From positions 405,050 through 450,680 of the forward strand of contig QPGO01000054.1 in assembly GCA_008632985.1 (NCBI GenBank): a DNA stretch of 45,631 nt, given 5' to 3'. The stretch is from Psammoneis japonica (Eukaryota). Below the pieces are notes generated by a model. The model worked only from the letters and a program-made list of their open reading frames with translations, had not been told where the DNA came from and ran no database searches. The translations under genes were made by a program, and so were the position numbers. Below, one piece after another: positions 1 to 45,631 of the stretch (positions are counted from its first letter, which is position 1; every line of letters starts with the position of its first letter).

Positions 1-2874
1 ACTTTGTGCCCTCCAATTTCTGAAGGCTCTGGTCATTGCCACAGATCTTCAACATCTCTTTCTTTCTGCTCATTTCAAGGCACATGGCATCCCCAAGAAG
101 AGGCTCTTTCATTGCTGCTGTGGAGTCAGTCGTCCAATGCCAACTTCTTACACTTCTCTCTTTTGGTGATTTCATTCTTGGCTTTCCCAAAGCTGTGTTG
201 TCATGCTTTGTCCATGCATGGAATGAAAGCATCATTTTAAACAACTGTGTCCAGCAGGACTGTCAAAAACATCATTGCACTTGACCCACAGGTCCTGGAA
301 TTCTTCATCTGAAATCTCAGCAGCTTTGCACAACTTTTGTCAAGATGGTTGGACAACATGACAGCAAACTCCTTCTCTTTGCAACTCCTGTCCTTGCTGT
401 CATTTCAGTTGTCTGCTGAAAATGCATGCATGCACAAGCAAAAAAATTTATGGCCAGCTGCACAAAGTCAGAGTCTTTGGGTCAAACATGAGGAAAATCT
501 GCAGGTTTCTGCACATTTCTGGTGCAAACAAGCACACTTTTCCATTGATGGTGGAGAGCCCACCAAATGCATCACTTGGTGCCACACCTTGTTTGTTGAT
601 GAGTCATTGCTGTTCCTGTGAGTGTTGCAGAGAGCAACTCATTTGTCACACCTCTGCTGCATGTGCACAGCTTTGTGAGGTCAATGCTGTCTTTTGGCAA
701 CCCACAAGACTGGAGAAACAAAGGAGAAAAAAATCAAAATCTCCTGCATTTCCATGGAGGCTTGTCACAATGTCTTGAAGTTCACATTCCATTGGGCAAG
801 ATGCTGCTTTGCAAGTTGTTGCTTTTGGGGCTTGTGTTTGGGCATCATGTGTGCAGTTTGACCACCTTTTTCAATTTAAGTGGGAACAGGTCAGCAGGAC
901 AAATTGAAGAAGAGTTGCCAATCACAGCTGCAAGCAAAGCTCCAAACCAACTTGAGTTTGTCACAGACTTGGCTGGCATTGGTTGAATCTTTTGAGCAAT
1001 GTTTGTTGGCAGCAGCAAAAGTCAGATGTGCCATTTGGCTCACGATGCATGTTGCACATGCACACATTGCTTGGACTGTGCAGTGTCTTTTTCTAATTCT
1101 TGCCCTCCCATGCAGCACCACCTGCAAATGCAAATGGCTTTGAATCATTTGAAAAATTGTCTGAAAAACAATTCTTGCTGTTGGCATTGACATGACTTGT
1201 CCCAAATTGGGCGGCAAACATGAGAACAATTGTTCCCAGTCAAAGGCTCATTTGACAATCACAAGGGCATGTGCAGTCCAAGCACATTTTCCAGTGGCCC
1301 AAACACACTGTTTGGCAGAATGGGAAAGAGATTTTTGGCTCAACACACACCTCCTTGGACCACAATTCAATGGCTTTTGCATTGAAAAGTGCCATGGAAA
1401 GAGTGGAGTTTGATCATCTTGTGAAACTCCAGCTGATTCATTCATGGCAATGACATTGCTTGCATGTTGCGCATTCCTCACTCTGCACATTTGTCCATTT
1501 CTCTTGATGCTCTAACAAGAGAAATCAACTCTTGTCTCACAGCTAAATTCCAACAACCCCAACAGCTCTTGCAATTGATCCCAGGCCAACTTGTGTCACT
1601 CATGTTCAAGAACAGCAACATCAGCTTCATGGTTGTCATGAAACAAAATCATCAAATGCTGTCACTCTGCACTGAGGATTGAGCTGCCCATGATGACACA
1701 CAACAGCTGGAGCTGTTGCAGTGCTTCTTGCACAACAGGGCCTTCACAATTTCACAGCAGAGACCACCCATTTGGTTTCAAGACACTGGTGCTGGTTCAG
1801 GACTGAGTGTCTCATTTTGAAAGTCCAGTTCCAGCAAACACAAGATGAGCTGATGAGCATTGTTTCTTCCAAATGTCCAAGTGGACTTGCATGGTTGTGC
1901 CCTGCTGCATGGCAGACAACTTTCACAATCAGCTCGCAATTGCAGCAACCAGTGCAGGGACAATTTCTGTCATCACAGTGCTTCCTGCAAAACACCATGG
2001 CCAGGTGTCAGGTGGTTGTTCTCTTCCATTGGAGTTGCTTGCAATGGCTTGGATGTGACGTGCATCACCTCAGAGGCATGTTGGAAGTTGCTTTGGTCAG
2101 CTGTCATTGTGCTGCCAAGATTGACTCTTTTGTTGTGTGAGAAAAGCAGGTGCCTCTTTGTTTTTCTCATTTTTGTTTCAAGATTCTGAGTGAGAGGGTC
2201 AACAAAAATTTGTGTGAAGAGACATTGGATTTTTTGGGCGTGTGTCACATGATTTTCAGCTGGTGGCTGAAACAACTCTGCTGGGTGATGGACAAACCAT
2301 GCACAGGGACAAGAGTCCTTAATTCTGTCTGAGACTTGGCATTGACAACAAGGCAGAACATTTGACCAAGATCTCTGCACTGTCTCTCTGGCCAAGACAG
2401 CCACAAAACACCTGCAGTGTCTTCCGAGCCGTTCCCTCATCCCATGAACACATCAAATCAGCTGGAGCCATCCAGCAGATTCCACACCCAATGAGCTGGT
2501 TTTGAGTGTTTTGAAGAGCTCACACTCAAGACAGGATGCATTGACAGGGGTGCAAGTCATTTTTTGACTTTTCCATGATCAACTCATCATTTGCATCTGT
2601 CGTGCCAAGGTCCTTGCACACTGAAGTGATTTGCACATTTCTTGAGTCAACCACACATGTGCACTGGTGCACCATGGGTCATGGGTCTTGTTGGTGGGAC
2701 AGTTGCACTCCCAAAATGGAGATGATTTGCTTGGTTTGCACAGCAAGCTTTGCACTGTCTGACAAAACCATCCTTGCCAAGTCCATGAGAGCAAACAGAG
2801 ATGGCAACAGCACAGTGTCACATTCTTTGCTGCCTTGAAGCTCTGCAAAAACCTGCAAACATTTTGGCTCCCTG

Positions 2875-2915
2875 CTGAATTTGATGGATGCTCCACTGAA
2901 TTTGATGGATGCTCC
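2875..2915 (+). repeat. Short tandem duplication
   Basis: ctgaatttgatggatgctcc occurs at 2875-2894 and 2896-2915. Confidence 0.9.
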
Positions 2916-3932
2916 TCAATGCCATCTTGAGCTCAGCATGACATTTGCAGCTCTGGACTCCCTTCAAGGCACTTTTGCACTGATGGTGCCCAGTTGAGAA
3001 ACTTCCATGGAAGACAACTGAGCTGTTGCAATGCACCACCCAAGCACAAACAAGCTTCTGGCAGGTTGTGCGCTGCAAGTTTCAAGCATGAAAGGGATCC
3101 TGCAATGAGCTTCTTTCAGCAGCATTGCCAGATTTGCATGACCAAAGTCTTCTTGTTGCTGCACATGACAACAGCACACCTGCAACAAAGTTGTCCCACC
3201 TCACACAAAGCCTTGCTTGAGACTCCTGAAAATGTGGCCATCTTGAAACCTGCTGGCATGATGCAACAGAGTGCGCAGATCATGCAGTCATGATGACAGG
3301 TTGTTGTTGCAGACAACACATTGCCTCTGCAAGCATGATGTGTCTGTGTCAGCCAAGATTTGCTGCACATGCAATGGACCACCCCAGGTCACAAGAACAT
3401 TGATGGAACAAAAAATGTTTGTGGTGTTCCGCGCACACACTCCAGGCCAACATGGGGAGCTGTTGTTGGCTCAGGAAGTGCAAAGATGTCCTGGAGATGT
3501 TGGTTGAATGATTGCTGTTGAAGATGGAGAAATTGAGCTGTGGTCACACAAGGCATCACATTTCCAGCCAAGCACATCCCAGAAATGACACTTGCATGGG
3601 AGCACAAATTTTGTTGCAAAGTCTTGGTTGTGCCACAAAGTCTTTGGAGTTTTGGCAGGCACTTTTGTCTTCCTTGGAGGAGATTGTGTGCACATGAAGG
3701 AACTGAGTTTTGGCTCCTTGCTGCAACCACTGCTGCTGCCACTTGCAATGACCTCTGGTTTTGGGGCAGCAAACAAAATGTGTTGGTCATCATTTGGGGG
3801 ATGTTGGAGTGCAGAGTCATGGGACAGCTTCTGAGTGCACTGGAGGGGGGGGACAAGAGCTGTCATCAGGGGATGAAGGATCAAGCACCTCATGCACCAT
3901 GCCCTGCAATGGGTGCTTCTTGATTCATCACT

Positions 3933-3963
3933 TTTGTTGTTGTTGTTGTTGTGGTTGTTGTTG
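3933..3963 (+). repeat. (TTG)n microsatellite, one interruption
   Basis: ttgttgttgttgttgttgtggttgttgttg seen directly. Confidence 0.85.
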
Positions 3964-6060
3964 GACAAGGAAGATGACATGCTTCTGCTGTGGCACAATC
4001 ATTTTCTTTGAGCTCCTTTGGGAATTTGTCTGCCTGTGTCCATCAGGGAGGGTCACTGTGCCATGGGGCTGTGCTGAGACAATGAACTGTGCCATTGCTT
4101 GTGCTGTTGGCATCCTCATGATTTGCTGCAAAGCTGGGCCCACCATCAGAAGAGTGCGAAGGGAATGTGTGCTTTCTAGGAAAATTGTGTGGCCCAGCTT
4201 CAACCCCCAAAGTTTCATTTCAATTGGCAAGAAAGGGCCAATTTTAGAGTGCAAGAAATGTGCATGATGTGTGTGGTTTTGCAAATGGCATCACATGCCA
4301 TTTCTTCAGAAATTCAGAGATCTGAAAGAGACATGCTGAACACAGTGCATGGATGGTCCTGCATGCAAGTGACTGACCCATGCCATTGTGCAGAGAGCAA
4401 ATTCCTGTCTTGCACAAAATCTCATCACAGAGCCAATTTGTTGCACTCACAACACCATGCTGAGTTGATTGAATGATCCTCCTTGACCACACACAGCAGC
4501 CAGCCCACCACACACAATGAGGGTGGAGGAAGACATGACAGGTGAGGTGAGAAACAACAGCAAGCAGACATTTGGTTCAAAGCGCCAACACTCACACACA
4601 GCAAGGTGGGCTTGTGCCTCACGCAGTGGCACAAGCAGGTGGATCCTCCTCAACAGCCACGTGGGATGCAAGTGTTGCCAGCACTGGAGAAGGGAGAGAC
4701 AACAAGTCTGTGACTGACAAATCATGGTGAAAGAAAAAGCAGCACAATGAGAAGAGATGCAGAAGAGAGACAAGGACAACTCTGAGGCACTTGGCAAGAA
4801 CAGTGCATTGTTTGGGAATGCACTGCAAGTTCCTGAACTGCAGTGCACTCAAGATCCACACAGGAGTGGTGACAGTGATGATGACAACAGTGGATGTGCC
4901 AAATGTTTTGCAACACAAATGCAAGCAAATCAGGGAGTGGCCAAAGAACAAGGTGAGCCAGCTGATTGCATGAGGGGACAAAACAATGCTATTGGTGAAC
5001 TTGGTCAAGCAAGAATGCAACCGCAAGTGCAGCCTGGGAAAAAAACTGACACAGTGATTGAAAAACACTCACACATTTTTCTGTTTTATTTTCTGGTGAG
5101 CACAGGCAGAGAGGGCTGTTGCACAAGAAAGAAAAAGCAGCAGATTGCAGAGAGATGCCAGCACTGGAGCAAATGCCAGGAAAAGCCAGGAACAACATGG
5201 GCACATGCTCTTGTTTCACACACTCATTTCTGCCTGTTGTTGTTGGCAAGAACACTTGAAAAAATGATGCATGGTCAACACCTGTGCTTGTTGCTGGTTG
5301 AGCTTTTGCAAAATGGCAAGGAGCGACAGGGTGCTTGCCATGTTGGTGCTGGAAAGCAACTGAAAGAACACAAGTGGAAACTCATGCATTGAAAGTCAAG
5401 GGAAAAGTTCAAGGAGGCTCAAGCAGAAGGCTGAACATCAACGGCTGATCACTGCATTGGAGTGAAAGCAAGAGAAGCAAGCAAGAAGCACCATGAGACG
5501 AGCTGGGCTGCAGCAGCAGGCCAGAAAGGCTCCCAGCACCACAGGTGCAGGCAGATGGACTGGATGAAAGGAGGTGGGCCATTGTGACCAACTGCAATGA
5601 AGTCTGGTTTCAACAGTTCTGCCAGATTGTGGACCACAAAAGGAGCAGCATGTCTGACCTTCTTGTCCAAGGAAGTTTGAGAGGAGAGAGCCAGGAGAGA
5701 GGAGAGGCAGACAAGACGTGGGTCTGCCCCGATGCTGCTGTGCAAAGCTTTCACTGTGGCTTTTTCCGTGGCTGGCTGCCTGCTGTTGTTGACCTGATGG
5801 TAAATTCTTTCTTGTGTGAAAAGATCGTTCTTCCCTTTCTTGCGTCTCACTGCCACTCCAACACTCGCAAGAGCACTGTTGTGTGCGACACAGAGATGGG
5901 TCCTTGCTTTTCTCGCACTGCAAACTGTGGTATCTTATGTATTATTGCACGAATTATTTCAATGTTTGTTTGCCTCAACGGACCATATATATTATTAAAG
6001 TATCGATGACAATATGAAGAAAATAATAATGAAGTCACTACACGTTTGAAAAGTCGGCTC

Positions 6061-6072
6061 TTCCCGCCAAAA
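6061..6072 (+). promoter_or_regulatory. E2F-like site TTCCCGCCAAAA upstream of the Reeler gene
   Basis: Resembles the TTTSSCGC consensus and lies about 140 bp before ATG 6211. The same motif recurs in reverse at 29640-29653. Function is inferred. Confidence 0.3.
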
Positions 6073-6210
6073 AACGACGTCACGCATGCGCGATCTGGAT
6101 CGGAGGTCGGAGTCGGAGGTCAGCATCAGCACAGCATTGTGTGTGTTGTGTTGTTTTTCGTTGTGTTTCGTTGTTGCAGACAAAAGATACCCTCTTATCA
6201 CCTCTTCACC

Positions 6211-7233
6211 ATGGTGTCCTTCCAATGTGCTTCGCTAGCCTTGGCTGCAGCCTTCCTTATGGGAAGAGCAGATGCCTTTCCAACCGGTGCCGGCGGCTGT
6301 GACGCGGGAGATCTTCTTTTGGACTCTGTTGGGGGTGCCGCGCATAGGACCCGTCCCACCACCACGGGGCCTCTTGCGGACGTTGGCTTTCAAGTCGCTC
6401 TCGACGACCAGGCCTTGACGTCTGGTACTCCAGCGAGCTTTGTGGCGGGCATTCCGCATACAGTGACTTTGACGGCCACGTCGGACAAGAGATTTCGTGG
6501 CTTTCTCATTCGTCTTGAAGATGCTGCTGGAGATATTGATACGACCCAGGCATTGTTCACAGAACCTACGCTGGGTGCCCCCCAAGTGCGTATTCTGGGA
6601 CTCTGTATCGAAGGTGAAGAGGTTGGTGGAGTCACCCATACAAACGGGGATGACAAGACGTCCGTCTCGGCGCTCTTGTTTCTCGAGTTTGGAGAGAGCA
6701 ACACCACTACCCCTCTCAGCATGGATGTAACCATGGTGGTTCAGAACAGTGGAACGTCCTCCGAGTGGTACTACTCTCCCTTTACCGTGAATTTGGTTAC
6801 TCCAGACACTGAAAACGATCCTTGTCCCATTTGCGGGGACGGCGAGTTGGCCGAATCGTCCGTCAACAAGACTATCACGTTGCCCAAATTCCCTCCCCTC
6901 ACGACTACACCCACCAATGCGACTTGTGGACAGGTGAACGACTGGGCTCTCGAGGGTGTAGTTGCAGCTCAACTTTGTACGGCCTTTCAGCAAGCCATTT
7001 CTGTGGATTGTCCTTGTGCTGGAGCGGAGCCGGACACCTTGCCTCCCTCCATGGCTCCTGGACCTTCGGAACCACCCACCTCGGAGCCGCCCACAATGAC
7101 GGATCCACCCACGATGACGGATCCGCCCACGTCGGATCCTCCCGCGACGGAAGCTCCCTCTGGCGCGTCTGCAGTCACTGTGCAGGCAGTGATTCTCTCT
7201 GTCGCGGCTTTCGGAGTTGCTCTCTTTGTGTAA
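6211..7233 (+). CDS. Secreted, probably GPI-anchored Reeler-domain cell-surface protein
   Basis: Signal peptide MVSFQCASLALAAAFLMGRADA|FPTGAGGC. Reeler-like motifs FRGFLIRL and GVTHTNGDDKTSVS. Cys-rich module CPICGDG..TCGQV..C..CPC, Pro/Thr repeats (TDPPTM) and a hydrophobic C-terminal tail after PSGASA. Intronless. Confidence 0.75.
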   Translation: MVSFQCASLALAAAFLMGRADAFPTGAGGCDAGDLLLDSVGGAAHRTRPTTTGPLADVGFQVALDDQALTSGTPASFVAGIPHTVTLTATSDKRFRGFLIRLEDAAGDIDTTQALFTEPTLGAPQVRILGLCIEGEEVGGVTHTNGDDKTSVSALLFLEFGESNTTTPLSMDVTMVVQNSGTSSEWYYSPFTVNLVTPDTENDPCPICGDGELAESSVNKTITLPKFPPLTTTPTNATCGQVNDWALEGVVAAQLCTAFQQAISVDCPCAGAEPDTLPPSMAPGPSEPPTSEPPTMTDPPTMTDPPTSDPPATEAPSGASAVTVQAVILSVAAFGVALFV

Positions 7234-7537
7234 GGTACAAAAGGATGCTCACGGATGTAATGGCTCTCTAGTCAAGGGGCCTCTCTGGTTTAACAAGTTT
7301 GTAGTTTCAAAAAAGTTAATTGCGGGTGATCCAACATATCGTACGTTCGTTCGCCCAGTTTTTAGTCATCGAACGACTTTCGCGTGTTGCTGTGATGCGC
7401 GACCAAGTTCAACTTGAAGGGACGTCGTAGATTTTGACGTCATTGTTGTACTGGAAACAAAGATATTTTGAGCATCAAGGGGAAACTTGATTCAAAAATT
7501 CTGATTTCTAGTGTCACGACCAGAACAAAAAGTGATC

Positions 7538-9484
7538 ATGAACATGACAATGCTTGTACGACTTCTATTCTTAAGCTACATTGGCTATACGCTTTTGGCG
7601 TCGACTCACGTCGTGGCTTATAGCGTCACAGCCAAGCGAAACCGAAAAGCAGTGGTGGTCGGAGGTGGTCCTGTAGGCCTCGCAACGGCATTGACATTGT
7701 CGAATCCTCCGCATTGTTTCGACGTTACCTTATTGGAACAATCCGTCGGCAATGCCTCAGTCGCTCGCTACGACCCTACCAAGGCATACTTGTATCTCGT
7801 CAATCCTCGCGGACAAGTCTGGATGAAGAACTTTCCCTCGAGTTTCGAAAAGCTGATCGAAAGAGGCGCAGAGAACAGCATGGGAAGCTTCATGGTTGTC
7901 CCTGCGGATCCAAACAAGCCGCTTCCAAAACAAAGATTGAGCAGCAAGAGGGAAAGTCCGTTGAAAGCAAGATTTTTACAGCCACTAATGCCGTCGAAAC
8001 GGACAATGATGACAAGAGCTATTGGATCCCGCGGCATCAAATGATTTTGCTCTTGATGGAGGTCATTGGCGAGCAAGAAGCCGCCCGTAAAAAAGAAAGC
8101 AACTCCGTACGAGGGTCGATCAAGCTAGAAAATGGAAAGAAATTCCACTCCATTCGATGTTTGGGAGGAGATGGTCATCATCAGCTAGTAGAAGTAGAAG
8201 CTCAGGATGCAAACAGTGCAAAAGCGTGCATTACGAGGCTGACCTTGTGGTTGGCTCGGATGGAGTGAACTCTGCCGTGAGTGCAGAGTGCTGATATCTT
8301 TCACTCTTGATGGGTGTGATTCTGACTCTTTTTTTCTTCCTGCTATAGGTCCGAGAGTATCTTGCCGCTGAACAGACGGCAACTCGCCCTGGATCTTGGT
8401 TGACGGATGCTCGCCATAGCTTCAAGGCGAAAAAGTGGGCCTCACCAGCCTCTGGGCTCGAATGAAGGTATCTATCGTGTCGCTTGCTTTACGAAGCTCA
8501 TTGTCGTTTCATCTGATACTTCCATAACCTCATTCTCACGCCAATTTAGGTACTACAATTCCCACCCAAATTCCCAATACCTGATTCGGACGGTTCCGTG
8601 TTTCATGCGAAGGATGGTGTACGATTCGTTCCGTCAATACGGGTCCAAGAAATAGACTATCGCTAGGTATTCTTCCAGTCAAGGATCCAACATTGGTTCG
8701 ACCAGCTAATGTTATTACTCGTCCAACCCATGATGCTTGGCAATTCCGAAACGGAAAGGAAGCAAAGCAATGGTTCCAAAAAGCATTCCCAAGACTCAAC
8801 TTTGACGATTTGGTAGATGGTGATGAATGGGATCGGTTTGTGGCGGCCAAGGGAACTACCTTTCCTCATTGTCAGTACAGCCAAGGCCTGCAGGTATCGT
8901 CACCGGATGAAACTTGTGGAGTCGTACTGGTAGGAGATGCCGTTCACGCGTTTCCACCAGACATTGGTCAAGGAATCAATGCCGGCCTATCAGACGTTGT
9001 AGCGCTGGACCGAGCTCTTCGAGGTTACGACATTGTTTCTGGAGAAGCTTCCAAAGAGAACAACAGTGCGCAGCCAAGCCTGGGGTCTGCATTGAAAGAA
9101 TATGAGCGTGTACGACTTCCAGAGGTGAGACCGGGATCTAGCTCTGGCATTCTTTGCTGTCATTCTTCTCACTTACGACTTGTCGTTTCTGTTGCCATAC
9201 AACAGGCAAAATCTTTAGTTAGGATTGCAAGGTTTGGCTCTCCTTACCAGTACCGCCAATCTCCCATTCGAGATCGCATTGGTCGATTCTTTTGGATATT
9301 AAACAGTCTTCCTCGGGTGTTGCTACACAAGCTGTCGTTTGGTGTTATTCCACCGCCCATGATGATGATGATCCAAAACAAAAGACTTACATATAGACAG
9401 GTGTCGAGACGAGACAACATTACCACTGCTGTCATGGCTGCTTTGATACTCGGTTTAAGTTATGCTGTTCGCGTCATCGCATGA
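7538..9484 (+). CDS. FAD-dependent monooxygenase (kynurenine 3-monooxygenase/UbiH-like), copy 1, four exons, about four -1 frameshifts
   Basis: GGGPVG dinucleotide-binding motif, ADLVVGSDGVNSAVR (DG motif), LVGDAVHAFPPDIGQGINAGLSD (GD motif). Introns about 8277-8348, 8468-8549 and 9125-9205 match the paralog's positions. Frame breaks near 7928, 8221, 8459 and 8610, so either sequencing errors or a pseudogene. Confidence 0.8.
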
Positions 9485-9519
9485 ATAATCCATTGGTACA
9501 AGACTACAGTATTAAAAAA

Positions 9520-9576
9520 ACAGTGCTCTGCCCTCCAAGAAAAAAAATAAAGACAGTGCTCTTCCCTCCAAGAAAA
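9520..9576 (+). repeat. 24-bp direct repeat pair in 3' flank
   Basis: acagtgctctgccctccaagaaaa (9520) and acagtgctcttccctccaagaaaa (9553), one mismatch. Confidence 0.8.
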
Positions 9577-9919
9577 CTATCGGGGCAACAATACTTTTCC
9601 AGAGATCGAAACGAAAACAACCGTCGTAAGGAGAAGTAATCGTACGGCACCCTTTCTTCGCAACATAACATAATAAAAGGGATGGTCAGTTCGTAGCAGG
9701 AAAGCCTTTGAGTCGCAATGATACTTCCTAGAGCATGATAGGAGGATGAAAGCTTTGATTTTGCTACAGAAAGTGACGTTTCAACTACATATGGTGGTTT
9801 TCCGAAAACAAGGTTGCACCTGCTCGAGTCAGATTCTCAGACGAATTGCCGTTGACTTTCTCCCATTTATGTTTTGACTTGCGAATGTTCAGCATGATTG
9901 GTATACCCAGAATGACGTG

Positions 9920-10458
9920 TCTTTAGTTTGAGTTCACTTTGATATTCTGCAAGAAACCTTCAAGGAAACCAACGGGGAGCCCCATCCAAGCCGCCTGATG
10001 GAGCAAACGGTTCTCGTTCACGGTGCGTGGGTCGTCTAGGATGCAAATAGACGGGACGCCTCCTTCCATAGTCCCGGCGGAGATCAGCATTTCACCATTG
10101 TCGGAAAAATGAGCCCATCGCGGGTTACTCTTTGTAACAACGCAAATGCTCAGAGGCAGACCCGTTGCTAACGAGAGATTCGTGATGTGAATGCTACACG
10201 TTTTGCTGTCACCCTTTCCTTGGAGCAGCTGTCAGCGAGGCATTCACTCTCTGAGCTGGTAGTTGGTTTGTCGTCCATCGCATCATTTAGGTTCACTTTC
10301 ACGGACCAGCGATCAGTTTCCGGATAAAACTTCACCGCAATTCCATCCATCCCGTTGAGCTTTTGTCCGGCCTCGGATTGAAGCCCGTGAATGCGGACCT
10401 TGGTGCCCTTTTGAACGAGCATGTTTGGTTTAGGGTATTTGTACGGTTCGAAGAACAT
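9920..10458 (-). CDS. Hypothetical protein with an N-terminal SH3-like beta module of the type often seen in algal MYND proteins; frameshifted, 3' end uncertain
   Basis: GTKVRIHGLQSEAGQKLNGMDG..F..ETDRWSVKV. Adding one base near 10220 continues as GKGDSKTCSIHITNLSL..., open to about 9920. Confidence 0.5.
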
Positions 10459-10866
10459 GGTTTTTATTCAAAGAGAGCGCCGAGGAAACCGGTCGTAGTC
10501 GTCAAATGGTTCATGGCTCAGATGCTCAATGTGATGACGACCAGGATCAAGGATCGAATAGCGCTAGTCAATAATTCATAATTCGTCATCGTCGCCGGTT
10601 GCCGGTTGTCGGGGGGAGCATTTTTTTCGCGCGCAGGATCCAAGTTTTGATCAATCCGACTCTACCGGTAAGGGTGCTTCCGGCACCCGGATTTCAAAAT
10701 TAAATGCATTATACAGATCTGTATTTAGAAATTTGACACTTGCGTTCGGCTCCTGAATCCCGAGTAGTCTCCAGTCCCGAGTGCCATCACAATCAGCACT
10801 TCTTGTGACGAGCTCGTTTCATGACACTACTACAACGTTGTCTCGGCCCTGCTGTTGTTGTCATAA

Positions 10867-13253
<2,387 letters not shown>

Positions 13254-13621
13254 ACCTGTTATCGTCTCTGAGGAAGTAACGTTTAGAATGGTCTCCCACT
13301 TTAACTCTTGTCACGTCCCGCGTATCTAGTCTTTTGGCGAATGTTTTCCTCTCGCAAGAATAACATACTCGATGTAGCGTAGACAACTGGATGTTGGCAG
13401 CTTGCTAAGCGTGAACACACCCAGGAATTTGCCAGTGTCTATTACTGTCTTGACAGTCTATCTCGTGATAGATAGGACTCTAGTGCCTACTCTCTTCTCT
13501 CTAGCGGCTCCAATAGAGACTTCTAGTGGAGGCGTAGCACCGGTAGTCGTAAACGTTGAATGGTTGTTCCCTCTAGTAGCTAGACTCATTAACCCCGCCC
13601 ATTATTTTCCCTATTTCGACA

Positions 13622-15695
13622 TCATTGGCAAAGACCAACAAGAAGCTGTTTGATAGTCTTTCCGAATATCGCCCAAACCACAGAAATGATCATGGTCGTC
13701 AGAAGCGCCGTAGTCATGTCGGCTCGTCGCATCGCTTGTCGAAATGTAACATCTTTTTTCATCACCATCATTATCGTTGGAGGAGGAATGATTCCAAACG
13801 AAATCTTGTGTAGCAAGGCACGGGGAATCACGTTGAGTGTCCACAGAAATCGGCCGACGCGATCCTTGCGAAGAGATTGGTTGTACTGATAGGGTGCGCC
13901 GAACCGAGCGACTCGGATCAATGCCTTGACCTAACAAATAGAAGACACGAGTGAGACCTTATCAATTGTGGACACAGTCAATAAAACAACGGATAAGTAC
14001 CTCAGGCAATCGCACACGCTCATACTCTTTCAACGCTGCTCCTAGAGTTGGTAGAAGCGTGCTCTCGTTCGGAGCTTCCCCTGTGATTATGTTTTCGCCG
14101 CGCAGAGCCCGATCCAGAGCTACGACATCGGACAGACCCGCGTTGATTCCCTGACCAATGTCTGGTGGAAACGCGTGTACCGAATCGCCCACCAATACCA
14201 CTCCAGCATTCTCGTCTGGAGACGATACCTGCAATCCTGGACTGTATTGACAAGGTGGAAATGTGGTACCCTCCGCCGCTACAAACCGATCCCATTCCTT
14301 GTCGTCTGTCAATTCATCAAAGTTCAGTCGCGGAAACGCCTTTTGGAACCACTCCTTTGCTTCTCGACCACTCTTGAATTGCCAAACATCATGACTAGGA
14401 CGCGTAATGACATTGATGGATCGAACCATGTTGGGGTCCTTTACGGGAAGAACACCAAAGCTAATTCGATTCGTGGGGCCAGTATTGACAGAGCGAATTG
14501 CAAACGTACGCAGGCCCTCGGCTTGAACGACAGTTCCGTCTGAGTTTGGTATAGGAAATTTGGGTGGAAATTGCAGCACCTACAGGACAGTCAAGTGGGT
14601 ATTGTTGTGAGAAAAAGACCAGACGAGCGCCTTCGTCAAAAAACCATGTTTCCACGCATACCTTCATTCTCAACCCAGTGGATGGCGACGTCCATCTTCT
14701 TACTTTAAACTTGTAGGGAGTCATTGTCACCCAAGAGGCTTCGACCGGGGATAAGGCTAGAGGTGCAGTTATTGGGACTATTGTGTTTTCTTCTGCGAGA
14801 CATTCACGAACCTATTGTGCCAAACAGAATGTTTCACTGAGAATGGACGAAGGATCCCAAACACGATACACAGTTTAGGTATACTTACTGCAGAATTCAT
14901 CCCATCAGCTCCAACAACAAGATCAGCCTCATATGAATGCTTGTATCGTGCCTTTTTTGACTTCATATCCTGAACTGTCACCTCGAGTTGATGGTCCTGT
15001 CCCCTCAGACATTGAATTGACTGGAACTGCTTGCCATCTACTAACTCAATAGACCCCAATTCACTGTTCTTTTCTTTTTTACGAGAAGCTTCTTGTTCGG
15101 CAATTACCTCCATCAAGAGCACAACCATGGAGTGGCGGGGAATCCAATAACTCACGTCCTTCTCAGCGGCATTGGTTGCTGTAAACATCTTGCCTTCGAC
15201 GGACTTTCCTTCTTGCTGCTCAACCTTTGATTTTGGAAGCGGTTTGGTTGGATCCGCAGGGACAACCATTAAGCTTCCCATGCTATTCTCTGCACCTCGT
15301 TCAAGCAGCTTTTCGAAACTCGAAGGAAATTTCTTCATCCAGACTTGACCCCGAGGATTGACGAGATACAAGTATGCTTTGGTAGGATCGTACCGAGCGA
15401 CGGACGCGTCACCCACTGTTTGTTCCAACAAGGTGACATCAAAACAGTGTGGAGGATTCGACAGTGTCAGCGCAGTTGCCAATCCAACAGGACCGCCTCC
15501 AACCACTACTGCCTTTCTCTTGTTGACAGTTTCCGCTTTCTGGCCACCACCGGTAGTTGAAGCGACCGCACCGATGGCAGCTTTTCTTCGCGAGCTGGCA
15601 GAAGGAACCATTGCATCAGTCGTCGCACATGTCTGACTGCATACAAAGCTGAACAGTGCAAAGCCACCCAAGGAAGAAAGTACCCGCTTCATCAT
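13622..15695 (-). CDS. FAD-dependent monooxygenase (kynurenine 3-monooxygenase/UbiH-like), copy 2, intact
   Basis: Exons 15695-14889, 14811-14662, 14579-14001 and 13930-13622 with GT-AG ends splice in frame. Motifs GGGPVG, VGADGMNSAVR and LVGDSVHAFPPDIGQG. Signal-peptide-like N-terminus and hydrophobic C-terminus. Confidence 0.88.
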
Positions 15696-15758
15696 GGCCT
15701 GTCGTTCTTCTGGGTGATGGGGAACACAACGACGACAACAACGCCAAGCACCATGATG

Positions 15759-15810
15759 TGTCAGAAGTCAGAAGAGTCAAAAGAGTCAAAAGCAAGTCAA
15801 AAAAAGAGCC
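15759..15810 (+). repeat. Degenerate (AGTCAAAAG-like) tandem repeat in a ~305-bp divergent promoter
   Basis: gtcagaagtcagaagagtcaaaagagtcaaaagcaagtcaaaaaaagagcc lies between ATGs at 15695(-) and 16001(+). Confidence 0.6.
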
Positions 15811-16000
15811 AAAAAAGCTGCGCTGTTTATTGCTGTTAGTTTCTTGCGCTTCTATGAGAGCGCAGTTAGTCGATAGATTCGCATCAAAGATTCCGAATTC
15901 CATGAGCTCGCAAATGGATTTCGGTCTGCTATCGTCCGTCTCCGATGCACCAAACTCCCGAAACTCCTCATCATCCTTGACTATTTTTGACCGCATCGCC

Positions 16001-19000
16001 ATGGCGTTCAGTGGCTTTGGCGCACCCGCTCCGGGTGGAGCGCCCGCACCAGCGCCTGCTGGTGGTGCCTTTTCCTTTAATACAGGAAATACAGCAGCAC
16101 CAGCCGCGGCTCCAGCAACAACGGGGTTGAGCTTTGGTGCACCAGCACCCGGAGCAGCAACGGGAGCGGCGCCGACTCCCGCAGCACCAGCGCCGGCGTT
16201 TAGCTTTGCGACGGGTGCACCTACTGCTGCACCAACGCCAGCGACAACAACAGGTACGACTCAGGCACCAGCTACAGGAATAAACTTTGGTGGAGGTGGT
16301 GCACCGGCGGCGGCGGCAACGCCCGCAGCAGCACCCGCAACAACAACACCGGCACCAGCAGCGGGATTTAGCTTCTCTTCGACTGCACCAGCGACAGGTA
16401 CCACACCGGCACCGGCTGCAACTACTACGTTTGGAGCCACTATTCCAGCCCCATCAGCTACTCCGGCACCGGCGGGTGCCTTTGGTGGTTTTTCTGCTAC
16501 ACCGGCAGCGGGTACAACACCAGCAAGTACGCTTGGAGCTGCACCAGCAACTGCAGCTACGCCAGCAGCTCCCGCAGCACCGACTGTAACTGTACAAGAT
16601 TTTGAAGAACAGTTTCCTTATTCATCCATACTGTCCAAGGTGAAACGCTTGCTACCGCTCGTTTCCAACGATCAAGCGACTTTGGAATGGCAAGAGCTCT
16701 TTCATATTTTACAGTGCCAACCTACTTCTACCGACAAGTCTGTCATTGGCCATTTGCTCTCCAAGCCACCACCCTTGCAGTGGAATGCCCGCAACGATGC
16801 GTTCCGGTCTAGACTACAAGCCAGTCCGACCGTTTTGTTGCAGGGCAAAACGGCCGGCCTTACGCCAGAAATGATTCAAGAAATTTGGCAATTGGCAGAC
16901 GATTTGCGCATTACAGAAGAATCGGCCCTTTGCCTCTATGCCCAAGCAAGTGACCCCAAGAAACGAAGGCTGATGGAGTCCAAGCTTCAAGCGTCCGGCT
17001 CAAGTCTGACGCTTGGAACCAACGTGCCCAAGGCCGCCCGAGAGCTCTTTTTCTACGAGCACAGCTGTGCGCTCACCACCGTCCTGTTGCTTTTGCAACA
17101 GCGACTCCAAGCTTCCTCGGATCAGACTACGCCCAACGCCTTTCTCGTGGCGACGGACCAATTGATTCAAAATGGTTTGGTGGAGAATTTAATTTCTCTT
17201 GTTCGTGAATACACGCTCTTGGCGGATAACTTGGAAAATGAGTGGGCACGGAAAAAGGCAAACATGCAAGTTCCAGCCTTTGGAGGAACGCCCGCGACGA
17301 CGTCGTCGAACGATAAGGGATTCTTGGCTGAGCTCTTGGACTTTGTGCAAAAGCAAAGGCAAATGGCGAGCGAGTGTCTCTTTTATCTTACCTATCACAC
17401 TCAGTGTACGCCACAAGAAGTGGCCTCCTTGATTGATATCGTCAAGGAATTGACCAATGGCAAAGATAACGCTACCGGTAGTGGCTTACCCATTTTGGAT
17501 CCGTTCAAGGACATTCCGTCTGCTTTTGAAAATGATCCAAACGCGGTCCCCGTCGCTACGGGACCGTTTGCGACGGCTTCACCCTTTGCCGCACCGGTGC
17601 CAGCCCAAAAGGAAAAGGATCCACTCAAGTGGCGAGAGGAATTGATCAAGAACGTGTGGGAGAGCGGGGGGAAACCGCAGCTACTCAAGTGTGTGTCGGT
17701 GTTGATCATGTCTATCATTTGTGCACTGGATGGACGACAAACCTTGATGGATCGAGCTCGGCATGGTCCGAATCAATTTGGAGTGGTAGGTTTGTTGTCT
17801 CATGTTGTAACTTTGAATCATGCGGAAACCACAATGGATCTCACATTTTATTCTTTTCTCTTTCACTGACTTTCGATCACAGGGAAATGCTCTACTTCCG
17901 CCGACCCAAACTGGTGTTCCAGGCTCAACAGATGACCTATTGCCGATTCATTCACGTCTTGACCCCAAGAAAGAGATGCACAAGGATTGGAAACGCAAAG
18001 ATATCTGGGGTCTGTTGGCCGCTTCGTATGCGCTCTTGCTTCTTCCTGTAGAAATCGTTTCTTCTTCTCCTCGTAATCGAAGCCGGTCGCACTCCTCAGA
18101 CAGCTTTTCACCGCGTAGAGGCCAGATTGACGTCAAGGCAACCTGGCGAGCATGTCTCGAAGCACCGACTGAGATGCAGTCTTTTAGTTTTGCGCGTCTC
18201 TCGTTGGTGCCTTCCTTTGCCAAGCGCTCGTACGGACCCGACTGCAAGTGCAACAATTACGAGGTAAGTCCAGCCGTTCTCATTCTCGTTTTTGTCTTGT
18301 CTGGTGTACAAGAGATACTCACATGTCCTGGTCCTTTAAGTTCTATATGTCTGTCCTTTCCGAGTTCGTCTCGAAGTATCTTGATGTCCTGTGTGCGTCT
18401 GGAAACGTTCCGATTTCAAGAGAGCAGTGGAAATCGGACGAGGAAATGGAGTTGCAAGTCAGCCGGGCTCAACGAGACCAGGATCGGAAGTTTGGGGACT
18501 GGTCGGGAACATCGACGACCGACGTGCAAGACATTCCCAACGAAGTGGATCTGTTAGGGAGGCCTGACTGTATGGACGACGTCATGGCGTTGGCCGTTAC
18601 GGTTTGTTCGACTGGTCCCACATTTGCGCTCAATTTCTGGTCTGTCGCAGATGAAGTCGTAATAGAGGGCGACACCTCTATCACTCGACCAACTTTGGTA
18701 CCAAGTCGGGCGATGCAGACAATGGAACTTCTAGTTGCAAAGGATGAGTCCTTACGGCCTGCTCATATATCTTTTCTTGGCGCGTTGGCCTTGGCACAGG
18801 GGCCTGAAGAAAACCCTGAATGCAGTGGGGCGGCTGTCATTCACAAGAAGCTGTCTGCCGAAGTTGACAACACCAAAGTGAGTTGGTACTCCATTCTCTA
18901 TAATATCGGGTGGTATGCCAAACAGTTGAATACTAGCAAAGCAGGACTGAGAGGCTCGACAGAAACGATGCGTACCAATACTTCCAGTGGTTTTGATACC

Positions 19001-22000
19001 GCGTCGACTGCCTATTACTACGGGGCGGACCAAAGCAACGGCGGTGGAAATTTTCAATCTTCGCAGTCGCAGCAAACAACGACCACAGCGTCAGCGGAAG
19101 CCAAGCCGACGGAACTAGGAGAGGCCAATCAAAGCACAATCTTGTCCCACCTTGCTCTAATTTCAAGCGTGGCGTCTCAATCTTCCGAAGCAAGAGCTGA
19201 CATTGCAGCAAAAGCAGTACCCATCAGCGATGGCGTGGGAGGAGATCATGGACTCACCATTCTGTTTTCCATGGCGATTGCTCCAGTTTCTCCAGAAATC
19301 CGAGGAGCTGTATTTGTCGCCATCTCCAACATTCTACGCGAACCATCGCTGTCATCTGTGAAAAACAATAAGACAGTGCAAGACATGGTGAGGAAAGGTT
19401 GGGATTTGCTGGAAGAAAGCCAGATCATCCCTATTGGGCTACTTGATCAGTACGCCGCTCCCACGGGAGTTTCGCGGACAGCGGTAATGGGCTTTCCGCT
19501 CTCCTCGACAGCTCAGGTATGTTTTGGCATTGAAATGTCGTTCTTTTTTCGATGGCGGCTTACTTGTCGTATTGCGTTTCCTTCACTTAAGGTCGCGACA
19601 GGAGCGGCAGAGCAGTTCGGCACTCCGTGGACGCCTCCTGATACTAGGTTTGGTATTATGTATGAAATGGAACACGTCGAGTCTCGCCAAGGAGTTTATC
19701 CTTCGACAGAGGGGTTGCTGCATCTGCTGACGACTCTTGTCATGGTTGGTGGTTGCCCCGCAGATCTCGGTCGATTCTGGAGGCCGCGCTCTGGTTGCTC
19801 CCCGTACGTCGAGTACGTAATCCATTTTGTGCTTCCTCGAGCACTGGGGACAAAGAATACTGACCAGGGTTTGCCGTTTCGAAATCTTGGAGACAAGAGC
19901 CGATTGGTCTGCCTGGCTCTCGAATTGGTGGAGGCCGTATTATCTCGCTATGTTGTTCCATCACCCCTTGGAAAGGTCTCTGGAAGCTCAGAGCCTCAAA
20001 TCACAAGCGCAGTGTTTGGTCTTTCGTCAGTTGCTGAAGCTATCTCCATACATCCGAATGAAGCTGACCAGAAAGCGTATGCGGCGGACTGCCGCGATGA
20101 ACTGGTGTCACACAGAACTAATTCTGGAAGCGACACGACTGGTGGCTTGTTGAGTGGTGGTATCGCGGCTCAAGCCCCGTATACACCATCAACAGCGGCT
20201 CTTACCGGTGACGCTGCTCTTCCTCTGCCCAAATCACCCGGGTTTGCGGTTCTGGTTGATATTTTGTCTTCCTTATACGGCGATCTCTTCAAATCAATCG
20301 TTTCTTTGTTGACTCAAGACTTCGCGTCCCGTGGTATGATTGAAATGTATGGGGATCCTGAATATTACGCAGTCGTTGCTGCCTCGCTGTTCGGGAGAAC
20401 ATCGCCATCATTCCATATTGCCAAGCAGGCTACTAATCAGAACCAGTCATCGTCGCCGAACAAGCACGCGTTACTAAAACCGCCATTTCCTGCTCATTAT
20501 CAGCCTGCACGTCTCATTGCTTGTGATGATGCGTCCGCAGTCTCGATTGATGGGACTTTTTGGAGAGAGCGCTCCGTCTCCCTGGCGCTTCGCATTCTTT
20601 GCGCAGCTGCAATTCGCGAAGACCAGTTCTCTCGGATTGTCAATGGCTTACGTCATCCGATGAAGATTGTGCCTGTTCTAAGGTTACACAGGCTTAGCGG
20701 TAGGCCTTCTGGAATCCGTGCATACGATGTGCAGGTGTCGAGGCTTGTTGATTTGTTGAAGTCCTCGGCCGGAGTTTGGGATTCTCAAGGTGCAGGAGAT
20801 GGTGTTTTCCCAACGATCATGAAGTATCTCGGATACGTGTCGCCATCTTGGAAACAAGACGCAGAGGTTTCCAGCCCAGCTGTCGCTCTGATGCTTTATG
20901 CTGATCGCATGTTACCGGCTTTGGAGACGGTGCGAACGCTCTGTGGTGCCTCCTCGAATGGAGGCACACATCTTGCTGTTGCAGTGGCGAGAAGGCTGAA
21001 AGTGTCATCCACGCGGGTAGAGATAACTTCTCACGCAGATATTGTACGCGTCATTTTGAATCTATTGGTGTCAAAGTTGCGAGGAGACTCGGCCAGCGAT
21101 GACGTGAACATCTCTCATATTATGTTAGGATTGCCAAAAACTTCGATTGCCACCGATTGGGACGCTGCCTCTGTCGACATATGCGCGGATTCATTTGATG
21201 TTATCGTGGAGCAGATATCCCGCATTGATTTTGTTCGCGACAGTCGCACCTCTAAATTTGCAGCAACGGCTTTTGAAATCTTGTTCTGTCTGGTTCGCAC
21301 GCAGGGCATTGACCAATCTAGAAAACTGACTCGAGTTCTGTACGCGGCACAACGGCTTCGCGGCATCGATTTTTGGTACAAGAATCTTCTTCTATTCATG
21401 GAGAGAGGAGGAGAGCAGCGTTGTATTCTAGAAGAAGCCACATCAAGCGCTGCGGATGAAAATGGCAGTGAGTTACTTCATTGTGTCTCCTGGCTGTTGA
21501 AAGGCGTATCGAACGAACTTCGGCTGTTGATGGGAGTTTCAACACAATTGAAGGACGGACCGATCCCCTCCCAGTTGTTGGGAATGGCGTCGCCGCGCCC
21601 AACCTCTTGTCGACGTCTTCTCTCGCTACTTTTTGCTGGGCCTAGTTTCCTAGCAGTTCACGCGCTGAACTACCTACCTCTGATACGGAAAAGCGGCATG
21701 AGCTCCTTGTCTTTGCCGTTGAATGAGGTGGAAGATATCCCCTTGCAGGGTCCCGCCGATGTTGTTGCAGGGTATTTCATCATCTCCATTGACAAATTAC
21801 GTCATAGATTTAGTAGCCAAGGAGAGAATGAAGCTGCTAATGTCGCGCGGAAATCGGCGGTTGATTGGGCCAAAGAATGGAACTTGGTTGTTACACGAGA
21901 CTGCGCTGTTTCTCATTTCGCGGATGCGCTACGTGTAGTGTTCGGTTCATCATTTGTCTTCTGTGGGAATCTTCTTCTCGGTGGCGGGGCGCCATTAGAC

Positions 22001-24193
22001 AGAGGGGGGGTCTTGCAGTATCTGTCTCTCATATTGTCACGGCTGACGGACGAGATGAACGGCATTAGTGATTCTCGTGGTGTAAACGACGCTTTGTACC
22101 ACAAGGCAGCTCTTGAGATGGCTAGAGTCGCTCTAGTTCTGGTTGAGGAGATCGCTGGCGCGAAGGATAGCACACAGCAACCTCAACTTCCTCTCGATAG
22201 CGGAGATGCCGTTAGTCTTTATGTGCAGCTCTCGACGGCGGTCGCGGTGTCCTCGAAGGTTGACGGCCAAACTTTACATGAGGTTGAAAGGACTGTTTTG
22301 CTCGGGAGATGCCTTGCTTTGATATCAGAAGCTGTATTTAGAAGTCCAAATGGGTTGCACAACGTTGATGGGGAGAAAGAAAACATCTTACTTGCGGCCT
22401 CAGCATTGGCTAGAATTGCGAGCAAGCCAGTGAGCGGGTCATCTAGGGTTGACTGGACTCCTCGCGGCAACCGAAATGCTTCTATGATTCGAACTGCCAG
22501 GTCGTCTCTTTCTACTTTACTAACGTGTCACGAAAACGACGACGATGCACGTGAGGAATCCTTGGTTTTCAAATTATTCAAGATGGGTCCTGCACGTCGT
22601 GACAGAGCTGAAAAGGATTCAATATCATCCCTCCTTTCTCTTGTGACTACCTTGGACGACGATGTCTACAACATCTTATCTAGCATTGCACTCTGTCGTT
22701 TCGGCGCGGAGCTTCTGCATGAAGCCGGTTTGCTCGCTGTTCTTGAACGGGCTGCTCAGCGCTACACCGTAGAAGAAGGCCGAGTTCGCGCTCAGGTATC
22801 GTCGACGAATCAACACGTTGACATACGCACCCCATCGTTTCTGTCGGGACACTTTTCGCTATTGAATGCAATGCTGTCGACTCGGTCACTTTCACCGGAC
22901 AACCGCCAGAAGGTCGCAGAGGACGCAAAAGAAATTATCCGTTGTCACATCCCAATAGTGGAGCGTTTGATCCTCTCATTCCCAACCGACGGGGACGTAG
23001 TTTTAGAGTTCACGAAGTGCCTTTACTTGGTATCGAAACCGCGTGACTTCGACAACCCTGCTGGCGGTCAGAATCTATGGCAACTGGACAGCGTAAAGTC
23101 ACGAAGCCATATCGACCAAAGGAATTGGGCTGCTGTCGAGAAGCTAGTGCTTGAACTCACCTACCATGTGTCACAATACCCCTTCCCCCGGAGACTTCTG
23201 CCAGTACTTCCTGCGGCATTAAATGACACCCAAACCTCTCAGGAGCCTTCAAATCATGTTGTTTCCGTCTCAAATGCAGCCACGAGAATCTGGTGGGACG
23301 CCGTTGAAAACCGGCTTCTAAGTAAGGAACGGAATCCGCTTCCAGAGCCTCCTAGAATCGCGGCGAGCAGTGGAGTTTGGTATAATGATGTACCAGATCT
23401 GAACAGCAGCGGTGGGTGGTCCGACCAACACTATGAGTTCTGCATACAAGCTTCTCGGATTCTAGATTCCAGTTTGTCATTTTTGAATCAGCGAGTGCAG
23501 CTTTCGCCTCCACTCCGCATTGATTGTTTCGCACTGGCAAAAGGATTTTGTCGATGCGCGGACTCCGCAAGAGTGAGTATCCCATGTCGTTTTCCAGTTG
23601 CGTTGTAACTAGTTGGTTCTATCAGCGTCTCTGACTTACTCGTTATTTGATCTATTCATCAGGCCATCGAGGGTAGGCTTCGTACGCTCGCAGGCGCGAC
23701 TAGTGGCTCGTTGGTGACTGACGGTGTCTTCAACATAAGCATGACAAGCAACGAGGAAAGCACGAGAAGCAAACAAATTGAGCTGGAGTATCTCTCGCTC
23801 CTGGGCCCTATCATCGGTCGTTGTGCAGAGAAATTTCTCGTGCTCACTTTATCATACCTTCGCGGGGTTGCTCGTGAATCAATGACTGGGTCTGAGATGA
23901 TAGGAAGCACCCATCAACCGAAATGCCAGTTGCGGGTTTGTCAGAGTTGATGCTAGCTTCCCTCGATCACACGCAGGTTGAGACGATGGTGAGTCGTCTG
24001 TGCCCAATGCATCGTCTTTCTTAATCCATTCCCGCCAACTCCCATTTCCAATTCGCCTTTTGTTTATTTTATTTTTCAGGGTGTTGGATGCATCGGATAT
24101 GAGAGAGGTGACGAAAAAAAGAGAGACTTTGCTAGAGAGATATCGAAAAACCTGCGGAAGGAGCTGCAGGGCGAAATGAAGATGTTTACCTAA
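16001..24193 (+). CDS. NUP205: Nuclear pore scaffold protein Nup205/Nup192 with N-terminal FG-repeat extension
   Basis: Nup205-like blocks EIWQLADDLRITEESAL, TDQLIQNGLVENLISL, QRQMASECLFY, GIMYEMEHVESRQGVYPSTEGLLHLL and PADLGRFWRPRSGCSPYVEYV. Introns about 17786-17882, 18264-18340, 19517-19591, 23573-23662 and 23989-24079. One missing base near 23911. Stop TAA at 24191-24193. Confidence 0.8.
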
Positions 24194-24308
24194 AAAACGG
24201 AAGTCGAGAAACAGAGAGGGATCCGGAGACTGAACAGAAAGTCACTTAGTTCCGTAGATAGCACTACCATGGCATAAAGGGAAACAAGAATATATTTATG
24301 GTAGGCGA

Positions 24309-26129
24309 TCACTGGATAATGCGGAAGTCAACACAGACACGAGATTGTCGCTTTGCTATCGATCCGCAGCTAGCAACGTGAATAATTTCCACTGACAATC
24401 CCATTTTGTCGCACGCTTTCTGGATCGTTTGCTTAGTCCGTTCGCATCCTCCAGCTAGCTCAGGATCAGACGCAAAATCGTACCAGTGGCATTCTCCATT
24501 CTGCCGAAGCATGGGCAACAGCGCCTCCAGAAACACTGCTCCCGCGTCACCTTCACCCAAGTCTCCATCGAGTGCACCTTCCTTGGGTCTCGGAGCTACG
24601 ATTCGATCAAACGATTTCTCCTCGAGTGTACCAAGAACTTCCAAAACGTCTCCCTCCACGATATGTAGCCGCTCCGCCGCCCCTTTGCATTTAACTGCCT
24701 TGTTTCTCTCTAGCATTCGTTTTGCTCGTCTGGCGCACTGCACAGCAATGGGATTCAATTCAACAGCCACAACAGATGACGCCTCAGTCCTACCAGCAAT
24801 TTGCATTGCATCCATGGCAACCCCCGCGAATAGCACCAAGACATTTTCTCCTCTTGCAATTTGTTGACATATTCTCAAACGTTCGGCACCCATGCGAGGA
24901 CTAAAAAATGTATGATTCAAATCAACTACACATTTGATTCCATATTCAGTGTGTGAAGTTACAAGCGGTGATCGGTTCGGACCAGCTAGAATTACAAGGC
25001 CGCTTTCGCCAGGCGAGCGTTCGGTGCCAGACAAGTTGCTTGTTCGTGCCGCACATATCTGAAAGAATGCAAAACAAAGACTGTCAGTGAGCCTTGAAGT
25101 TAACAAGAACATCAGAACAGATTGTGCTTAACATCGTACCTTGACTGCCTTATTTCTCCTGAGAATCGCTTCTCCAACCGCTTCTCTGGCATCCTTGTCG
25201 CCGGTCGGCATGGAATGGAGTAGAGCGACATCCCCAATCACATCGTAGCTCTTTGGGATAGCGATTTCTGAGATGCCATCAAGCAATGCAGAAGTATTAT
25301 CTTCACTTTCATCTACACAAGACGATGGCATTTCTCTCACTGCCTGAGCGAAACGTTCGATCTTTTCCCAGTTTCTTTCGTGACGAGAGTTGACCAACTC
25401 CTGAAGCCAACCTTCCAAATTCTCGTAAAGAAATCTTCCATCCGGTGCGCAGAGAGGCATATCTAGCCCTTCATCACCCCAAATTGCAACAAGGTATGAA
25501 GATGAATCAGTATCATTATGCCTCCAAGAAGTAAGACCCACATTTTTGAACGCAGGTCTAGCTGCCGCCATGAGAGCGTTTGCACCCGTTAGCGAGCGGC
25601 AAGCGACGTGCAAAATAAATGGTTCGAATCGAAGCCACACTGTCCGAGCGCTATCTGACCCATTTGCATCTGACAAAGAAAACGGAGAGACAACATTATC
25701 ATCTCGAGAACTAGTCATGTCTGCTCCGCTCGCCTCTTCGTTCGATCCCTCGTGTTGTTCTTTGTGATCGTATTGGCCAACAGATCGAAGCACGTCCGCT
25801 CCACCTGTCGGATCCTTGTCGAGCGTTGTCAAATCAAAATACCGCATGGCATCCTTAACTAGATCATGGGCAATTCTACATCGCTCAAACGCAATTGTGT
25901 CTTCATGATTGATGCTCTTTGTCCCACGTCCCCGATAGAGAAAGCATCTCCCAGAACACGATGATGTCGTGTAGTATTCTTTTCGTCCATTAATGAGAGA
26001 ACAAATATCAACGGCTCGCACATCGATTCGACCTGCAAAGGATTTATCACGTTTTCCCAAGCACTGGTTCTTTTTGTTTTCAAAGTTCTTGCAACGCCGT
26101 GTCCAGGAGGAAGACACCGACGACGCCAT
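24309..26129 (-). CDS. TYW3: tRNA wyosine-pathway fusion: TYW3/Taw3 methyltransferase + Trm5/TYW2-family (Met10+-like) SAM domain
   Basis: N-terminal DKSFAGRIDVR..INGRKEYYTTSSCSGR and RFEPFILHVACRSL (TYW3). C-terminal SYDVIGDVAL, FFSPRMGAERLRI, GENVLVLFAGV, AVELNPIAV, DRIVAPRPK, HWYDF. Exons 26129-25140 and 25058-24309. Confidence 0.88.
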
Positions 26130-26351
26130 TGCACCGACCAATCCAAAGCGACCGTACCAAAAACAAAAAAGTGAGGTGGAAAAAAACGGACGGTGGAGCG
26201 GACGCTTCAGTCTGTCCGCTTGCTCCCCGCCATTGCTGGTTTCGCGCGAGAACGCGCCGGGTTGGTACCGAATTTTTTCACGTTTCGTCACAATCGCGGA
26301 GCCATGGCGTTCGAGTAGGTGCTCTCTAGAGAGTACCGCACTTTAACCATC

Positions 26352-27911
26352 ATGAACAAGTACAACGTACGGGCCATACGAAACGACTTGGATTCTTGTA
26401 TTCGCTATAATTCCTGGAGCAAGTTTCGCAAAATATTCCAACCTCTTCAACCAGATCTTCAACAAGCTGTGGTGAGGGAACAGGTGCGCAGAAACAAGCA
26501 AACTTCGTCTCGTTCGTTGTTGTATACGCTCTGTCGATGCATCAAGCCGTCATCCCATCCTCCTATCGATATAATAGAATCAGTTCTTCAGGTTTCTCCG
26601 CCTTCGTTATTATCTCAGTCTGGTAATCGCACAAGCACTACAACGCCGCTACAAATCGCAATCGATCGTCAGGCACCACCCTCCGTTGTGGAAGCCTTGT
26701 TAAAGTATGACAAAACAAAGGAGTCATTGTATCAGAAAGGACGTGGAGGAGATACACCCTTGTTAGCAGCTGTTCGACAGAGGCAACGAATAGTACATTT
26801 TCAACAAACGAGCAGCGATGAATCAATTGTGTCCGTGCTGGTGCGACATGACCGAAGAAAGCAGTCTCTTTTGATCCCCAGCAAGACGAAACAAAGAGTT
26901 CCACTCTACTATGTTGCAAATCAAGAAATTGCCTTCCTTTTGAGTGAGGAAGATGATGAGAAAGATGGTAATGAAGAGATCAATCTAGACGAAGAATTAG
27001 AATATCTATTGATCCAAACATATCAAGCGATTGAAATGCAACAGGGAAGACTCACGCCCGAAGACGAGCACTCATGGAAACAAGAGGAGAGCCAAGAAGA
27101 TACAAACGCAGGTGGCTTCTTTCTCAATGCTAGTTCCACTAGTAGATCGGATACCGATTCAGTGGCTGAAGGCGAGGGCGATGAAAGGATGACAAATCGT
27201 GCACAGCTGCTACTCCGTGCAACGTTGGCATGCGCTCATTTGCTGGGATCGAAAAACAGCACCAAACTCCTCCAGTACTTATTTCGTAACTCTGAGAATT
27301 TGAACCAACTGGATGAACAGGGTAATTCACTACTCCATCACGCATGTCGAGCGCAAGAATCAGATGCATTTCTTGAGCCATGCTTTGTTGACGAGGAGTC
27401 ATCTGCAAAGAGAAACCTTCTGCAACACTTGATTACCATTAATCCACGAGCGCTGACTCTCCAGAACCATAATGGTGAGACTCCCCTTCACGTGGCCATT
27501 CGATGCAAAAAGCGCTGGGAATTCTTGCGGCATTTGTGTCCAGAATCTTTCGCTACTACAATCCTTCAAGCACAAACAAATGAGGGTCGGCTTGCCTTGC
27601 ACCTTGCGATTGAAAATTATCCTCCCGACTCTAACGAGATTGTACAATTGTGGAAAGGTTACCCAGATGCATCAACTGCCATGGATGGGAAAGAACGATT
27701 GTTTGCATTTCAGCTTGTTGGTGCCTTTAGCACGCTCCATCAAATACAAGAACCACCATCTTGCTCCTCGAAACGACCCAAAGAAGATTCCATAAAATCT
27801 TGCTCCAGCGGCAAAGATGAAACACGCAAAAATGACGACATGCACGACCTCGACCTCGCTTTCTTCTTCCTACACGCCTTTCCTCAAGTGCTGCAACAAC
27901 ACATTCGCTAG
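26352..27911 (+). CDS. Ankyrin-repeat protein
   Basis: TPLQIAI, GDTPLLAAV, GNSLLHHAC, GETPLHVAI and GRLALHLAI repeats in a single long ORF. Confidence 0.85.
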   Translation: MNKYNVRAIRNDLDSCIRYNSWSKFRKIFQPLQPDLQQAVVREQVRRNKQTSSRSLLYTLCRCIKPSSHPPIDIIESVLQVSPPSLLSQSGNRTSTTTPLQIAIDRQAPPSVVEALLKYDKTKESLYQKGRGGDTPLLAAVRQRQRIVHFQQTSSDESIVSVLVRHDRRKQSLLIPSKTKQRVPLYYVANQEIAFLLSEEDDEKDGNEEINLDEELEYLLIQTYQAIEMQQGRLTPEDEHSWKQEESQEDTNAGGFFLNASSTSRSDTDSVAEGEGDERMTNRAQLLLRATLACAHLLGSKNSTKLLQYLFRNSENLNQLDEQGNSLLHHACRAQESDAFLEPCFVDEESSAKRNLLQHLITINPRALTLQNHNGETPLHVAIRCKKRWEFLRHLCPESFATTILQAQTNEGRLALHLAIENYPPDSNEIVQLWKGYPDASTAMDGKERLFAFQLVGAFSTLHQIQEPPSCSSKRPKEDSIKSCSSGKDETRKNDDMHDLDLAFFFLHAFPQVLQQHIR

Positions 27912-28126
27912 AGTTTAAGCCTCATCCTCGCTGCAACAGTATATTTTAAAAGATTCCATTAGAACAAATGCTTTTAGAAGATTGTTCGTGTTTGATGGTG
28001 TATTCTTCAGGGATAGCTAAGAATTGCTGTGAGTATCAGTAGTCTCGAATGCCCAAGCTCTGGAAGTCTTGCGCCAAGGTGCAAAGCCGACCATCAAACG
28101 CCAATGGAATATAGCCGTTCTTGTGC

Positions 28127-29409
28127 TCATGTTTGAAGCAAATTCTTTCGCCAAGGCAGGCCCCCAGGTTCAGCCTTGGCAAACCTCTCTCTTGACGGGT
28201 TATCACTAGCACATTGTATGGCGTCGTCATCAAAGGCAAGATTCAAAAACACATTGTACGCATCCAGCAAGTCACGTCGAATGGGTTCGGCACGTTTCAT
28301 GAGCTGCGACTGGAGCTCTCGATAGGTTCGTCTCCCCTCGGCGGTTTCAACTGGCACGATACCAACTCCATAGTTGGTAGCATCATAGGGAGAAGCCGCC
28401 ACGTCCAGCTTTCGAGCCTCCAGCGCAATTTCTAGACATCGGGTCACCAATTGAGCGTCCATAAAGGGCTGCAACCGGAGGGATATCTTCAAAAGATCCA
28501 TGTGCGCATGCACGCATGCAGGTTGTTCGAGACGAAGTTGATCCGTTCGCTTCAGTACAGCCCCGTGTCGATTGAGTGGTCCGGCCGCAGGACTGAAATA
28601 GCGGAGGGCATCCACATGAGTACAGGAAATGCCGCGACGTTCGACTGCCGCGTTAATGACTTGTTGCGACACCCGAAGAGACAAGTGAGATTGATATTTT
28701 GCCGATGGTGGTGGGGGTGCTCCTTCTGGTTGGTACTGCATGGCCCATTCATGGAGCCCATGGCAGTGAGTCACTGGTTCGGCTTTCAGAGTGTTTTCCA
28801 GGACAGAGCGGTACCACAGAAACGCAGCAGCTGCTTTGCCGAGTTTCACATCGCTATCTGGCTCTTCTGAGCCACGGTAAAAGGCGTTGGGGCTGTACAG
28901 AATACCGTCTTTGTGAGATATAGCCCCCTTCAAGTGAAGAGTACCCCCCAGGTCCTCATCAGTTGCCCCCTCGAGCAGGATCCCATCACGACCCGCCTCT
29001 TCTATATCTACATCATCATCAACAAGCAAAAGAGCTGGATCGGGAGACCAACGAGCCAGCCGTTTCGGTCCTTTTGCTCCCTTCAGGCCATAGTACTCAA
29101 TTAGAAAGTTAAAAACGGGATTCTTGGGATCCAACGCCGTCATGGCGTGAAGCGACTTTTGCTTCTTTTTGCTTCGATGTCGTCCTGAATTGATCACATC
29201 TTTTGGATCCGTCAGGCCCGGTTCCAACAACCTTTGGATTTCAGATACGTGTGCGATGCTGCATCACGCCACTTTGATTCGGATATTCTGACAATCATAC
29301 TACCGCCTCGAGGACTTGCGAGGCTCGAAGCGAACCTCATGCTCCAACAACAACAAACTGCAAACGCGATAATTGCAACCGGCGGTCTCTGGAGAAGCGG
29401 CTTTCGCAT
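28127..29409 (-). CDS. Conserved hypothetical protein resembling an actinobacterial family often auto-annotated 3-methyladenine DNA glycosylase; one frameshift near 29252
   Basis: NPVFNFLIEYY, CHGLHEWAMQY, CTHVDALRYF, EQPACVHAHMDL, LDVAASPYD and VETAEGR motifs recognised from memory. N-terminal hydrophobic presequence in 29409-29250. Confidence 0.6.
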
Positions 29410-29639
29410 GCCGCTACTCTAATCAATCTTCGTTACACCTAGAGATTCAATGCTATTTCCTTTTCGTTGTACTTTGTTGATCAGATCTATCTGCACACCG
29501 CTACCGTCGCCCTTCGCCTCATCGTAGAGTCCCTCGCGTTTTGTTTTCGTGCTCGAGCTTCGGGCGATTGATGCGATTGGTGACGCGCGAACGGCGGGCG
29601 GCGGCTTGACCGATTTCTCGACACATTCGACTGATTTGG

Positions 29640-29653
29640 TTTTGGCGGGAAAA
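29640..29653 (-). promoter_or_regulatory. E2F-like site TTTTCCCGCCAAAA in divergent intergenic region
   Basis: TTTTGGCGGGAAAA on the + strand, followed by CGCGCG, between divergent starts at 29409(-) and 29953(+). Confidence 0.3.
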
Positions 29654-29952
29654 CGCGCGACATTCATTCATCGTTCGGCTCGGCAATGGCGGTGCCAAAA
29701 AGAATTGGTCCCTCCGATCTCCTTGTCCGCAGAACTTGCTAGTCCAATCCTCGCAAACTGCAAACTCCCATTGCTCCCAACAATAGACATTGAAGCTCGA
29801 GCATCCGAAACCAACACAAAACGTCGGCTTGACGACCTGCTCTAAGTGAAATCGATCTGCTTACCACCAGTCGAGAGCTCTGACTTTTTTCTCGTGTCGA
29901 TTCCACGTTTTCCACGAGATTGTAGGAAAGATTTTTTCTTTTCTTGAGAACC

Positions 29953-30661
29953 ATGCCAAGGACTCGGTCAATCTCTCAATTTCAGGATGAGACTCTTCTC
30001 TTCAAATCCATGCTGTCCATGAAAGCCATGATTGGGTTGGGCTTGCTGGCCGGTTCAGTCATGCCTTGGCAGCTGTCTTTGGCCTTGGCGCCCTCATGGT
30101 GTGCGGCACGGTTCTTTCGCGTTTGGGGTTTATATCCGATCCCATTCAAAGCAGGTTGTCCAGGAAGAAAAACCGCAATCATAAGGGTGACTTTGTGGTG
30201 TTTCATATTGGAGCTCGACCGAATCGTCACGTAGACGGATTCTTCAAGTGGATGGGTGAAGCCATTGGGAGATGACACGTGAGCTGGAAGAAAATCCCGA
30301 GTCAGGGTGCTTGGGTACAGAGATGTTTTACGGAGTGACTGGCCCTCTTCTTATACAGTATTGGAAGTCTCTCGATCATTTAAACGCGTGGGCGAGGTCC
30401 AGTGCTAGACACACCGGACCATGGGCAAAGCTCATGAAAGAGGGACGAGAGAGCGCCGACTATGGGTTTTGGCACGAAGCATTCGAAGTCAAGGCTGGTA
30501 AATACGAAACGATATATGCTAATTGTCCACCCATGCTGCTTGGAAATTGTCGAAATGTGGAACTAGAACAGATTTCAGGGAAAATGCAGTCCGCTGCCGG
30601 TCGAGCAGGAAAGACCGACGGCAGCGATTATCCCACTCACTTGGGAAAGCCTGATTATTAG
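29953..30661 (+). CDS. DUF4188 family putative monooxygenase; two -1 frameshifts (near 30183 and 30268)
   Basis: Reconstructed PGRKTAII-GDFVVFHIGARPN..MTRELEENPESGCLG..LIQYWKSLDHLNAWAR..GFWHEAFEV..YETIYANCPPMLLG. Confidence 0.75.
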
Positions 30662-30707
30662 AGGTACTGTAGAAAACCCTTGCAAGCTTGTCGTGGGCCG
30701 TGGTCTA

Positions 30708-31773
30708 TTATTTGAAAAGCCCGTATAGCTTGTCCATAAGGATACCACCAATGTTTTTCGCAACATTAGCTGGTGTAACGTCTCCTTCAAGACCATGCTT
30801 AAGAGCTTCGACTTCTTCTTTTATCAACTCCGGATATACCTGGGGGTAGTAGGGCGAGTCGAAACTTCCACCCTGAGAAACAGAATGATGCACCGCTCCC
30901 ATGGCTTTAGCATTTGATGGCATGTACCTAACAGAATACCGGCGCAGCTGTGCTTGTTGGTCTCCATCATTACTACCAACGGCCGTTCGGTGGAACGACC
31001 ATCGGTTCCACAGAATTGCATCACCGGGGTTCATGTCCCATTGCACTTTGATTGCCTCGAGCTTCGAGTGACATTCGGGACTCAAAGTTTCCATGGCGCA
31101 TGTTTTACCCTGAATCACCTTGTAGCAATCACGGATCCAGTTTTCATCTTTGAAAATGTTATGCGTCCCATTGGCCACGCCAGACCTCCACCGTTTTCCA
31201 CTTTCATTTCATCCAGGGCAATCCAGATCGTGACCCCGGCAGTGTCCTTGCAGCAGGCCAGAATCCCTCGTCATCGACATGCCAACCACAGCCCTTTCCA
31301 CCACTTTCGTAGTTAAAATAGGCATCTCGTAGCAACCGAATCTTATTCTCTTCACTGCCGGCCCCGACATTTAGCTGAGCCGCAACCTGCGGAAGAGCCT
31401 GAAGCGAAAGCTGAGCAACCGTTTCATCGATTCTCCAGAGGTCAAACATGATTTTAGCATAATTTGACGTTGCGAAGATATCAAAGAGAGTAAAGACTGA
31501 TCTTGGAATCGCTGCATCGATGGCCTGTGCGACTTGGCTCGTCTTCTCCTCGGACAGCAAGCCGGGAACAAACACCACACCATCGCGATGGTAGGTCTCG
31601 ATTTGCTCTTTTGTCAAACTTGCACAAGAGACTGAGTGATCGTGAGACGCCGCCAGGTCAATCGTGATGTTGTCTGGCTTTGTCTTCAAACTCGCAATCG
31701 TCCCAATCAACACAGCAATCAATGCAAAAAGCACAGAACACAGAACCTGCGCGCACGACTTGATGACCGCCAT
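30708..31773 (-). CDS. PhyH-family 2-oxoglutarate/Fe(II) dioxygenase with N-terminal signal anchor; two -1 frameshifts (near 31248 and 31179)
   Basis: LTKEQIETYHRDGVVFVPGLL, WHVDD (HxD), reconstructed GVTIWIALD..ENGGGL, MNPGDAILWNRWSFHRT and RRYSVRY. Confidence 0.82.
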
Positions 31774-32087
31774 GTTGTTCTCTCGTGTGTCGTTTCAGAA
31801 ACAGCTGTCGTCCGTCGCTGCTTGTATTTGGTTGAGATTAACAGTCGAAAGCTGTTGGCTGTTTGTGTTGGTTCGAGCAAGGTTCGAGACGGATGAACGG
31901 ATGAACCTCAGGGTCAGAGTTTAACGGCAACTAACGGATAAGCGAACACCAAATTTTCAAAAGCAAATCTTAACGTGCGCAACCGCGCGTGCAAGATCGA
32001 ACCACAACTTCAACCAAGCCGCAAGCAAGATGATGCGGATTGATGATGATGACAACATGCTGTGTGAACACCGCCCATTCGTTTACT

Positions 32088-34260
32088 ATGAATCATCTTT
32101 TACTCTTTCTATGCTTCACAGTGCTTCATTTGTCAAGAGTAAATGCAGAGCAGCAGCATCACGAGCAAACTGAGCAGGATGACCATCTTGTCTTGCAGTC
32201 CAGATTGAAAAAAGCGAAGATGGAACTATGGTCACGCGGAGAGTTTGACATTAATGGATTCGATGGGCACAGTACTCTGGCTGATGCCGTCGTCGAAATG
32301 GAGGATCGTGTAAAGCTTGCTCCTTTAAAATTAGGACCAGTACGGAGAGCGCGAAGAGAGGGTCTCAATGCTTGTCTTGGGGAGCTCGAGTCGAGTGGGG
32401 ATTGGCTAGTAGGTCGGATCATGAAGGTGCGGGGTGGAGAAGATACGACGGCAGACAAAGACTACAATTCCCGTCTTGATGACAAACTGTCGGACTTGGG
32501 AAAGAAATTTGGTGATGATTTTAGACGGGCTATTGAATTGAACAAGAAAGAGCACATTGCTGACTGCGAAGCAAGCTGCGAAAAGTTCTACTGTGCCGAT
32601 CCATCATCCACTACAAAATGGGACAAGGATGCACATAATACAACGTTTGCTTCGTATAGCTTTGGAGCCACTCCACCAGAAGATTTTGCTGAAGAATTTG
32701 GATTTCCGCTAGACTTGATAAAGGTAACTCAAGGCGAGCCGTTGTTTTCTGCGGAGGAGGCAGCCAACGTGGTGGCAACAGCAGAAGGTGAAGGCGTGCA
32801 CTTGAATGAATATCAATCTGGTAAATACAAACTCGGCGGTGACTGGCTTTTGAATCTCCCTAAGACAAGGAAATGGTTCAACCGTCGACTGGAATCCACA
32901 TTCTTTCCGCTTTTGACTTATTTGTTTCCTGAAATTATTTCTTCCACCTCGGTGCTGCGAGCTCATTCCGTAAGTTTACTGAAGTACAACTCATCTCATC
33001 CTAGGACAGATGTCCATATCGATAATGGCATCTTGGCCATGACATTAGCCATGACACCGCAAGATGACTATGTTGGCGGTGGCACCTTCTTTGAGCACAT
33101 GGGAGTCGACAATGTTTTACCCATGGACGTGGGCCACGGCACGTTTCGTCCAGGCAGCGTCCGGCACGGAGGGCACAGAGTCACAAGTGGGACGCGATAC
33201 ATTTTGGGAGCCTTTCTTCTTATTGAAGATCGTGTGGAACACGTGCGGAGGCTAAAGAACCGTGGGAGCGAACTAAGGCGATCTGGAGATTTGGATGGAG
33301 CCGCCAAACACTTTGAATGGGCCCTAGGTATAAATCCCAAATGCACCACCTGTCTCAAGGATTGGGCAGAAATTCTTCTCACCAAAAAAGACTACACTTT
33401 GGCAGAAGAAAAAATAAGAAAGGTGCTGGAGTATCTGGAAGATCGTGACTCGGATGCTCTCTTTACGCTTGGTTTGATCCTGTCCGAACAGGGCCGAGAC
33501 GACGAAAGCATCGAGGCGTACACCAAGAGCGTGGAGTTGAATGCGGAAGATGCGGAGCTGTGTTACAATCTCGGCATCAAGCTAGGAGGTAAAGGCGATA
33601 TACATGGAGAAATGAGCATGTACGCTCGTGCTACGAGCATTGATCCAAACTTTGGTGGGGCTTGGGTGAATTGGGGAACGACTTTGGCGGAGAATGGCAA
33701 TTTAGAAGATGTAAGTATCGATCAGTTACAATTGCTGTGAGCGCCGTTGATCTCACCTCGCGGCCTTGCTCTTGTTCATTCGGCAATCGCTGACAAAGGC
33801 TGAAGTTATGTTCATGAAGGCTATGACAATCCCAGACGTTGCAGCGAAAGCAAAAATAAATCTTGCCCTGGTGTATCAAAGCAAGGCAAACTCCCTAGCC
33901 AGTCAAGGAGATTTACCGGACGCAAAGGAAGCTGTAGGCTTGGCGTCAAAACACTTGGATGAAGCCAAGCCATTATTAGATGCCGCTGCTGTGGCTTCTG
34001 CCATGGGCGAAGCAGACAATGAGAATGCACAGTACGCAGCTCAATTCGACACCCTCCGTCTCCAATGTCATCGACTGACGGGATCCATTCTGGCGGGCAT
34101 GCAAGATTTTGCCGCCTGTGAAGATGAATTCCGAATTGCAACCAAAAAGTATCCTCACGTGCCAGGAGTGTGGGAGATGTTGGCGAGGGTTCTGGACGCA
34201 CAAGGGAAAACACAAGAGGCAGCTATAGCAAGACAGCAAATTGCAGCGCTGGGTCGATAA
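32088..34260 (+). CDS. Secretory prolyl-4-hydroxylase-like 2OG-Fe(II) oxygenase with C-terminal TPR repeats
   Basis: Signal peptide MNHLLLFLCF..VNA, LLKY..DVHID (HxD), YVGGGTFFE, RHGGHRVTSGTRYILGAF, then TPR motifs (ALFTLGLIL, LCYNLG, AWVNWG). Intron 33711-33798. Confidence 0.82.
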
Positions 34261-34400
34261 ATTGCACGTATCAAACACGTGCGAGAATGTAAAATATAAA
34301 GCTACTTGCACTGCTTATAATCAATTAAGTTCGTTCCGCATCTACAATACCTCGATTCGCTCCTACCAAACCTTTTGCACTAAAAGCAGGGGCCTTTTCA

Positions 34401-35378
34401 TTATTTCTTCCGCCTCCCTTTTAACTTTTGTTCCAATTCTCGTTCCCATGGTTCACGAACACATTTGAATAGTTCCATGGTAGCACGTGCATCTTCGGTG
34501 GAATCGTGTGCCTCTCCCGCAACTTGGATATCAAGTTTCAAGTGTTCTTTGACCAAGTCTCGCAGCTTTCGTGGTCTCCACTTGCCACCATTTTTGCCCG
34601 AGGCTCGCTGAAAGGGTCGATATTTAGCAGTGTCTCTAATATTCTGCTTTGGATGGTCCAATAGTAGCGCGTGCAAGTCGTTTTTCAAGGCGTGTCCCAC
34701 CAAAATCTTGCCGCGGAGCAATTCTCCCACGAGTTGACGACACTTGTGCAATTCCATCGCGTCGTTCGAGTGCAAGTGTTTGGCCGTGACACCCGACACG
34801 TGCGTACGAAAATCAGTCACTCGACTGGGGACCTTGACAAAGGTATCTAGAACAGTTTCTCCTTGCCAATCCGTCAGCGATACTCGAGCGAGTGCGGATT
34901 GTTTTCCGTCAGCGCCAATACCCACCATTTCGCAATCCAACGCAAGATACTGCGCCTTCACGTCGTCTGGAATTTTCGATTCTGCTAATTTTCGTGCTTC
35001 TGTCTCTTTCTGCTCCTTTTGAAGCTTTTCTTGCTCTTTTAGCATGTCATTGATTCGTGGAAAGGATCGTTTGGGTCTCTTCTTCTGCGGCGGCCGTGAA
35101 TCCTCTTGATCGCGATTGTCGTTTTCCATCACAAACTCAAGCAGTGATTCGTCTTGACCTTGAGCTCTAGCTTTTCGTCTTGCTTCCTTGCGAAACTTTT
35201 TCTTTTCTTTTGCAGTAAGATCACTTGGAATGACAATTTTGGTGTCGATGCTACCATCATTCGGCCCGTCTCGAGGTTCGTCGTCTGTTCCTCCGGATGT
35301 CTCGCCGGTTGCATGCTTTGCTTTTCGTCGACGTTTACGCATCAGATTCTTTTGCTTTTTTGTCATGAACACAGTCAT
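34401..35378 (-). CDS. REXO4: RNA exonuclease 4 (DEDDh)
   Basis: YLALDCEMVGIG, SALARVS, VTDFRTHVSGV, ILVGHALKNDL, IRDTAKY and HDSTEDARATMELF, with a basic NLS-rich N-terminus. Confidence 0.92.
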   Translation of the reverse strand: MTVFMTKKQKNLMRKRRRKAKHATGETSGGTDDEPRDGPNDGSIDTKIVIPSDLTAKEKKKFRKEARRKARAQGQDESLLEFVMENDNRDQEDSRPPQKKRPKRSFPRINDMLKEQEKLQKEQKETEARKLAESKIPDDVKAQYLALDCEMVGIGADGKQSALARVSLTDWQGETVLDTFVKVPSRVTDFRTHVSGVTAKHLHSNDAMELHKCRQLVGELLRGKILVGHALKNDLHALLLDHPKQNIRDTAKYRPFQRASGKNGGKWRPRKLRDLVKEHLKLDIQVAGEAHDSTEDARATMELFKCVREPWERELEQKLKGRRKK

Positions 35379-35499
35379 GGTAGAGATACTGTAGCTACAG
35401 ATGTAATGAAGATGCTGACTGTTGTCCTTGTGGTTGTTGGTTTGTTTTCAGTGGCAGCGGAATAACACATGTGTTTTTAAAATAGAAGATTAAGGAAGC

Positions 35500-38400
35500 C
35501 TATGTAGAGCGGAAGGTAACAGCAGAGGGAGGGCACGGAGGTAGCTGTAGAGACGGTAGAGTAAAAGGGTCGAAGGACGCAAGACGAAGGGCGTTTTGTG
35601 GAAGGTATGGGTGAGGAGGGGGCAGGGAGAGAGGAGGTGAATCGGAGGATGTGCGTAGAAAGGTGAAGAACAACGTTGTAGCCAAGAGTTTGGGTGGCCC
35701 ACTGGGATGGGGTGGCTGTACGGTAGGTGCTTCCAAAGCGATCGGCGGACAGGCGACGCCATGCGGAGTCAGCAGAGGGAAGGATTGCAGACGGAGACGA
35801 TAAAGCGTAGAGGAAGGCGGAGTAGGAGGCATCGGAGTGACGAAGGTCAGAGGAAGAGGACCAGGGTGGCTTGGGCTGAGAGCAGACGGAGGGGATGTAG
35901 AACCAAAGAGCAAGCGGTGGGCAAAGTAGCCGAGACCACCAAGGTGATCTACAGTGAAGGGGAGCAGGAAGACACCATTGTTGTCAAGCGAAGAAACAAC
36001 AAGGGATCCATCGGTGGAGGAAGCAGAGGGGCCAAGAAACTTCAATCTCGCGCTCGAGTGGTGTGCCTCAGTTAAGATAGGAGAAGAGGGGGCAGGCAGA
36101 CCTGGAGGAGGGCGAGAGGAAGCTTGAGGGACGGTGACGTCCACTGCAATGCAGTGATGGCGGGAGGGAGCGGAAAGGGAGGCGGGAGGGGGGATTGAAA
36201 TGCCGACATCGGCGGGACGGAGAAGCGGGCGGTGGGGAGTAGGTTGGTGGGTTCAAGATGAACATCATTGGGGGATCGACAGAACTCTGCAAGAGGACCC
36301 AAAGTTTGGGCTAGGATGAAAACAGTGTCACGGAGACCATTGGAAAGCTTGGACTTGTGAGCACGGCGGCAAGAAAAGGCATGATCACCATAGGCATCCA
36401 GAATGGCATGGCCACAGGGACAGGGAGTGTTGACAAGGGACGGAGGAAGGATGGGGAGACGAAGCTTACGAAGGGCAGCAACAGCGCAGGCGTCCAAAGA
36501 AAGGTGGGAGCTTGGAAAGCGACGAGAGAAGGAATGAAGAGGGAGGCTTGCAAGCGGAGATGGCAATGAAGGGAGTGAAGATTGCACGTCGTAAGATGAG
36601 TTAGCAAGGATGGAGGTCACTGCTTGTTGCTGATGTTCATGGTAGAGACGACGGGCCAGGCCGGGGAGAGTGGCCGATTTAACCAGGGCAGCCAAGGAAG
36701 AAGAGGAAAGGGCAGAGGCGGAAGCCAGAACGGGAGCACAACGGCGGAAGAGCACATGGAGTCGTAGGGAAGAGCGAGGGTTGGACCAGGAAGACAGGGA
36801 GAGCCGAAAGCAGCGCGGAAGGGAAACAGAAGCGCCAGATGGCAGGCTGACACCGTGTGAAGCAAAGTGGAACGAGCGGAGAAGCGACACCAAGAAGGAA
36901 GGAATGGCGGCAGCTGTTGGGTCCCGGAGACCAAACCCGCCCAAGGAGGCAGGAAGGAAGGCGATGGCAATAGAATGGTCGGGAAAAGGAGCGGCGAAGG
37001 AAGTGACGTAGTGTAGAAAGCGGTGAGCATTGGTGAGGAGGAAATCTTGAAACGGAGAGGTCCAGAGAAAGGGGTCGGGAGGATCATCGGGGTCGAAGTT
37101 GCAGCAAAAGTCAGCTCCAAGGAGGTGAGCAGAGGATGGAACAAAACAGTGCTTGAAGAGTTGAGCCTGGGTTTGTTTATCATGGAGACGGGTGAGAAGC
37201 ACATCAACTTTGTCGGAGAGAGTAGAGGAAGTGTCGGAAAGGAAAGAGGTGGCGAAGTCGTGGGAGCCGAGGGGCTGTCCAAGGAAGCGAACACCAGAGG
37301 TGAGTTCGGGGTTGCAAGAGGGGTCATTGGCAGGGTTTAAAAGGAAAGTGCAGCACGGAGAGAATCGGCGCGGAAGGGAAGAGCAGGGATGGGCTAACAC
37401 CGGAATGGAGGTGAGGATCTTGGTTTTACGGAGGTTGAGGGAGATTCCGCAGGGGGCACCGAGGGCGGAGAAGCGTTCAAGGAACCATGGGAGTGCGGAA
37501 TGGGGAAGGAAAGCGTGAGCATCGTCAATGTAGGAGCCAACTGAGACAGAGGAACGGCCAGGGATACGTTCTTGAAGCTCTTGGTTAATCGGACGAAGAA
37601 CCAGAGAGAGGACCAGGCTGGCGAAAACAGGGCCGAGAGGGCATCCTTGGGCAAATCCCTCTTCTTGAAGAAAGGAGCCCCAGGAAGAATCGGGTCGGCG
37701 ACACCAACATGTTGGAACTTTGACACAGAAGGTCAAAAAAGGAAGCAGAGGATGGAAGGCAGGGGTGGAGGTGAGAACGTGTCGACAGGCATCTCGGGAT
37801 GCTTCGTTGAACATGTTGACGAGGTCAAGAAGAAGAAGAGCCTTGGCAGAGTCGGCAGAAGAGAGACATCGTTCAATGTTGGCAAGAGCAGAGTGAATGA
37901 GATGATCGAGGCCACCTTTGACACCAATGCCAAATTGGCCATCTGGGAGGAGGCATTCGGTAAATGCAGAACCAAAGAGAGTCATGACGACGGAGCCGGC
38001 AATGCGACGAAGAGCAGCACCGACGCCAATGGGGCGAAGCTTGTTGAGGTCGCTGGCATCTTTGTGCAGAGCGACAAAGCAGTTCGAAGCAAATGAGGAA
38101 TGGACGGAGGAAGGAATGGAGCCATGGAGCAGAAGAAGGACAAGCTCACGAAAGGATGACAAGTGGGGGCGTTGAGCAACACCTGTTGGGGTTTTGGTGG
38201 AACAGAGGGCGCAGGACTTGAAAAGGTCGGTAGAATCAGCAAAGACACCGGCAGCAGTCCCAGGCTTACATTTGGAGAGAGCGGAGAGAAGAGCATCGGA
38301 GGAGAGCTCAACAGGCTCATTATGAAGGGAGGAGGCCGAGCGAGTTGAAGGAGGATTGGGCAGGTCGGAGGGGTGCAGGCGAGGAGGGTAGAGCTTGAGG

Positions 38401-39218
38401 ATGGCAGGAAGGCGCTCAGGAGTGACGGCAGCAACAGGAAGCGCAGAGGTGAGCTTGGAGTGGGCCGAGTGAAAGTTGTCTTCGTCGGCGCAGACTTGAG
38501 CGGAGTGGCAATAGGTGGAAGCAGAAAAGTCGGGGGAAGATGGGGAGAGGCGTGGCGCATGGGAGCAGGCTTCGTGGCAGAGTTGGTGAATGCAGCCACG
38601 GCGGAAGAGGGACAAGCGGGAGGCAATGGCGGGCCAAACTTGGAGCGTGGCGGACAGGAGCAAGAATGAGAGCTTCAAAGAGTAAGAGCAGCTTCCAGAA
38701 GGGAGCGAGTCACGTTGCCACGTAGGAATGAGGTGGGAGGGGTCAGAGAGAGGCTGGGAGGCGGCCAGCACCCAGCTTGTCACATGATGAAGAGCAGAGT
38801 AGAGTTCCTTACGGGCGGAGGATGAGAGCTTGCGGCGGCAGGAAGCTCGGAAAGGTGGAGGCTCGAGTGCAAGAGCATGGAGCCATTGTAGCGAGGGGCC
38901 CCAGTCACCTAGATTGTGGAAGGACGAGAGAACAATGTCAGTGTCAAGGGAAGAGCGAGGAGCGAAGTGCTTGTTCTGCAAGTGATTGCGAAGGTGGGTG
39001 GTAGACAGGCAGGTGTGTTGGCCATGATTGCAATGCCTGCAGACATGTAAACCAGCGGCATCGAAGAAGGACGTAGGCACATGAGAAAGCGAGAGGCGGG
39101 GATGCTCCTGGCGAAGATGGCTGCGTGTAGAAGTAGGAAGGGATGATGCATCAATGGAAGGAGGGGACCAGGAGCAGAAGGGGCAAGTTGGCGGGGCACG
39201 GGCTTCGGTGGGTTCCAC
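35500..39218 (-). pseudogene. Retrotransposon pol (ZnF-RT-Zn knuckle-RLE), frameshifted
   Basis: The 1048-aa ORF 36072-39218 plus ORF 35500-36144 carry the motifs above, with several frame breaks. Confidence 0.85.
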
Positions 39219-40864
39219 GAGGCGATGAGATCGCGGAGGGAGTTGACATCAGGGGCTGCAGCCCGGATGGCTTCTTCATAGAAAGGTTGCCAGGTAGAAA
39301 GGCGGGCGGGCAGTAGCACCTGCGAAGGCATCAAGGACATCCAAGAGTTCCATCTCGCGCTGGGACTGCTGGGGAGAAACCGAGTCATCAGATTCGGTCT
39401 GCACAATTGCATCGGGAGCGGTGGGGGGCGGAGAGGTCTGCAAAACTACGGCAGGAATGGCGGGGGGCGGAGAGAGAGCATCGGGAGAAGAGTGGGGACG
39501 TTTGGAGGGAGGAGGCTCGGTGGTGAGGGAGCGGGCTTGGGGAGGATGGGAGGAAGGAGATGCAGCAGCAGGGAGCGGATCTTGGGGCTTGGGGAGCTGC
39601 CAGTCTTGAGCAAGCAGCTCAAGGGCACGACACGAGAAAGAATCTCGAGAGGGAGCGGGCGGCTGAAGAGCAGCAGAGGCGTAGGATGGGGAAGTCATGC
39701 TGTCGTCATGGGTAGATTCCGCCACAGAGGCAAGGAGATCCAAGGGAAAGCCGGGACAGTATGTGGGTTGGCATCCACAAGAGCAATTGTGCACGGAGAC
39801 GGGAAAAAGAGCAGCTTGCACTTGATTGGGAGGGAGTCATGAGCAGAGAAGATGGGGATGAGGGAGCGAAGATTGGTTGCAGCAAGGAGACGACTGATGC
39901 CAGGTTGGGTGAGAGGAAGAAGAAGACGGTCAGAGACAACCACTTTCATGTTGCTCTGACGCGAAATGAGCTCGGAGAGGGCGTTGCAGGTGGGAGCAAA
40001 GTTGGCCGGGGCTGGGAAGGGAATGATGGTGGCAGAGGTCCCCAGGATGGAGAAGGAGGCAGGTGGCGCATTGGATGGATTAGTGACATGAAGTGGGGTG
40101 TTCCAGACGGCATCGGAGGCAGTGGAAATGTAAAAAACCGGAAGAGAGCGGCGTCGCGCCTGGGCCGAGTTAGCGGGGCATTGCGAAGGACGAATTCCAA
40201 CGAGATTGAGAAAGGCAGGACAGTCTCAGAAGGATTGAAGGATGGGATTGGTCGCAGTGCTGGAGATCTTGCCAACAAGGAAGGAATAAAGGCGGGATAG
40301 AAGAAACTCAGAAGTGCATCGAGAAGAACCGCAGAGGGTTGGAGAGGGGCCAGCAAGGACACCATGAGCCTTTTCTTCGAAAGAGTTGCAGGCCGGGATC
40401 ACAAAGGTGCAGTGCCGAGCCCAGGATTGTCCACAGCCGAAACCGGAGAGAAGTCAGGGTGGAGAAAATTGGAAGGGGAGCCAGCGGAGCGGAAGGGGGT
40501 GAAGTGCGATGCAGGGTGCAGATGCCATTTCTGAAGGAGAAAAGAGAGCGCTTGGCTTCGGAAGGATTCGAAGGAAAAGGTGGTGCCGTCGGGGGTCACC
40601 GGGTGAAGAGCAACGTGAAAGCAGGACGCCCACTGATTCTGGTGAGGACAGGAGCGCTTCTTAGTTTCGGCAAGCATCACAGAGCCAAGAGTGAGGAGGA
40701 GCGGAGAGACGCGCCGGCTGTGATGCTCCAGCGTCTTAAGAATGATGTCGCGAATGACATCAGACGTGAGAGCAACAGCAGGCACGTCAGGCAGGTCAGT
40801 AGGATGAAGGACCTGAGCTAAAAGCTTAACATCAGCAGGAGGAGCGGAGGCGAGAGTAGACATG
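39219..40864 (-). pseudogene. Upstream coding region of the retrotransposon (ORF1 or N-terminal part of one long ORF), disrupted
   Basis: Successive minus-strand ORF pieces 40399-40917, 39946-40365 and 39276-39821 starting MSTLASAPPADVKLL. A single base insertion near 39195 would join this region to the zinc-finger region. Confidence 0.55.
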
Positions 40865-41635
40865 ATCAAGCGAGAAGAGGGAGTTGCAGAGAGTCGTTGT
40901 TGTGTGCGAATCGCCAAAAAACAGCGACAAGGTCACAGAACGTGTAGAAAGATAGGAGGAGGGAAGGTGAGGGCATGACGTGGGCAATCGTACACGAATG
41001 ATCGTAGAGGATGCATAGAAACATAGGGAGGAAGGCACAAGCAGAAGCGCGAAGGGAGTCATGGAAGAGAAAGGGGCAGTAGAGAGGGCCGAAGGGTAGG
41101 GGAAGCTGTAGAGGAGTACGGAAGCAATCGTGTTCGAAGGGGCGTAGAAAGGCATGTGGAACGATAGGAGAGGAGTCATAACTAAAGGCGCGAAGGGAGT
41201 CATGGGAGGAAGGGGGGCAATTGAAGGGATTGCTGGAGGAGGAAATGGGGAAGAGGTCAGGGAGCAGAGAGGGGCCATAGGGAAAAGAAACGAACAAGGC
41301 AGAGAGGGAGAGAGGGCATAAGGAAGAGCAGAAAGGGAAATGGCAGGGGGCAGTTGTTGGGATGAAGAAAGGGAGTGAGGAAAAGTGAAAGGGCAATGGA
41401 ATGAGCAGTTGGAAGGGCAATTGGCAATCGTGGAAACTGGGGGCCAGTAGAAGGGGCGTAGAAATGTACAGGCGAAAGGAGCGAAGGGAGTGACCGAAAG
41501 GGAATGAAGAAAGGAGACGATGGCAAAGGCAAGAACGGTAGGGAAAAGGATCCGCAAAAAGAAGGATGGCCATGGCGGAGGGTCGGGAGGCCACTTCGGG
41601 AGGTGTAGCAAAGAGCTACTGCATCCATCATGGGA

Positions 41636-41735
41636 NNNNNNNNNNNNNNNNNNNNNNNNNNNNNNNNNNNNNNNNNNNNNNNNNNNNNNNNNNNNNNNNN
41701 NNNNNNNNNNNNNNNNNNNNNNNNNNNNNNNNNNN
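41636..41735. other. Assembly gap (100 N)
   Basis: Run of N; true length and adjacency across it are unknown. Confidence 0.99.
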
Positions 41736-42325
41736 ATGTAGAGTAGTCACCGTACGTGCCGGTACGCGCAAAGTGCAAGCCCGATGCCCTGCCACAAAGC
41801 AACTGCTGTACAACATGGACCGACTGCTGCATTGCATGGCAGACAGAGGAGCCGCCATGGTTTGATCGATCTGGCAATGCTTTTCTTGTGGCAGAAAAGC
41901 TGCCATCATGACTTGACTTCTGAAGCACTGAAGTGGAGACCGCCACGTGACTGCCCATGGTCCCGTGGTCCCATGGGATGTGCTGGGTGTGGGCGATGTG
42001 TTGTGACATCACATGCGTTGAGTCGGATGTGCTCATGTTCTTGTGAATGTGCACATGTCGTCAAGTAAAAACTCCCATCCCATGGTGCCCACAAATCTGG
42101 AGTTGCCTGGAACCGAACAGCCAAAGACACTTTTTCGGCCATTTCCACACCACGAAAAAAGCACGCGTCAACTCCACTCGACCATGTTGATGTCTCACGA
42201 TTCTTCCCCAATGCCTTTGCAGCAGGACACCATTCTTGCTGACACTGTTGCAAATGACACTGGCACAACAGGCAGCATCATTGCTTCTGTTCTGAACGGC
42301 CTCATGCGTGCAAAACGAGATGCCA

Positions 42326-42612
42326 CCAACTCACGCTGTTGTTTCCTCACCAAACCGCCTCCCACAGACACTGTCACAAATGCCAGTGCTGCACCTGCAT
42401 TGGGGTCCACCGGCATGCCCAATGCTGTTGCTCATGCCATTGCTGTCACCGGCACTGTTGACAACATGTCATTGACTTGTGCCAATGACATCTGCAATTA
42501 AATGACGCCAACTCACACTGTTGTTTCCTCGCCAAACCGCCTCCCACAGATGCTGTCACAAATGCCAATGCTGCACCTGCGTTGGGGTCCATGGGCATGC
42601 CCAATGCTGTTG
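42326..42612 (+). repeat. 105-bp direct repeat pair (42326-42430, 42508-42612), partial third copy near 42700
   Basis: Direct alignment shows six differing sites. Confidence 0.9.
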
Positions 42613-42779
42613 TGCTGTTGATGCTGCCACTTTGTTGTGCCAACAACATCCACAATTGAGTGGTGCCAACAACTGACGCTGCTTTCCATTCTTGCCCCAC
42701 CACCTCCCACAGATGCTGTCAATGCCAACCCTGCACTGCCAGTCAACGCCATCCACAATTCCTGTGTTGGCATCTCTGT

Positions 42780-43760
42780 TGATGTCTTTGGCAAGCACCC
42801 TCATGCTTGGCAGCAAAACATGGGGTGCAGCATCCTTGCATCAATGCAGAACCAAAACATCCATCCTTTCTTGCTTGTCTGACCCACTGGTGGTGGCAAA
42901 TCCCTTGTTCGTGACATTGTGGGGGTTTGTCTTCAAGGCATCATCCTTGCTGTCATCCCTCTGTTGTCCCTTGGTTTGGATCAGTGCCGCAAAACAATGC
43001 AATGAGCCAAACAAGGCCAGCAACACATGGACCTGTCTCAGCCTTTCATTTGGATGAGATTTCAAAGAATCCAACTCACATGCAAAGGTTCTTTGACTGG
43101 ATGTGGCAGCTTTCACCTTCAGTGCATGGCACGGTTTTCCTGTTTTGCTTGCCTCAGTTGACAGTTGCCAATGATGTGCTGCTGCAGCTCCTTCTTGGCA
43201 TTTTGCACAATGGTTTGCTTCGGATGATTGCCTTGGACACAAAATTCATCTTTTTGTGCCTGTCATTTTGGTCCAAATTCCAGGGCCTCCGTGATTGCTT
43301 TCTTTTGTGGGTGCACTCAATGCATTCCATTCCCTTGCTTCTCATGACAGCAACATGCAACACACCCAATTGTCTTGTCCACAGAGAATTTGATTGGGAG
43401 AAACATTGACCACTGCCATTGGCCATCACCTGATGACATGAGGCATCATCATGTGTCATTCTTGGTGACATTTGTGGTGATTGCCCATTCACAATTGTCT
43501 CCAACATGCTCTCTGCCTTGCTTGCAGCTGGTTCTGATGCAGACAAGTGCATTTTCTGCTCAAACCACTGAACCAAAATTGAGACGTTTCAGGCAAACTT
43601 GTCAACATGGTTGGATTGGAGCGACGCTTTCCATTTGTTTGACATTGTCTCTCTTGTTGGGACACTAACCAAGGAACAAAAGGCACATCACATTGCCGCC
43701 TTTGTTGATTCTCTCCATGCCAATTTGCCATTCCAGCCTTGCTTTCTCTGTGCTGCCAAT
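42780..43760 (+). pseudogene. Decayed RecQ-like SF2 helicase
   Basis: Q-motif VFGKHPHAWQ, LLV*PTGGGKS (42871-42903), GIILAVIPLLSLGLDQ, FLFCLPQ, LRMIALD/xIHLFV, SFWSKF, PLLLMTAT and LVGTLTKEQKAHHIAAF occur in the correct order. Confidence 0.75.
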
Positions 43761-43799
43761 GCTTTTGACAGTCTTCCGACAGGACCACGTCTTGCACAG

Positions 43800-45320
43800 A
43801 TTCTCCCGAGACACCTTGTTGTGTGCCAACACAGCTTTGACAATGTCAAACAGCTGAAGCAGACCAAGCATGACCTTGCCGGCACCTTTGCTTGTCGTCT
43901 CATCCTCACAGGAAACTGGAGGAATTAAGATGGACACATGTGGAGGTGTGCCACACCAAACCTGTGTTTCACGTGTCATTGGAAGAAATTGCAGGAGTGG
44001 CAGAATCCCTTTGCCGCTCAGTTGGGTGTGAGCTTTTGTTGGACCTGCATCTGATCAATGGATTCTACACCAGAGGTGGGCTGAAAAGAAAAAGCAGCGC
44101 CAACCCAAGGAACACAGTTTCGGTGCATGTGTGCCACAGTTGCAAGAGACACAATTGATGCATGCCGGGCTGCACGGGTGCCAGTTGAATCTGCAGCTTC
44201 CAGAAATGCATTGGAGGTTTGGAAGGCTGCAATCAATGCATCAGCACAAAGCAAAGCAGGGTTGGACTCACATGTGGGCATGCCGCATGGCAAAGGAATG
44301 CATTGGTTGACATGAGTGATGGAGTCAGGTGGAGAGATCACCATTGGACAAGATGCAAAGTTGGGCAAGGGGCTGGACATGCGGCTTGATGAACATTCAA
44401 GAGGTGGTCTTGGCGACATTGGAGGACTGGCGGTTGCACTGAAACTCAAGCAATTCCACCACCTCAAGAAGCATGAGAAATCAATGGACAGTTGGTGCCA
44501 TGAATGCAGAAACAAAACATGTGGAATGGCATGACAATGGGGCAAAGATGCACCTGAGAATTGTCAAATGTGGGTGCGCCAAAGGTTTCAGAAGCAATCA
44601 AGGACTTGTTTGCATTGTCCATGACAGTTGCACAGTTGGCAAACAAACGTGTCTTCTGCAATGGCGTTTGTTGTGTTGCCGCTTGTCCAAAACACACAGA
44701 AAGCTTTGATCTCGATGTCAAGCCCAATGATCCACACATGGCAGCAGTGTTGCGGCAGGACCATCATGCAAAAGAATGAGAATTTTGGATGTGCATGATG
44801 GACATGAAAACATGCAAAACAAACCAATCCCAAATGGGAAGGAGCTGTTGTTTGGTGGAAAGGTTTTTCTTTGCCTCGCAGCTCAACAAAGTGCTCAATG
44901 CAATGCAGTGGAATGGCATTGTTTTGCAAAACTGCCAAGTGATTGCCACAACAGCAGCCTGATCAAGAATTGGGGAGGTCAAAGCCATGAACCATCCAAA
45001 ACAGGAACAAATGGCAGTCTTGCATGAGCCCCTGACAAATGAAACAAAGTCATTTAACGTGGTGTTGCTTGTGCCAATGTCAAACAACTGCCGAGTCCAA
45101 TCTGCAGAAATGCCACCTTGTTTGCAATGGGCCAGCTGAGCACCCAGTTTGCTGTCCTTTAAAAGTGGGTCACACTCATTGTGGCAAAGGACATGAACAG
45201 CACGGCCATTGCCCCGCAGTTCCTGCACACACCGATTGAGCATTGCAGCATGATGGTTTGTGTTTTTCACTTTTCCCAGCAGCAAACGCATGTGGTTGTT
45301 GTGCGGGAGAGTGCAGCCCA
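43800..45320 (-). pseudogene. Decayed coding relic, possibly DUF6589-like
   Basis: Protein-like fragments TFDNSQ and IPPVSCEDETTSKGAGKVMLGLLQLFDIV. Family resemblance is from memory only. Confidence 0.3.
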
Positions 45321-45631
45321 CATGTGCAACGTTGCACAGGAGTGGAACATGTCACAGTGCTTGACCTCAAAAGACACAGATGCACTGCCCACCGGTGCAA
45401 CAACGACAGCACCACCGCCTTGGCGAGTGCAAAGGTGCTCCAGTTCTGTTGCAGTTGAGTCTTTTTCTTGCAGTTTCTTTTGGTGGGCCTGGCTGGAAAT
45501 GGTTGCTTCAATGATGAAGAAGAATTCCTTGCCAGTGCAAACAGCAATGGAGGGAGAGCCAGCACACATGGCAGTGAGCACGGGCTTCCACGTCAGTGCA
45601 AAAGTGTCATGGGAAGAAGAAATCAAAAGAA

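Follow-up and report, generated by a model that had tools for sequence, protein, structure and literature searches.

TpA-erased tracts beside normal genes in a diatom genome: a probable footprint of locus-targeted TpA hypermutation

To date, experiments have demonstrated TpA-targeted mutation in just a single alga, Bigelowiella natans, which is unrelated to diatoms. There, integrated giant-virus (NCLDV) and virophage DNA undergoes a TpA hypermutation that was demonstrated de novo by mutation accumulation; the passages of the preprint that describe it count 231 mutations in two viral regions, 230 of them A → G or T → C, place all of these GC-biased mutations at TpA, with single-copy DNA among the regions affected, and put the de novo rate in the mutation-accumulation lines at about 1000-fold over background (Mettrop et al., bioRxiv 10.64898/2026.01.13.699255, 2026). 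A preliminary description of the diatom DNA considered here knew of no described mechanism for the loss of TpA, a gap that this preprint fills by demonstrating such a process, at least in the sections on which we draw. In the literature we found no report of TpA hypermutation for diatoms, and the tracts described below would add a new host to this newly described phenomenon.

Fungal RIP is likewise an irreversible mutational inactivation, confined to particular stretches and leaving extreme dinucleotide skews. RIP of ascomycetes changes C to T, mostly at CpA, creates TpA and requires duplicated sequence. APOBEC3 and ADAR editing of retroelements and viruses in animals are comparable as hypermutation with a characteristic neighbour context, serving there as innate defence; ADAR acts on dsRNA, and APOBEC3 acts on cDNA, where it turns C into U, so that one strand shows G-to-A changes. 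With respect to diatoms themselves, the relevant parts of a published paper state that many species possess DNMT4, a relative of the RIP enzyme RID, and that their TEs are CG-methylated via DNMT5a (PMC9998398).

Our analysis covers a window of 45,631 nucleotides, the whole stretch of DNA that was examined, whose two ends are best explained as silenced, decaying DNA in the diatom nuclear genome, lying beside normal genes (Table 1). That the host is a diatom follows from TYW3, whose matches, wherever they carry an organism name, are all from diatoms, with identities of at most 59%. At the left end, direct counting found 13 TA in positions 1-5930 (observed/expected ratio, O/E, 0.03 from base composition) and 30 CG (O/E about 0.08-0.09 in the left tract), together with 696 TG (O/E 1.84) and 697 CA (O/E 1.94). 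If TA were as frequent here as in the neighbouring genes, about 201 would be expected (Poisson P(≤13) ~1e-67), and the minimum TA count among 1000 mononucleotide shuffles of 1-5930 was 365. The longest TA-free run measures 1857 bp; outside the tracts such runs average 32 bp and reach 375 bp at most. The remainder of the window has a TA O/E of 0.46 and a CG O/E of 0.86, and the TA O/E of ten long ORFs, of which nine are host genes and one is a reverse-transcriptase ORF, lies between 0.30 and 0.57 (0.37-0.57 for the nine host genes alone). The preliminary description, which had noted about 13 TA in 5.9 kb, scarce CG, excess TG and CA, and normal TA in the adjacent genes, was accurate on all of these points. 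The reverse-transcriptase element lies within the window at 36072-39218.

The TA-free state of the left tract ends between 5801 and 5931, since the last sparse TA stands at 5801 and 5901-6000 then contains 10 TA. Its abrupt end at 5931 is the start of a TA-rich region upstream of a gene at ~6211, and CG frequency is back up from ~5700. A second tract, overlooked in the preliminary description, occupies 41810-45631 after an N gap at 41636-41735. It holds 7 TA (O/E 0.03) where ~130 are expected (P 1e-45), and its CG O/E is only 0.32.

Table 1. Tracts, border zones and gene remnants at the two ends of the window, with dinucleotide counts (expected numbers in brackets)
Feature	Positions	Strand	TA	CG	Basis or remark
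Left tract core, nearly all TA and CG erased, TG/CA close to doubled	1..5700		12 (194, at gene-like frequency)	22 (338)	Dinucleotide counts; continues beyond window start
Left border zone, TA still erased, CG largely recovered	5701..5930		1 (7.8)	8 (13.6)	Dinucleotide counts
Right border zone, TA erased, CG loss no more than mild	41810..42600		2 (26.9)	28 (46.9)	75 bp past scaffold gap 41636-41735
Internal tandem duplication, ~180 bp, in right tract	42320..42736				blastn self-match 42320-42576 vs 42502-42736, 74% identity
Right tract core, TA erased, CG ~74% lost	42601..45631		5 (103)	47 (180)	Dinucleotide counts; continues beyond window end
Decayed RecQ-like DEAD/DEAH-box helicase gene (predicted)	42685..43820	+			HMMER, Pfam, JGI names, tblastn
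DUF6589-family gene remnant (predicted)	43839..43973	-			tblastn with L001:7530-9854(-), E 5.3e-10, 51% identity, 45 residues
Remnant of third gene of helicase/DUF6589 unit (predicted)	45315..45629	-			tblastn with L001:10002-11333(-), E 8.1e-8, 106 residues

Are such sequences real, and are they repeats? We compared the left tract and its border with Logan contigs of run X1, an independent re-assembly of raw reads, which recovered 1-4476 with 3 differences and 4742-7236, a segment bridging the left border into a normal gene, with 0. Word depth in this run was 63-72 over the left tract and 52-63 for contigs on the adjacent genes, and its Logan contigs contained no long paralogous contig for the left tract at or above 80% likeness. 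By depth, the left tract is single-copy in the one sample available. Recovery of tract and border at single-copy depth by re-assembly rules out, for the left tract, both a post-assembly artefact and a young repeat present in many copies, and blastn found no similarity shared between the left and right tracts. The labels of repeat DNA and of a 'reverse RIP' that the preliminary description had attached to this region are not supported; the locus differs from RIP both in this respect and in that TpA is destroyed (O/E 0.03) while CpA is enriched (1.94). The same description had named a processing artefact as a possible undoing of its claim, and for the left tract the raw-read re-assembly answers the post-assembly form of that objection. 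All three sequencing runs found stem from one sample and one study, probably the same sample as the assembly, which leaves some room for error at the level of the platform. We nevertheless give next to no credence to the view that the TA-free tracts arose in sequencing or assembly, given that the re-assembly agrees (3 differences over 4476 bp, 0 over 2495 bp) and passes without a break into a normal gene, that TA loss obeys biological borders, that coding remnants carry the predicted amino-acid changes, and that the surviving TA sites show context dependence.

The content of the right tract reveals something of its origin. HMMER with ORF 42915-43409 returned 19 matches (best E 5.6e-17); Pfam DEAD and/or Helicase_C domains occur in 8 of 17 scanned relatives, 3 of 10 relatives looked up carry the JGI name 'superfamily II DNA helicase RecQ', and tblastn mapped the remnant. 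The helicase remnant has one frameshift near 43000 and in-frame TGA stops and is missing its C-terminal half. The DUF6589 and third-gene remnants are collinear with an intact relative on a metagenome contig (L001), whose protein at 7530-9854(-) matches Pfam DUF6589 (E 2.2e-8), and the gene set of the tract shows frameshifts, TGA stops and a ~2.9 kb deletion. The right tract can thus be shown to be the dead copy of a multi-gene unit that comprised a RecQ-like helicase, a DUF6589 gene and one further gene. The unit is probably mobile, and of the two tracts it is this one that points, through the presumed mobility of its unit, to a foreign or mobile target. In the left tract, a six-frame search against Pfam and PHROG gave no match, and two ORFs searched for homologues returned none.

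A left tract with no identifiable ancestor would suit a different reading, in which the elements always avoided TA and CG, for instance to evade a nuclease or sensor, or had TA purged selectively. Viruses and phages are known to avoid short words. For the present DNA we judge such native composition or selection highly improbable: the genes of the right tract are dead and so have no function left for selection to preserve, the intact relative L001 is normal in TA and CG, conserved Tyr codons have become TGY or CAY and conserved Arg codons TGN, and the left border falls in non-coding DNA beside a host promoter.

The balance of dinucleotides indicates what the missing sites became. In the left tract an excess of 540 TG+CA stands against 504 missing TA+CG, and in the right tract 358 against 275, a surplus of 83. 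A forward simulation that applied the conversion to DNA of the neighbouring genes, as completely as it is observed, gave, for the left tract, a CA/TG O/E of 1.85 and a GC of 0.473 (observed, 1.90 and 0.470); it returned too low an O/E for the dinucleotide GC (1.08 vs 1.31) and too high a one for AT (0.92 vs 0.82). This misfit and the right-tract surplus mean that the ancestor of the tracts was not simply gene-like. To assess polarity, 501 right-tract codons were aligned to L001 (TA O/E 0.68, CG 0.93), a distant relative (35-51% protein identity) from another organism, so that the test is statistical and not site by site. None of the 27 TA of L001 stays TA in the tract and 12 (44%) read TG or CA there, against a background of 112 in 818 (14%; Fisher p 1.5e-4), while 2 of the 46 CG are kept and 17 read TG or CA (p 1.3e-4). 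Five of the seven Tyr codons of L001 read TGY or CAY. Where at least 40% of the relatives agree on a residue, conserved Tyr columns of the right tract read CAT, TGC and TTC, and conserved Arg columns CGT, CGG, TGG, TGA, TGC, TCA and GCC. The TA sites of L001 went to TG in 11 cases and to CA in 1, an imbalance that probably reflects which codons remain alignable; over the tracts as a whole, TG and CA are strand-symmetric (682 and 687 in 1-5800, 457 and 447 in 41810-45631), without heterogeneity among 500-bp bins. The direction of change is from TA and CG to TG and CA, with A:T → G:C transitions at TpA.

Part of this signature resembles the familiar decay of methylated CpG, by which CG becomes TG or CA (CG O/E 0.08 on the left and 0.32 on the right; 17 of the 46 CG of L001). 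Deamination of 5mC cannot remove TpA, however, and explains only the CG part, whereas here TpA is lost more completely and further out than CG: TA loss is ~97% complete compared with 68-92% for CG and extends 200-800 bp past the CG-depleted zone. Mass balance, the codon polarity test and the non-coinciding borders of TA and CG together support a region-restricted TpA → TpG/CpA process that is separate from CpG decay, as had been proposed at the outset. The preliminary description had also put forward an error-prone, Pol-eta-like polymerase recruited to silent chromatin, which would act in repair synthesis at WA motifs. At such motifs Pol eta inserts wrong bases opposite T, most strongly at TA, which speaks for this candidate; it also makes transversions and affects AA as well as TA. 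In the tracts AA and TT are undepleted (O/E 1.21 and 1.23, vs 1.18 in genes), and the loss of TA is matched by TG+CA, that is, by transitions only, so that we consider this candidate very unlikely.

The few surviving TA sites are informative about context. YTAR accounts for 13 of 19, compared with 198 of 1013 in genes (p 6.6e-6), and RTAY for 0 of 19. A two-strand model of context puts the rate ratio at 3.4 (p 3.9e-7 by likelihood-ratio test), with fitted TA-loss rates by 3' neighbour of 2.7 for C, 2.7 for T, 1.4 for G and 0.34 for A, hence the order TAC = TAT > TAG >> TAA, TA followed by a purine, and TTAA above all, being spared; these values derive from 19 sites and take the ancestral TA context to have been like that of the neighbouring genes. 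A 5'-TAY-3' preference is 5'-RTA-3' on the opposite strand, and the symmetry of the signature leaves it undecided whether the T or the A of the pair is the one attacked. The symmetric signature and this equivalence are compatible with attack on T, as would occur if a TET/JBP-type dioxygenase oxidised the T of TpA in silent chromatin to 5hmU or 5fU, which would mispair with G during replication and yield T → C, seen as A → G on the opposite strand. Precedents lend this idea some appeal: in the telomere repeats of kinetoplastids base J occurs at TpA, the 5hmU of dinoflagellates shows enrichment at TpA, and 5-formyluracil induces transitions. Nothing in the window specifically favours a modified thymine, and the B. 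natans authors, in the passages concerned, prefer an ADAT2-like deaminase, by homology alone (bioRxiv 10.64898/2026.01.13.699255); we hold the oxidative route to be unlikely.

Another route to A → G change would be hyper-editing of retroelement transcripts or dsRNA by an ADAR-like enzyme, followed by reverse transcription and integration. ADAR favours a 5' U, as tabulated in PMC10661471 (Table 1), and the window contains the reverse-transcriptase element noted above. The ADAR hot spot given in that source is 5'-UAG on RNA, yet here it is TA with a 3' purine that is spared, a 3' pyrimidine is preferred, and the change is strand-symmetric and in DNA. Copying of a single edited RNA strand would yield TG or CA and not both, and strand symmetry together with A:T → G:C change on both DNA strands likewise separates these tracts from the products of APOBEC. 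Moreover, the helicase/DUF6589 unit behind the right tract has no detected reverse transcriptase, and the erasure reaches 97% and runs past the zone of CG loss to the upstream region of a gene. RNA editing as the source of the tracts therefore strikes us as barely plausible. By comparison, the TadA/ADAT2 motif 5'-ACG, listed in the same table, fits the 3'-pyrimidine preference, which the ADAR motif 5'-UAG does not (PMC10661471).

We propose the following model. Two mutational processes would have acted on silenced DNA, the second of them being, quite probably, locus-targeted TpA hypermutation of the B. natans type. The first would be the ordinary decay of CpG to TpG/CpA that CG methylation of diatom TEs leads one to expect. 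The second, faster or spatially wider, would act on DNA and on both strands equally, turn TpA into TpG or CpA with a preference for 5'-TAY-3', proceed nearly to completion, halt within ~130 bp at an active-gene border and have no need of high copy number. As to its chemistry, our leading guess is that a TadA/ADAT2-like enzyme deaminates adenine in DNA to hypoxanthine; the targeting might go through silent chromatin or small RNAs, and genome defence might be its role. The process, known here as a footprint alone, could be extinct rather than ongoing. More tentatively still, and with considerable doubt, one may speculate that diatoms and chlorarachniophytes, perhaps all SAR or beyond, share a genome-defence DNA adenine base editor, 5'-TAY-specific and possibly derived from TadA/ADAT2, which would be aimed at silenced foreign DNA at any copy number and run to near exhaustion of its targets, without depending on cytosine methylation and across a broader span.

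How closely does the locus match its counterpart? The hosts are a diatom (Stramenopila) and a chlorarachniophyte (Rhizaria), and a fossil footprint is set here against de novo mutations there. Erasure is saturated in the window (O/E 0.03), compared with a Rho of 0.45 given for the B. natans NCLDV region; the target that could be identified here is a helicase/DUF6589 unit and not a recognisable virus; CpG decay with different borders accompanies the change, whereas a term search of the B. natans main text gave 0 occurrences of 'CpG'; and a 3'-neighbour bias is present, while the B. natans passages on sequence context report none past the TpA dinucleotide. As far as those passages go, the two systems agree in targeting TpA with TpG and CpA as products on either strand, in affecting discrete regions that adjoin normal (in B. 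natans, normally mutating) DNA, and in affecting single-copy DNA, here the left tract by depth in one sample. [quoted passage not shown] The TpA frequency of the left tract, 13/5930 or 0.0022, compares with an average of 0.0018 quoted there for low-TpA coding sequences of B. natans.

Two tracts in the window, one at its left end (1-5930) and one at its right (41810-45631), are nearly free of TA, and both extend past the window's ends. Dinucleotide counting gave 13 TA in the left tract (observed/expected from base composition, O/E, 0.03) and 30 CG (O/E 0.09), together with 696 TG (O/E 1.84) and 697 CA (O/E 1.94), compared with TA and CG O/E of 0.46 and 0.86 in the other 39.7 kb of the window. 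At the TA frequency of neighboring genes, ~201 TA would be expected in the left tract (Poisson P = 1e-67), and the minimum over 1000 shuffles was 365. The right tract holds 7 TA (O/E 0.03; ~130 expected, P = 1e-45) and has lost less CG (O/E 0.32) than the left. The longest run without TA measures 1857 bp, against a mean of 32 bp and a maximum of 375 bp outside the tracts. AA/TT is unaffected in the tracts (O/E 1.21 and 1.23 versus 1.18 in genes). A preliminary description had noted about 13 TA in 1-5930, scarce CG, over-represented TG and CA, and normal TA next door, all of which the counts bear out; the right tract, located beyond a scaffold gap at 41636-41735, was absent from it.

Could the sequencing itself have produced such tracts? 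The reads, three runs of one sample in one study, are probably the very source of the assembly, which would leave room for a platform-level artefact; we regard it as very unlikely given the biologically coherent signature of element remnants, borders, codon changes, and context. In Logan, an independent re-assembly of raw reads into contigs, one contig of run X1 spans 1-4476 with 3 letter differences, none at TA, and another spans 4742-7236 with 0 differences, crossing the left-tract border into the adjacent gene. The assembly pipeline therefore did not create the left tract, and the processing artefact that had been named as a concern is not borne out for this tract and its border, the extent of the check in this one sample. 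Two of the differences, 815 G>A and 4106 G>T, lie at neither TA nor CG; at 2938 the window has A (CA) and Logan X1 has G (CG), a discrepancy that may be allelic or may stem from assembly.

Logan word depth is 63-72 over the left tract versus 52-63 on gene contigs, and no long contig paralogous to the left tract at a likeness of at least 80% was found among the Logan X1 contigs; the left tract is single-copy today. By blastn, the left and right tracts share no DNA similarity, and comparison of the tracts with each other and with the rest of the window showed only a tandem duplication internal to the right tract. The earlier designation of the target as repeat DNA is thus unsupported.

Pfam gave 0 families for six-frame read-throughs of both tracts and for nine shorter right-tract pieces at E <= 5, PHROGs gave 0 matches in six frames of the left tract, and no homologs of the left-tract ORFs at 4751-5392 (+) and 3471-3998 (-) were found at E <= 0.01. 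With the right-tract ORF at 42915-43409, an exhaustive HMMER search gave 19 matches (best E 5.6e-17); DEAD and/or Helicase_C domains are present in 8 of 17 scanned relatives, and 3 of the 10 relatives looked up bear the JGI name 'superfamily II DNA helicase RecQ'. One related locus, L001, was retrieved from 248 pattern matches (tighter 5-sequence alignment). It is an 11.6-kb metagenome contig (1-11572) in which an intact helicase ORF (621 aa) adjoins a DUF6589 protein of 774 aa and a further ORF of 443 aa, and its dinucleotides are normal throughout (TA O/E 0.68, CG O/E 0.93). Pfam assigned no family to the 289-aa and 443-aa ORFs of L001, and a literature search for DUF6589 found only unrelated rust-fungus work. 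Remnants of all three L001 genes were located in the right tract by tblastn, with order and orientation conserved and ~2.9 kb absent between the helicase and DUF6589 remnants relative to L001. Judged by this gene content, the right tract is a defunct copy of a conserved unit of several genes, and we infer that the helicase/DUF6589/third-ORF unit may be a mobile element.

Element remnants in the right tract and features between the two tracts
Feature	Position	Strand	Evidence and remarks
FAD-dependent monooxygenase-like ORF sets	7511-9484 and 13962-15695	+ and -	DAO or Pyr_redox_2 N-terminal, FAD_binding_3/SE C-terminal
FMN/FAD oxidoreductase gene	11223-13253		
Nup192 parts	15656-17869 and 18248-23608	+	profile positions 44-253 and 507-746
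TRM5/TYW2 and TYW3 methyltransferase domains	24309-25112 and 25128-26291	-	two adjoining ORFs
Reverse-transcriptase ORF	36072-39218	-	intact, 1048 aa, RVT_1 E 1e-10; retroelement within 35500-40800
Helicase remnant	42685-43820	+	tblastn; frameshift near 43000, in-frame TGA stops
DUF6589 remnant	43839-43973	-	tblastn E 5e-10
Third-ORF remnant	45315-45629	-	tblastn E 8e-8

Relative to neighboring gene DNA, an excess of 540 TG+CA in the left tract stands beside 504 missing TA+CG, and an excess of 358 in the right tract beside 275 missing. In-silico conversion of gene DNA at the completeness observed in the left tract yielded a CA/TG O/E of 1.85 and a GC content of 0.473 (observed, 1.90 and 0.470); the other dinucleotides fit only slightly better than without conversion (RMSD 0.114 versus 0.136), and the O/E of the dinucleotide GC is under-predicted. 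Over 501 codons of the right tract aligned with L001, none of the 27 L001 TA sites is kept and 12 (44%) read TG or CA (Fisher p 1.5e-4); 2 of the 46 CG sites are kept and 17 (37%) read TG or CA (p 1.3e-4), against a background of 112 of 818 (14%) for other dinucleotides. Five of the seven L001 Tyr codons read TGY or CAY in the right tract. At columns where at least 40% of relatives agree, 3 conserved Tyr read CAT, TGC, and TTC, and 7 conserved Arg read CGT, CGG, TGG, TGA, TGC, TCA, and GCC. When Tyr of the relatives is paired with the right tract, the pooled pairs include Tyr in 0 of 57, Cys in 9, and His in 8, whereas Tyr–Cys pairing among the relatives themselves is 2.9%; the amino-acid test on ORF 42915-43409 alone has few conserved Tyr columns and little power. 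These comparisons point consistently to a change from TA and CG toward TG and CA, a polarity that is statistical rather than site by site because the relatives are distant.

The products are symmetric between strands (TG/CA 682/687 in the left tract and 457/447 in the right) and homogeneous across 500-bp bins; the symmetry fits a process acting on double-stranded DNA rather than one in which a single edited RNA strand is copied. On the left, TA rises from 0-1 per 100 bp up to 5900 to 10 within 5901-6000; on the right, 5 TA in 41736-41835 are followed by 0 over the next 200 bp. TA and CG differ at these borders: zone 5701-5930 holds 1 TA versus 7.8 expected and 8 CG versus 13.6 expected, zone 41810-42600 holds 2 versus 26.9 and 28 versus 46.9, and the tract cores retain 22 CG versus 338 expected (left) and 47 versus 180 (right). 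TA erasure is equally complete in the right tract, where about a third of CG persists. From the counts in border zones and cores, TA erasure runs faster or extends over a wider span than CG loss and is distinct from CpG decay. The region-targeted conversion of TpA to TpG/CpA put forward in the preliminary description is thus supported by the mass balance, the codon comparison, and the borders unlike those of CpG decay.

Surviving TA sites are biased in context, with YTAR at 13 of 19 versus 198 of 1013 in genes (p 6.6e-6) and RTAY at 0 of 19. In a two-strand model, in which the adenines of the two strands are independent targets and the 3' neighbor determines the rate, survival is 0.07 before a pyrimidine and 0.46 before a purine (rate ratio 3.4; likelihood-ratio test p 3.9e-7). 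The relative rates by base are TAC 2.7, TAT 2.7, TAG 1.4, and TAA 0.34, and TTAA survives at 7 of ~14.5 expected sites. All these context estimates presuppose a gene-like ancestral context and are based on 19 sites.

A similar process has been reported in mutation-accumulation lines of Bigelowiella natans (April 2026; bioRxiv 10.64898/2026.01.13.699255). According to this preprint, 231 of 302 nuclear mutations lie in one integrated, single-copy NCLDV region and one region of virophage origin; 230 of these are A-to-G or T-to-C changes, and these GC-biased mutations are stated to be all on TpA, with a rate of ~6e-7 per site per generation. The mean TpA frequency of 324 coding sequences is 0.0018, and the candidate is an ADAT2-like protein, proposed by homology alone. 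The mechanism that was earlier taken to be undescribed thus has a published counterpart. The tracts described here pass that paper's window thresholds, and the left tract has a TpA frequency of 0.0022, close to its 0.0018. Unlike Bigelowiella, the host here is a stramenopile, the footprint is saturated, a 3'-neighbor bias is visible, and CpG decay, a term absent from that paper's main text, accompanies the footprint. The TYW3 ORF has 373 relatives (best identity 59%), and the organism-named matches among those listed are all diatoms, including Seminavis, Nitzschia, Pseudo-nitzschia, Amphora, Cylindrotheca, and Attheya; by this protein homology, the window is diatom DNA, not Bigelowiella, and the host is probably of the pennate type. 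In diatoms, CG methylation of TEs is described as acting through DNMT5a, and DNMT4, a relative of the fungal RID enzyme, is also present in many of them (PMC9998398). The CG half of the signature is ordinary, the TA half matches the B. natans process, and the diatom tracts are most likely a further case, in a new phylum, of a process described only in 2026. Literature searches, with most subscription journals outside the coverage, turned up no account of TpA being erased in diatoms or any other stramenopiles. We also considered RIP and rejected it, as RIP makes TpA and requires repeats, whereas here TpA is destroyed and the left tract is single-copy.

Pure transitions at T:A in one dinucleotide context, on both strands and in bounded domains, point to enzymatic base modification in DNA. 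We tentatively favor adenine deamination as the chemistry, with rather less than even confidence: adenine in TpA would be deaminated to hypoxanthine, conceivably by a TadA/ADAT-like enzyme with a T-A-pyrimidine preference. In tRNAs, the universal U33 lies immediately 5' of the edited A34, so such an enzyme would inherently favor T-A-pyrimidine, which fits the preference seen here. A review table lists 5'-ACG as the TadA/ADAT2 motif and 5'-UAG as the ADAR motif (PMC10661471), the latter in disagreement with our data. This context mismatch, the symmetric hits on both strands, and the DNA-element content of the right tract disfavor RNA-level editing as the source of the changes. A thymine-modifying dioxygenase would give the same symmetric footprint as adenine deamination and is a possible alternative. 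Errors of a Pol-eta-type polymerase, a candidate in the preliminary description, are disfavored, with AA O/E unchanged and the loss balanced without any transversions. Whichever enzyme acts, targeting may proceed via silent chromatin or small RNAs, given that TA returns abruptly next to the upstream region of a gene and that erasure does not depend on copy number. As a whole, targeted TpA to TpG/CpA erasure of silent DNA beside CpG decay is an explanation that we consider probable.

What is the relevance of such a footprint in a diatom? Before the 2026 preprint on one rhizarian alga, no natural case of targeted A:T to G:C hypermutation in DNA was known, and the diatom tracts would show that the process is not peculiar to Bigelowiella. 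Gene knock-out tools exist for at least one diatom, Phaeodactylum tricornutum, in which a CRISPR/Cas9 knock-out is reported (PMC9998398). Any candidate enzyme would have to account for action on both DNA strands, the order TAC = TAT > TAG >> TAA, independence from copy number, and borders unlike those of CpG decay, and a natural DNA adenine deaminase, if confirmed, would interest base-editor developers. The tracts also hold a warning for annotation: DNA erased of TA lacks TAA/TAG stops and Tyr codons, and therefore yields long spurious ORFs and masks a TE or viral origin.

The retroelement at 35500-40800 shows intermediate values (TA O/E 0.30-0.32, CG 0.77), and its ORF contains 0.9% Tyr, 5.0% His, and 3.7% Cys. 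YTAR accounts for 12 of its 70 TA sites (not enriched, p 0.76) and RTAY is scarce (4 of 70). The element might be an early-stage target of the TA-erasing process, but its strand is strongly purine-rich. The adjoining segment 40800-41635 is purine-rich and by eye loosely repetitive, with motifs such as 'cgaagggagtcatgg' and normal TA (O/E 0.71) and CG (O/E 0.81); it abuts the 100-N scaffold gap, so that its true junction with the right tract is unassembled.

Host genes between the tracts encode Nup192, a TYW2/TYW3 pair, an FMN/FAD oxidoreductase, ankyrin and TPR proteins, and an RNase T-like exonuclease. The two Nup192 parts probably form one nucleoporin gene split by an intron. Similarly, the adjoining TRM5/TYW2 and TYW3 ORFs probably belong to a single gene interrupted by a short intron or a frame break; in diatom relatives, the two domains mostly reside in one protein of 540-650 aa. 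Run X2, labeled 'DNA?', behaves like a transcriptome, covering gene segments only and not the left tract, with the Reeler-domain gene (6216-7259) at depth 320 and a 110-bp skip at 7930-8041. The monooxygenase-like ORF sets flank the FMN/FAD oxidoreductase gene, and Logan contigs that align at 7644-7930 show 41 differences from the window, which hints at a paralogue at another genomic site.

Follow-up and report, generated by a model that had tools for sequence, protein, structure and literature searches.

The flanking-base fingerprint of TpA hypermutation in the diatom Psammoneis japonica: a natural adenine-editing enzyme acting on DNA as the probable source

Introduction

Hypermutation at TpA has been described in Bigelowiella natans, where integrated NCLDV and virophage DNA is affected, TpA>TpG/CpA changes arose de novo at ~1000x background in a mutation-accumulation experiment, and an A-deaminase was proposed, with no enzyme being named and the activity not being constant; the preprint's main text holds no flank analysis and leaves diatoms unmentioned (Mettrop et al., bioRxiv 10.64898/2026.01.13.699255). 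This one prior report gives "TpA" alone, and what is new here is a quantitative flank rule, with hazards measured for two classes of element, along with the contexts hit off target, a pattern suggesting a finite dose and a footprint of Tyr>Cys/His changes in proteins. Among the matches listed in a literature search that covered few of the subscription journals, there was no diatom report of TpA hypermutation.

Fungal RIP requires RID and is set off when homologous sequences pair during the sexual cycle, and pol eta mutagenesis at A:T pairs is marked by a WA motif, substantial AA hits, transversions and strand-coordinated tracts. Adenine base editors were evolved from a tRNA enzyme, and, to our knowledge, no natural enzyme has been established as editing adenine in chromosomal DNA at scale. 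Published accounts of TadA-derived editors give a preference order of TA > CA > AA > GA and a TAC motif (PMC8065034; PMC9126838), with ABE7.10 favoring TA over GA ~3- to 4-fold and the 3' effect being small (PMC8065034), and amphioxus ADAT2 acting on DNA is described as preferring GAA and TCG and as also making C>U changes (PMC10354150).

Results

The window (the whole stretch of DNA analyzed) comprises 45,631 nt of Psammoneis japonica (GCA_008632985.1, contig QPGO01000054.1, 405,050-450,680, forward strand), in which the following features were distinguished:

1..5900, left TA-depleted block, old dead repeat or duplicate DNA with 13 TA and 29 CG remaining
148..5803, the 13 left-flank TA survivors, whose class counts match a per-strand model fitted on other loci
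669..1800, minus strand, decayed duplicate of a host gene that is intact on C39 (L006), 70-72% identity
1843..2290, dispersed old repeat, also on C51, C4, C79 and C63, 66-78% identity, without a Pfam match
5900..5931, sharp edge of the left depleted block (TA count of 1 in 5401-5900 and 10 in 5901-6000)
5920..35470, genic control region (Nup192-like, TYW3, flavin oxidoreductases, ankyrin, TPR, exonuclease)
35470..41635, minus strand, partly hit young non-LTR retrotransposon with an RVT_1 frame at 36072-39248 and many copies at 93-97%
41830..45631, right TA-depleted block with 7 TA survivors, 6 of them TTA/TAA

The left block, in which TG/CA reach ~2x expectation, extends ~2.5 kb upstream of the window start (L001), and the right one follows a gap of 100 N (41636-41735) and matches stretches on C136, C230 and C404 at 99-100% identity. 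A six-frame scan of both depleted flanks (15 frames) returned 0 Pfam domain matches. TA o/e is ~0.3-0.75 and CG ~1 in the genic control region, the TYW3 of which has diatoms as its named relatives. The C39 homologue of the decayed copy is intact and carries CTP-transferase-like and LicD domains; the copy retains 1/40 of the homologue's TA steps (24 are now CA and 9 TG) and 1/53 of its CG steps.

That the surviving TA sites are mostly TTA or TAA was the core of the original prediction, and every position and context it gave proved correct: on the left TTAC (149), TTAA (238, 877, 2320), TTAT (449, 5087), CTAA (1094, 1513, 1544), TTAG (4245) and GTAA (5801), with CTAG (4177) and CTAT (4990) lacking either triplet, and on the right (42066, 42499, 43666, 43926, 44066, 45055, 45160) GTAA, four TTAA and CTAA, with CTAC at 44066 as the sole exception. 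The resulting 17/20 (11/13 left, 6/7 right) compares with 367/1012 (0.363) in the genic DNA of the window (Fisher p 1.3e-5), with 0.44-0.46 expected by base frequencies, and with 0.535 under a Markov model allowing for the TT/AA excess (binomial p 0.003). The bias extends beyond the window: 41 other 10-kb stretches supplied 158 depleted 500-base windows (79 kb), where 208/265 survivors are TTA or TAA. RTAY makes up 2/265 of these survivors vs. 62 expected.

The predicted target of about V-T-A-B, however, holds as an approximation only and fails as a flat class: 57/265 survivors are themselves VTAB, 55/57 of which have a G 3' of one strand's A, and survival relative to the genic level is 11% for CTAG, which has no protecting A, 11% for GTAA and 7% for ATAA. 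A strict VTAB model was rejected, the three-parameter A/not-A version having a deviance of 116 vs. 20 for a four-parameter per-strand one. In the 79 kb survey, survival is approximately the product of both strands' hazards, although the multiplicative per-strand model leaves a residual misfit (deviance 19.9 on 6 df); for the 20 flank survivors, 7 TTAA are seen vs. 4.8 predicted by it and 1.3 with no preference, and 0 RTAY vs. 6.0 with no preference.

Hazards were measured directly on copies. Copy alignments have TA>TG and TA>CA occurring at the same rate on the two strands, in keeping with the predicted strand symmetry. TpA is palindromic, and A>G at T-A-Y and T>C at R-T-A look the same in sequence. 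In a young Copia family (7 hit copies against 6 lightly hit ones as the reference, 275 TA sites), 821/828 changed TA sites are TG or CA (482 TG, 339 CA, 4 CG, 3 TT), and the hazards by 3' neighbor, relative to TAC at 1, are 0.87 for TAT (bootstrap 0.75-1.11), 0.38 for TAG (0.22-0.48) and 0.27 for TAA (0.20-0.34), with a plus/minus strand ratio of 1.02 and a likelihood-ratio of 147 on 3 df; these intervals are too narrow, because the copies lack full independence (outcomes in common number 78 for L019/L024 with 58 expected, and 51 for L027/L020 with 38 expected). The same order was repeated in the non-LTR LINE family, fitted on 17 copies including the one at 35470..41635 of the window (TAC 1, TAT 1.23, TAG 0.40, TAA 0.26; sense/antisense 1.06). 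LTR pairs taken alone give 0.27, 0.22, 0.12 and 0.07 hits per opportunity for a 3' C, T, G and A, and at mixed sites the hit fell on the A followed by a pyrimidine 57 times vs. 18. Family B, whose majority-polarized spectrum is biased by TA being already gone in most copies, was used only for LTR pairs and for the purge of new TA. The most hit 4-mer in the young Copia family is TACG (82/113), and an A at +2 lowers the hazard further, by a factor of ~0.55. TAG and TAA are thus 2.5-4x slower than 5'-T-A-Y on the mutated strand, and, with TAG and TAA only weakly separated (overlapping intervals; strand choice 19:23), we regard it as hardly open to doubt that a targeted process follows a rule graded by each A's 3' neighbor, TAC ~ TAT > TAG >= TAA, with a protective +2 A.

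Drift had been argued against in the original prediction, and the bounded domains bear this out: hit domains lose 772/933 TA (83%), 78/1337 CG and 169/17358 (1%) of other sites, whereas cold ones lose 30/835, 11/1019 and 49/15252, respectively, CG loss thereby being fivefold higher in hit domains. TA o/e is bimodal across windows with sharp edges, about a third of those sampled (263/818) having an o/e < 0.15. Retroelements with and without LTRs are among the targets, as are duplicates of host genes; domains often span only part of an element, and in family A they start at the 5' LTR. TA loss follows insertion, since 82/126 differences between family A LTR pairs are TA>TG/CA and 79/82 of these lie in the 5' LTR. 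Weak off-target A>G change in hit domains keeps the 3'-pyrimidine preference (non-T-A-Y 62/3806 vs. non-T-A-R 10/4382), with rates of 0.033 at AAC, 0.028 at CAC and 0.004 at GAC compared to 0.60 at TAC, so that the 5'-T preference is at least 18-fold over the next base. Adjacent hits contain no strand runs, which disposes of strand-processive tracts, and protection of survivors by chromatin patches or nucleosome phase was likewise rejected, with no clustering or nucleosome-scale period across 37 segments (108 kb, largest z 1.7). Newly arisen TA is also removed, partially: in old copies, new TA by C>T at CpA amounts to 7/1275 vs. 82/2272 at CC/CT, with RCA at 0/447.

TA>TG/CA makes no stop codon directly, and frames remain open while being stripped of Tyr (up to 33/46 lost in one Pol). 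Three Copia proteins taken from further data sets carry the Tyr>Cys/His footprint; metagenome DNA related to Copia came from 3 loci, of which L142 and L143 are undepleted and L144 is too short to judge, and viral contigs gave one weak match only.

Profile searches (PF00383, PF14437, PF02137, PF00145, PF00817, PF04493, PF02245) found ADAT2, a plastid-type TadA and two ADAR/ADAT1-family genes, all ordinary in appearance, as well as five IMS-family loci and several C5-methyltransferase genes. The second ADAR-like gene is widespread in diatoms. ADAT2, on C26, has HxE/PCxxC and an Asn at the TadA D108 position, which, according to one account, is widespread in eukaryotic ADAT2 (PMC10354150). There was no deaminase fused to a chromatin reader in the frames examined from the profile searches. 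The MPG/AAG glycosylase had no match in the genome (G000), which was counted in favor of deamination with unrepaired inosine, while the presence of Endonuclease V counts against a deamination reading.

Discussion

The enzyme specificity originally proposed stands as the best reading, although no enzyme is tied to the process. A host process turns A:T into G:C at TpA in inserted or duplicated chromosomal DNA, with the A of each strand being struck independently of the other and its 3' neighbors setting the rate; adenine would most likely be deaminated to inosine by a TadA/ADAT-fold enzyme, and the inosine, left unrepaired, would then be copied as G. Guidance might come from silent chromatin, as the fivefold CG loss in hit domains hints, and activity may come in pulses of limited dose: multiplicative survival, the RY:YY ratio of 11:1 and the incomplete removal of new TA are indirect signs that the dose is finite. 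Because TA survives only where both A's are slow, TTAA, CTAA/TTAG and TARA-type sites are what remains. We put the probability of adenine deamination, by an editor that converts chromosomal A to inosine and favors TAC much as TadA does, at roughly 0.6.

An unlikely alternative places the lesion on the thymine, with the T in 5'-R-T-A being modified (e.g., oxidized by a TET/JBP-type enzyme) or swapped by mismatch-directed repair and ending as C. As A>G at T-A-Y on one strand reads as T>C at R-T-A on its complement, all counts fit both; several C5-methyltransferase genes exist, and the raised CG loss places cytosine-methylation machinery nearby. We know, however, of no chemistry that gives T -> C at near-complete yield without transversions, which are just 3/828 changes here, and the repair-bias route requires prior replication errors, by which a loss of 83% is unreachable while other sites change by 1%. 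A two-step route, which we consider improbable, would have an adenine methyltransferase put N6-methyladenine on TAY in silent DNA, the marked base then being deaminated or miscoded and the flank rule being that of the methyltransferase. The strictness with which TA is required would be easier to explain by such a route than by a TadA-type enzyme; eukaryotic 6mA, however, is mostly at ApT and in active genes, and ApT is undepleted in both flanks (o/e 0.65-1.07). 6mA deaminases yielding hypoxanthine are reported to exist (PMC12133300).

That an error-prone Y-family polymerase (pol eta-like, WA>WG) is drawn to methylated or mismatched DNA and synthesizes patches there seems quite improbable: five IMS-family loci, the rank of AAC/AAT among the top off-targets and the CG loss in the same domains would suit it, but AA sites change at 0-3% vs. 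22-60% for TA, CAC equals AAC, transversions are nearly absent, strand runs are missing, and a sloppy polymerase could not wipe out 83% of one dinucleotide with 99% of other bases intact. Survivors could, with very little probability, be newly made TA, either because C>T at TCA/TGA creates it preferentially or because gain and loss are at a steady state; the flat TTAA share over age classes (0.050, 0.048, 0.038, 0.046) and TA newly made at TCA (5/400) agree with this. Loss rates in young copies nevertheless already give the hazard order, background C>T lacks a strong 5'-T bias, a steady state caps RY:YY at twofold against the 11-fold seen (99/11302 vs. 4/5083, p 3e-6), and the additive-equilibrium deviance is 46 vs. 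20; a steady state as the main cause is therefore rejected, and new-TA creation may contribute for the slowest sites only. It can hardly be entertained that retrotransposition fixed RNA edits made by ADAR or errors of the reverse transcriptase, or that the signal is an artefact of sequencing: despite the two ADAR/ADAT1-family genes and certain hit patterns passed between copies, strand symmetry (1.02, 1.06) and differing LTRs of one insertion refute the former, non-retro gene copies are also hit, and short-read contigs (run X1, possibly the assembly's own sample and not an independent isolate) show 3 differences from the window over 1-4476 and none over 4742-7236, excluding long-read base-calling error in the left flank, those along one hit young copy being just 60-80 bases long.

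The fingerprint, which is probably that of a natural enzyme editing adenine in DNA, is specific enough (1 : 0.4 : 0.26 for TAC~TAT : TAG : TAA, +2 A ~0.55, AAC/CAC >> GAC off-targets, no strand runs) to accept or reject any candidate gene in a reporter or in vitro, and to screen other genomes, for which protein sequences would suffice through Tyr>Cys/His. In such genomes, the ages of repeats as read from LTR divergence are biased, as are GC content and the annotation of transposons.

Of the known systems, AID/APOBEC, ADAR and pol eta are likewise context-specific hypermutators in defense, and none fits the data: APOBEC targets C, ADAR acts on one RNA strand whereas both DNA strands are hit here and LTRs are asymmetric, and, unlike with pol eta, AA is rarely hit and strand tracts do not occur. 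With TadA-derived editors the process shares A>G change, a preferred 5'-T, G as the least favored 5' base and TAC as the best motif, although the 5'-T preference is far stricter than that of ABE7.10, and engineered editors require displaced single-stranded DNA; the amphioxus ADAT2 preference is unlike the diatom TA signature. As in RIP, dinucleotide-specific transitions that ruin element proteins are repeat-directed, post-insertion and on both strands, but the base pair and direction are opposite (RIP creates TpA by C>T at CpA, whereas TpA is destroyed here), tyrosines are stripped from open frames with no direct stop codons, and domains are often partial, which, together with untouched near-identical copies, argues against simple homology sensing. 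Bigelowiella offers the closest likeness, with almost exclusive TpA>TpG/CpA on both strands and foreign or silent regions hit while genes are spared (seen here in the DNA sequence alone, by bimodal TA o/e and sharp edges); it belongs to another supergroup, the targets here are retroelements and duplicated host genes hit to near completion, and the rate here is only relative (83% vs. 1% in the same domains). It is possible, though we advance it tentatively and at somewhat less than even odds, that diatoms possess an adenine base editor of natural origin that works on DNA, a deaminase guided by chromatin and having a T-A-Y-B motif, which in pulses would clear TpA out of transposons and duplicates. 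It would be the A:T counterpart of RIP, disabling element proteins through the loss of tyrosines, and common to chlorarachniophytes and further diatom-like genomes.

Surviving TA Sites

The genome comprises 91.4 Mb in 597 contigs, the window being the end of contig C55, which includes a TYW3 gene whose named relatives are all from diatoms (Seminavis, Nitzschia, Pseudo-nitzschia, Amphora, Cylindrotheca, Attheya). Two kinds of DNA matter here:

1-5900 and 41830-45631: depleted flanks, TA observed/expected (o/e) 0.00-0.05 (0.18 in the kilobase containing the edge)
5920-35470: ordinary genic DNA

CG o/e in the flanks is 0.02-0.4, with TG and CA at about twice expectation. All 20 surviving TA sites listed in the original prediction were correct in position and context, and the TTA/TAA excess noticed among them held (17/20, versus 0.535 expected under a Markov model, p 0.003, and versus 367/1012 in genic DNA, p 1.3e-5). 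Short-read contigs, from a run that is possibly the assembly’s own sample, show 3 differences over 1-4476 and none over 4742-7236. Past a 100-N gap, 41736-45631 is 99-100% identical to contigs C136, C230 and C404, possibly as a recent duplication or misjoin; it carries a decayed helicase-like piece with a Walker A-like motif in translation and many older genomic relatives, which has no Pfam match and which we take to be RecQ-like. An inverted paralogue pair (7644-9429/13707-15517; FAD-dependent monooxygenase-like, 70-77% identity) is not TA-depleted, so duplication by itself does not trigger the mutator.

Elsewhere in the genome, TA o/e lay below 0.15 in 263 of 818 500-base windows from 41 other 10-kb stretches picked blind, at round coordinates. 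Tetramers were counted in the 158 interior depleted windows (79 kb) for which both neighbours had TA o/e <0.15, with CG o/e <0.7; there, 265 survivors were found among 18,715 TA/CA/TG/CG sites, and the TTA/TAA bias extended to these as well (208/265).

Surviving TA sites in the 158 depleted windows, by tetramer (surviving/sites; survival relative to genic share)
TTAA: 62/1404; 51%
CTAA+TTAG: 77/2158; 31%
GTAA+TTAC: 42/2502; 11%
ATAA+TTAT: 27/2682; 7%
CTAG: 21/986; 11%
CTAC+GTAG: 27/2489; 5%
CTAT+ATAG: 7/2091; 2%
GTAC: 2/1304; 0.6%
GTAT+ATAC: 0/2117; 0%
ATAT: 0/982; 0%

The V-T-A-B target originally proposed thus serves as a first approximation to what is, in truth, a graded preference, in which CTAG survival equals that of GTAA and RTAY (R = A/G, Y = C/T) is nearly absent (2 of the 265 survivors, 62 expected). 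Survival is not proportional to background; the deviance is 253 without preference, 116 for A/not-A, 46 for an additive steady state and 20 on 6 df for a per-strand product, the fit of which is still imperfect; factors fitted on other loci predict the window’s own 20 survivors with a log-likelihood of -35.3 versus -47.6. Poisson regression (28,239 sites, 490 survivors; standard errors 0.09-0.14) gave per-strand log-survival effects, for bases 3' of the mutated A, of 1.24 (+1A), 0.91 (+1G), 0.14 (+1T), 1.13 (+2A), 0.56 (+3A) and 0.41 (+3T).

Mutation Rates in Element Copies

The RVT_2 search gave 150 scored Copia matches, of which 40 were examined and led to families of near-identical copies, some of which share history and are therefore not all independent. 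The 13 full copies of the young family A (6.6 kb, 95-99% identity; loci L016-L027 and L033) range at their 5' end from nearly untouched to almost completely mutated. At 275 TA sites defined from 6 lightly hit copies, the 7 heavily hit ones showed 482 TG, 339 CA, 4 CG, 3 TT and 1088 unchanged. The signature derived from these alignments by a competing-risk fit (TAC 1, TAT 0.87, TAG 0.38, TAA 0.27; TAG and TAA only weakly separated) is equal on both strands (ratio 1.02), with factors in an extended fit of about 0.55-0.6 for +2 A and 1.7 for A preceding the T. A LINE-like element (35470-41635) and its 16 further copies gave TAC 1, TAT 1.23, TAG 0.40 and TAA 0.26 (strand ratio 1.06, 130 sites), the hottest sites being under-sampled, as TA was required in at least 2 copies; LTR pairs with at least 4 TA differences gave 0.27, 0.22, 0.12 and 0.07 for 3' C, T, G and A. 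Survivors are slow sites because both A’s of each TA mutate according to their own 3' side, and TA>CG is rare because the first mutation takes away the 5' T of the partner A. The mutator is a repeat-directed A:T>G:C process with T-A-Y(-B) specificity per strand.

Timing and Targets

Both LTRs of one insertion are identical at the start. Among LTR differences, 82/126 in family A (79 of these in the 5' LTR) and 65/143 in family B (on either LTR) are TA>TG/CA, and the process therefore works on chromosomal DNA, post-insertion. The family A hit domain begins at the 5' LTR, extends 1.5-5 kb and ends sharply; losses inside it were 772/933 for TA, 78/1337 for CG and 169/17358 for other sites, and outside it 30/835, 11/1019 and 49/15252. 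TA loss is earlier than CG decay, with the domain in common, a sign that silent and probably methylated chromatin may guide the process. One element (L027:1164-7742) has unmutated, 99.7% identical LTRs and a heavily mutated interior; it was probably copied from an already mutated parent, mutated elements apparently still being copyable. At L024:8482, a short-read contig spans the insertion site without the element; heterozygosity of this heavily mutated insertion would explain it, as would a repeat artefact in the contig path.

Non-retro DNA is targeted as well, as a dead copy (669-1800) of an intact gene on contig C39 keeps 1 of 40 TA, and the repeated C5 DNA methyltransferase gene copies on contigs C297/C301 (L090-L092, L163-L165) are TA-stripped with CG partly lost. 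Intact relatives of the latter lie on C59, C10 and C34, among 27 methyltransferase matches overall. New TA arising via C>T in old family B copies was kept at 7/1275 CpA versus 82/2272 CC/CT sites, so old DNA was mutated late too. Slow-site survival does not fall with CG age. On indirect grounds, the survival pattern would be matched best by a dose that was limited and fairly recent, or else by strong pulses of activity.

Mechanism and Candidate Genes

Off-target A>G in hit domains affected 62/3806 non-T-A-Y versus 10/4382 non-T-A-R sites, with 5' T ranking far above A and C, and G lowest; it obeys the same 3' rule, and the pattern is what one binding pocket would give. Judged from sequence, the best reading (probability about 0.6) is A>I deamination, in which the TpA adenine would be converted to inosine and the inosine then copied as G. 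A lesion on the thymine side instead of adenine is unlikely, and 6mA as an intermediate step more improbable still. A steady state of TA gain and loss allows an RY:YY survivor ratio of 2 versus the 11 seen, and its additive deviance is 46 versus 20. A sloppy polymerase is ruled out by near-total TA loss versus 1% elsewhere, scarce transversions and absent strand runs, and RNA editing or reverse-transcriptase error by strand equality, LTR asymmetry and mutated host-gene copies.

The proposal of enzyme specificity rather than drift stands insofar as the process is targeted, being neither chance nor artefact, and an enzyme is its best reading. None of the genes found by search is tied to it: ADAT2 and a plastid-type TadA (with Asn and Asp, respectively, at TadA position 108), two ADAR/ADAT1-family deaminase genes (L138 on C40; L139/L140 on C79) and endonuclease V. 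MPG had no match in the genome. The C79 gene has relatives across centric and pennate diatoms, whose sole domain is the deaminase domain. In one open frame (L060, C79:87006-90176), a zinc deaminase domain is linked to a 2OG-Fe(II) dioxygenase. A dCMP-deaminase-like gene whose two deaminase domains lie in tandem is present in identical form on contigs C41 (L056/L059) and C317 (L057/L062).

Protein Consequences

TA>TG/CA cannot turn a sense codon into a stop; it yields Tyr->Cys/His, Ile->Met/Thr, Leu->Pro/Ser and Val->Ala, and mutated Pol copies have lost up to 33/46 Tyr with 0-1 stops. Among 120 Copia Pol relatives from other data sets, P0130, P0134 and P0165 carry Tyr->Cys/His at 6/11 conserved Tyr (mean 0.11 in the other 117). 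The best match of P0130 in this genome is 64%, P0134 and P0165 were compared with its sampled loci, and P0165 cluster members differ mutually mainly by Y/C, Y/H, A/T and I/M. The same process probably exists in other organisms carrying related elements, with Tyr->Cys/His in Copia Pol as its protein-level marker.

Comparison with Known Systems

De novo TpA>TpG/CpA hypermutation has been described for integrated viruses of Bigelowiella natans, with an ADAT2-like enzyme proposed (Mettrop et al., bioRxiv 10.64898/2026.01.13.699255); the main text of that preprint contains neither a flank analysis nor diatoms, and our literature search found no diatom report of TpA hypermutation. This kind of process has thus been reported once, in a preprint, and the diatom case is a variant of it, acting on retroelements and host-gene copies, whereas integrated viruses are hit in B. 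natans. As described, amphioxus ADAT2 prefers other contexts, unlike the diatom TA signature (PMC10354150). The reported preference of TadA-derived editors (TA > CA > AA > GA, TAC favoured; PMC8065034; PMC9126838; 10.1101/2024.11.19.623682) is alike, as a resemblance rather than membership, although their 5' strictness is far lower than that of the diatom mutator.

What the first reader, a model, noticed from the sequence alone, without database searches (positions are those of the whole stretch)
24309..26129. TYW3 fused to an archaeal Trm5a/Taw22-like domain: possible methylwyosine pathway in a eukaryote
Seen: the C-terminal domain has FFSPRMGAERLRI, VLVLFAGV (no acidic D of DMFAG), EGDVLEVL, FDRIVAPRPK (PxPK at 24582-24593) and HWYDF, with no Kelch region. 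Established, from memory: canonical Trm5/Trm5b has NLPK, whereas bifunctional archaeal Trm5a/Taw22 has PTPK and adds the C7 methyl giving isowyosine (imG2), which Taw3 converts to methylwyosine (mimG). Eukaryotic TYW2 instead transfers aminocarboxypropyl, and the plant fusion is TYW3-Kelch-TYW2. Inference: this single protein could make imG2/mimG at tRNA-Phe position 37, a modification regarded as archaeal.
Basis: partly seen in the sequence, partly recalled or inferred. Interest (0 to 1): 0.75.

Follow-up and report, generated by a model that had tools for sequence, protein, structure and literature searches.

The report
Diatom TYW3 fused to Trm5a-like methyltransferase
A diatom gene joins a wyosine N4-methylase (TYW3) to a tRNA methyltransferase domain that looks like the archaeal Trm5a/Taw22 type rather than eukaryotic TYW2, which suggests that these algae may make a tRNA-Phe modification so far regarded as archaeal.

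Summary
On the minus strand, 26129..24309, a two-exon gene with an 81-nt intron encodes 579 aa. It has an intact TYW3 domain followed by the D2 and D3 domains of a Trm5-family methyltransferase. There is no Kelch region and no D1 domain. The C-terminal domain carries Trm5-type motifs (FFSPRMGAER, VLFAGV, APRPK). Canonical TYW2/Taw2 sequences instead have MFSxGNxxE[KR], D-x-[FY]-x-G and LGL[IL]P[ST] in 15 of 15 cases. The best solved-structure and NCBIfam matches are P. abyssi Trm5a and Taw22, but the scores lie far below the curated equivalog cut-off. The gene belongs to a conserved clade found in diatoms, pelagophytes, dinoflagellates and Chromera. In the maximum-likelihood trees this clade sits among archaeal Pro-type Trm5. 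An AU test rejects grouping it with plant-like TYW2 (p 0.0004). The same test does not reject a sister position to the whole TYW2/Taw2 clade (p 0.10). Diatoms also hold a second paralogue, TYW3-Kelch, which has no TYW2 domain in 0 of 120 proteins. The best reading, at about 45%, is C7-methylation of imG-14 followed by N4-methylation, giving imG2/mimG. The rivals are a substitute acp-transferase and an m1G37-only enzyme. No whole genome was available, so TRM5, TYW1, a stand-alone TYW2 and TYW4 could not be checked. Eukaryotic TRM5 was never compared.

The parts
25140..26129 (-). Exon 1 (330 aa). It starts at the ATG at 26129 and holds the TYW3 domain, a linker, and the start of the Trm5 D2 domain.
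   Evidence: Relatives align from residue 1, and exon 1 ends exactly where exon 2 takes over in 5 of 5 relatives.
25059..25139 (-). Intron of 81 nt with GT..AG ends. It contains an in-frame TAA.
   Evidence: One search gives the sequence. One search gives the in-frame translation with its stop and shows collinearity across the junction.
24309..25058 (-). Exon 2 (249 aa plus stop at 24309-24311). It holds the rest of D2 and the Rossmann-fold D3 catalytic domain of a Trm5-family methyltransferase.
   Evidence: PF02475, E 7.5e-22. (P. abyssi Trm5a, E 5e-20). (AF2 model, mean pLDDT 94.5). (Foldseek top hit 5hji, E 6e-19, TM 0.76).
25335..26075 (-). TYW3/Taw3 N4-methyltransferase domain (residues 19-265), including a low-complexity insert.
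   Evidence: PF02676, 122.8 bits; the family profile matches the Taw3 structures AF_2059, PH1069, APE0816 and SSO0622.
25947..25970 (-). TYW3 signature TTSSCSGR, matching (S/T)xSSCxGR. The conserved Asp (RID, residue 36) and His (ILHV) are also present.
   Evidence: The sequence is. The signature definition is from PMC5311493 (passages).
25149..25262 (-). Start of the Trm5 D2 domain (SYDVIGDVALL...). No D1 domain precedes it; the TYW3 domain sits there instead.
   Evidence: TYW2_N_2, E 0.0049, below the cut-off; the family profile aligns to PaTrm5a from residue 85 onward, so D1 (residues 1-84) has no counterpart.
24879..24908 (-). Motif A, FFSPRMGAER. This is the Trm5/Taw22 type and is aligned to PaTrm5a F165, M170, E173 and R174. 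It is not the MxSxxNxxxR/K of Taw2/TYW2.
   Evidence: alignment; PMC5113207.
24582..24593 (-). PRPK at the NPPY site. It aligns with PaTrm5a 260-PTPK-263, with NLPK in Trm5b, and with G-L-[IL]-P in TYW2.
   Evidence: P156, R157, P158 and K159 are invariant across 37 family sequences. Mechanistic meaning from PMC5714064.

Best explanation
The gene encodes one polypeptide that carries two SAM-dependent enzymes of wyosine synthesis at G37 of tRNA-Phe. At the N-terminus is an intact TYW3-type N4-methyltransferase. At the C-terminus is a Trm5-family domain (D2 plus D3, no D1) of the Pro-type, or Trm5a/Taw22-like, kind. The most likely mechanism has three steps. TYW1 first makes imG-14. The C-terminal domain then accepts the tricyclic base, because Pro replaces the Asn that clashes with it in Trm5b, and transfers a methyl group to C7 to give imG2. 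The fused TYW3 domain finally methylates N4 to give 7-methylwyosine (mimG). What is shown: the gene model, the domain architecture, the motifs, the similarity ranking, and the conservation across diatoms, pelagophytes, dinoflagellates and Chromera. What is inferred: the substrate, methyl rather than acp transfer, the order of steps, and the product. The stated confidence applies to the functional claim. Confidence in the structural description, that this is a Trm5a-like and not a TYW2-like domain fused to TYW3, is about 0.9.
For: (1) Motifs. The window has FFSPRMGAER, VLFAGV and APRPK. Canonical TYW2/Taw2-type sequences have M[FY]SxGNxxE[KR] and a D-x-[FY]-x-G motif in 15 of 15 cases: the plant and unnamed proteins P0289 and P0290 and 13 of the 15 metagenome ORFs kept. 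PMC5113207 states that motif A, MxSxxNxxxR/K, separates Taw2 from Trm5b, and that Trm5a has Pro/Thr where Trm5b/c have Asn/Asp.
(2) Structural rationale. PMC5714064 reports that Asn265 of NLPK clashes with the third ring of imG-14 and that Pro in PTPK admits it. By the alignment the window keeps PaTrm5a F165, M170, E173, R174, E213, D243, P260, P262, K263 and F284, and has Arg at K324. All seven residues mutated in PMC5113207 (R134, F165, E173, R174, E213, P260, P262) are conserved.
(3) Similarity ranking. Single sequence against the PDB: PaTrm5a 5e-20, PaTrm5b 1e-14, MjTrm5b 1e-10, Taw2 1e-4. Family profile of 37 sequences: 163, 139, 107 and 74/71 bits for the same order. In NCBIfam the Taw22 model is the best Trm5-family model for the window and for 18 of 22 family members.
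(4) Architecture. D1 is absent, as in many Trm5a proteins and in Taw2. The domain sits C-terminal to TYW3, where TYW2 sits in the plant fusion.
(5) Trees. The family is one clade (100/88, 27 rows) lying among archaeal Pro-type Trm5. The TYW2/Taw2 type forms a separate clade (100/99, 15 rows). An AU test rejects family plus 12 plant-like TYW2 rows as one clade (p 0.0004).
(6) Archaeal analogue. In Altiarchaeota, whose Trm5 is among the nearest relatives, 52 of 61 genomes have Taw3 and 0 of 61 have a match above the Taw2 cut-off. That is a Trm5(Pro)+Taw3 gene set.
(7) The TYW3 signature residues are intact.
Against: No biochemical or mass-spectrometry data exist for any member.
NCBIfam Taw22 scores 90.8 bits against a cut-off of 550, and Trm5b follows only 19 bits behind. 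For 4 of 22 family members Trm5b is the better model.
The nearest non-fusion relatives (DPANN and Altiarchaeota, with MPLPK) score best with Trm5b models in 20 of the 24 (of 25 scanned) that matched any family. They are probably housekeeping m1G37 enzymes, so Pro at this site does not by itself prove C7 activity. One Asn-type protein (P0210) nests inside the Pro-type clade.
PaTrm5a pocket residues Y197 and Y318 are not conserved; the window has Asp and Ile there. Thr261 is replaced by an invariant Arg.
AU tests do not reject the family being sister to the whole TYW2/Taw2 clade (p 0.154; p 0.103).
The trees contain no experimentally characterised Taw22, Taw21 or Trm5b and no eukaryotic TRM5. 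The archaeal rows were chosen as the best hits to the query, so sampling is biased.
Diatoms keep a second, intact TYW3 fused to the TYW4-type Kelch propeller. That protein is easiest to explain if acp-bearing intermediates are still made.
The presence of TYW1 in this genome is unverified.
Confidence: 0.45

Rival explanations
1. The Trm5-like domain is the diatoms' functional TYW2. It would be an aminocarboxypropyl transferase that evolved on, or replaced TYW2 with, a Trm5a-like scaffold. The fusion would make yW-86 and then yW-72, and the separate TYW3-Kelch protein together with an LCMT-type enzyme would finish yW.
For: The domain occupies the position of TYW2 in TYW3(-Kelch)-TYW2 fusions. 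Diatom TYW3-Kelch proteins lack any TRM5/TYW2 domain in 0 of 120 cases (Pfam column, no BLAST hit and no motif). Plant-type proteins carry that domain. This is a complementary pattern. Attheya has both proteins. Among the 36 of 80 metagenome TYW2 loci that also hold TYW3 or Kelch sequence, none matches diatom TYW3-Kelch better than it matches the plant protein over a long stretch (27-37% identity). Retention of the TYW4-type Kelch domain implies that an acp group is installed by something. A sister position to TYW2/Taw2 is not rejected.
Against: Motif A is the methyl-transfer type (FSPRMxxER), not the MxSxxNxxxR/K type held responsible for acp transfer. Pro replaces the critical Gly199 of Taw2. 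The Taw2 models score only 33 and 24 bits, over half of the domain. An AU test rejects grouping with plant-like TYW2. A stand-alone canonical TYW2 in diatoms was not excluded, because no search able to find one could be run.
Confidence: 0.22
2. The domain is only an m1G37 methyltransferase dedicated to tRNA-Phe. The fusion would couple the first step (m1G37) and the last step (N4-methylation of imG-14). With TYW1 the product would be wyosine (imG), as in Torulopsis utilis.
For: All catalytic residues of Trm5 m1G37 chemistry are present: the equivalents of R134/R145, E173/E185, R174/R186 and P262/P267. The nearest relatives are single-copy archaeal Trm5 proteins that must make m1G37. For 4 of 22 family members the best model is Trm5b. 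imG as an end product in a eukaryote is known (PMC5113207).
Against: D1 is absent. PMC5024318 reports D1 in all known Trm5b/c, the m1G37-only enzymes, and says it is missing only in some Trm5a. The P260N result shows that the Asn/Pro site tunes G versus imG-14 use. A general TRM5 would make a second m1G37 enzyme redundant, although the presence of TRM5 was not checked. Fusions in this pathway link consecutive steps.
Confidence: 0.13
3. The similarity to Trm5a is convergent or plesiomorphic. The family would be an ancient eukaryotic paralogue of TRM5 acting on a different substrate, meaning another tRNA or another position, that merely happens to be fused to a TYW3-like domain.
For: Eukaryotic TRM5 was never compared. 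The TYW3 domain is a long-branch eukaryotic paralogue (stem length 1.11). Chromera and dinoflagellates have stand-alone forms, some with N-terminal extensions.
Against: The fusion to TYW3, which has intact catalytic residues, ties the domain to wyosine chemistry. No protein of 430 aa or more among the best 150 representatives has a plain TRM5-like architecture (33 of 33 such proteins scanned).
Confidence: 0.1

Closest known systems
Archaeal Trm5a/Taw22 (P. abyssi PAB2272, PDB 5HJI/5WT1; N. equitans NEQ228), a bifunctional tRNA-Phe m1G37 / imG-14 C7-methyltransferase
   Same: It has the D2+D3 fold (Foldseek E 6e-19, TM 0.76). It has Pro at the first NPPY position and a PxPK motif. Motif A is the F-F-x-P-R-M-x-x-E-R type. 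The D-to-hydrophobic change before FAG is shared (LVPFAGV against LVLFAGV). There is a basic residue at K324 and Phe at F284. Trm5a is the best PDB and NCBIfam match.
   Different: Identity is only 32-33%. The score is far below the equivalog cut-off (90.8 against 550 bits). D1 is replaced by a TYW3 domain. Arg replaces Thr261. Y197 and Y318 are not conserved. A 12-residue acidic/Gly insert follows PRPK. The host is eukaryotic. The activity is untested.
Plant/stramenopile/apicomplexan TYW2/3/4 fusion (TYW3-Kelch-TYW2; example here Riccia fluitans P0289)
   Same: TYW3 is N-terminal and a PF02475 domain is C-terminal in one polypeptide of the wyosine pathway (PMC2938197 passages).
   Different: There is no Kelch propeller. 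The C-terminal domain is not TYW2-type (28% identity over 102 aa, 40 bits; different motif A and NPPY site). The TYW3 domain is only about 24% identical and forms a separate long-branch clade.
Archaeal Taw21 (S. solfataricus SSO2439), a monofunctional imG-14 C7-methyltransferase
   Same: It lacks D1 and is Pro/Thr-type at the NPPY site, and it works together with Taw3 (PMC5113207 and PMC7761594 passages).
   Different: Motif A in Taw21 is YEH, with His replacing the Arg. The window has AER. The Taw21 model scores only 35.6 bits over part of the domain.
DPANN/Altiarchaeota single-copy Trm5 (MPLPK type)
   Same: These are the nearest non-eukaryotic sequences: 32-39% identity across the whole domain and tblastn down to 1e-37. 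They are Pro-type and co-occur with Taw3 without Taw2.
   Different: They keep D1 in many cases (Trm5_N). They have YFSPRL and MPLPK rather than FFSPRM and APRPK. They are stand-alone and presumably housekeeping.

Membership tests
TRM5/TYW2 superfamily (PF02475, COG2520) | A Pfam PF02475 match above the gathering score, with the Rossmann D3 fold preceded by D2. | tested here: met
   78.5 bits against a cut-off of 28; pLDDT 94.5; all top Foldseek hits are Trm5 or Taw2.
TYW3/Taw3 (PF02676) | A Pfam match, plus an invariant Asp, the (S/T)xSSCxGR motif and a His (PMC5311493). | tested here: met
   122.8 bits against a cut-off of 27. The RID Asp, TTSSCSGR and ILHV are seen. The signature is defined in the passages.
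Archaeal Trm5a/Taw22 | Pro/Thr instead of Asn/Asp at the first NPPY position. | tested here: met
   APRPK at 24582-24593 aligns with PTPK of PaTrm5a. It is invariant in 37 of 37 family sequences.
Archaeal Trm5a/Taw22 | Motif A with Glu-Arg (E173/R174). This is neither the YEH of Taw21 nor the MxSxxNxxxR/K of Taw2. | tested here: met
   FFSPRMGAER aligns with FFNPRMKGER.
Archaeal Trm5a/Taw22 | The NCBIfam equivalog NF047728 score reaches the curated cut-off. | tested here: not met
   90.8 bits against 550. Family members score 66-134 bits.
Archaeal Trm5a/Taw22 | It groups in a tree with experimentally characterised Taw22 (PAB2272, NEQ228), apart from Trm5b/c. | tested here: inconclusive
   No characterised sequence could be brought into the trees. 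The family nests among uncharacterised Pro-type archaeal Trm5, and its sister group is weakly supported.
Archaeal Trm5a/Taw22 | C7-methylation of imG-14 in tRNA-Phe. | not testable with these tools
   This needs an enzyme assay or LC-MS.
TYW2/Taw2 (acp transferase) | Motif A of the form MxSxxNxxxR/K. | tested here: not met
   The window has FFSPRMGAER. The motif is present in 15 of 15 TYW2/Taw2-type sequences.
TYW2/Taw2 (acp transferase) | Gly at the first NPPY position (G199 of PhTaw2). | tested here: not met
   The window has Pro. P0289 and P0290 and the metagenome TYW2 sequences have LGL[IL]P[ST].
TYW2/Taw2 (acp transferase) | Phylogenetic membership in the TYW2/Taw2 clade. | tested here: not met
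   The TYW2/Taw2 clade has support 100/99 without the family. Family plus plant-like TYW2 is rejected (p-AU 0.0004). A sister position to the whole clade is not rejected (p 0.10).
Eukaryotic TRM5 | Orthology to yeast or human TRM5 (an Asn-type NLP motif and an N-terminal domain; this description is recalled). | not tested
   No eukaryotic TRM5 sequence could be obtained. The only indirect point is that none of the 33 proteins of 430 aa or more among the best 150 representatives has a plain TRM5-like architecture.
Plant-type TYW2/3/4 fusion | A Kelch beta-propeller between TYW3 and the PF02475 domain. | tested here: not met
   There is no Kelch family in either exon. Only about 20 residues lie between TYW3 and D2.

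The most novel reading that the evidence does not exclude
Diatoms, and probably also pelagophytes and dinoflagellates, would make isowyosine and 7-methylwyosine (imG2/mimG) on tRNA-Phe with a single TYW3-Taw22-like polypeptide. A modification and an enzyme type published as unique to archaea, with 'no homologs in eukaryotes', would then exist in a major group of eukaryotic algae, possibly alongside a canonical yW branch served by the separate TYW3-Kelch protein.
Probability: 0.4. Interest if true: 0.8.

Novelty: new variant of a known kind. Interest (0 to 1): 0.66.

Why it matters
Wyosine derivatives at G37 of tRNA-Phe hold the reading frame, and their pathway is a textbook case of divergence between archaea and eukaryotes. 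Reviews call imG2 and mimG archaea-unique (PMC7761594, passages). [quoted passage not shown] The finding bears on three things. It makes a clear prediction that is easy to test in culturable, transformable diatoms by LC-MS of tRNA-Phe, knockout and recombinant assay. It adds a data point on how the Trm5, Taw22 and TYW2 activities diverged. It shows that current automatic names for these proteins ('Trm5', 'TYW3', 'yW-86 N4-methyltransferase') hide a probable difference in chemistry. If the domain instead turns out to be an acp transferase, that would be an independent origin of TYW2 chemistry, which would also be notable.

Tried and rejected
The whole genome was not available. TRM5, TYW1, TYW2 and TYW4 in this organism could therefore not be checked, and no search I could run was able to find a stand-alone diatom TYW2.

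The search of earlier findings returned nothing.

The look-up of sequencing runs listed no RNA holder, only 3 DNA rows from one sample.

The two ESM Atlas calls (32 and 52) gave only generic TRM5/TYW2 clusters and no diatom TYW2 cluster. This is not evidence of absence.

I tried to fetch reference archaeal Taw2 through a phylum-wide genome search. The phylum turned out to be Altiarchaeota and held no Taw2 above the cut-off. I reused that result as an observation.

The named control genomes of the genome search gave tallies only, with no loci.

The supplements of PMC2938197 could not be read. They may list the diatom orthologues. Umitsu 2009 and PMC2517134 are not held.

I rejected a TYW2 identity on motif and AU-test grounds. 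I rejected reading the weak PF25133 'TYW2 N-terminal domain' match as evidence for TYW2, because the same model matches archaeal Trm5 strongly.

I rejected an organellar role for the window protein because TYW3 starts at about residue 19, which leaves no room for a presequence (this is an inference).

Taw3 and Trm5 are not adjacent in the Altiarchaeota genomes I compared by eye (G025, G027, G030 and G032).

Literature searches for any description of a eukaryotic Trm5a/Taw22 or of diatom wyosine enzymes found none.
Full report
**Gene model.** On the minus strand an ATG at 26129 opens a frame that runs to 25140. It is followed by GT...AG (25139..25059, 81 nt, with an in-frame TAA), and the frame resumes at 25058 and ends with a stop at 24311..24309. 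Exon 1 gives 330 aa and exon 2 gives 249 aa. In 5 of 5 relatives tested, the last residue of exon 1 and the first residue of exon 2 map to adjacent residues; for P0001 these are 344 and 345. The splice is therefore supported by homology. No RNA run was listed for this DNA. GC content is about 47-50%. The flanking genes are a Nup192-like ORF and an ankyrin-repeat ORF, and the closest proteins are all from diatoms. The window is therefore nuclear DNA of a diatom. Its own protein is not in the collections; the best match is 75% identical.

**Domains.** Pfam places TYW3 (PF02676, E 1.6e-35) on residues 19-265 of exon 1 and TRM5-TYW2_MTfase (PF02475, E 7.5e-22) on residues 34-223 of exon 2. No Kelch family is found. 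The TYW3 part keeps the signature defined by Currie et al. (PMC5311493, passages): an Asp (RID), TTSSCSGR and a His (ILHV). A profile of 37 family members aligns to P. abyssi Trm5a from residue 85 to residue 331. That span is D2 plus D3. D1 (residues 1-84) has no counterpart, and TYW3 takes its place. An AlphaFold model of exon 2 is confident (mean pLDDT 94.5). Its best Foldseek matches are PaTrm5a (E 6e-19, TM 0.76), then PaTrm5b, MjTrm5b and Taw2.

**Which kind of Trm5-family domain.** The literature separates the subfamilies by two sites. Motif A is MxSxxNxxxR/K in Taw2. At the NPPY site, Asn/Asp marks Trm5b/c and Pro/Thr marks Trm5a (PMC5113207, passages). Gly199 is critical in Taw2 (PMC7761594, passages). 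Wang et al. (PMC5714064, passages) explain the difference: Asn265 of NLPK clashes with the third ring of imG-14, whereas PTPK admits it. They also note that F165, M170, Y197, F284, Y318 and K324 line or contact the imG-14 pocket.

The window has FFSPRMGAER, VLFAGV and APRPK. By the HMMER alignment it keeps F165, M170, E173, R174, E213, D243, P260, P262, K263 and F284, and it has Arg at K324. It has Asp at Y197, Ile at Y318 and Arg at T261. R134 corresponds to the invariant R14 of exon 2.

To see real TYW2, I used an Altiarchaeota Taw3 as bait. This recovered a liverwort TYW3-Kelch-TYW2 protein (P0289) and an unnamed 1451-aa one (P0290). Both read MFSSGNV[ST]EK, D[LM][FY][AC]G[IM]G and LGL[LI]PSS. 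A metagenome scan seeded with their TYW2 domains gave 15 uninterrupted ORFs. All 15 have M[FY]SxGNxxE[KR]. Three of them are about 286 aa long and score best with the Taw2 models. BLASTP of the window domain against P0289 aligns only 102 residues at 28% identity. Archaeal Trm5 proteins align over all 249 residues at 30-39%.

**Similarity ranking.** For the single sequence against the PDB, the order is PaTrm5a 5e-20, PaTrm5b 1e-14, MjTrm5b 1e-10 and PhTaw2 1e-4. For the family profile the scores are 163, 139, 107 and 74/71 bits in the same order. In NCBIfam, Taw22 scores 90.8 bits, Trm5b 71.7, Taw21 35.6 and Taw2 32.8/23.7. Among 22 family members, Taw22 is the best Trm5-family model in 18 and Trm5b in 4. 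All these scores are far below the curated equivalog cut-offs (550 and 600). This is a resemblance, not membership.

**The family.** A search for longer proteins listed 120 proteins, all carrying both PF02475 and PF02676. The named ones are from Attheya, Cylindrotheca, Nitzschia, Cyclotella, Thalassiosira, Pseudo-nitzschia, Amphora and Conticribra. The exhaustive representative search found 50 clusters below 1e-30 and 1293 below 1e-3. Cluster look-ups added Aureococcus and Chrysophaeum (pelagophytes), Pyrodinium, Prorocentrum and an unnamed dinoflagellate, and Chromera velia. The Chromera, Prorocentrum and several unnamed proteins are stand-alone D2+D3 forms without TYW3. Across 37 aligned members P156, R157, P158, K159, E59, R60, F51, F52, H191 and F195 are invariant.

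**Nearest relatives.** After the family, the best hits are proteins of about 270-370 aa with YFSPRLxxER and MPLPK. Named examples are Altiarchaeota. A scan of prokaryote genomes found 586 confirmed relatives. The best 80 were in records named as Woesearchaeota, Nanoarchaeota, Altiarchaeota, Aenigmarchaeota and 'uncultured Methanosarcinales' MAGs, plus one Desulfobacterales MAG. That scan used one motif pattern, so it is biased toward this type. Of the 25 such proteins scanned, 24 matched a family, and 20 of those 24 score best with Trm5b models and 4 with Taw22. All 33 proteins of 430 aa or more among the best 150 were scanned. Of these, 20 are TYW3 fusions, one shows PF02475 only, and 12 are archaeal-type Trm5 with extra domains or inserts. 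None looks like a plain eukaryotic TRM5.

**Trees.** All trees cover exon-2-equivalent columns, 215 in number.
- A quick tree of 111 rows makes the family one clade (SH-aLRT 92; core clade 99) among Pro-type archaeal Trm5.
- A careful tree of 66 rows gives the family 93/90 and its core 99/98. TYW2 gets 100/100 on a stem of 1.34.
- With 13 more TYW2/Taw2-type rows (79 rows in all), the family gets 100/88 and the TYW2/Taw2 type gets 100/99.

The sister group of the family is not resolved (supports 26-57). AU tests gave three results. Family plus all TYW2/Taw2 rows as one side of a branch is not rejected (p 0.154 with 2 TYW2 rows; p 0.103 with 15 rows). Family plus the 12 rows nearest plant TYW2, excluding the three Taw2-like rows, is rejected (p 0.0004, delta lnL 81).

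The family is therefore not a diverged eukaryotic TYW2, but its deep position relative to the TYW2/Taw2 stem is open. There are three limits. The trees hold no characterised Taw22, Taw21 or Trm5b and no eukaryotic TRM5. The archaeal rows are the query's own best hits. The ten metagenome rows I call plant-like come from unknown organisms.

**The TYW3 half.** In a 51-row tree the eukaryotic TYW3 domains group together (support 99) apart from Altiarchaeota Taw3. Within them the fusion-family TYW3 forms its own long-stem clade (99, stem 1.11), separate from the Kelch-linked TYW3. Identity to those is about 23-25%.

**A second diatom TYW3.** Using P0291 as query returned 120 proteins with TYW3 plus Kelch repeats. 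The named ones are from Chaetoceros, Fragilaria, Seminavis, Attheya, Dactyliosolen, Epithemia and Fistulifera, and two are MMETSP transcripts marked complete. None of the 120 lists PF02475. None gave a BLAST hit (E up to 0.01) to the window domain, to either TYW2 domain or to an archaeal Trm5, and none contains the motifs. Attheya has both proteins. Of the 80 metagenome TYW2 loci, 36 also hold TYW3 or Kelch sequence. In none of them is the long TYW3/Kelch match closer to diatom TYW3-Kelch (27-37%) than to the plant protein. Iyer et al. (PMC2938197, passages) describe TYW3-Kelch-TYW2 for plants, stramenopiles and apicomplexans. Their supplements, which may list the diatom genes, could not be read.

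**Interpretation.** It is firmly shown that this is a TYW3 domain fused to a Trm5-family D2+D3 domain. That domain has the methyl-transfer type of motif A and the Pro-type NPPY site. It lacks D1, it is not TYW2, and it is conserved in a group of SAR algae. I consider three functions.
- C7-methylation of imG-14 followed by N4-methylation, giving imG2/mimG, at 0.45. This fits the motifs, the structural rationale for Pro, the loss of D1, the position next to TYW3, and the archaeal Trm5(Pro)+Taw3 gene set (52 of 61 Altiarchaeota genomes with Taw3, 0 of 61 above the Taw2 cut-off).
- A substitute acp-transferase, at 0.22. This fits the complementary loss of the TYW2 domain from diatom TYW3-Kelch and the retention of the TYW4-type propeller. 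It goes against motif A and the Pro/Gly site.
- m1G37 only, giving imG, at 0.13. This fits the housekeeping nature of the nearest archaeal relatives but not the loss of D1.

**Novelty.** The proteins are in public databases under automatic names: 'tRNA G37 N-methylase Trm5/...Tyw3', 'Methyltransferase TYW3 family protein', and the yW-86 N4-methyltransferase name in UniRef. My eight full-text searches found no paper describing a eukaryotic Trm5a/Taw22-like enzyme or diatom wyosine genes. The abstract of PMC4024628 states that Taw22 'has no homologs in eukaryotes'. I rate this as a new variant of a known kind.

Noticed in passing
Not in the window; proteins P0291 and P0316-P0434: Diatoms carry a second TYW3 paralogue fused to Kelch repeats. 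It has intact TYW3 signature residues but no TRM5/TYW2 domain in 0 of 120 proteins, unlike the plant TYW3-Kelch-TYW2. What installs an acp group in diatoms, if anything does, is open.
   Followed up: partly
Altiarchaeota genomes G001, G002 and G007-G065: 52 of 61 genomes have a Taw3. Each has one strong Trm5-family gene of the MPLPK (Pro) type. 0 of 61 have a match above the Taw2 cut-off. This gene set predicts imG or mimG rather than yW-86 in this phylum.
   Followed up: partly
Proteins P0200, P0245, P0268, P0178, P0242 and P0197: Some archaeal-type Trm5 proteins have unusual architectures. In three (P0200, P0245, P0268) the methyltransferase domain is split by an inserted xylose-isomerase-like TIM-barrel (AP_endonuc_2) region. 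The other three are N-terminal fusions to a family-2 glycosyltransferase, a GDPD phosphodiesterase and a VanZ domain.
   Followed up: no
Proteins P0284-P0286 and P0288: These Taw3/TYW3 domains are fused to PF09997 in proteins of about 380-440 aa of unknown origin. They form their own clade in the TYW3 tree.
   Followed up: no
window 36072-39218 (-) and 36000-42000: A 1048-aa ORF has a reverse-transcriptase domain (RVT_1, E 1.1e-10) and a YIDD motif. It lies in a stretch with extreme strand asymmetry (GC skew about +0.39, AT skew about +0.3). A run of unknown bases shows as X in an ORF near 41.6 kb. This is probably a retroelement beside an assembly gap.
   Followed up: partly
window 18248-23608 (+) and 26319-27911 (+): The neighbours are a Nup192/Nup205-like nucleoporin ORF and an ankyrin-repeat ORF. 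The ankyrin ORF starts about 190 nt from the ATG of the fusion gene on the other strand, so the two genes are head to head.
   Followed up: no
Protein P0172 (Chromera velia) and proteins P0217, P0223 and P0262: These are stand-alone PRPK-type D2+D3 proteins without TYW3, found in Chromera and in dinoflagellate or unnamed sources. The Chromera protein has a hydrophobic/basic N-terminal extension that could be a targeting peptide.
   Followed up: no
Protein P0303 (Aureococcus, 1220 aa): An older gene model joins the TYW3-Trm5-like protein to a RING-finger region. The newer model of the same locus is 555 aa, so the long form is probably a merged model.
   Followed up: no

Follow-up and report, generated by a model that had tools for sequence, protein, structure and literature searches.

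A defective LINE-like retrotransposon copy of Psammoneis japonica with tyrosine codons apparently lost by TA-directed transitions

Introduction

A long open frame in the genome of Psammoneis japonica encodes a reverse transcriptase with cysteine or histidine at many positions at which a tyrosine could be expected. The exchange of TAY for TGY or CAY is a transition within a TA dinucleotide, and the initial annotation of this locus had proposed, provided that these positions were ancestrally Tyr, that a fast process aimed at transposons was converting a young copy before its CpG sites decayed. The question is whether tyrosine codons were really lost here by a TA-directed process, at which stage this happened and which chemistry could be responsible. 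We analysed a stretch of 45,631 nt around the frame (contig QPGO01000054.1, positions 405,050 to 450,680), which is called the window. The initial interpretation was partly supported. With a probability of roughly two in three the element is a recent defective LINE-like copy from a lineage under a TA-specific transition process (TpA to TpG/CpA) that acts on repeated or foreign DNA.

Structure and repetition of the element

The locus holds a defective member of a non-LTR (LINE-like) retrotransposon family that is highly repeated (Table 1). The summed depth of the X1 contigs amounts to 400-6600 on the element versus 59-62 on the flanking genes, and 1149 contig pieces were placed on it, 330 of them at least 99% alike. 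Depth, which does not equal copy number, is 3800-6600 at 35530-37314, 1570-3140 at 37315-39099 and 400-2050 beyond, with values of 400-800 in the 5' part; the family is high-copy and 5'-truncated, 3' ends being commoner than 5' ends. X2 contigs diverge from the window at 35474-35477, which is the repeat boundary and coincides with a short run of A, and the 5' end of the element is lost in an N gap (41636-41735). Long terminal repeats were not found, as a self-comparison of 35476-41635 gave one pair of 96 nt with 74% identity and nothing else. A second copy of the element within the window was not detected by tblastn with 19 homologs, nor was any similarity in the two TA-free blocks described below. 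Likewise, no close copies of the protein were found from this genome, the best matches reaching 41% (long proteins) and 45% (short proteins).

The homologs of the main frame are 33-45% identical. Given the frequency of stop trinucleotides on the sense strand (0.0146), 1058 open codons would occur by chance with a probability of about 2e-7. All seven PDB profile matches of the reverse transcriptase core were LINE-1 ORF2p (five) or R2 proteins (two), LINE-1 ORF2p slightly outscoring R2. In its predicted domain order the element resembles the R2-like elements: one large frame with Cys/His patterns at its N-terminus, the reverse transcriptase, then the CCHC motif and then RPAD...D.T, and no match to an N-terminal AP-endonuclease in the main frame (Pfam). 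We take the N-terminal patterns at residues 22-94 to be C2H2 zinc-finger-like. The RPAD and D.T columns are nearly invariant in the homolog alignment A1 and lie behind the frameshift in the window; this stretch is presumably a nuclease motif of the PD-(D/E)xK type. Judged from this arrangement, the element probably belongs to the restriction-like-endonuclease type of non-LTR elements. Pfam gave no match at cut-off for the C-terminal frame, nor for five frames upstream of the main open reading frame.

The copy is damaged: two frameshifts interrupt the homology, two in-frame TGA codons stand upstream of the main frame, and the first Met of this frame is found at residue 422 or later. At the second frameshift an additional G follows position 35890 in one of the X1 contigs (depth 707.7/3132.4).

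Table 1. Positions of the features in the window
Feature	Position	Strand	Basis or remark
Repeated element, visible extent	35476..41635	(-)	sense = minus strand; depth and pyrimidine bias
Short A run, 3' end of element	35474..35478	(-)	five A only
Main open frame, 1058 aa	36072..39248	(-)	stop-free; Zn-finger-like N-terminus, RT, CCHC
Two in-frame TGA (39249-51, 39276-78)	39249..39278	(-)	separate main frame from upstream open stretch 39279-39836
Two C-x2-C...H-x3/4-H patterns, residues 22-94	38967..39185	(-)	translation; aligned with P0002, P0007, P0008
Reverse transcriptase (RT) domain, residues 401-657	37278..38048	(-)	Pfam RVT_1, E 1.2e-10
CCHC motif C943, C945, H956, C960	36369..36422	(-)	columns invariant in homolog alignment A1
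First frameshift, homology -3 to -2 just ahead of RPADVG	36219..36237	(-)	tblastn, 9 long homologs; three-frame view
Second frameshift, frame -2 to -1	35875..35890	(-)	tblastn of long homologs
C-terminal domain of homologs (RPADV...D.T...LLPFTVD...), split over two more frames	35555..36219	(-)	alignment, tblastn
C224, TGC	38577..38579	(-)	homolog Tyr 6/8
C346, TGC	38211..38213	(-)	homolog Tyr 6/11
H362, CAC	38163..38165	(-)	homolog Tyr 8/10; metagenome relatives with residue here, Tyr 10/11
C390, TGC	38079..38081	(-)	homolog Tyr 7/11
C461, TGT	37866..37868	(-)	homolog Tyr 7/16
C516, TGT	37701..37703	(-)	homolog Tyr 9/15
H583, CAT	37500..37502	(-)	homolog Tyr 6/14
C715 and C716, TGC TGC	37101..37106	(-)	homolog Tyr 4/10 at each
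Codon 953, window TAT (Tyr), nearly all copies TGT (Cys)	36390..36392	(-)	place 36391: depth 1558.7/1697.5, 7 contigs

Depletion of TA in the window

The loss of TA is regional: the host genes are spared, the element is partly converted and two flanking blocks are fully converted. In the host genes (6001-35000) the observed/expected ratio (o/e) is 0.53 for TA and 0.98 for CG. In the blocks 1-5500 and 42000-45631 TA drops to 0-0.05 and both products are raised (TG 1.7-2.3, CA 1.7-2.1), with a CG o/e of 0.02-0.40 that reveals strong CpG decay. TA o/e per kb of the element is 0.23-0.33; the main frame contains 39 TA (o/e 0.29), and the ratio is 0.17 in the RT core. This regional pattern, in which host genes are spared and conversion is confined to foreign or repeated DNA, is in line with the targeting that had been proposed. 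The CpG sites of the element had been described as intact, which holds insofar as CG is only slightly low in the main frame (166 in 3177 nt, o/e 0.78) and fails insofar as nine CpG sites have changed to TG or CA specifically in the window copy (see below).

No Pfam match was obtained at the curated cut-off for 15 frames of 42022-45630 (best E 0.017), and none for 21 frames of 362-6009; the two blocks and the element proved unrelated to each other on comparison. Two parts of the element speak against a TA-specific process: its last 160 nt are not depleted (11 TA observed, 7.9 expected), and the depletion is only mild at 40636-41635.

The sense strand of the element is 69% pyrimidine throughout (A 14, C 40, G 17, T 29%). 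Transitions were considered as the source of this bias and dismissed, since they cannot alter the purine content and the relatives share the bias.

Relatives of the element

Related loci were searched with an alignment of six sequences. Of the 145 TA present in the relative L009, the metagenome relative L013 shows CA at 56, TG at 49 and TA at only 6, with CpG at 202 versus 203 in the L013/L009 comparison. L013 has a TA o/e of 0.11 and a second metagenome relative, L060, one of 0.21, both with a CG o/e of 1.0. The loss of TA thus does not require CpG decay, in agreement with the initial claim. Taken together with the window, these two TA-poor relatives suggest that the process reaches retrotransposons, probably in more than one host.

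Nine relatives with 40-45% identity have in common the pyrimidine-rich sense strand (0.64-0.69) and a TA o/e of 0.40-0.61. We therefore considered that no special process is at work, i.e. that long-term composition or selection (avoidance of UA in RNA, or a TA-directed host factor) made these elements poor in A and in TA and that the Cys and His residues are ordinary divergence. Besides the shared composition, this reading can draw on a loss of A to all other bases in the window lineage (about 44 inferred changes that remove A versus 17 that add it) and on the Cys/His codons being common to the copies of the family. However, relatives of the same composition keep 1.6-4.4% Tyr in the RT core (Cys 1.6-2.6%), whereas the window has 0.3% Tyr and 4.4% Cys. 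Likewise, the RT core contains 9 TA and 19 TGN codons compared to 20-34 TA and 8-10 TGN in eight relatives that are equally rich in pyrimidines; the number of CAN codons (25 versus 21-38) is not raised. The adjoining stretches, in which no coding domain is detectable, are TA-free, and this too is at odds with selection or composition as the cause.

Tyrosine positions of the protein

Columns in which Tyr is the plurality residue among at least five homologs were collected from 17 homologs. At the 20 columns found, the window has Cys seven times, His twice, Phe five times, Tyr four times, and Val and Leu once each. In the homologs themselves only 1 of 229 cells of these columns is Cys in place of Tyr, and 12 of 229 are His (Fisher's test of window versus homologs, p = 5e-8 for Cys, p = 5e-6 for Cys plus His). 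Over the whole protein, Tyr amounts to 0.9% in the window versus 1.6-3.7% in nine homologs, and Cys to 3.8% versus 1.2-2.3%.

The initial annotation had listed eleven motifs with suspicious Cys or His residues. Ten are literally present; FDLLC is absent, the sequence at this place being LTFC. The Tyr of the YIDD motif is retained, as stated there. Of 17 flagged residues, for which an ancestral Tyr had been assumed, nine stand where Tyr is the commonest residue of the homologs (C224, C346, H362, C390, C461, C516, H583, C715, and C716), and at C349 Tyr comes second (4/11). The assumption was not borne out for the other seven (H225, C228, C432, C514, H578, C813, and C837), at which Tyr is not favoured; at residue 514, Cys itself is conserved (12/15 homologs).

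Among 95 inferred single-base coding changes, A>G preceded by T forms the largest single class with 13, and these 13 belong to a total of 18 A>G changes. This supports the equation of Tyr loss with TpA to TpG/CpA. Ordinary divergence of TA-poor elements would account neither for this preference for T in front of the changed A nor for the frequency of Tyr>Cys (7/20 versus 1/229), and TA loss is also enriched among the copy differences listed below; we regard an origin without any special process as improbable. Of the TA that the clade would lead one to expect in the RT core, a TA-specific process would have removed about two thirds, and it would have replaced TAY by TGY (Cys) or CAY (His) at no fewer than nine consensus Tyr codons.

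Differences among the copies

The window copy was compared with the X1 contigs, which differ from it at about 0.5-1% of the places of the element. The comparison covered the 40 best-supported of the 320 variable places, together with 12 of the 27 indels, and the counts for the element are taken from 32 near-unanimous differences. The nine Cys/His codons at Tyr columns are absent from these 40 places (0/9). None of them is therefore private to the window copy, and their origin lies in the lineage from which the family was amplified. A fresh insert caught in mid-conversion, as initially envisaged, does not fit this result; most of the TA changes would already have been carried by the source element when the window copy was made.

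Among the 32 differences there are 25 single-site transitions of the window against the majority, including nine CpG>TG/CA, four TA>TG/CA and eight other transitions. With the polarity assumed from the majority and the TA count resting on four events, TA loss makes up 4/25 versus 3.2% expected, a fivefold excess (p = 0.008). Calculated per site for the differences listed, 1.4% of the CpG and 2.0% of the TA were lost, each about tenfold more than at other sites; TA sites changed about 13 times as often as sites that are neither TA nor CG. The expectations that TA>TG/CA would far exceed CG>TG/CA and that conversion would precede CpG decay were not borne out, with four versus nine changes: CpG decay is under way in the window copy. 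Under a TA-specific process, TA loss and ordinary CpG decay would both still be active among the copies.

Four more differences show TA in the window and TG or CA elsewhere; they could be newly formed TA, for which 13% is expected by chance. Codon 953, at which the homolog consensus is Tyr (5/9), retains its Tyr in the window. Three double differences at adjacent places (CA/TG) are equally compatible with CG and with TA as the ancestral dinucleotide.

The copies also bear on a trivial explanation, namely that modified bases of silenced DNA were miscalled so that TA and CG were written as TG or CA in the assembly. The read comparison covered the element alone, and X1 may be the window's own assembly data, which leaves some room for such an artefact. 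On the other hand, the X1 contigs agree with the window except at about 0.5-1% of places, with none of the nine codons among the 40 best-supported ones, L013 and L060 carry the same signature in other data sets, and the comparable mutations of Bigelowiella natans were called from Illumina reads according to the preprint discussed below. Miscalling is highly improbable.

Strand, target and chemistry

The older coding changes are biased towards the sense strand (13 TA>TG versus 3 TA>CA), which a plain two-strand process on DNA does not predict. We considered three ways in which TA could have been attacked.

First, the transcript could be edited: an ADAR-like or ADAT-like enzyme would deaminate A behind U, reverse transcription would fix TA>TG, and the element would erode through its own copying cycle instead of through an attack on resident DNA. 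The excess of T[A>G] over [T>C]A among the older shared changes (13 versus 3) is in favour of this, as are seven Tyr>Cys versus two Tyr>His although His is the milder replacement, the rise of TGN codons in the RT core (19, relatives 8-10) with no rise of CAN (25, relatives 21-38), and the inheritance of the changes by most copies. However, the window-specific TA losses read three T>C versus one A>G on the sense strand, TG and CA are equally raised in the neighbouring TA-free blocks, L013 has 56 CA versus 49 TG, and relatives that retain their TA likewise have more TG than CA on the sense strand. In addition, the mutations of Bigelowiella are reported from a transcriptionally silent single-copy insert. 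Editing of the transcript is for these reasons an unlikely source.

Second, the same TA-specific process on DNA could employ a modified thymine. Thymine modification is enriched at TpA in some protists, and a base of the hydroxymethyluracil type at TpA in silenced DNA could mispair with G and so cause T>C on each of the strands. The outcome, TA>CA/TG on both, would be identical by sequence. The sequence gives no reason to blame thymine instead of adenine, and deamination of an exposed non-template strand is the simpler explanation of the A>G excess that the older changes show on the sense strand. We assign little probability to this chemistry.

Third, and in our view likeliest for a TA-specific process on repeated or foreign DNA, adenine behind T may be deaminated and then copied as if it were G when the DNA is next replicated, a route that has been proposed for Bigelowiella natans. 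On silent DNA the process appears to work on both strands. The bias of the older changes towards the sense strand points to transcribed source copies as the target, either in their exposed non-template strand or in their RNA. Extending this, we tentatively consider, though doubt prevails, that TA-directed editing, far from being peculiar to a single chlorarachniophyte and the viral inserts in it, is a wider protist defence that also hits LINE-like elements, that the LINE clade evolves under this defence, that an amplifying source sheds TA and conserved Tyr mainly on its sense strand, and that the loss of TA is the escape of the element. If so, the enzyme would attack copies that are being transcribed, at the strand laid bare or at the RNA.

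Comparison with known systems

Our literature search for a TpA>TpG/CpA process retrieved one preprint, on mutation-accumulation lines of Bigelowiella natans (Mettrop et al., bioRxiv 10.64898/2026.01.13.699255). According to this source, two integrated regions of viral origin acquired 231 new mutations, of which 230 were A>G or T>C, all of these on TpA, at about 1000 times the background rate and in bursts; TpA-depleted coding sequences were enriched for reverse transcriptase domains. Its Discussion cites that ADAR prefers U before the edited A. As far as the preprint describes them, the two systems agree in TA>TG/CA changes confined to regions, in spared host genes and in TA-poor clusters of several kb rich in TG and CA, a likeness by signature only. 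Unlike the viral inserts, the target here is a high-copy LINE-like family at an intermediate stage, and most changes were inherited from the source lineage and are sense-biased.

Three other systems share single traits with the present one. Fungal RIP also disables repeated DNA by transitions in a dinucleotide context, but is described as turning CpA into TpA, hence enriching TA and creating stop codons; since TA is depleted and CA/TG are enriched here, RIP was rejected. ADAR hyperediting and APOBEC likewise direct deamination against mobile or viral nucleic acid, but they act on RNA or single-stranded cDNA and mark one strand, whereas silent DNA is marked on both strands here. Deamination of 5-methylcytosine at CpG also yields TG and CA and is active in the window copy, but cannot remove TA.

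The destruction of TA cannot create an in-frame stop, so that frames stay open. Such a process quietly erases Tyr from long frames that look intact and may mislead annotation and the dating of transposable elements. The family is suited to measuring rate, strand and target choice of the process. TA loss is seen here beside CpG decay (CG o/e 0.02-0.40 in the blocks), a pairing that the Bigelowiella preprint does not discuss, the term CpG being absent from its main text. Three stages are found together in the window: spared host genes, a partly converted LINE family that looks active, and fully converted blocks.

Structure and copy number of the element

The main frame of the retrotransposon matches Pfam RVT_1 (E 1.2e-10), and the seven PDB matches of a profile built from the ORF and nine homologs were all LINE-1 ORF2p or R2 proteins. 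N-terminal Cys/His patterns are followed by the reverse transcriptase (RT), by invariant CCHC columns and by nearly invariant RPAD...D.T columns, the last of which would mark a putative restriction-like endonuclease; a Pfam search of the C-terminal frame gave no profile match to such an enzyme. Since the main frame protein also has no AP-endonuclease match in Pfam, this domain order suggests a putative non-LTR element of the restriction-like-endonuclease type. The 3' end was placed at 35474-35478, where contigs of one sequencing run diverge and a run of five A is found. An RNA-exonuclease-4-like gene of the same orientation (34401-35447, minus strand) follows, its first ATG about 95 nt downstream of this 3' end.

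Features of the window considered here (TA values from the per-kb profile; o/e, observed/expected dinucleotide ratio)
Feature	Position	Strand	Remarks
TA-free block	1 to ~5500		TA 0-4 per kb, o/e 0-0.05
TA-free block	42000-45631		TA 0-4 per kb, o/e 0-0.05
Main frame of the element	36072-39248	minus	stop-free, 1058 aa
Whole element	35476 to at least 41635	minus	5' end lost in a 100-N gap

Mapping of contigs from a single public DNA sample to positions 34000-41630 placed 1149 pieces, 330 of them at an identity of at least 99%, 345 at 95-99%, 289 at 90-95% and 185 below 90%. The summed contig depth, which does not equal copy number, fell from 3800-6600 near the 3' end of the element to 400-800 near its 5' end, compared with 59-62 in the flanking genes. 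From the piece counts and this decrease relative to the flanks it follows that the element represents a LINE-like family that is high-copy and 5'-truncated.

The window copy is defective. In nine long homologs the protein runs about 250 residues past the end of the main ORF, and this C-terminal part is matched in the window only via two frameshifts, near 36219-36237 and near 35875-35890. The first Met of the main frame occurs no earlier than residue 422, and two in-frame TGA codons (39249-51 and 39276-78) divide the frame from an upstream in-frame open stretch (to 39836) that does contain Met.

Replacement of tyrosine and TA specificity

The main ORF was aligned with 17 homologs (33-45% identity), and columns covered by at least five homologs in which Tyr was the commonest residue were scored. 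At these 20 Tyr-plurality columns the window carries Cys seven times, His twice, Phe five times, Tyr four times, and Val and Leu once each. In the homologs, scored likewise, 229 cells gave a single Tyr>Cys and 12 Tyr>His (Fisher's test, p = 5e-8 for Cys, p = 5e-6 for Cys and His together). This confirms the observation of the initial annotation that Cys and His stand in place of Tyr, the interpretation of which, a conversion of TpA to TpG/CpA preceding CpG decay, is partly supported by the results below. Nine of the 17 residues flagged there fall on Tyr-plurality columns and one on a column where Tyr is second; the other seven do neither, one being a conserved Cys, and the cited string FDLLC is absent from the sequence. 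The closer metagenome relatives agree with a Tyr ancestry. Position 362 is Tyr in 10 of the 11 relatives on metagenome contigs that have a residue there.

The main ORF (3177 nt) contains 166 CG (o/e 0.78) and 39 TA (o/e 0.29). Coding changes were inferred by comparing the consensus residue with the actual window codon. Among 95 unambiguous single-base changes A>G was the largest class with 18 cases, 13 of which follow a T, in line with the proposed TA specificity; T>C before A accounted for three. About 44 changes in the window lineage lose an A and 17 gain one, whereas the homologs tend toward A gain. With 13 A>G after T to 3 T>C before A, and 7 Cys to 2 His, the older changes are biased to the sense strand. 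Such a bias would not be expected of a simple DNA process acting on both strands, and for this reason we retain editing of the transcript as RNA, or an attack on transcribed source copies at their non-template strand, as a rather unlikely alternative.

Ordinary composition or selection could also have depleted Tyr, but this explanation fails against relatives of equal composition and we consider it improbable. Nine relatives at 40-45% identity are likewise pyrimidine-rich on the sense strand (0.64-0.69); their RT core has a TA o/e of 0.40-0.61, 1.6-4.4% Tyr and 1.6-2.6% Cys, compared with 0.17, 0.3% and 4.4% in the window. By codon phase the RT core of the window has 9 TA and 19 TGN codons versus 20-34 and 8-10 in eight pyrimidine-rich relatives, and CAN codons show no rise relative to these eight.

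Pyrimidines make up 69% of the sense strand of the element (A 14, C 40, G 17, T 29%). TA conversion was ruled out as the source of this bias because transitions leave the purine content unchanged and the nine relatives share it. Sense-strand pyrimidine amounts to 64-69% in the element and in its closest relatives, the metagenome loci L002-L005, L008, L010, L011, L015 and L016, and to 44-59% in the wider family.

Along the element TA is patchy. The segment 37636-38135 has a single TA versus 24.9 expected, the 5' kb (40636-41635) is mildly depleted (28 versus 43), and the last 160 nt (35476-35635) are undepleted (11 versus 7.9). Selection on cis-acting sequences may have kept TA at the ends.

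Differences between copies

Differences between copies were read from the best-supported 40 of 320 variable places, each of which reached 0.89 or more as its share in one run; beyond these the shares are presumably lower. At 32 of these 40 places, which lie within the element, the window differs from nearly all other copies. As this is only about 0.5% of the element, the window copy is probably young and stands near the majority of the family. The 32 places include none of the nine Cys/His codons, and therefore the Cys/His state is common to other copies and not private to the window copy; copies with TAY at these codons may make up a share below about 89%. The conversion thus belongs to the history of the family and not, as had been supposed, to the window copy.

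With the majority taken as ancestral, the 32 places comprise 9 CpG>TG/CA, 4 TA>TG/CA, 4 TG/CA>TA, three adjacent CA/TG double differences (six places), eight other transitions and one transversion. The 25 single-site transitions were set against the numbers expected if transitions fell at random on this sequence. TA loss (4/25) exceeded the expected 3.2% (p = 0.008), and CpG loss (9/25) exceeded the expected 10-13% or so (p = 0.003 at 13%); TA gain (4/25 versus 13%) was non-significant. Per site, about 2.0% of TA, 1.4% of CpG and 0.15% of other sites had changed, so that TA sites are hypermutable, though not far above CpG. The expectations that TA conversion proceeds without CpG decay and far outnumbers it were not borne out: CpG decay is also visible in three His residues of the window copy (221, 794 and 915) derived from CGC>CAC.

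At codon 953, where the homolog consensus has Tyr, the window reads TAT and nearly all other copies read TGT (1558.7 of 1697.5 depth, 7 contigs). Therefore Tyr>Cys is still segregating in the family, although the window codon may be a back-mutation.

Regional pattern of TA loss

TA loss is regional. The host genes (6001-35000) have a CG o/e of 0.98 and a TA o/e of 0.53, with a normal per-kb profile between the two blocks; the main ORF is intermediate between these genes and the blocks. TG and CA reach an o/e of 1.7-2.3 on both strands of the blocks, and CG 0.02-0.09 in the left and 0.24-0.40 in the right one, where TA loss is complete and CG loss partial. The blocks gave no Pfam match up to the curated cut-off, and no similarity to one another or to the element was found. 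The right block contains at least two copies of a repeat unit some 180 nt long (42320-42736; 74% identity).

A TA-specific process in relatives and in Bigelowiella natans

Screening 80 metagenome loci that encode relatives for TA and CG o/e, we found two outliers, L013 (1-3946; TA o/e 0.11) and L060 (1-1100; 0.21), both with a CG o/e of 1.0. L013 is 75% identical to the locus L009 across 3533 nt. The 145 TA of L009 read in L013 as CA (56), TG (49) or TA (6), and the CpG counts are 202 (L013) and 203 (L009), so that TA conversion is separable from CpG decay. The longest open stretch of L013 (706 aa) has no Tyr, 24 Cys and 30 His; in L009 two stretches of about 1265 aa, each in another frame, are open and contain 44 and 46 Tyr. 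It follows that a TA-specific process, which hits both strands independently of CpG decay, operates elsewhere on this retrotransposon family. A base-calling artefact, which might mimic the signature, is very improbable: the contigs agree with the window over the element, and independent data sets show the same signature.

There is an excess of Tyr>Cys/His, in TA context and with a regional pattern, TA loss is enriched among copies, and L013 offers a CpG-independent parallel. We favour, with a probability of about two in three, a TA-specific process, presumably a deamination, that would target repeated or foreign DNA. It would have eroded the source lineage of the family and, if the assumed polarity of the copy differences is correct, would still act on the copies in parallel with CpG decay.

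A phenomenon of this kind has already been described for one alga, in a preprint, and a literature search found no second report of a TpA-specific process. According to its main text, 231 of 302 new nuclear mutations in mutation-accumulation lines of Bigelowiella natans fell in two integrated viral regions, at about 6e-7 per site per generation, and 230 of the 231 were A>G or T>C, all on TpA (10.64898/2026.01.13.699255). It describes 124 TA-poor and TG/CA-rich clusters and an enrichment of reverse transcriptase and DDE domains in TpA-depleted coding sequences, and proposes an ADAT2-like adenine deaminase as the cause (10.64898/2026.01.13.699255). The term CpG is absent from that main text (10.64898/2026.01.13.699255). 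We infer that the TA process of the window element is linked to the one in Bigelowiella natans.

In three metagenome relatives with a TA o/e of about 0.5 (L002, L008 and L015), His occupies positions 362, 516 and 583, at which Tyr or Phe stands in other relatives. The TA process may have left this weaker trace in another host.
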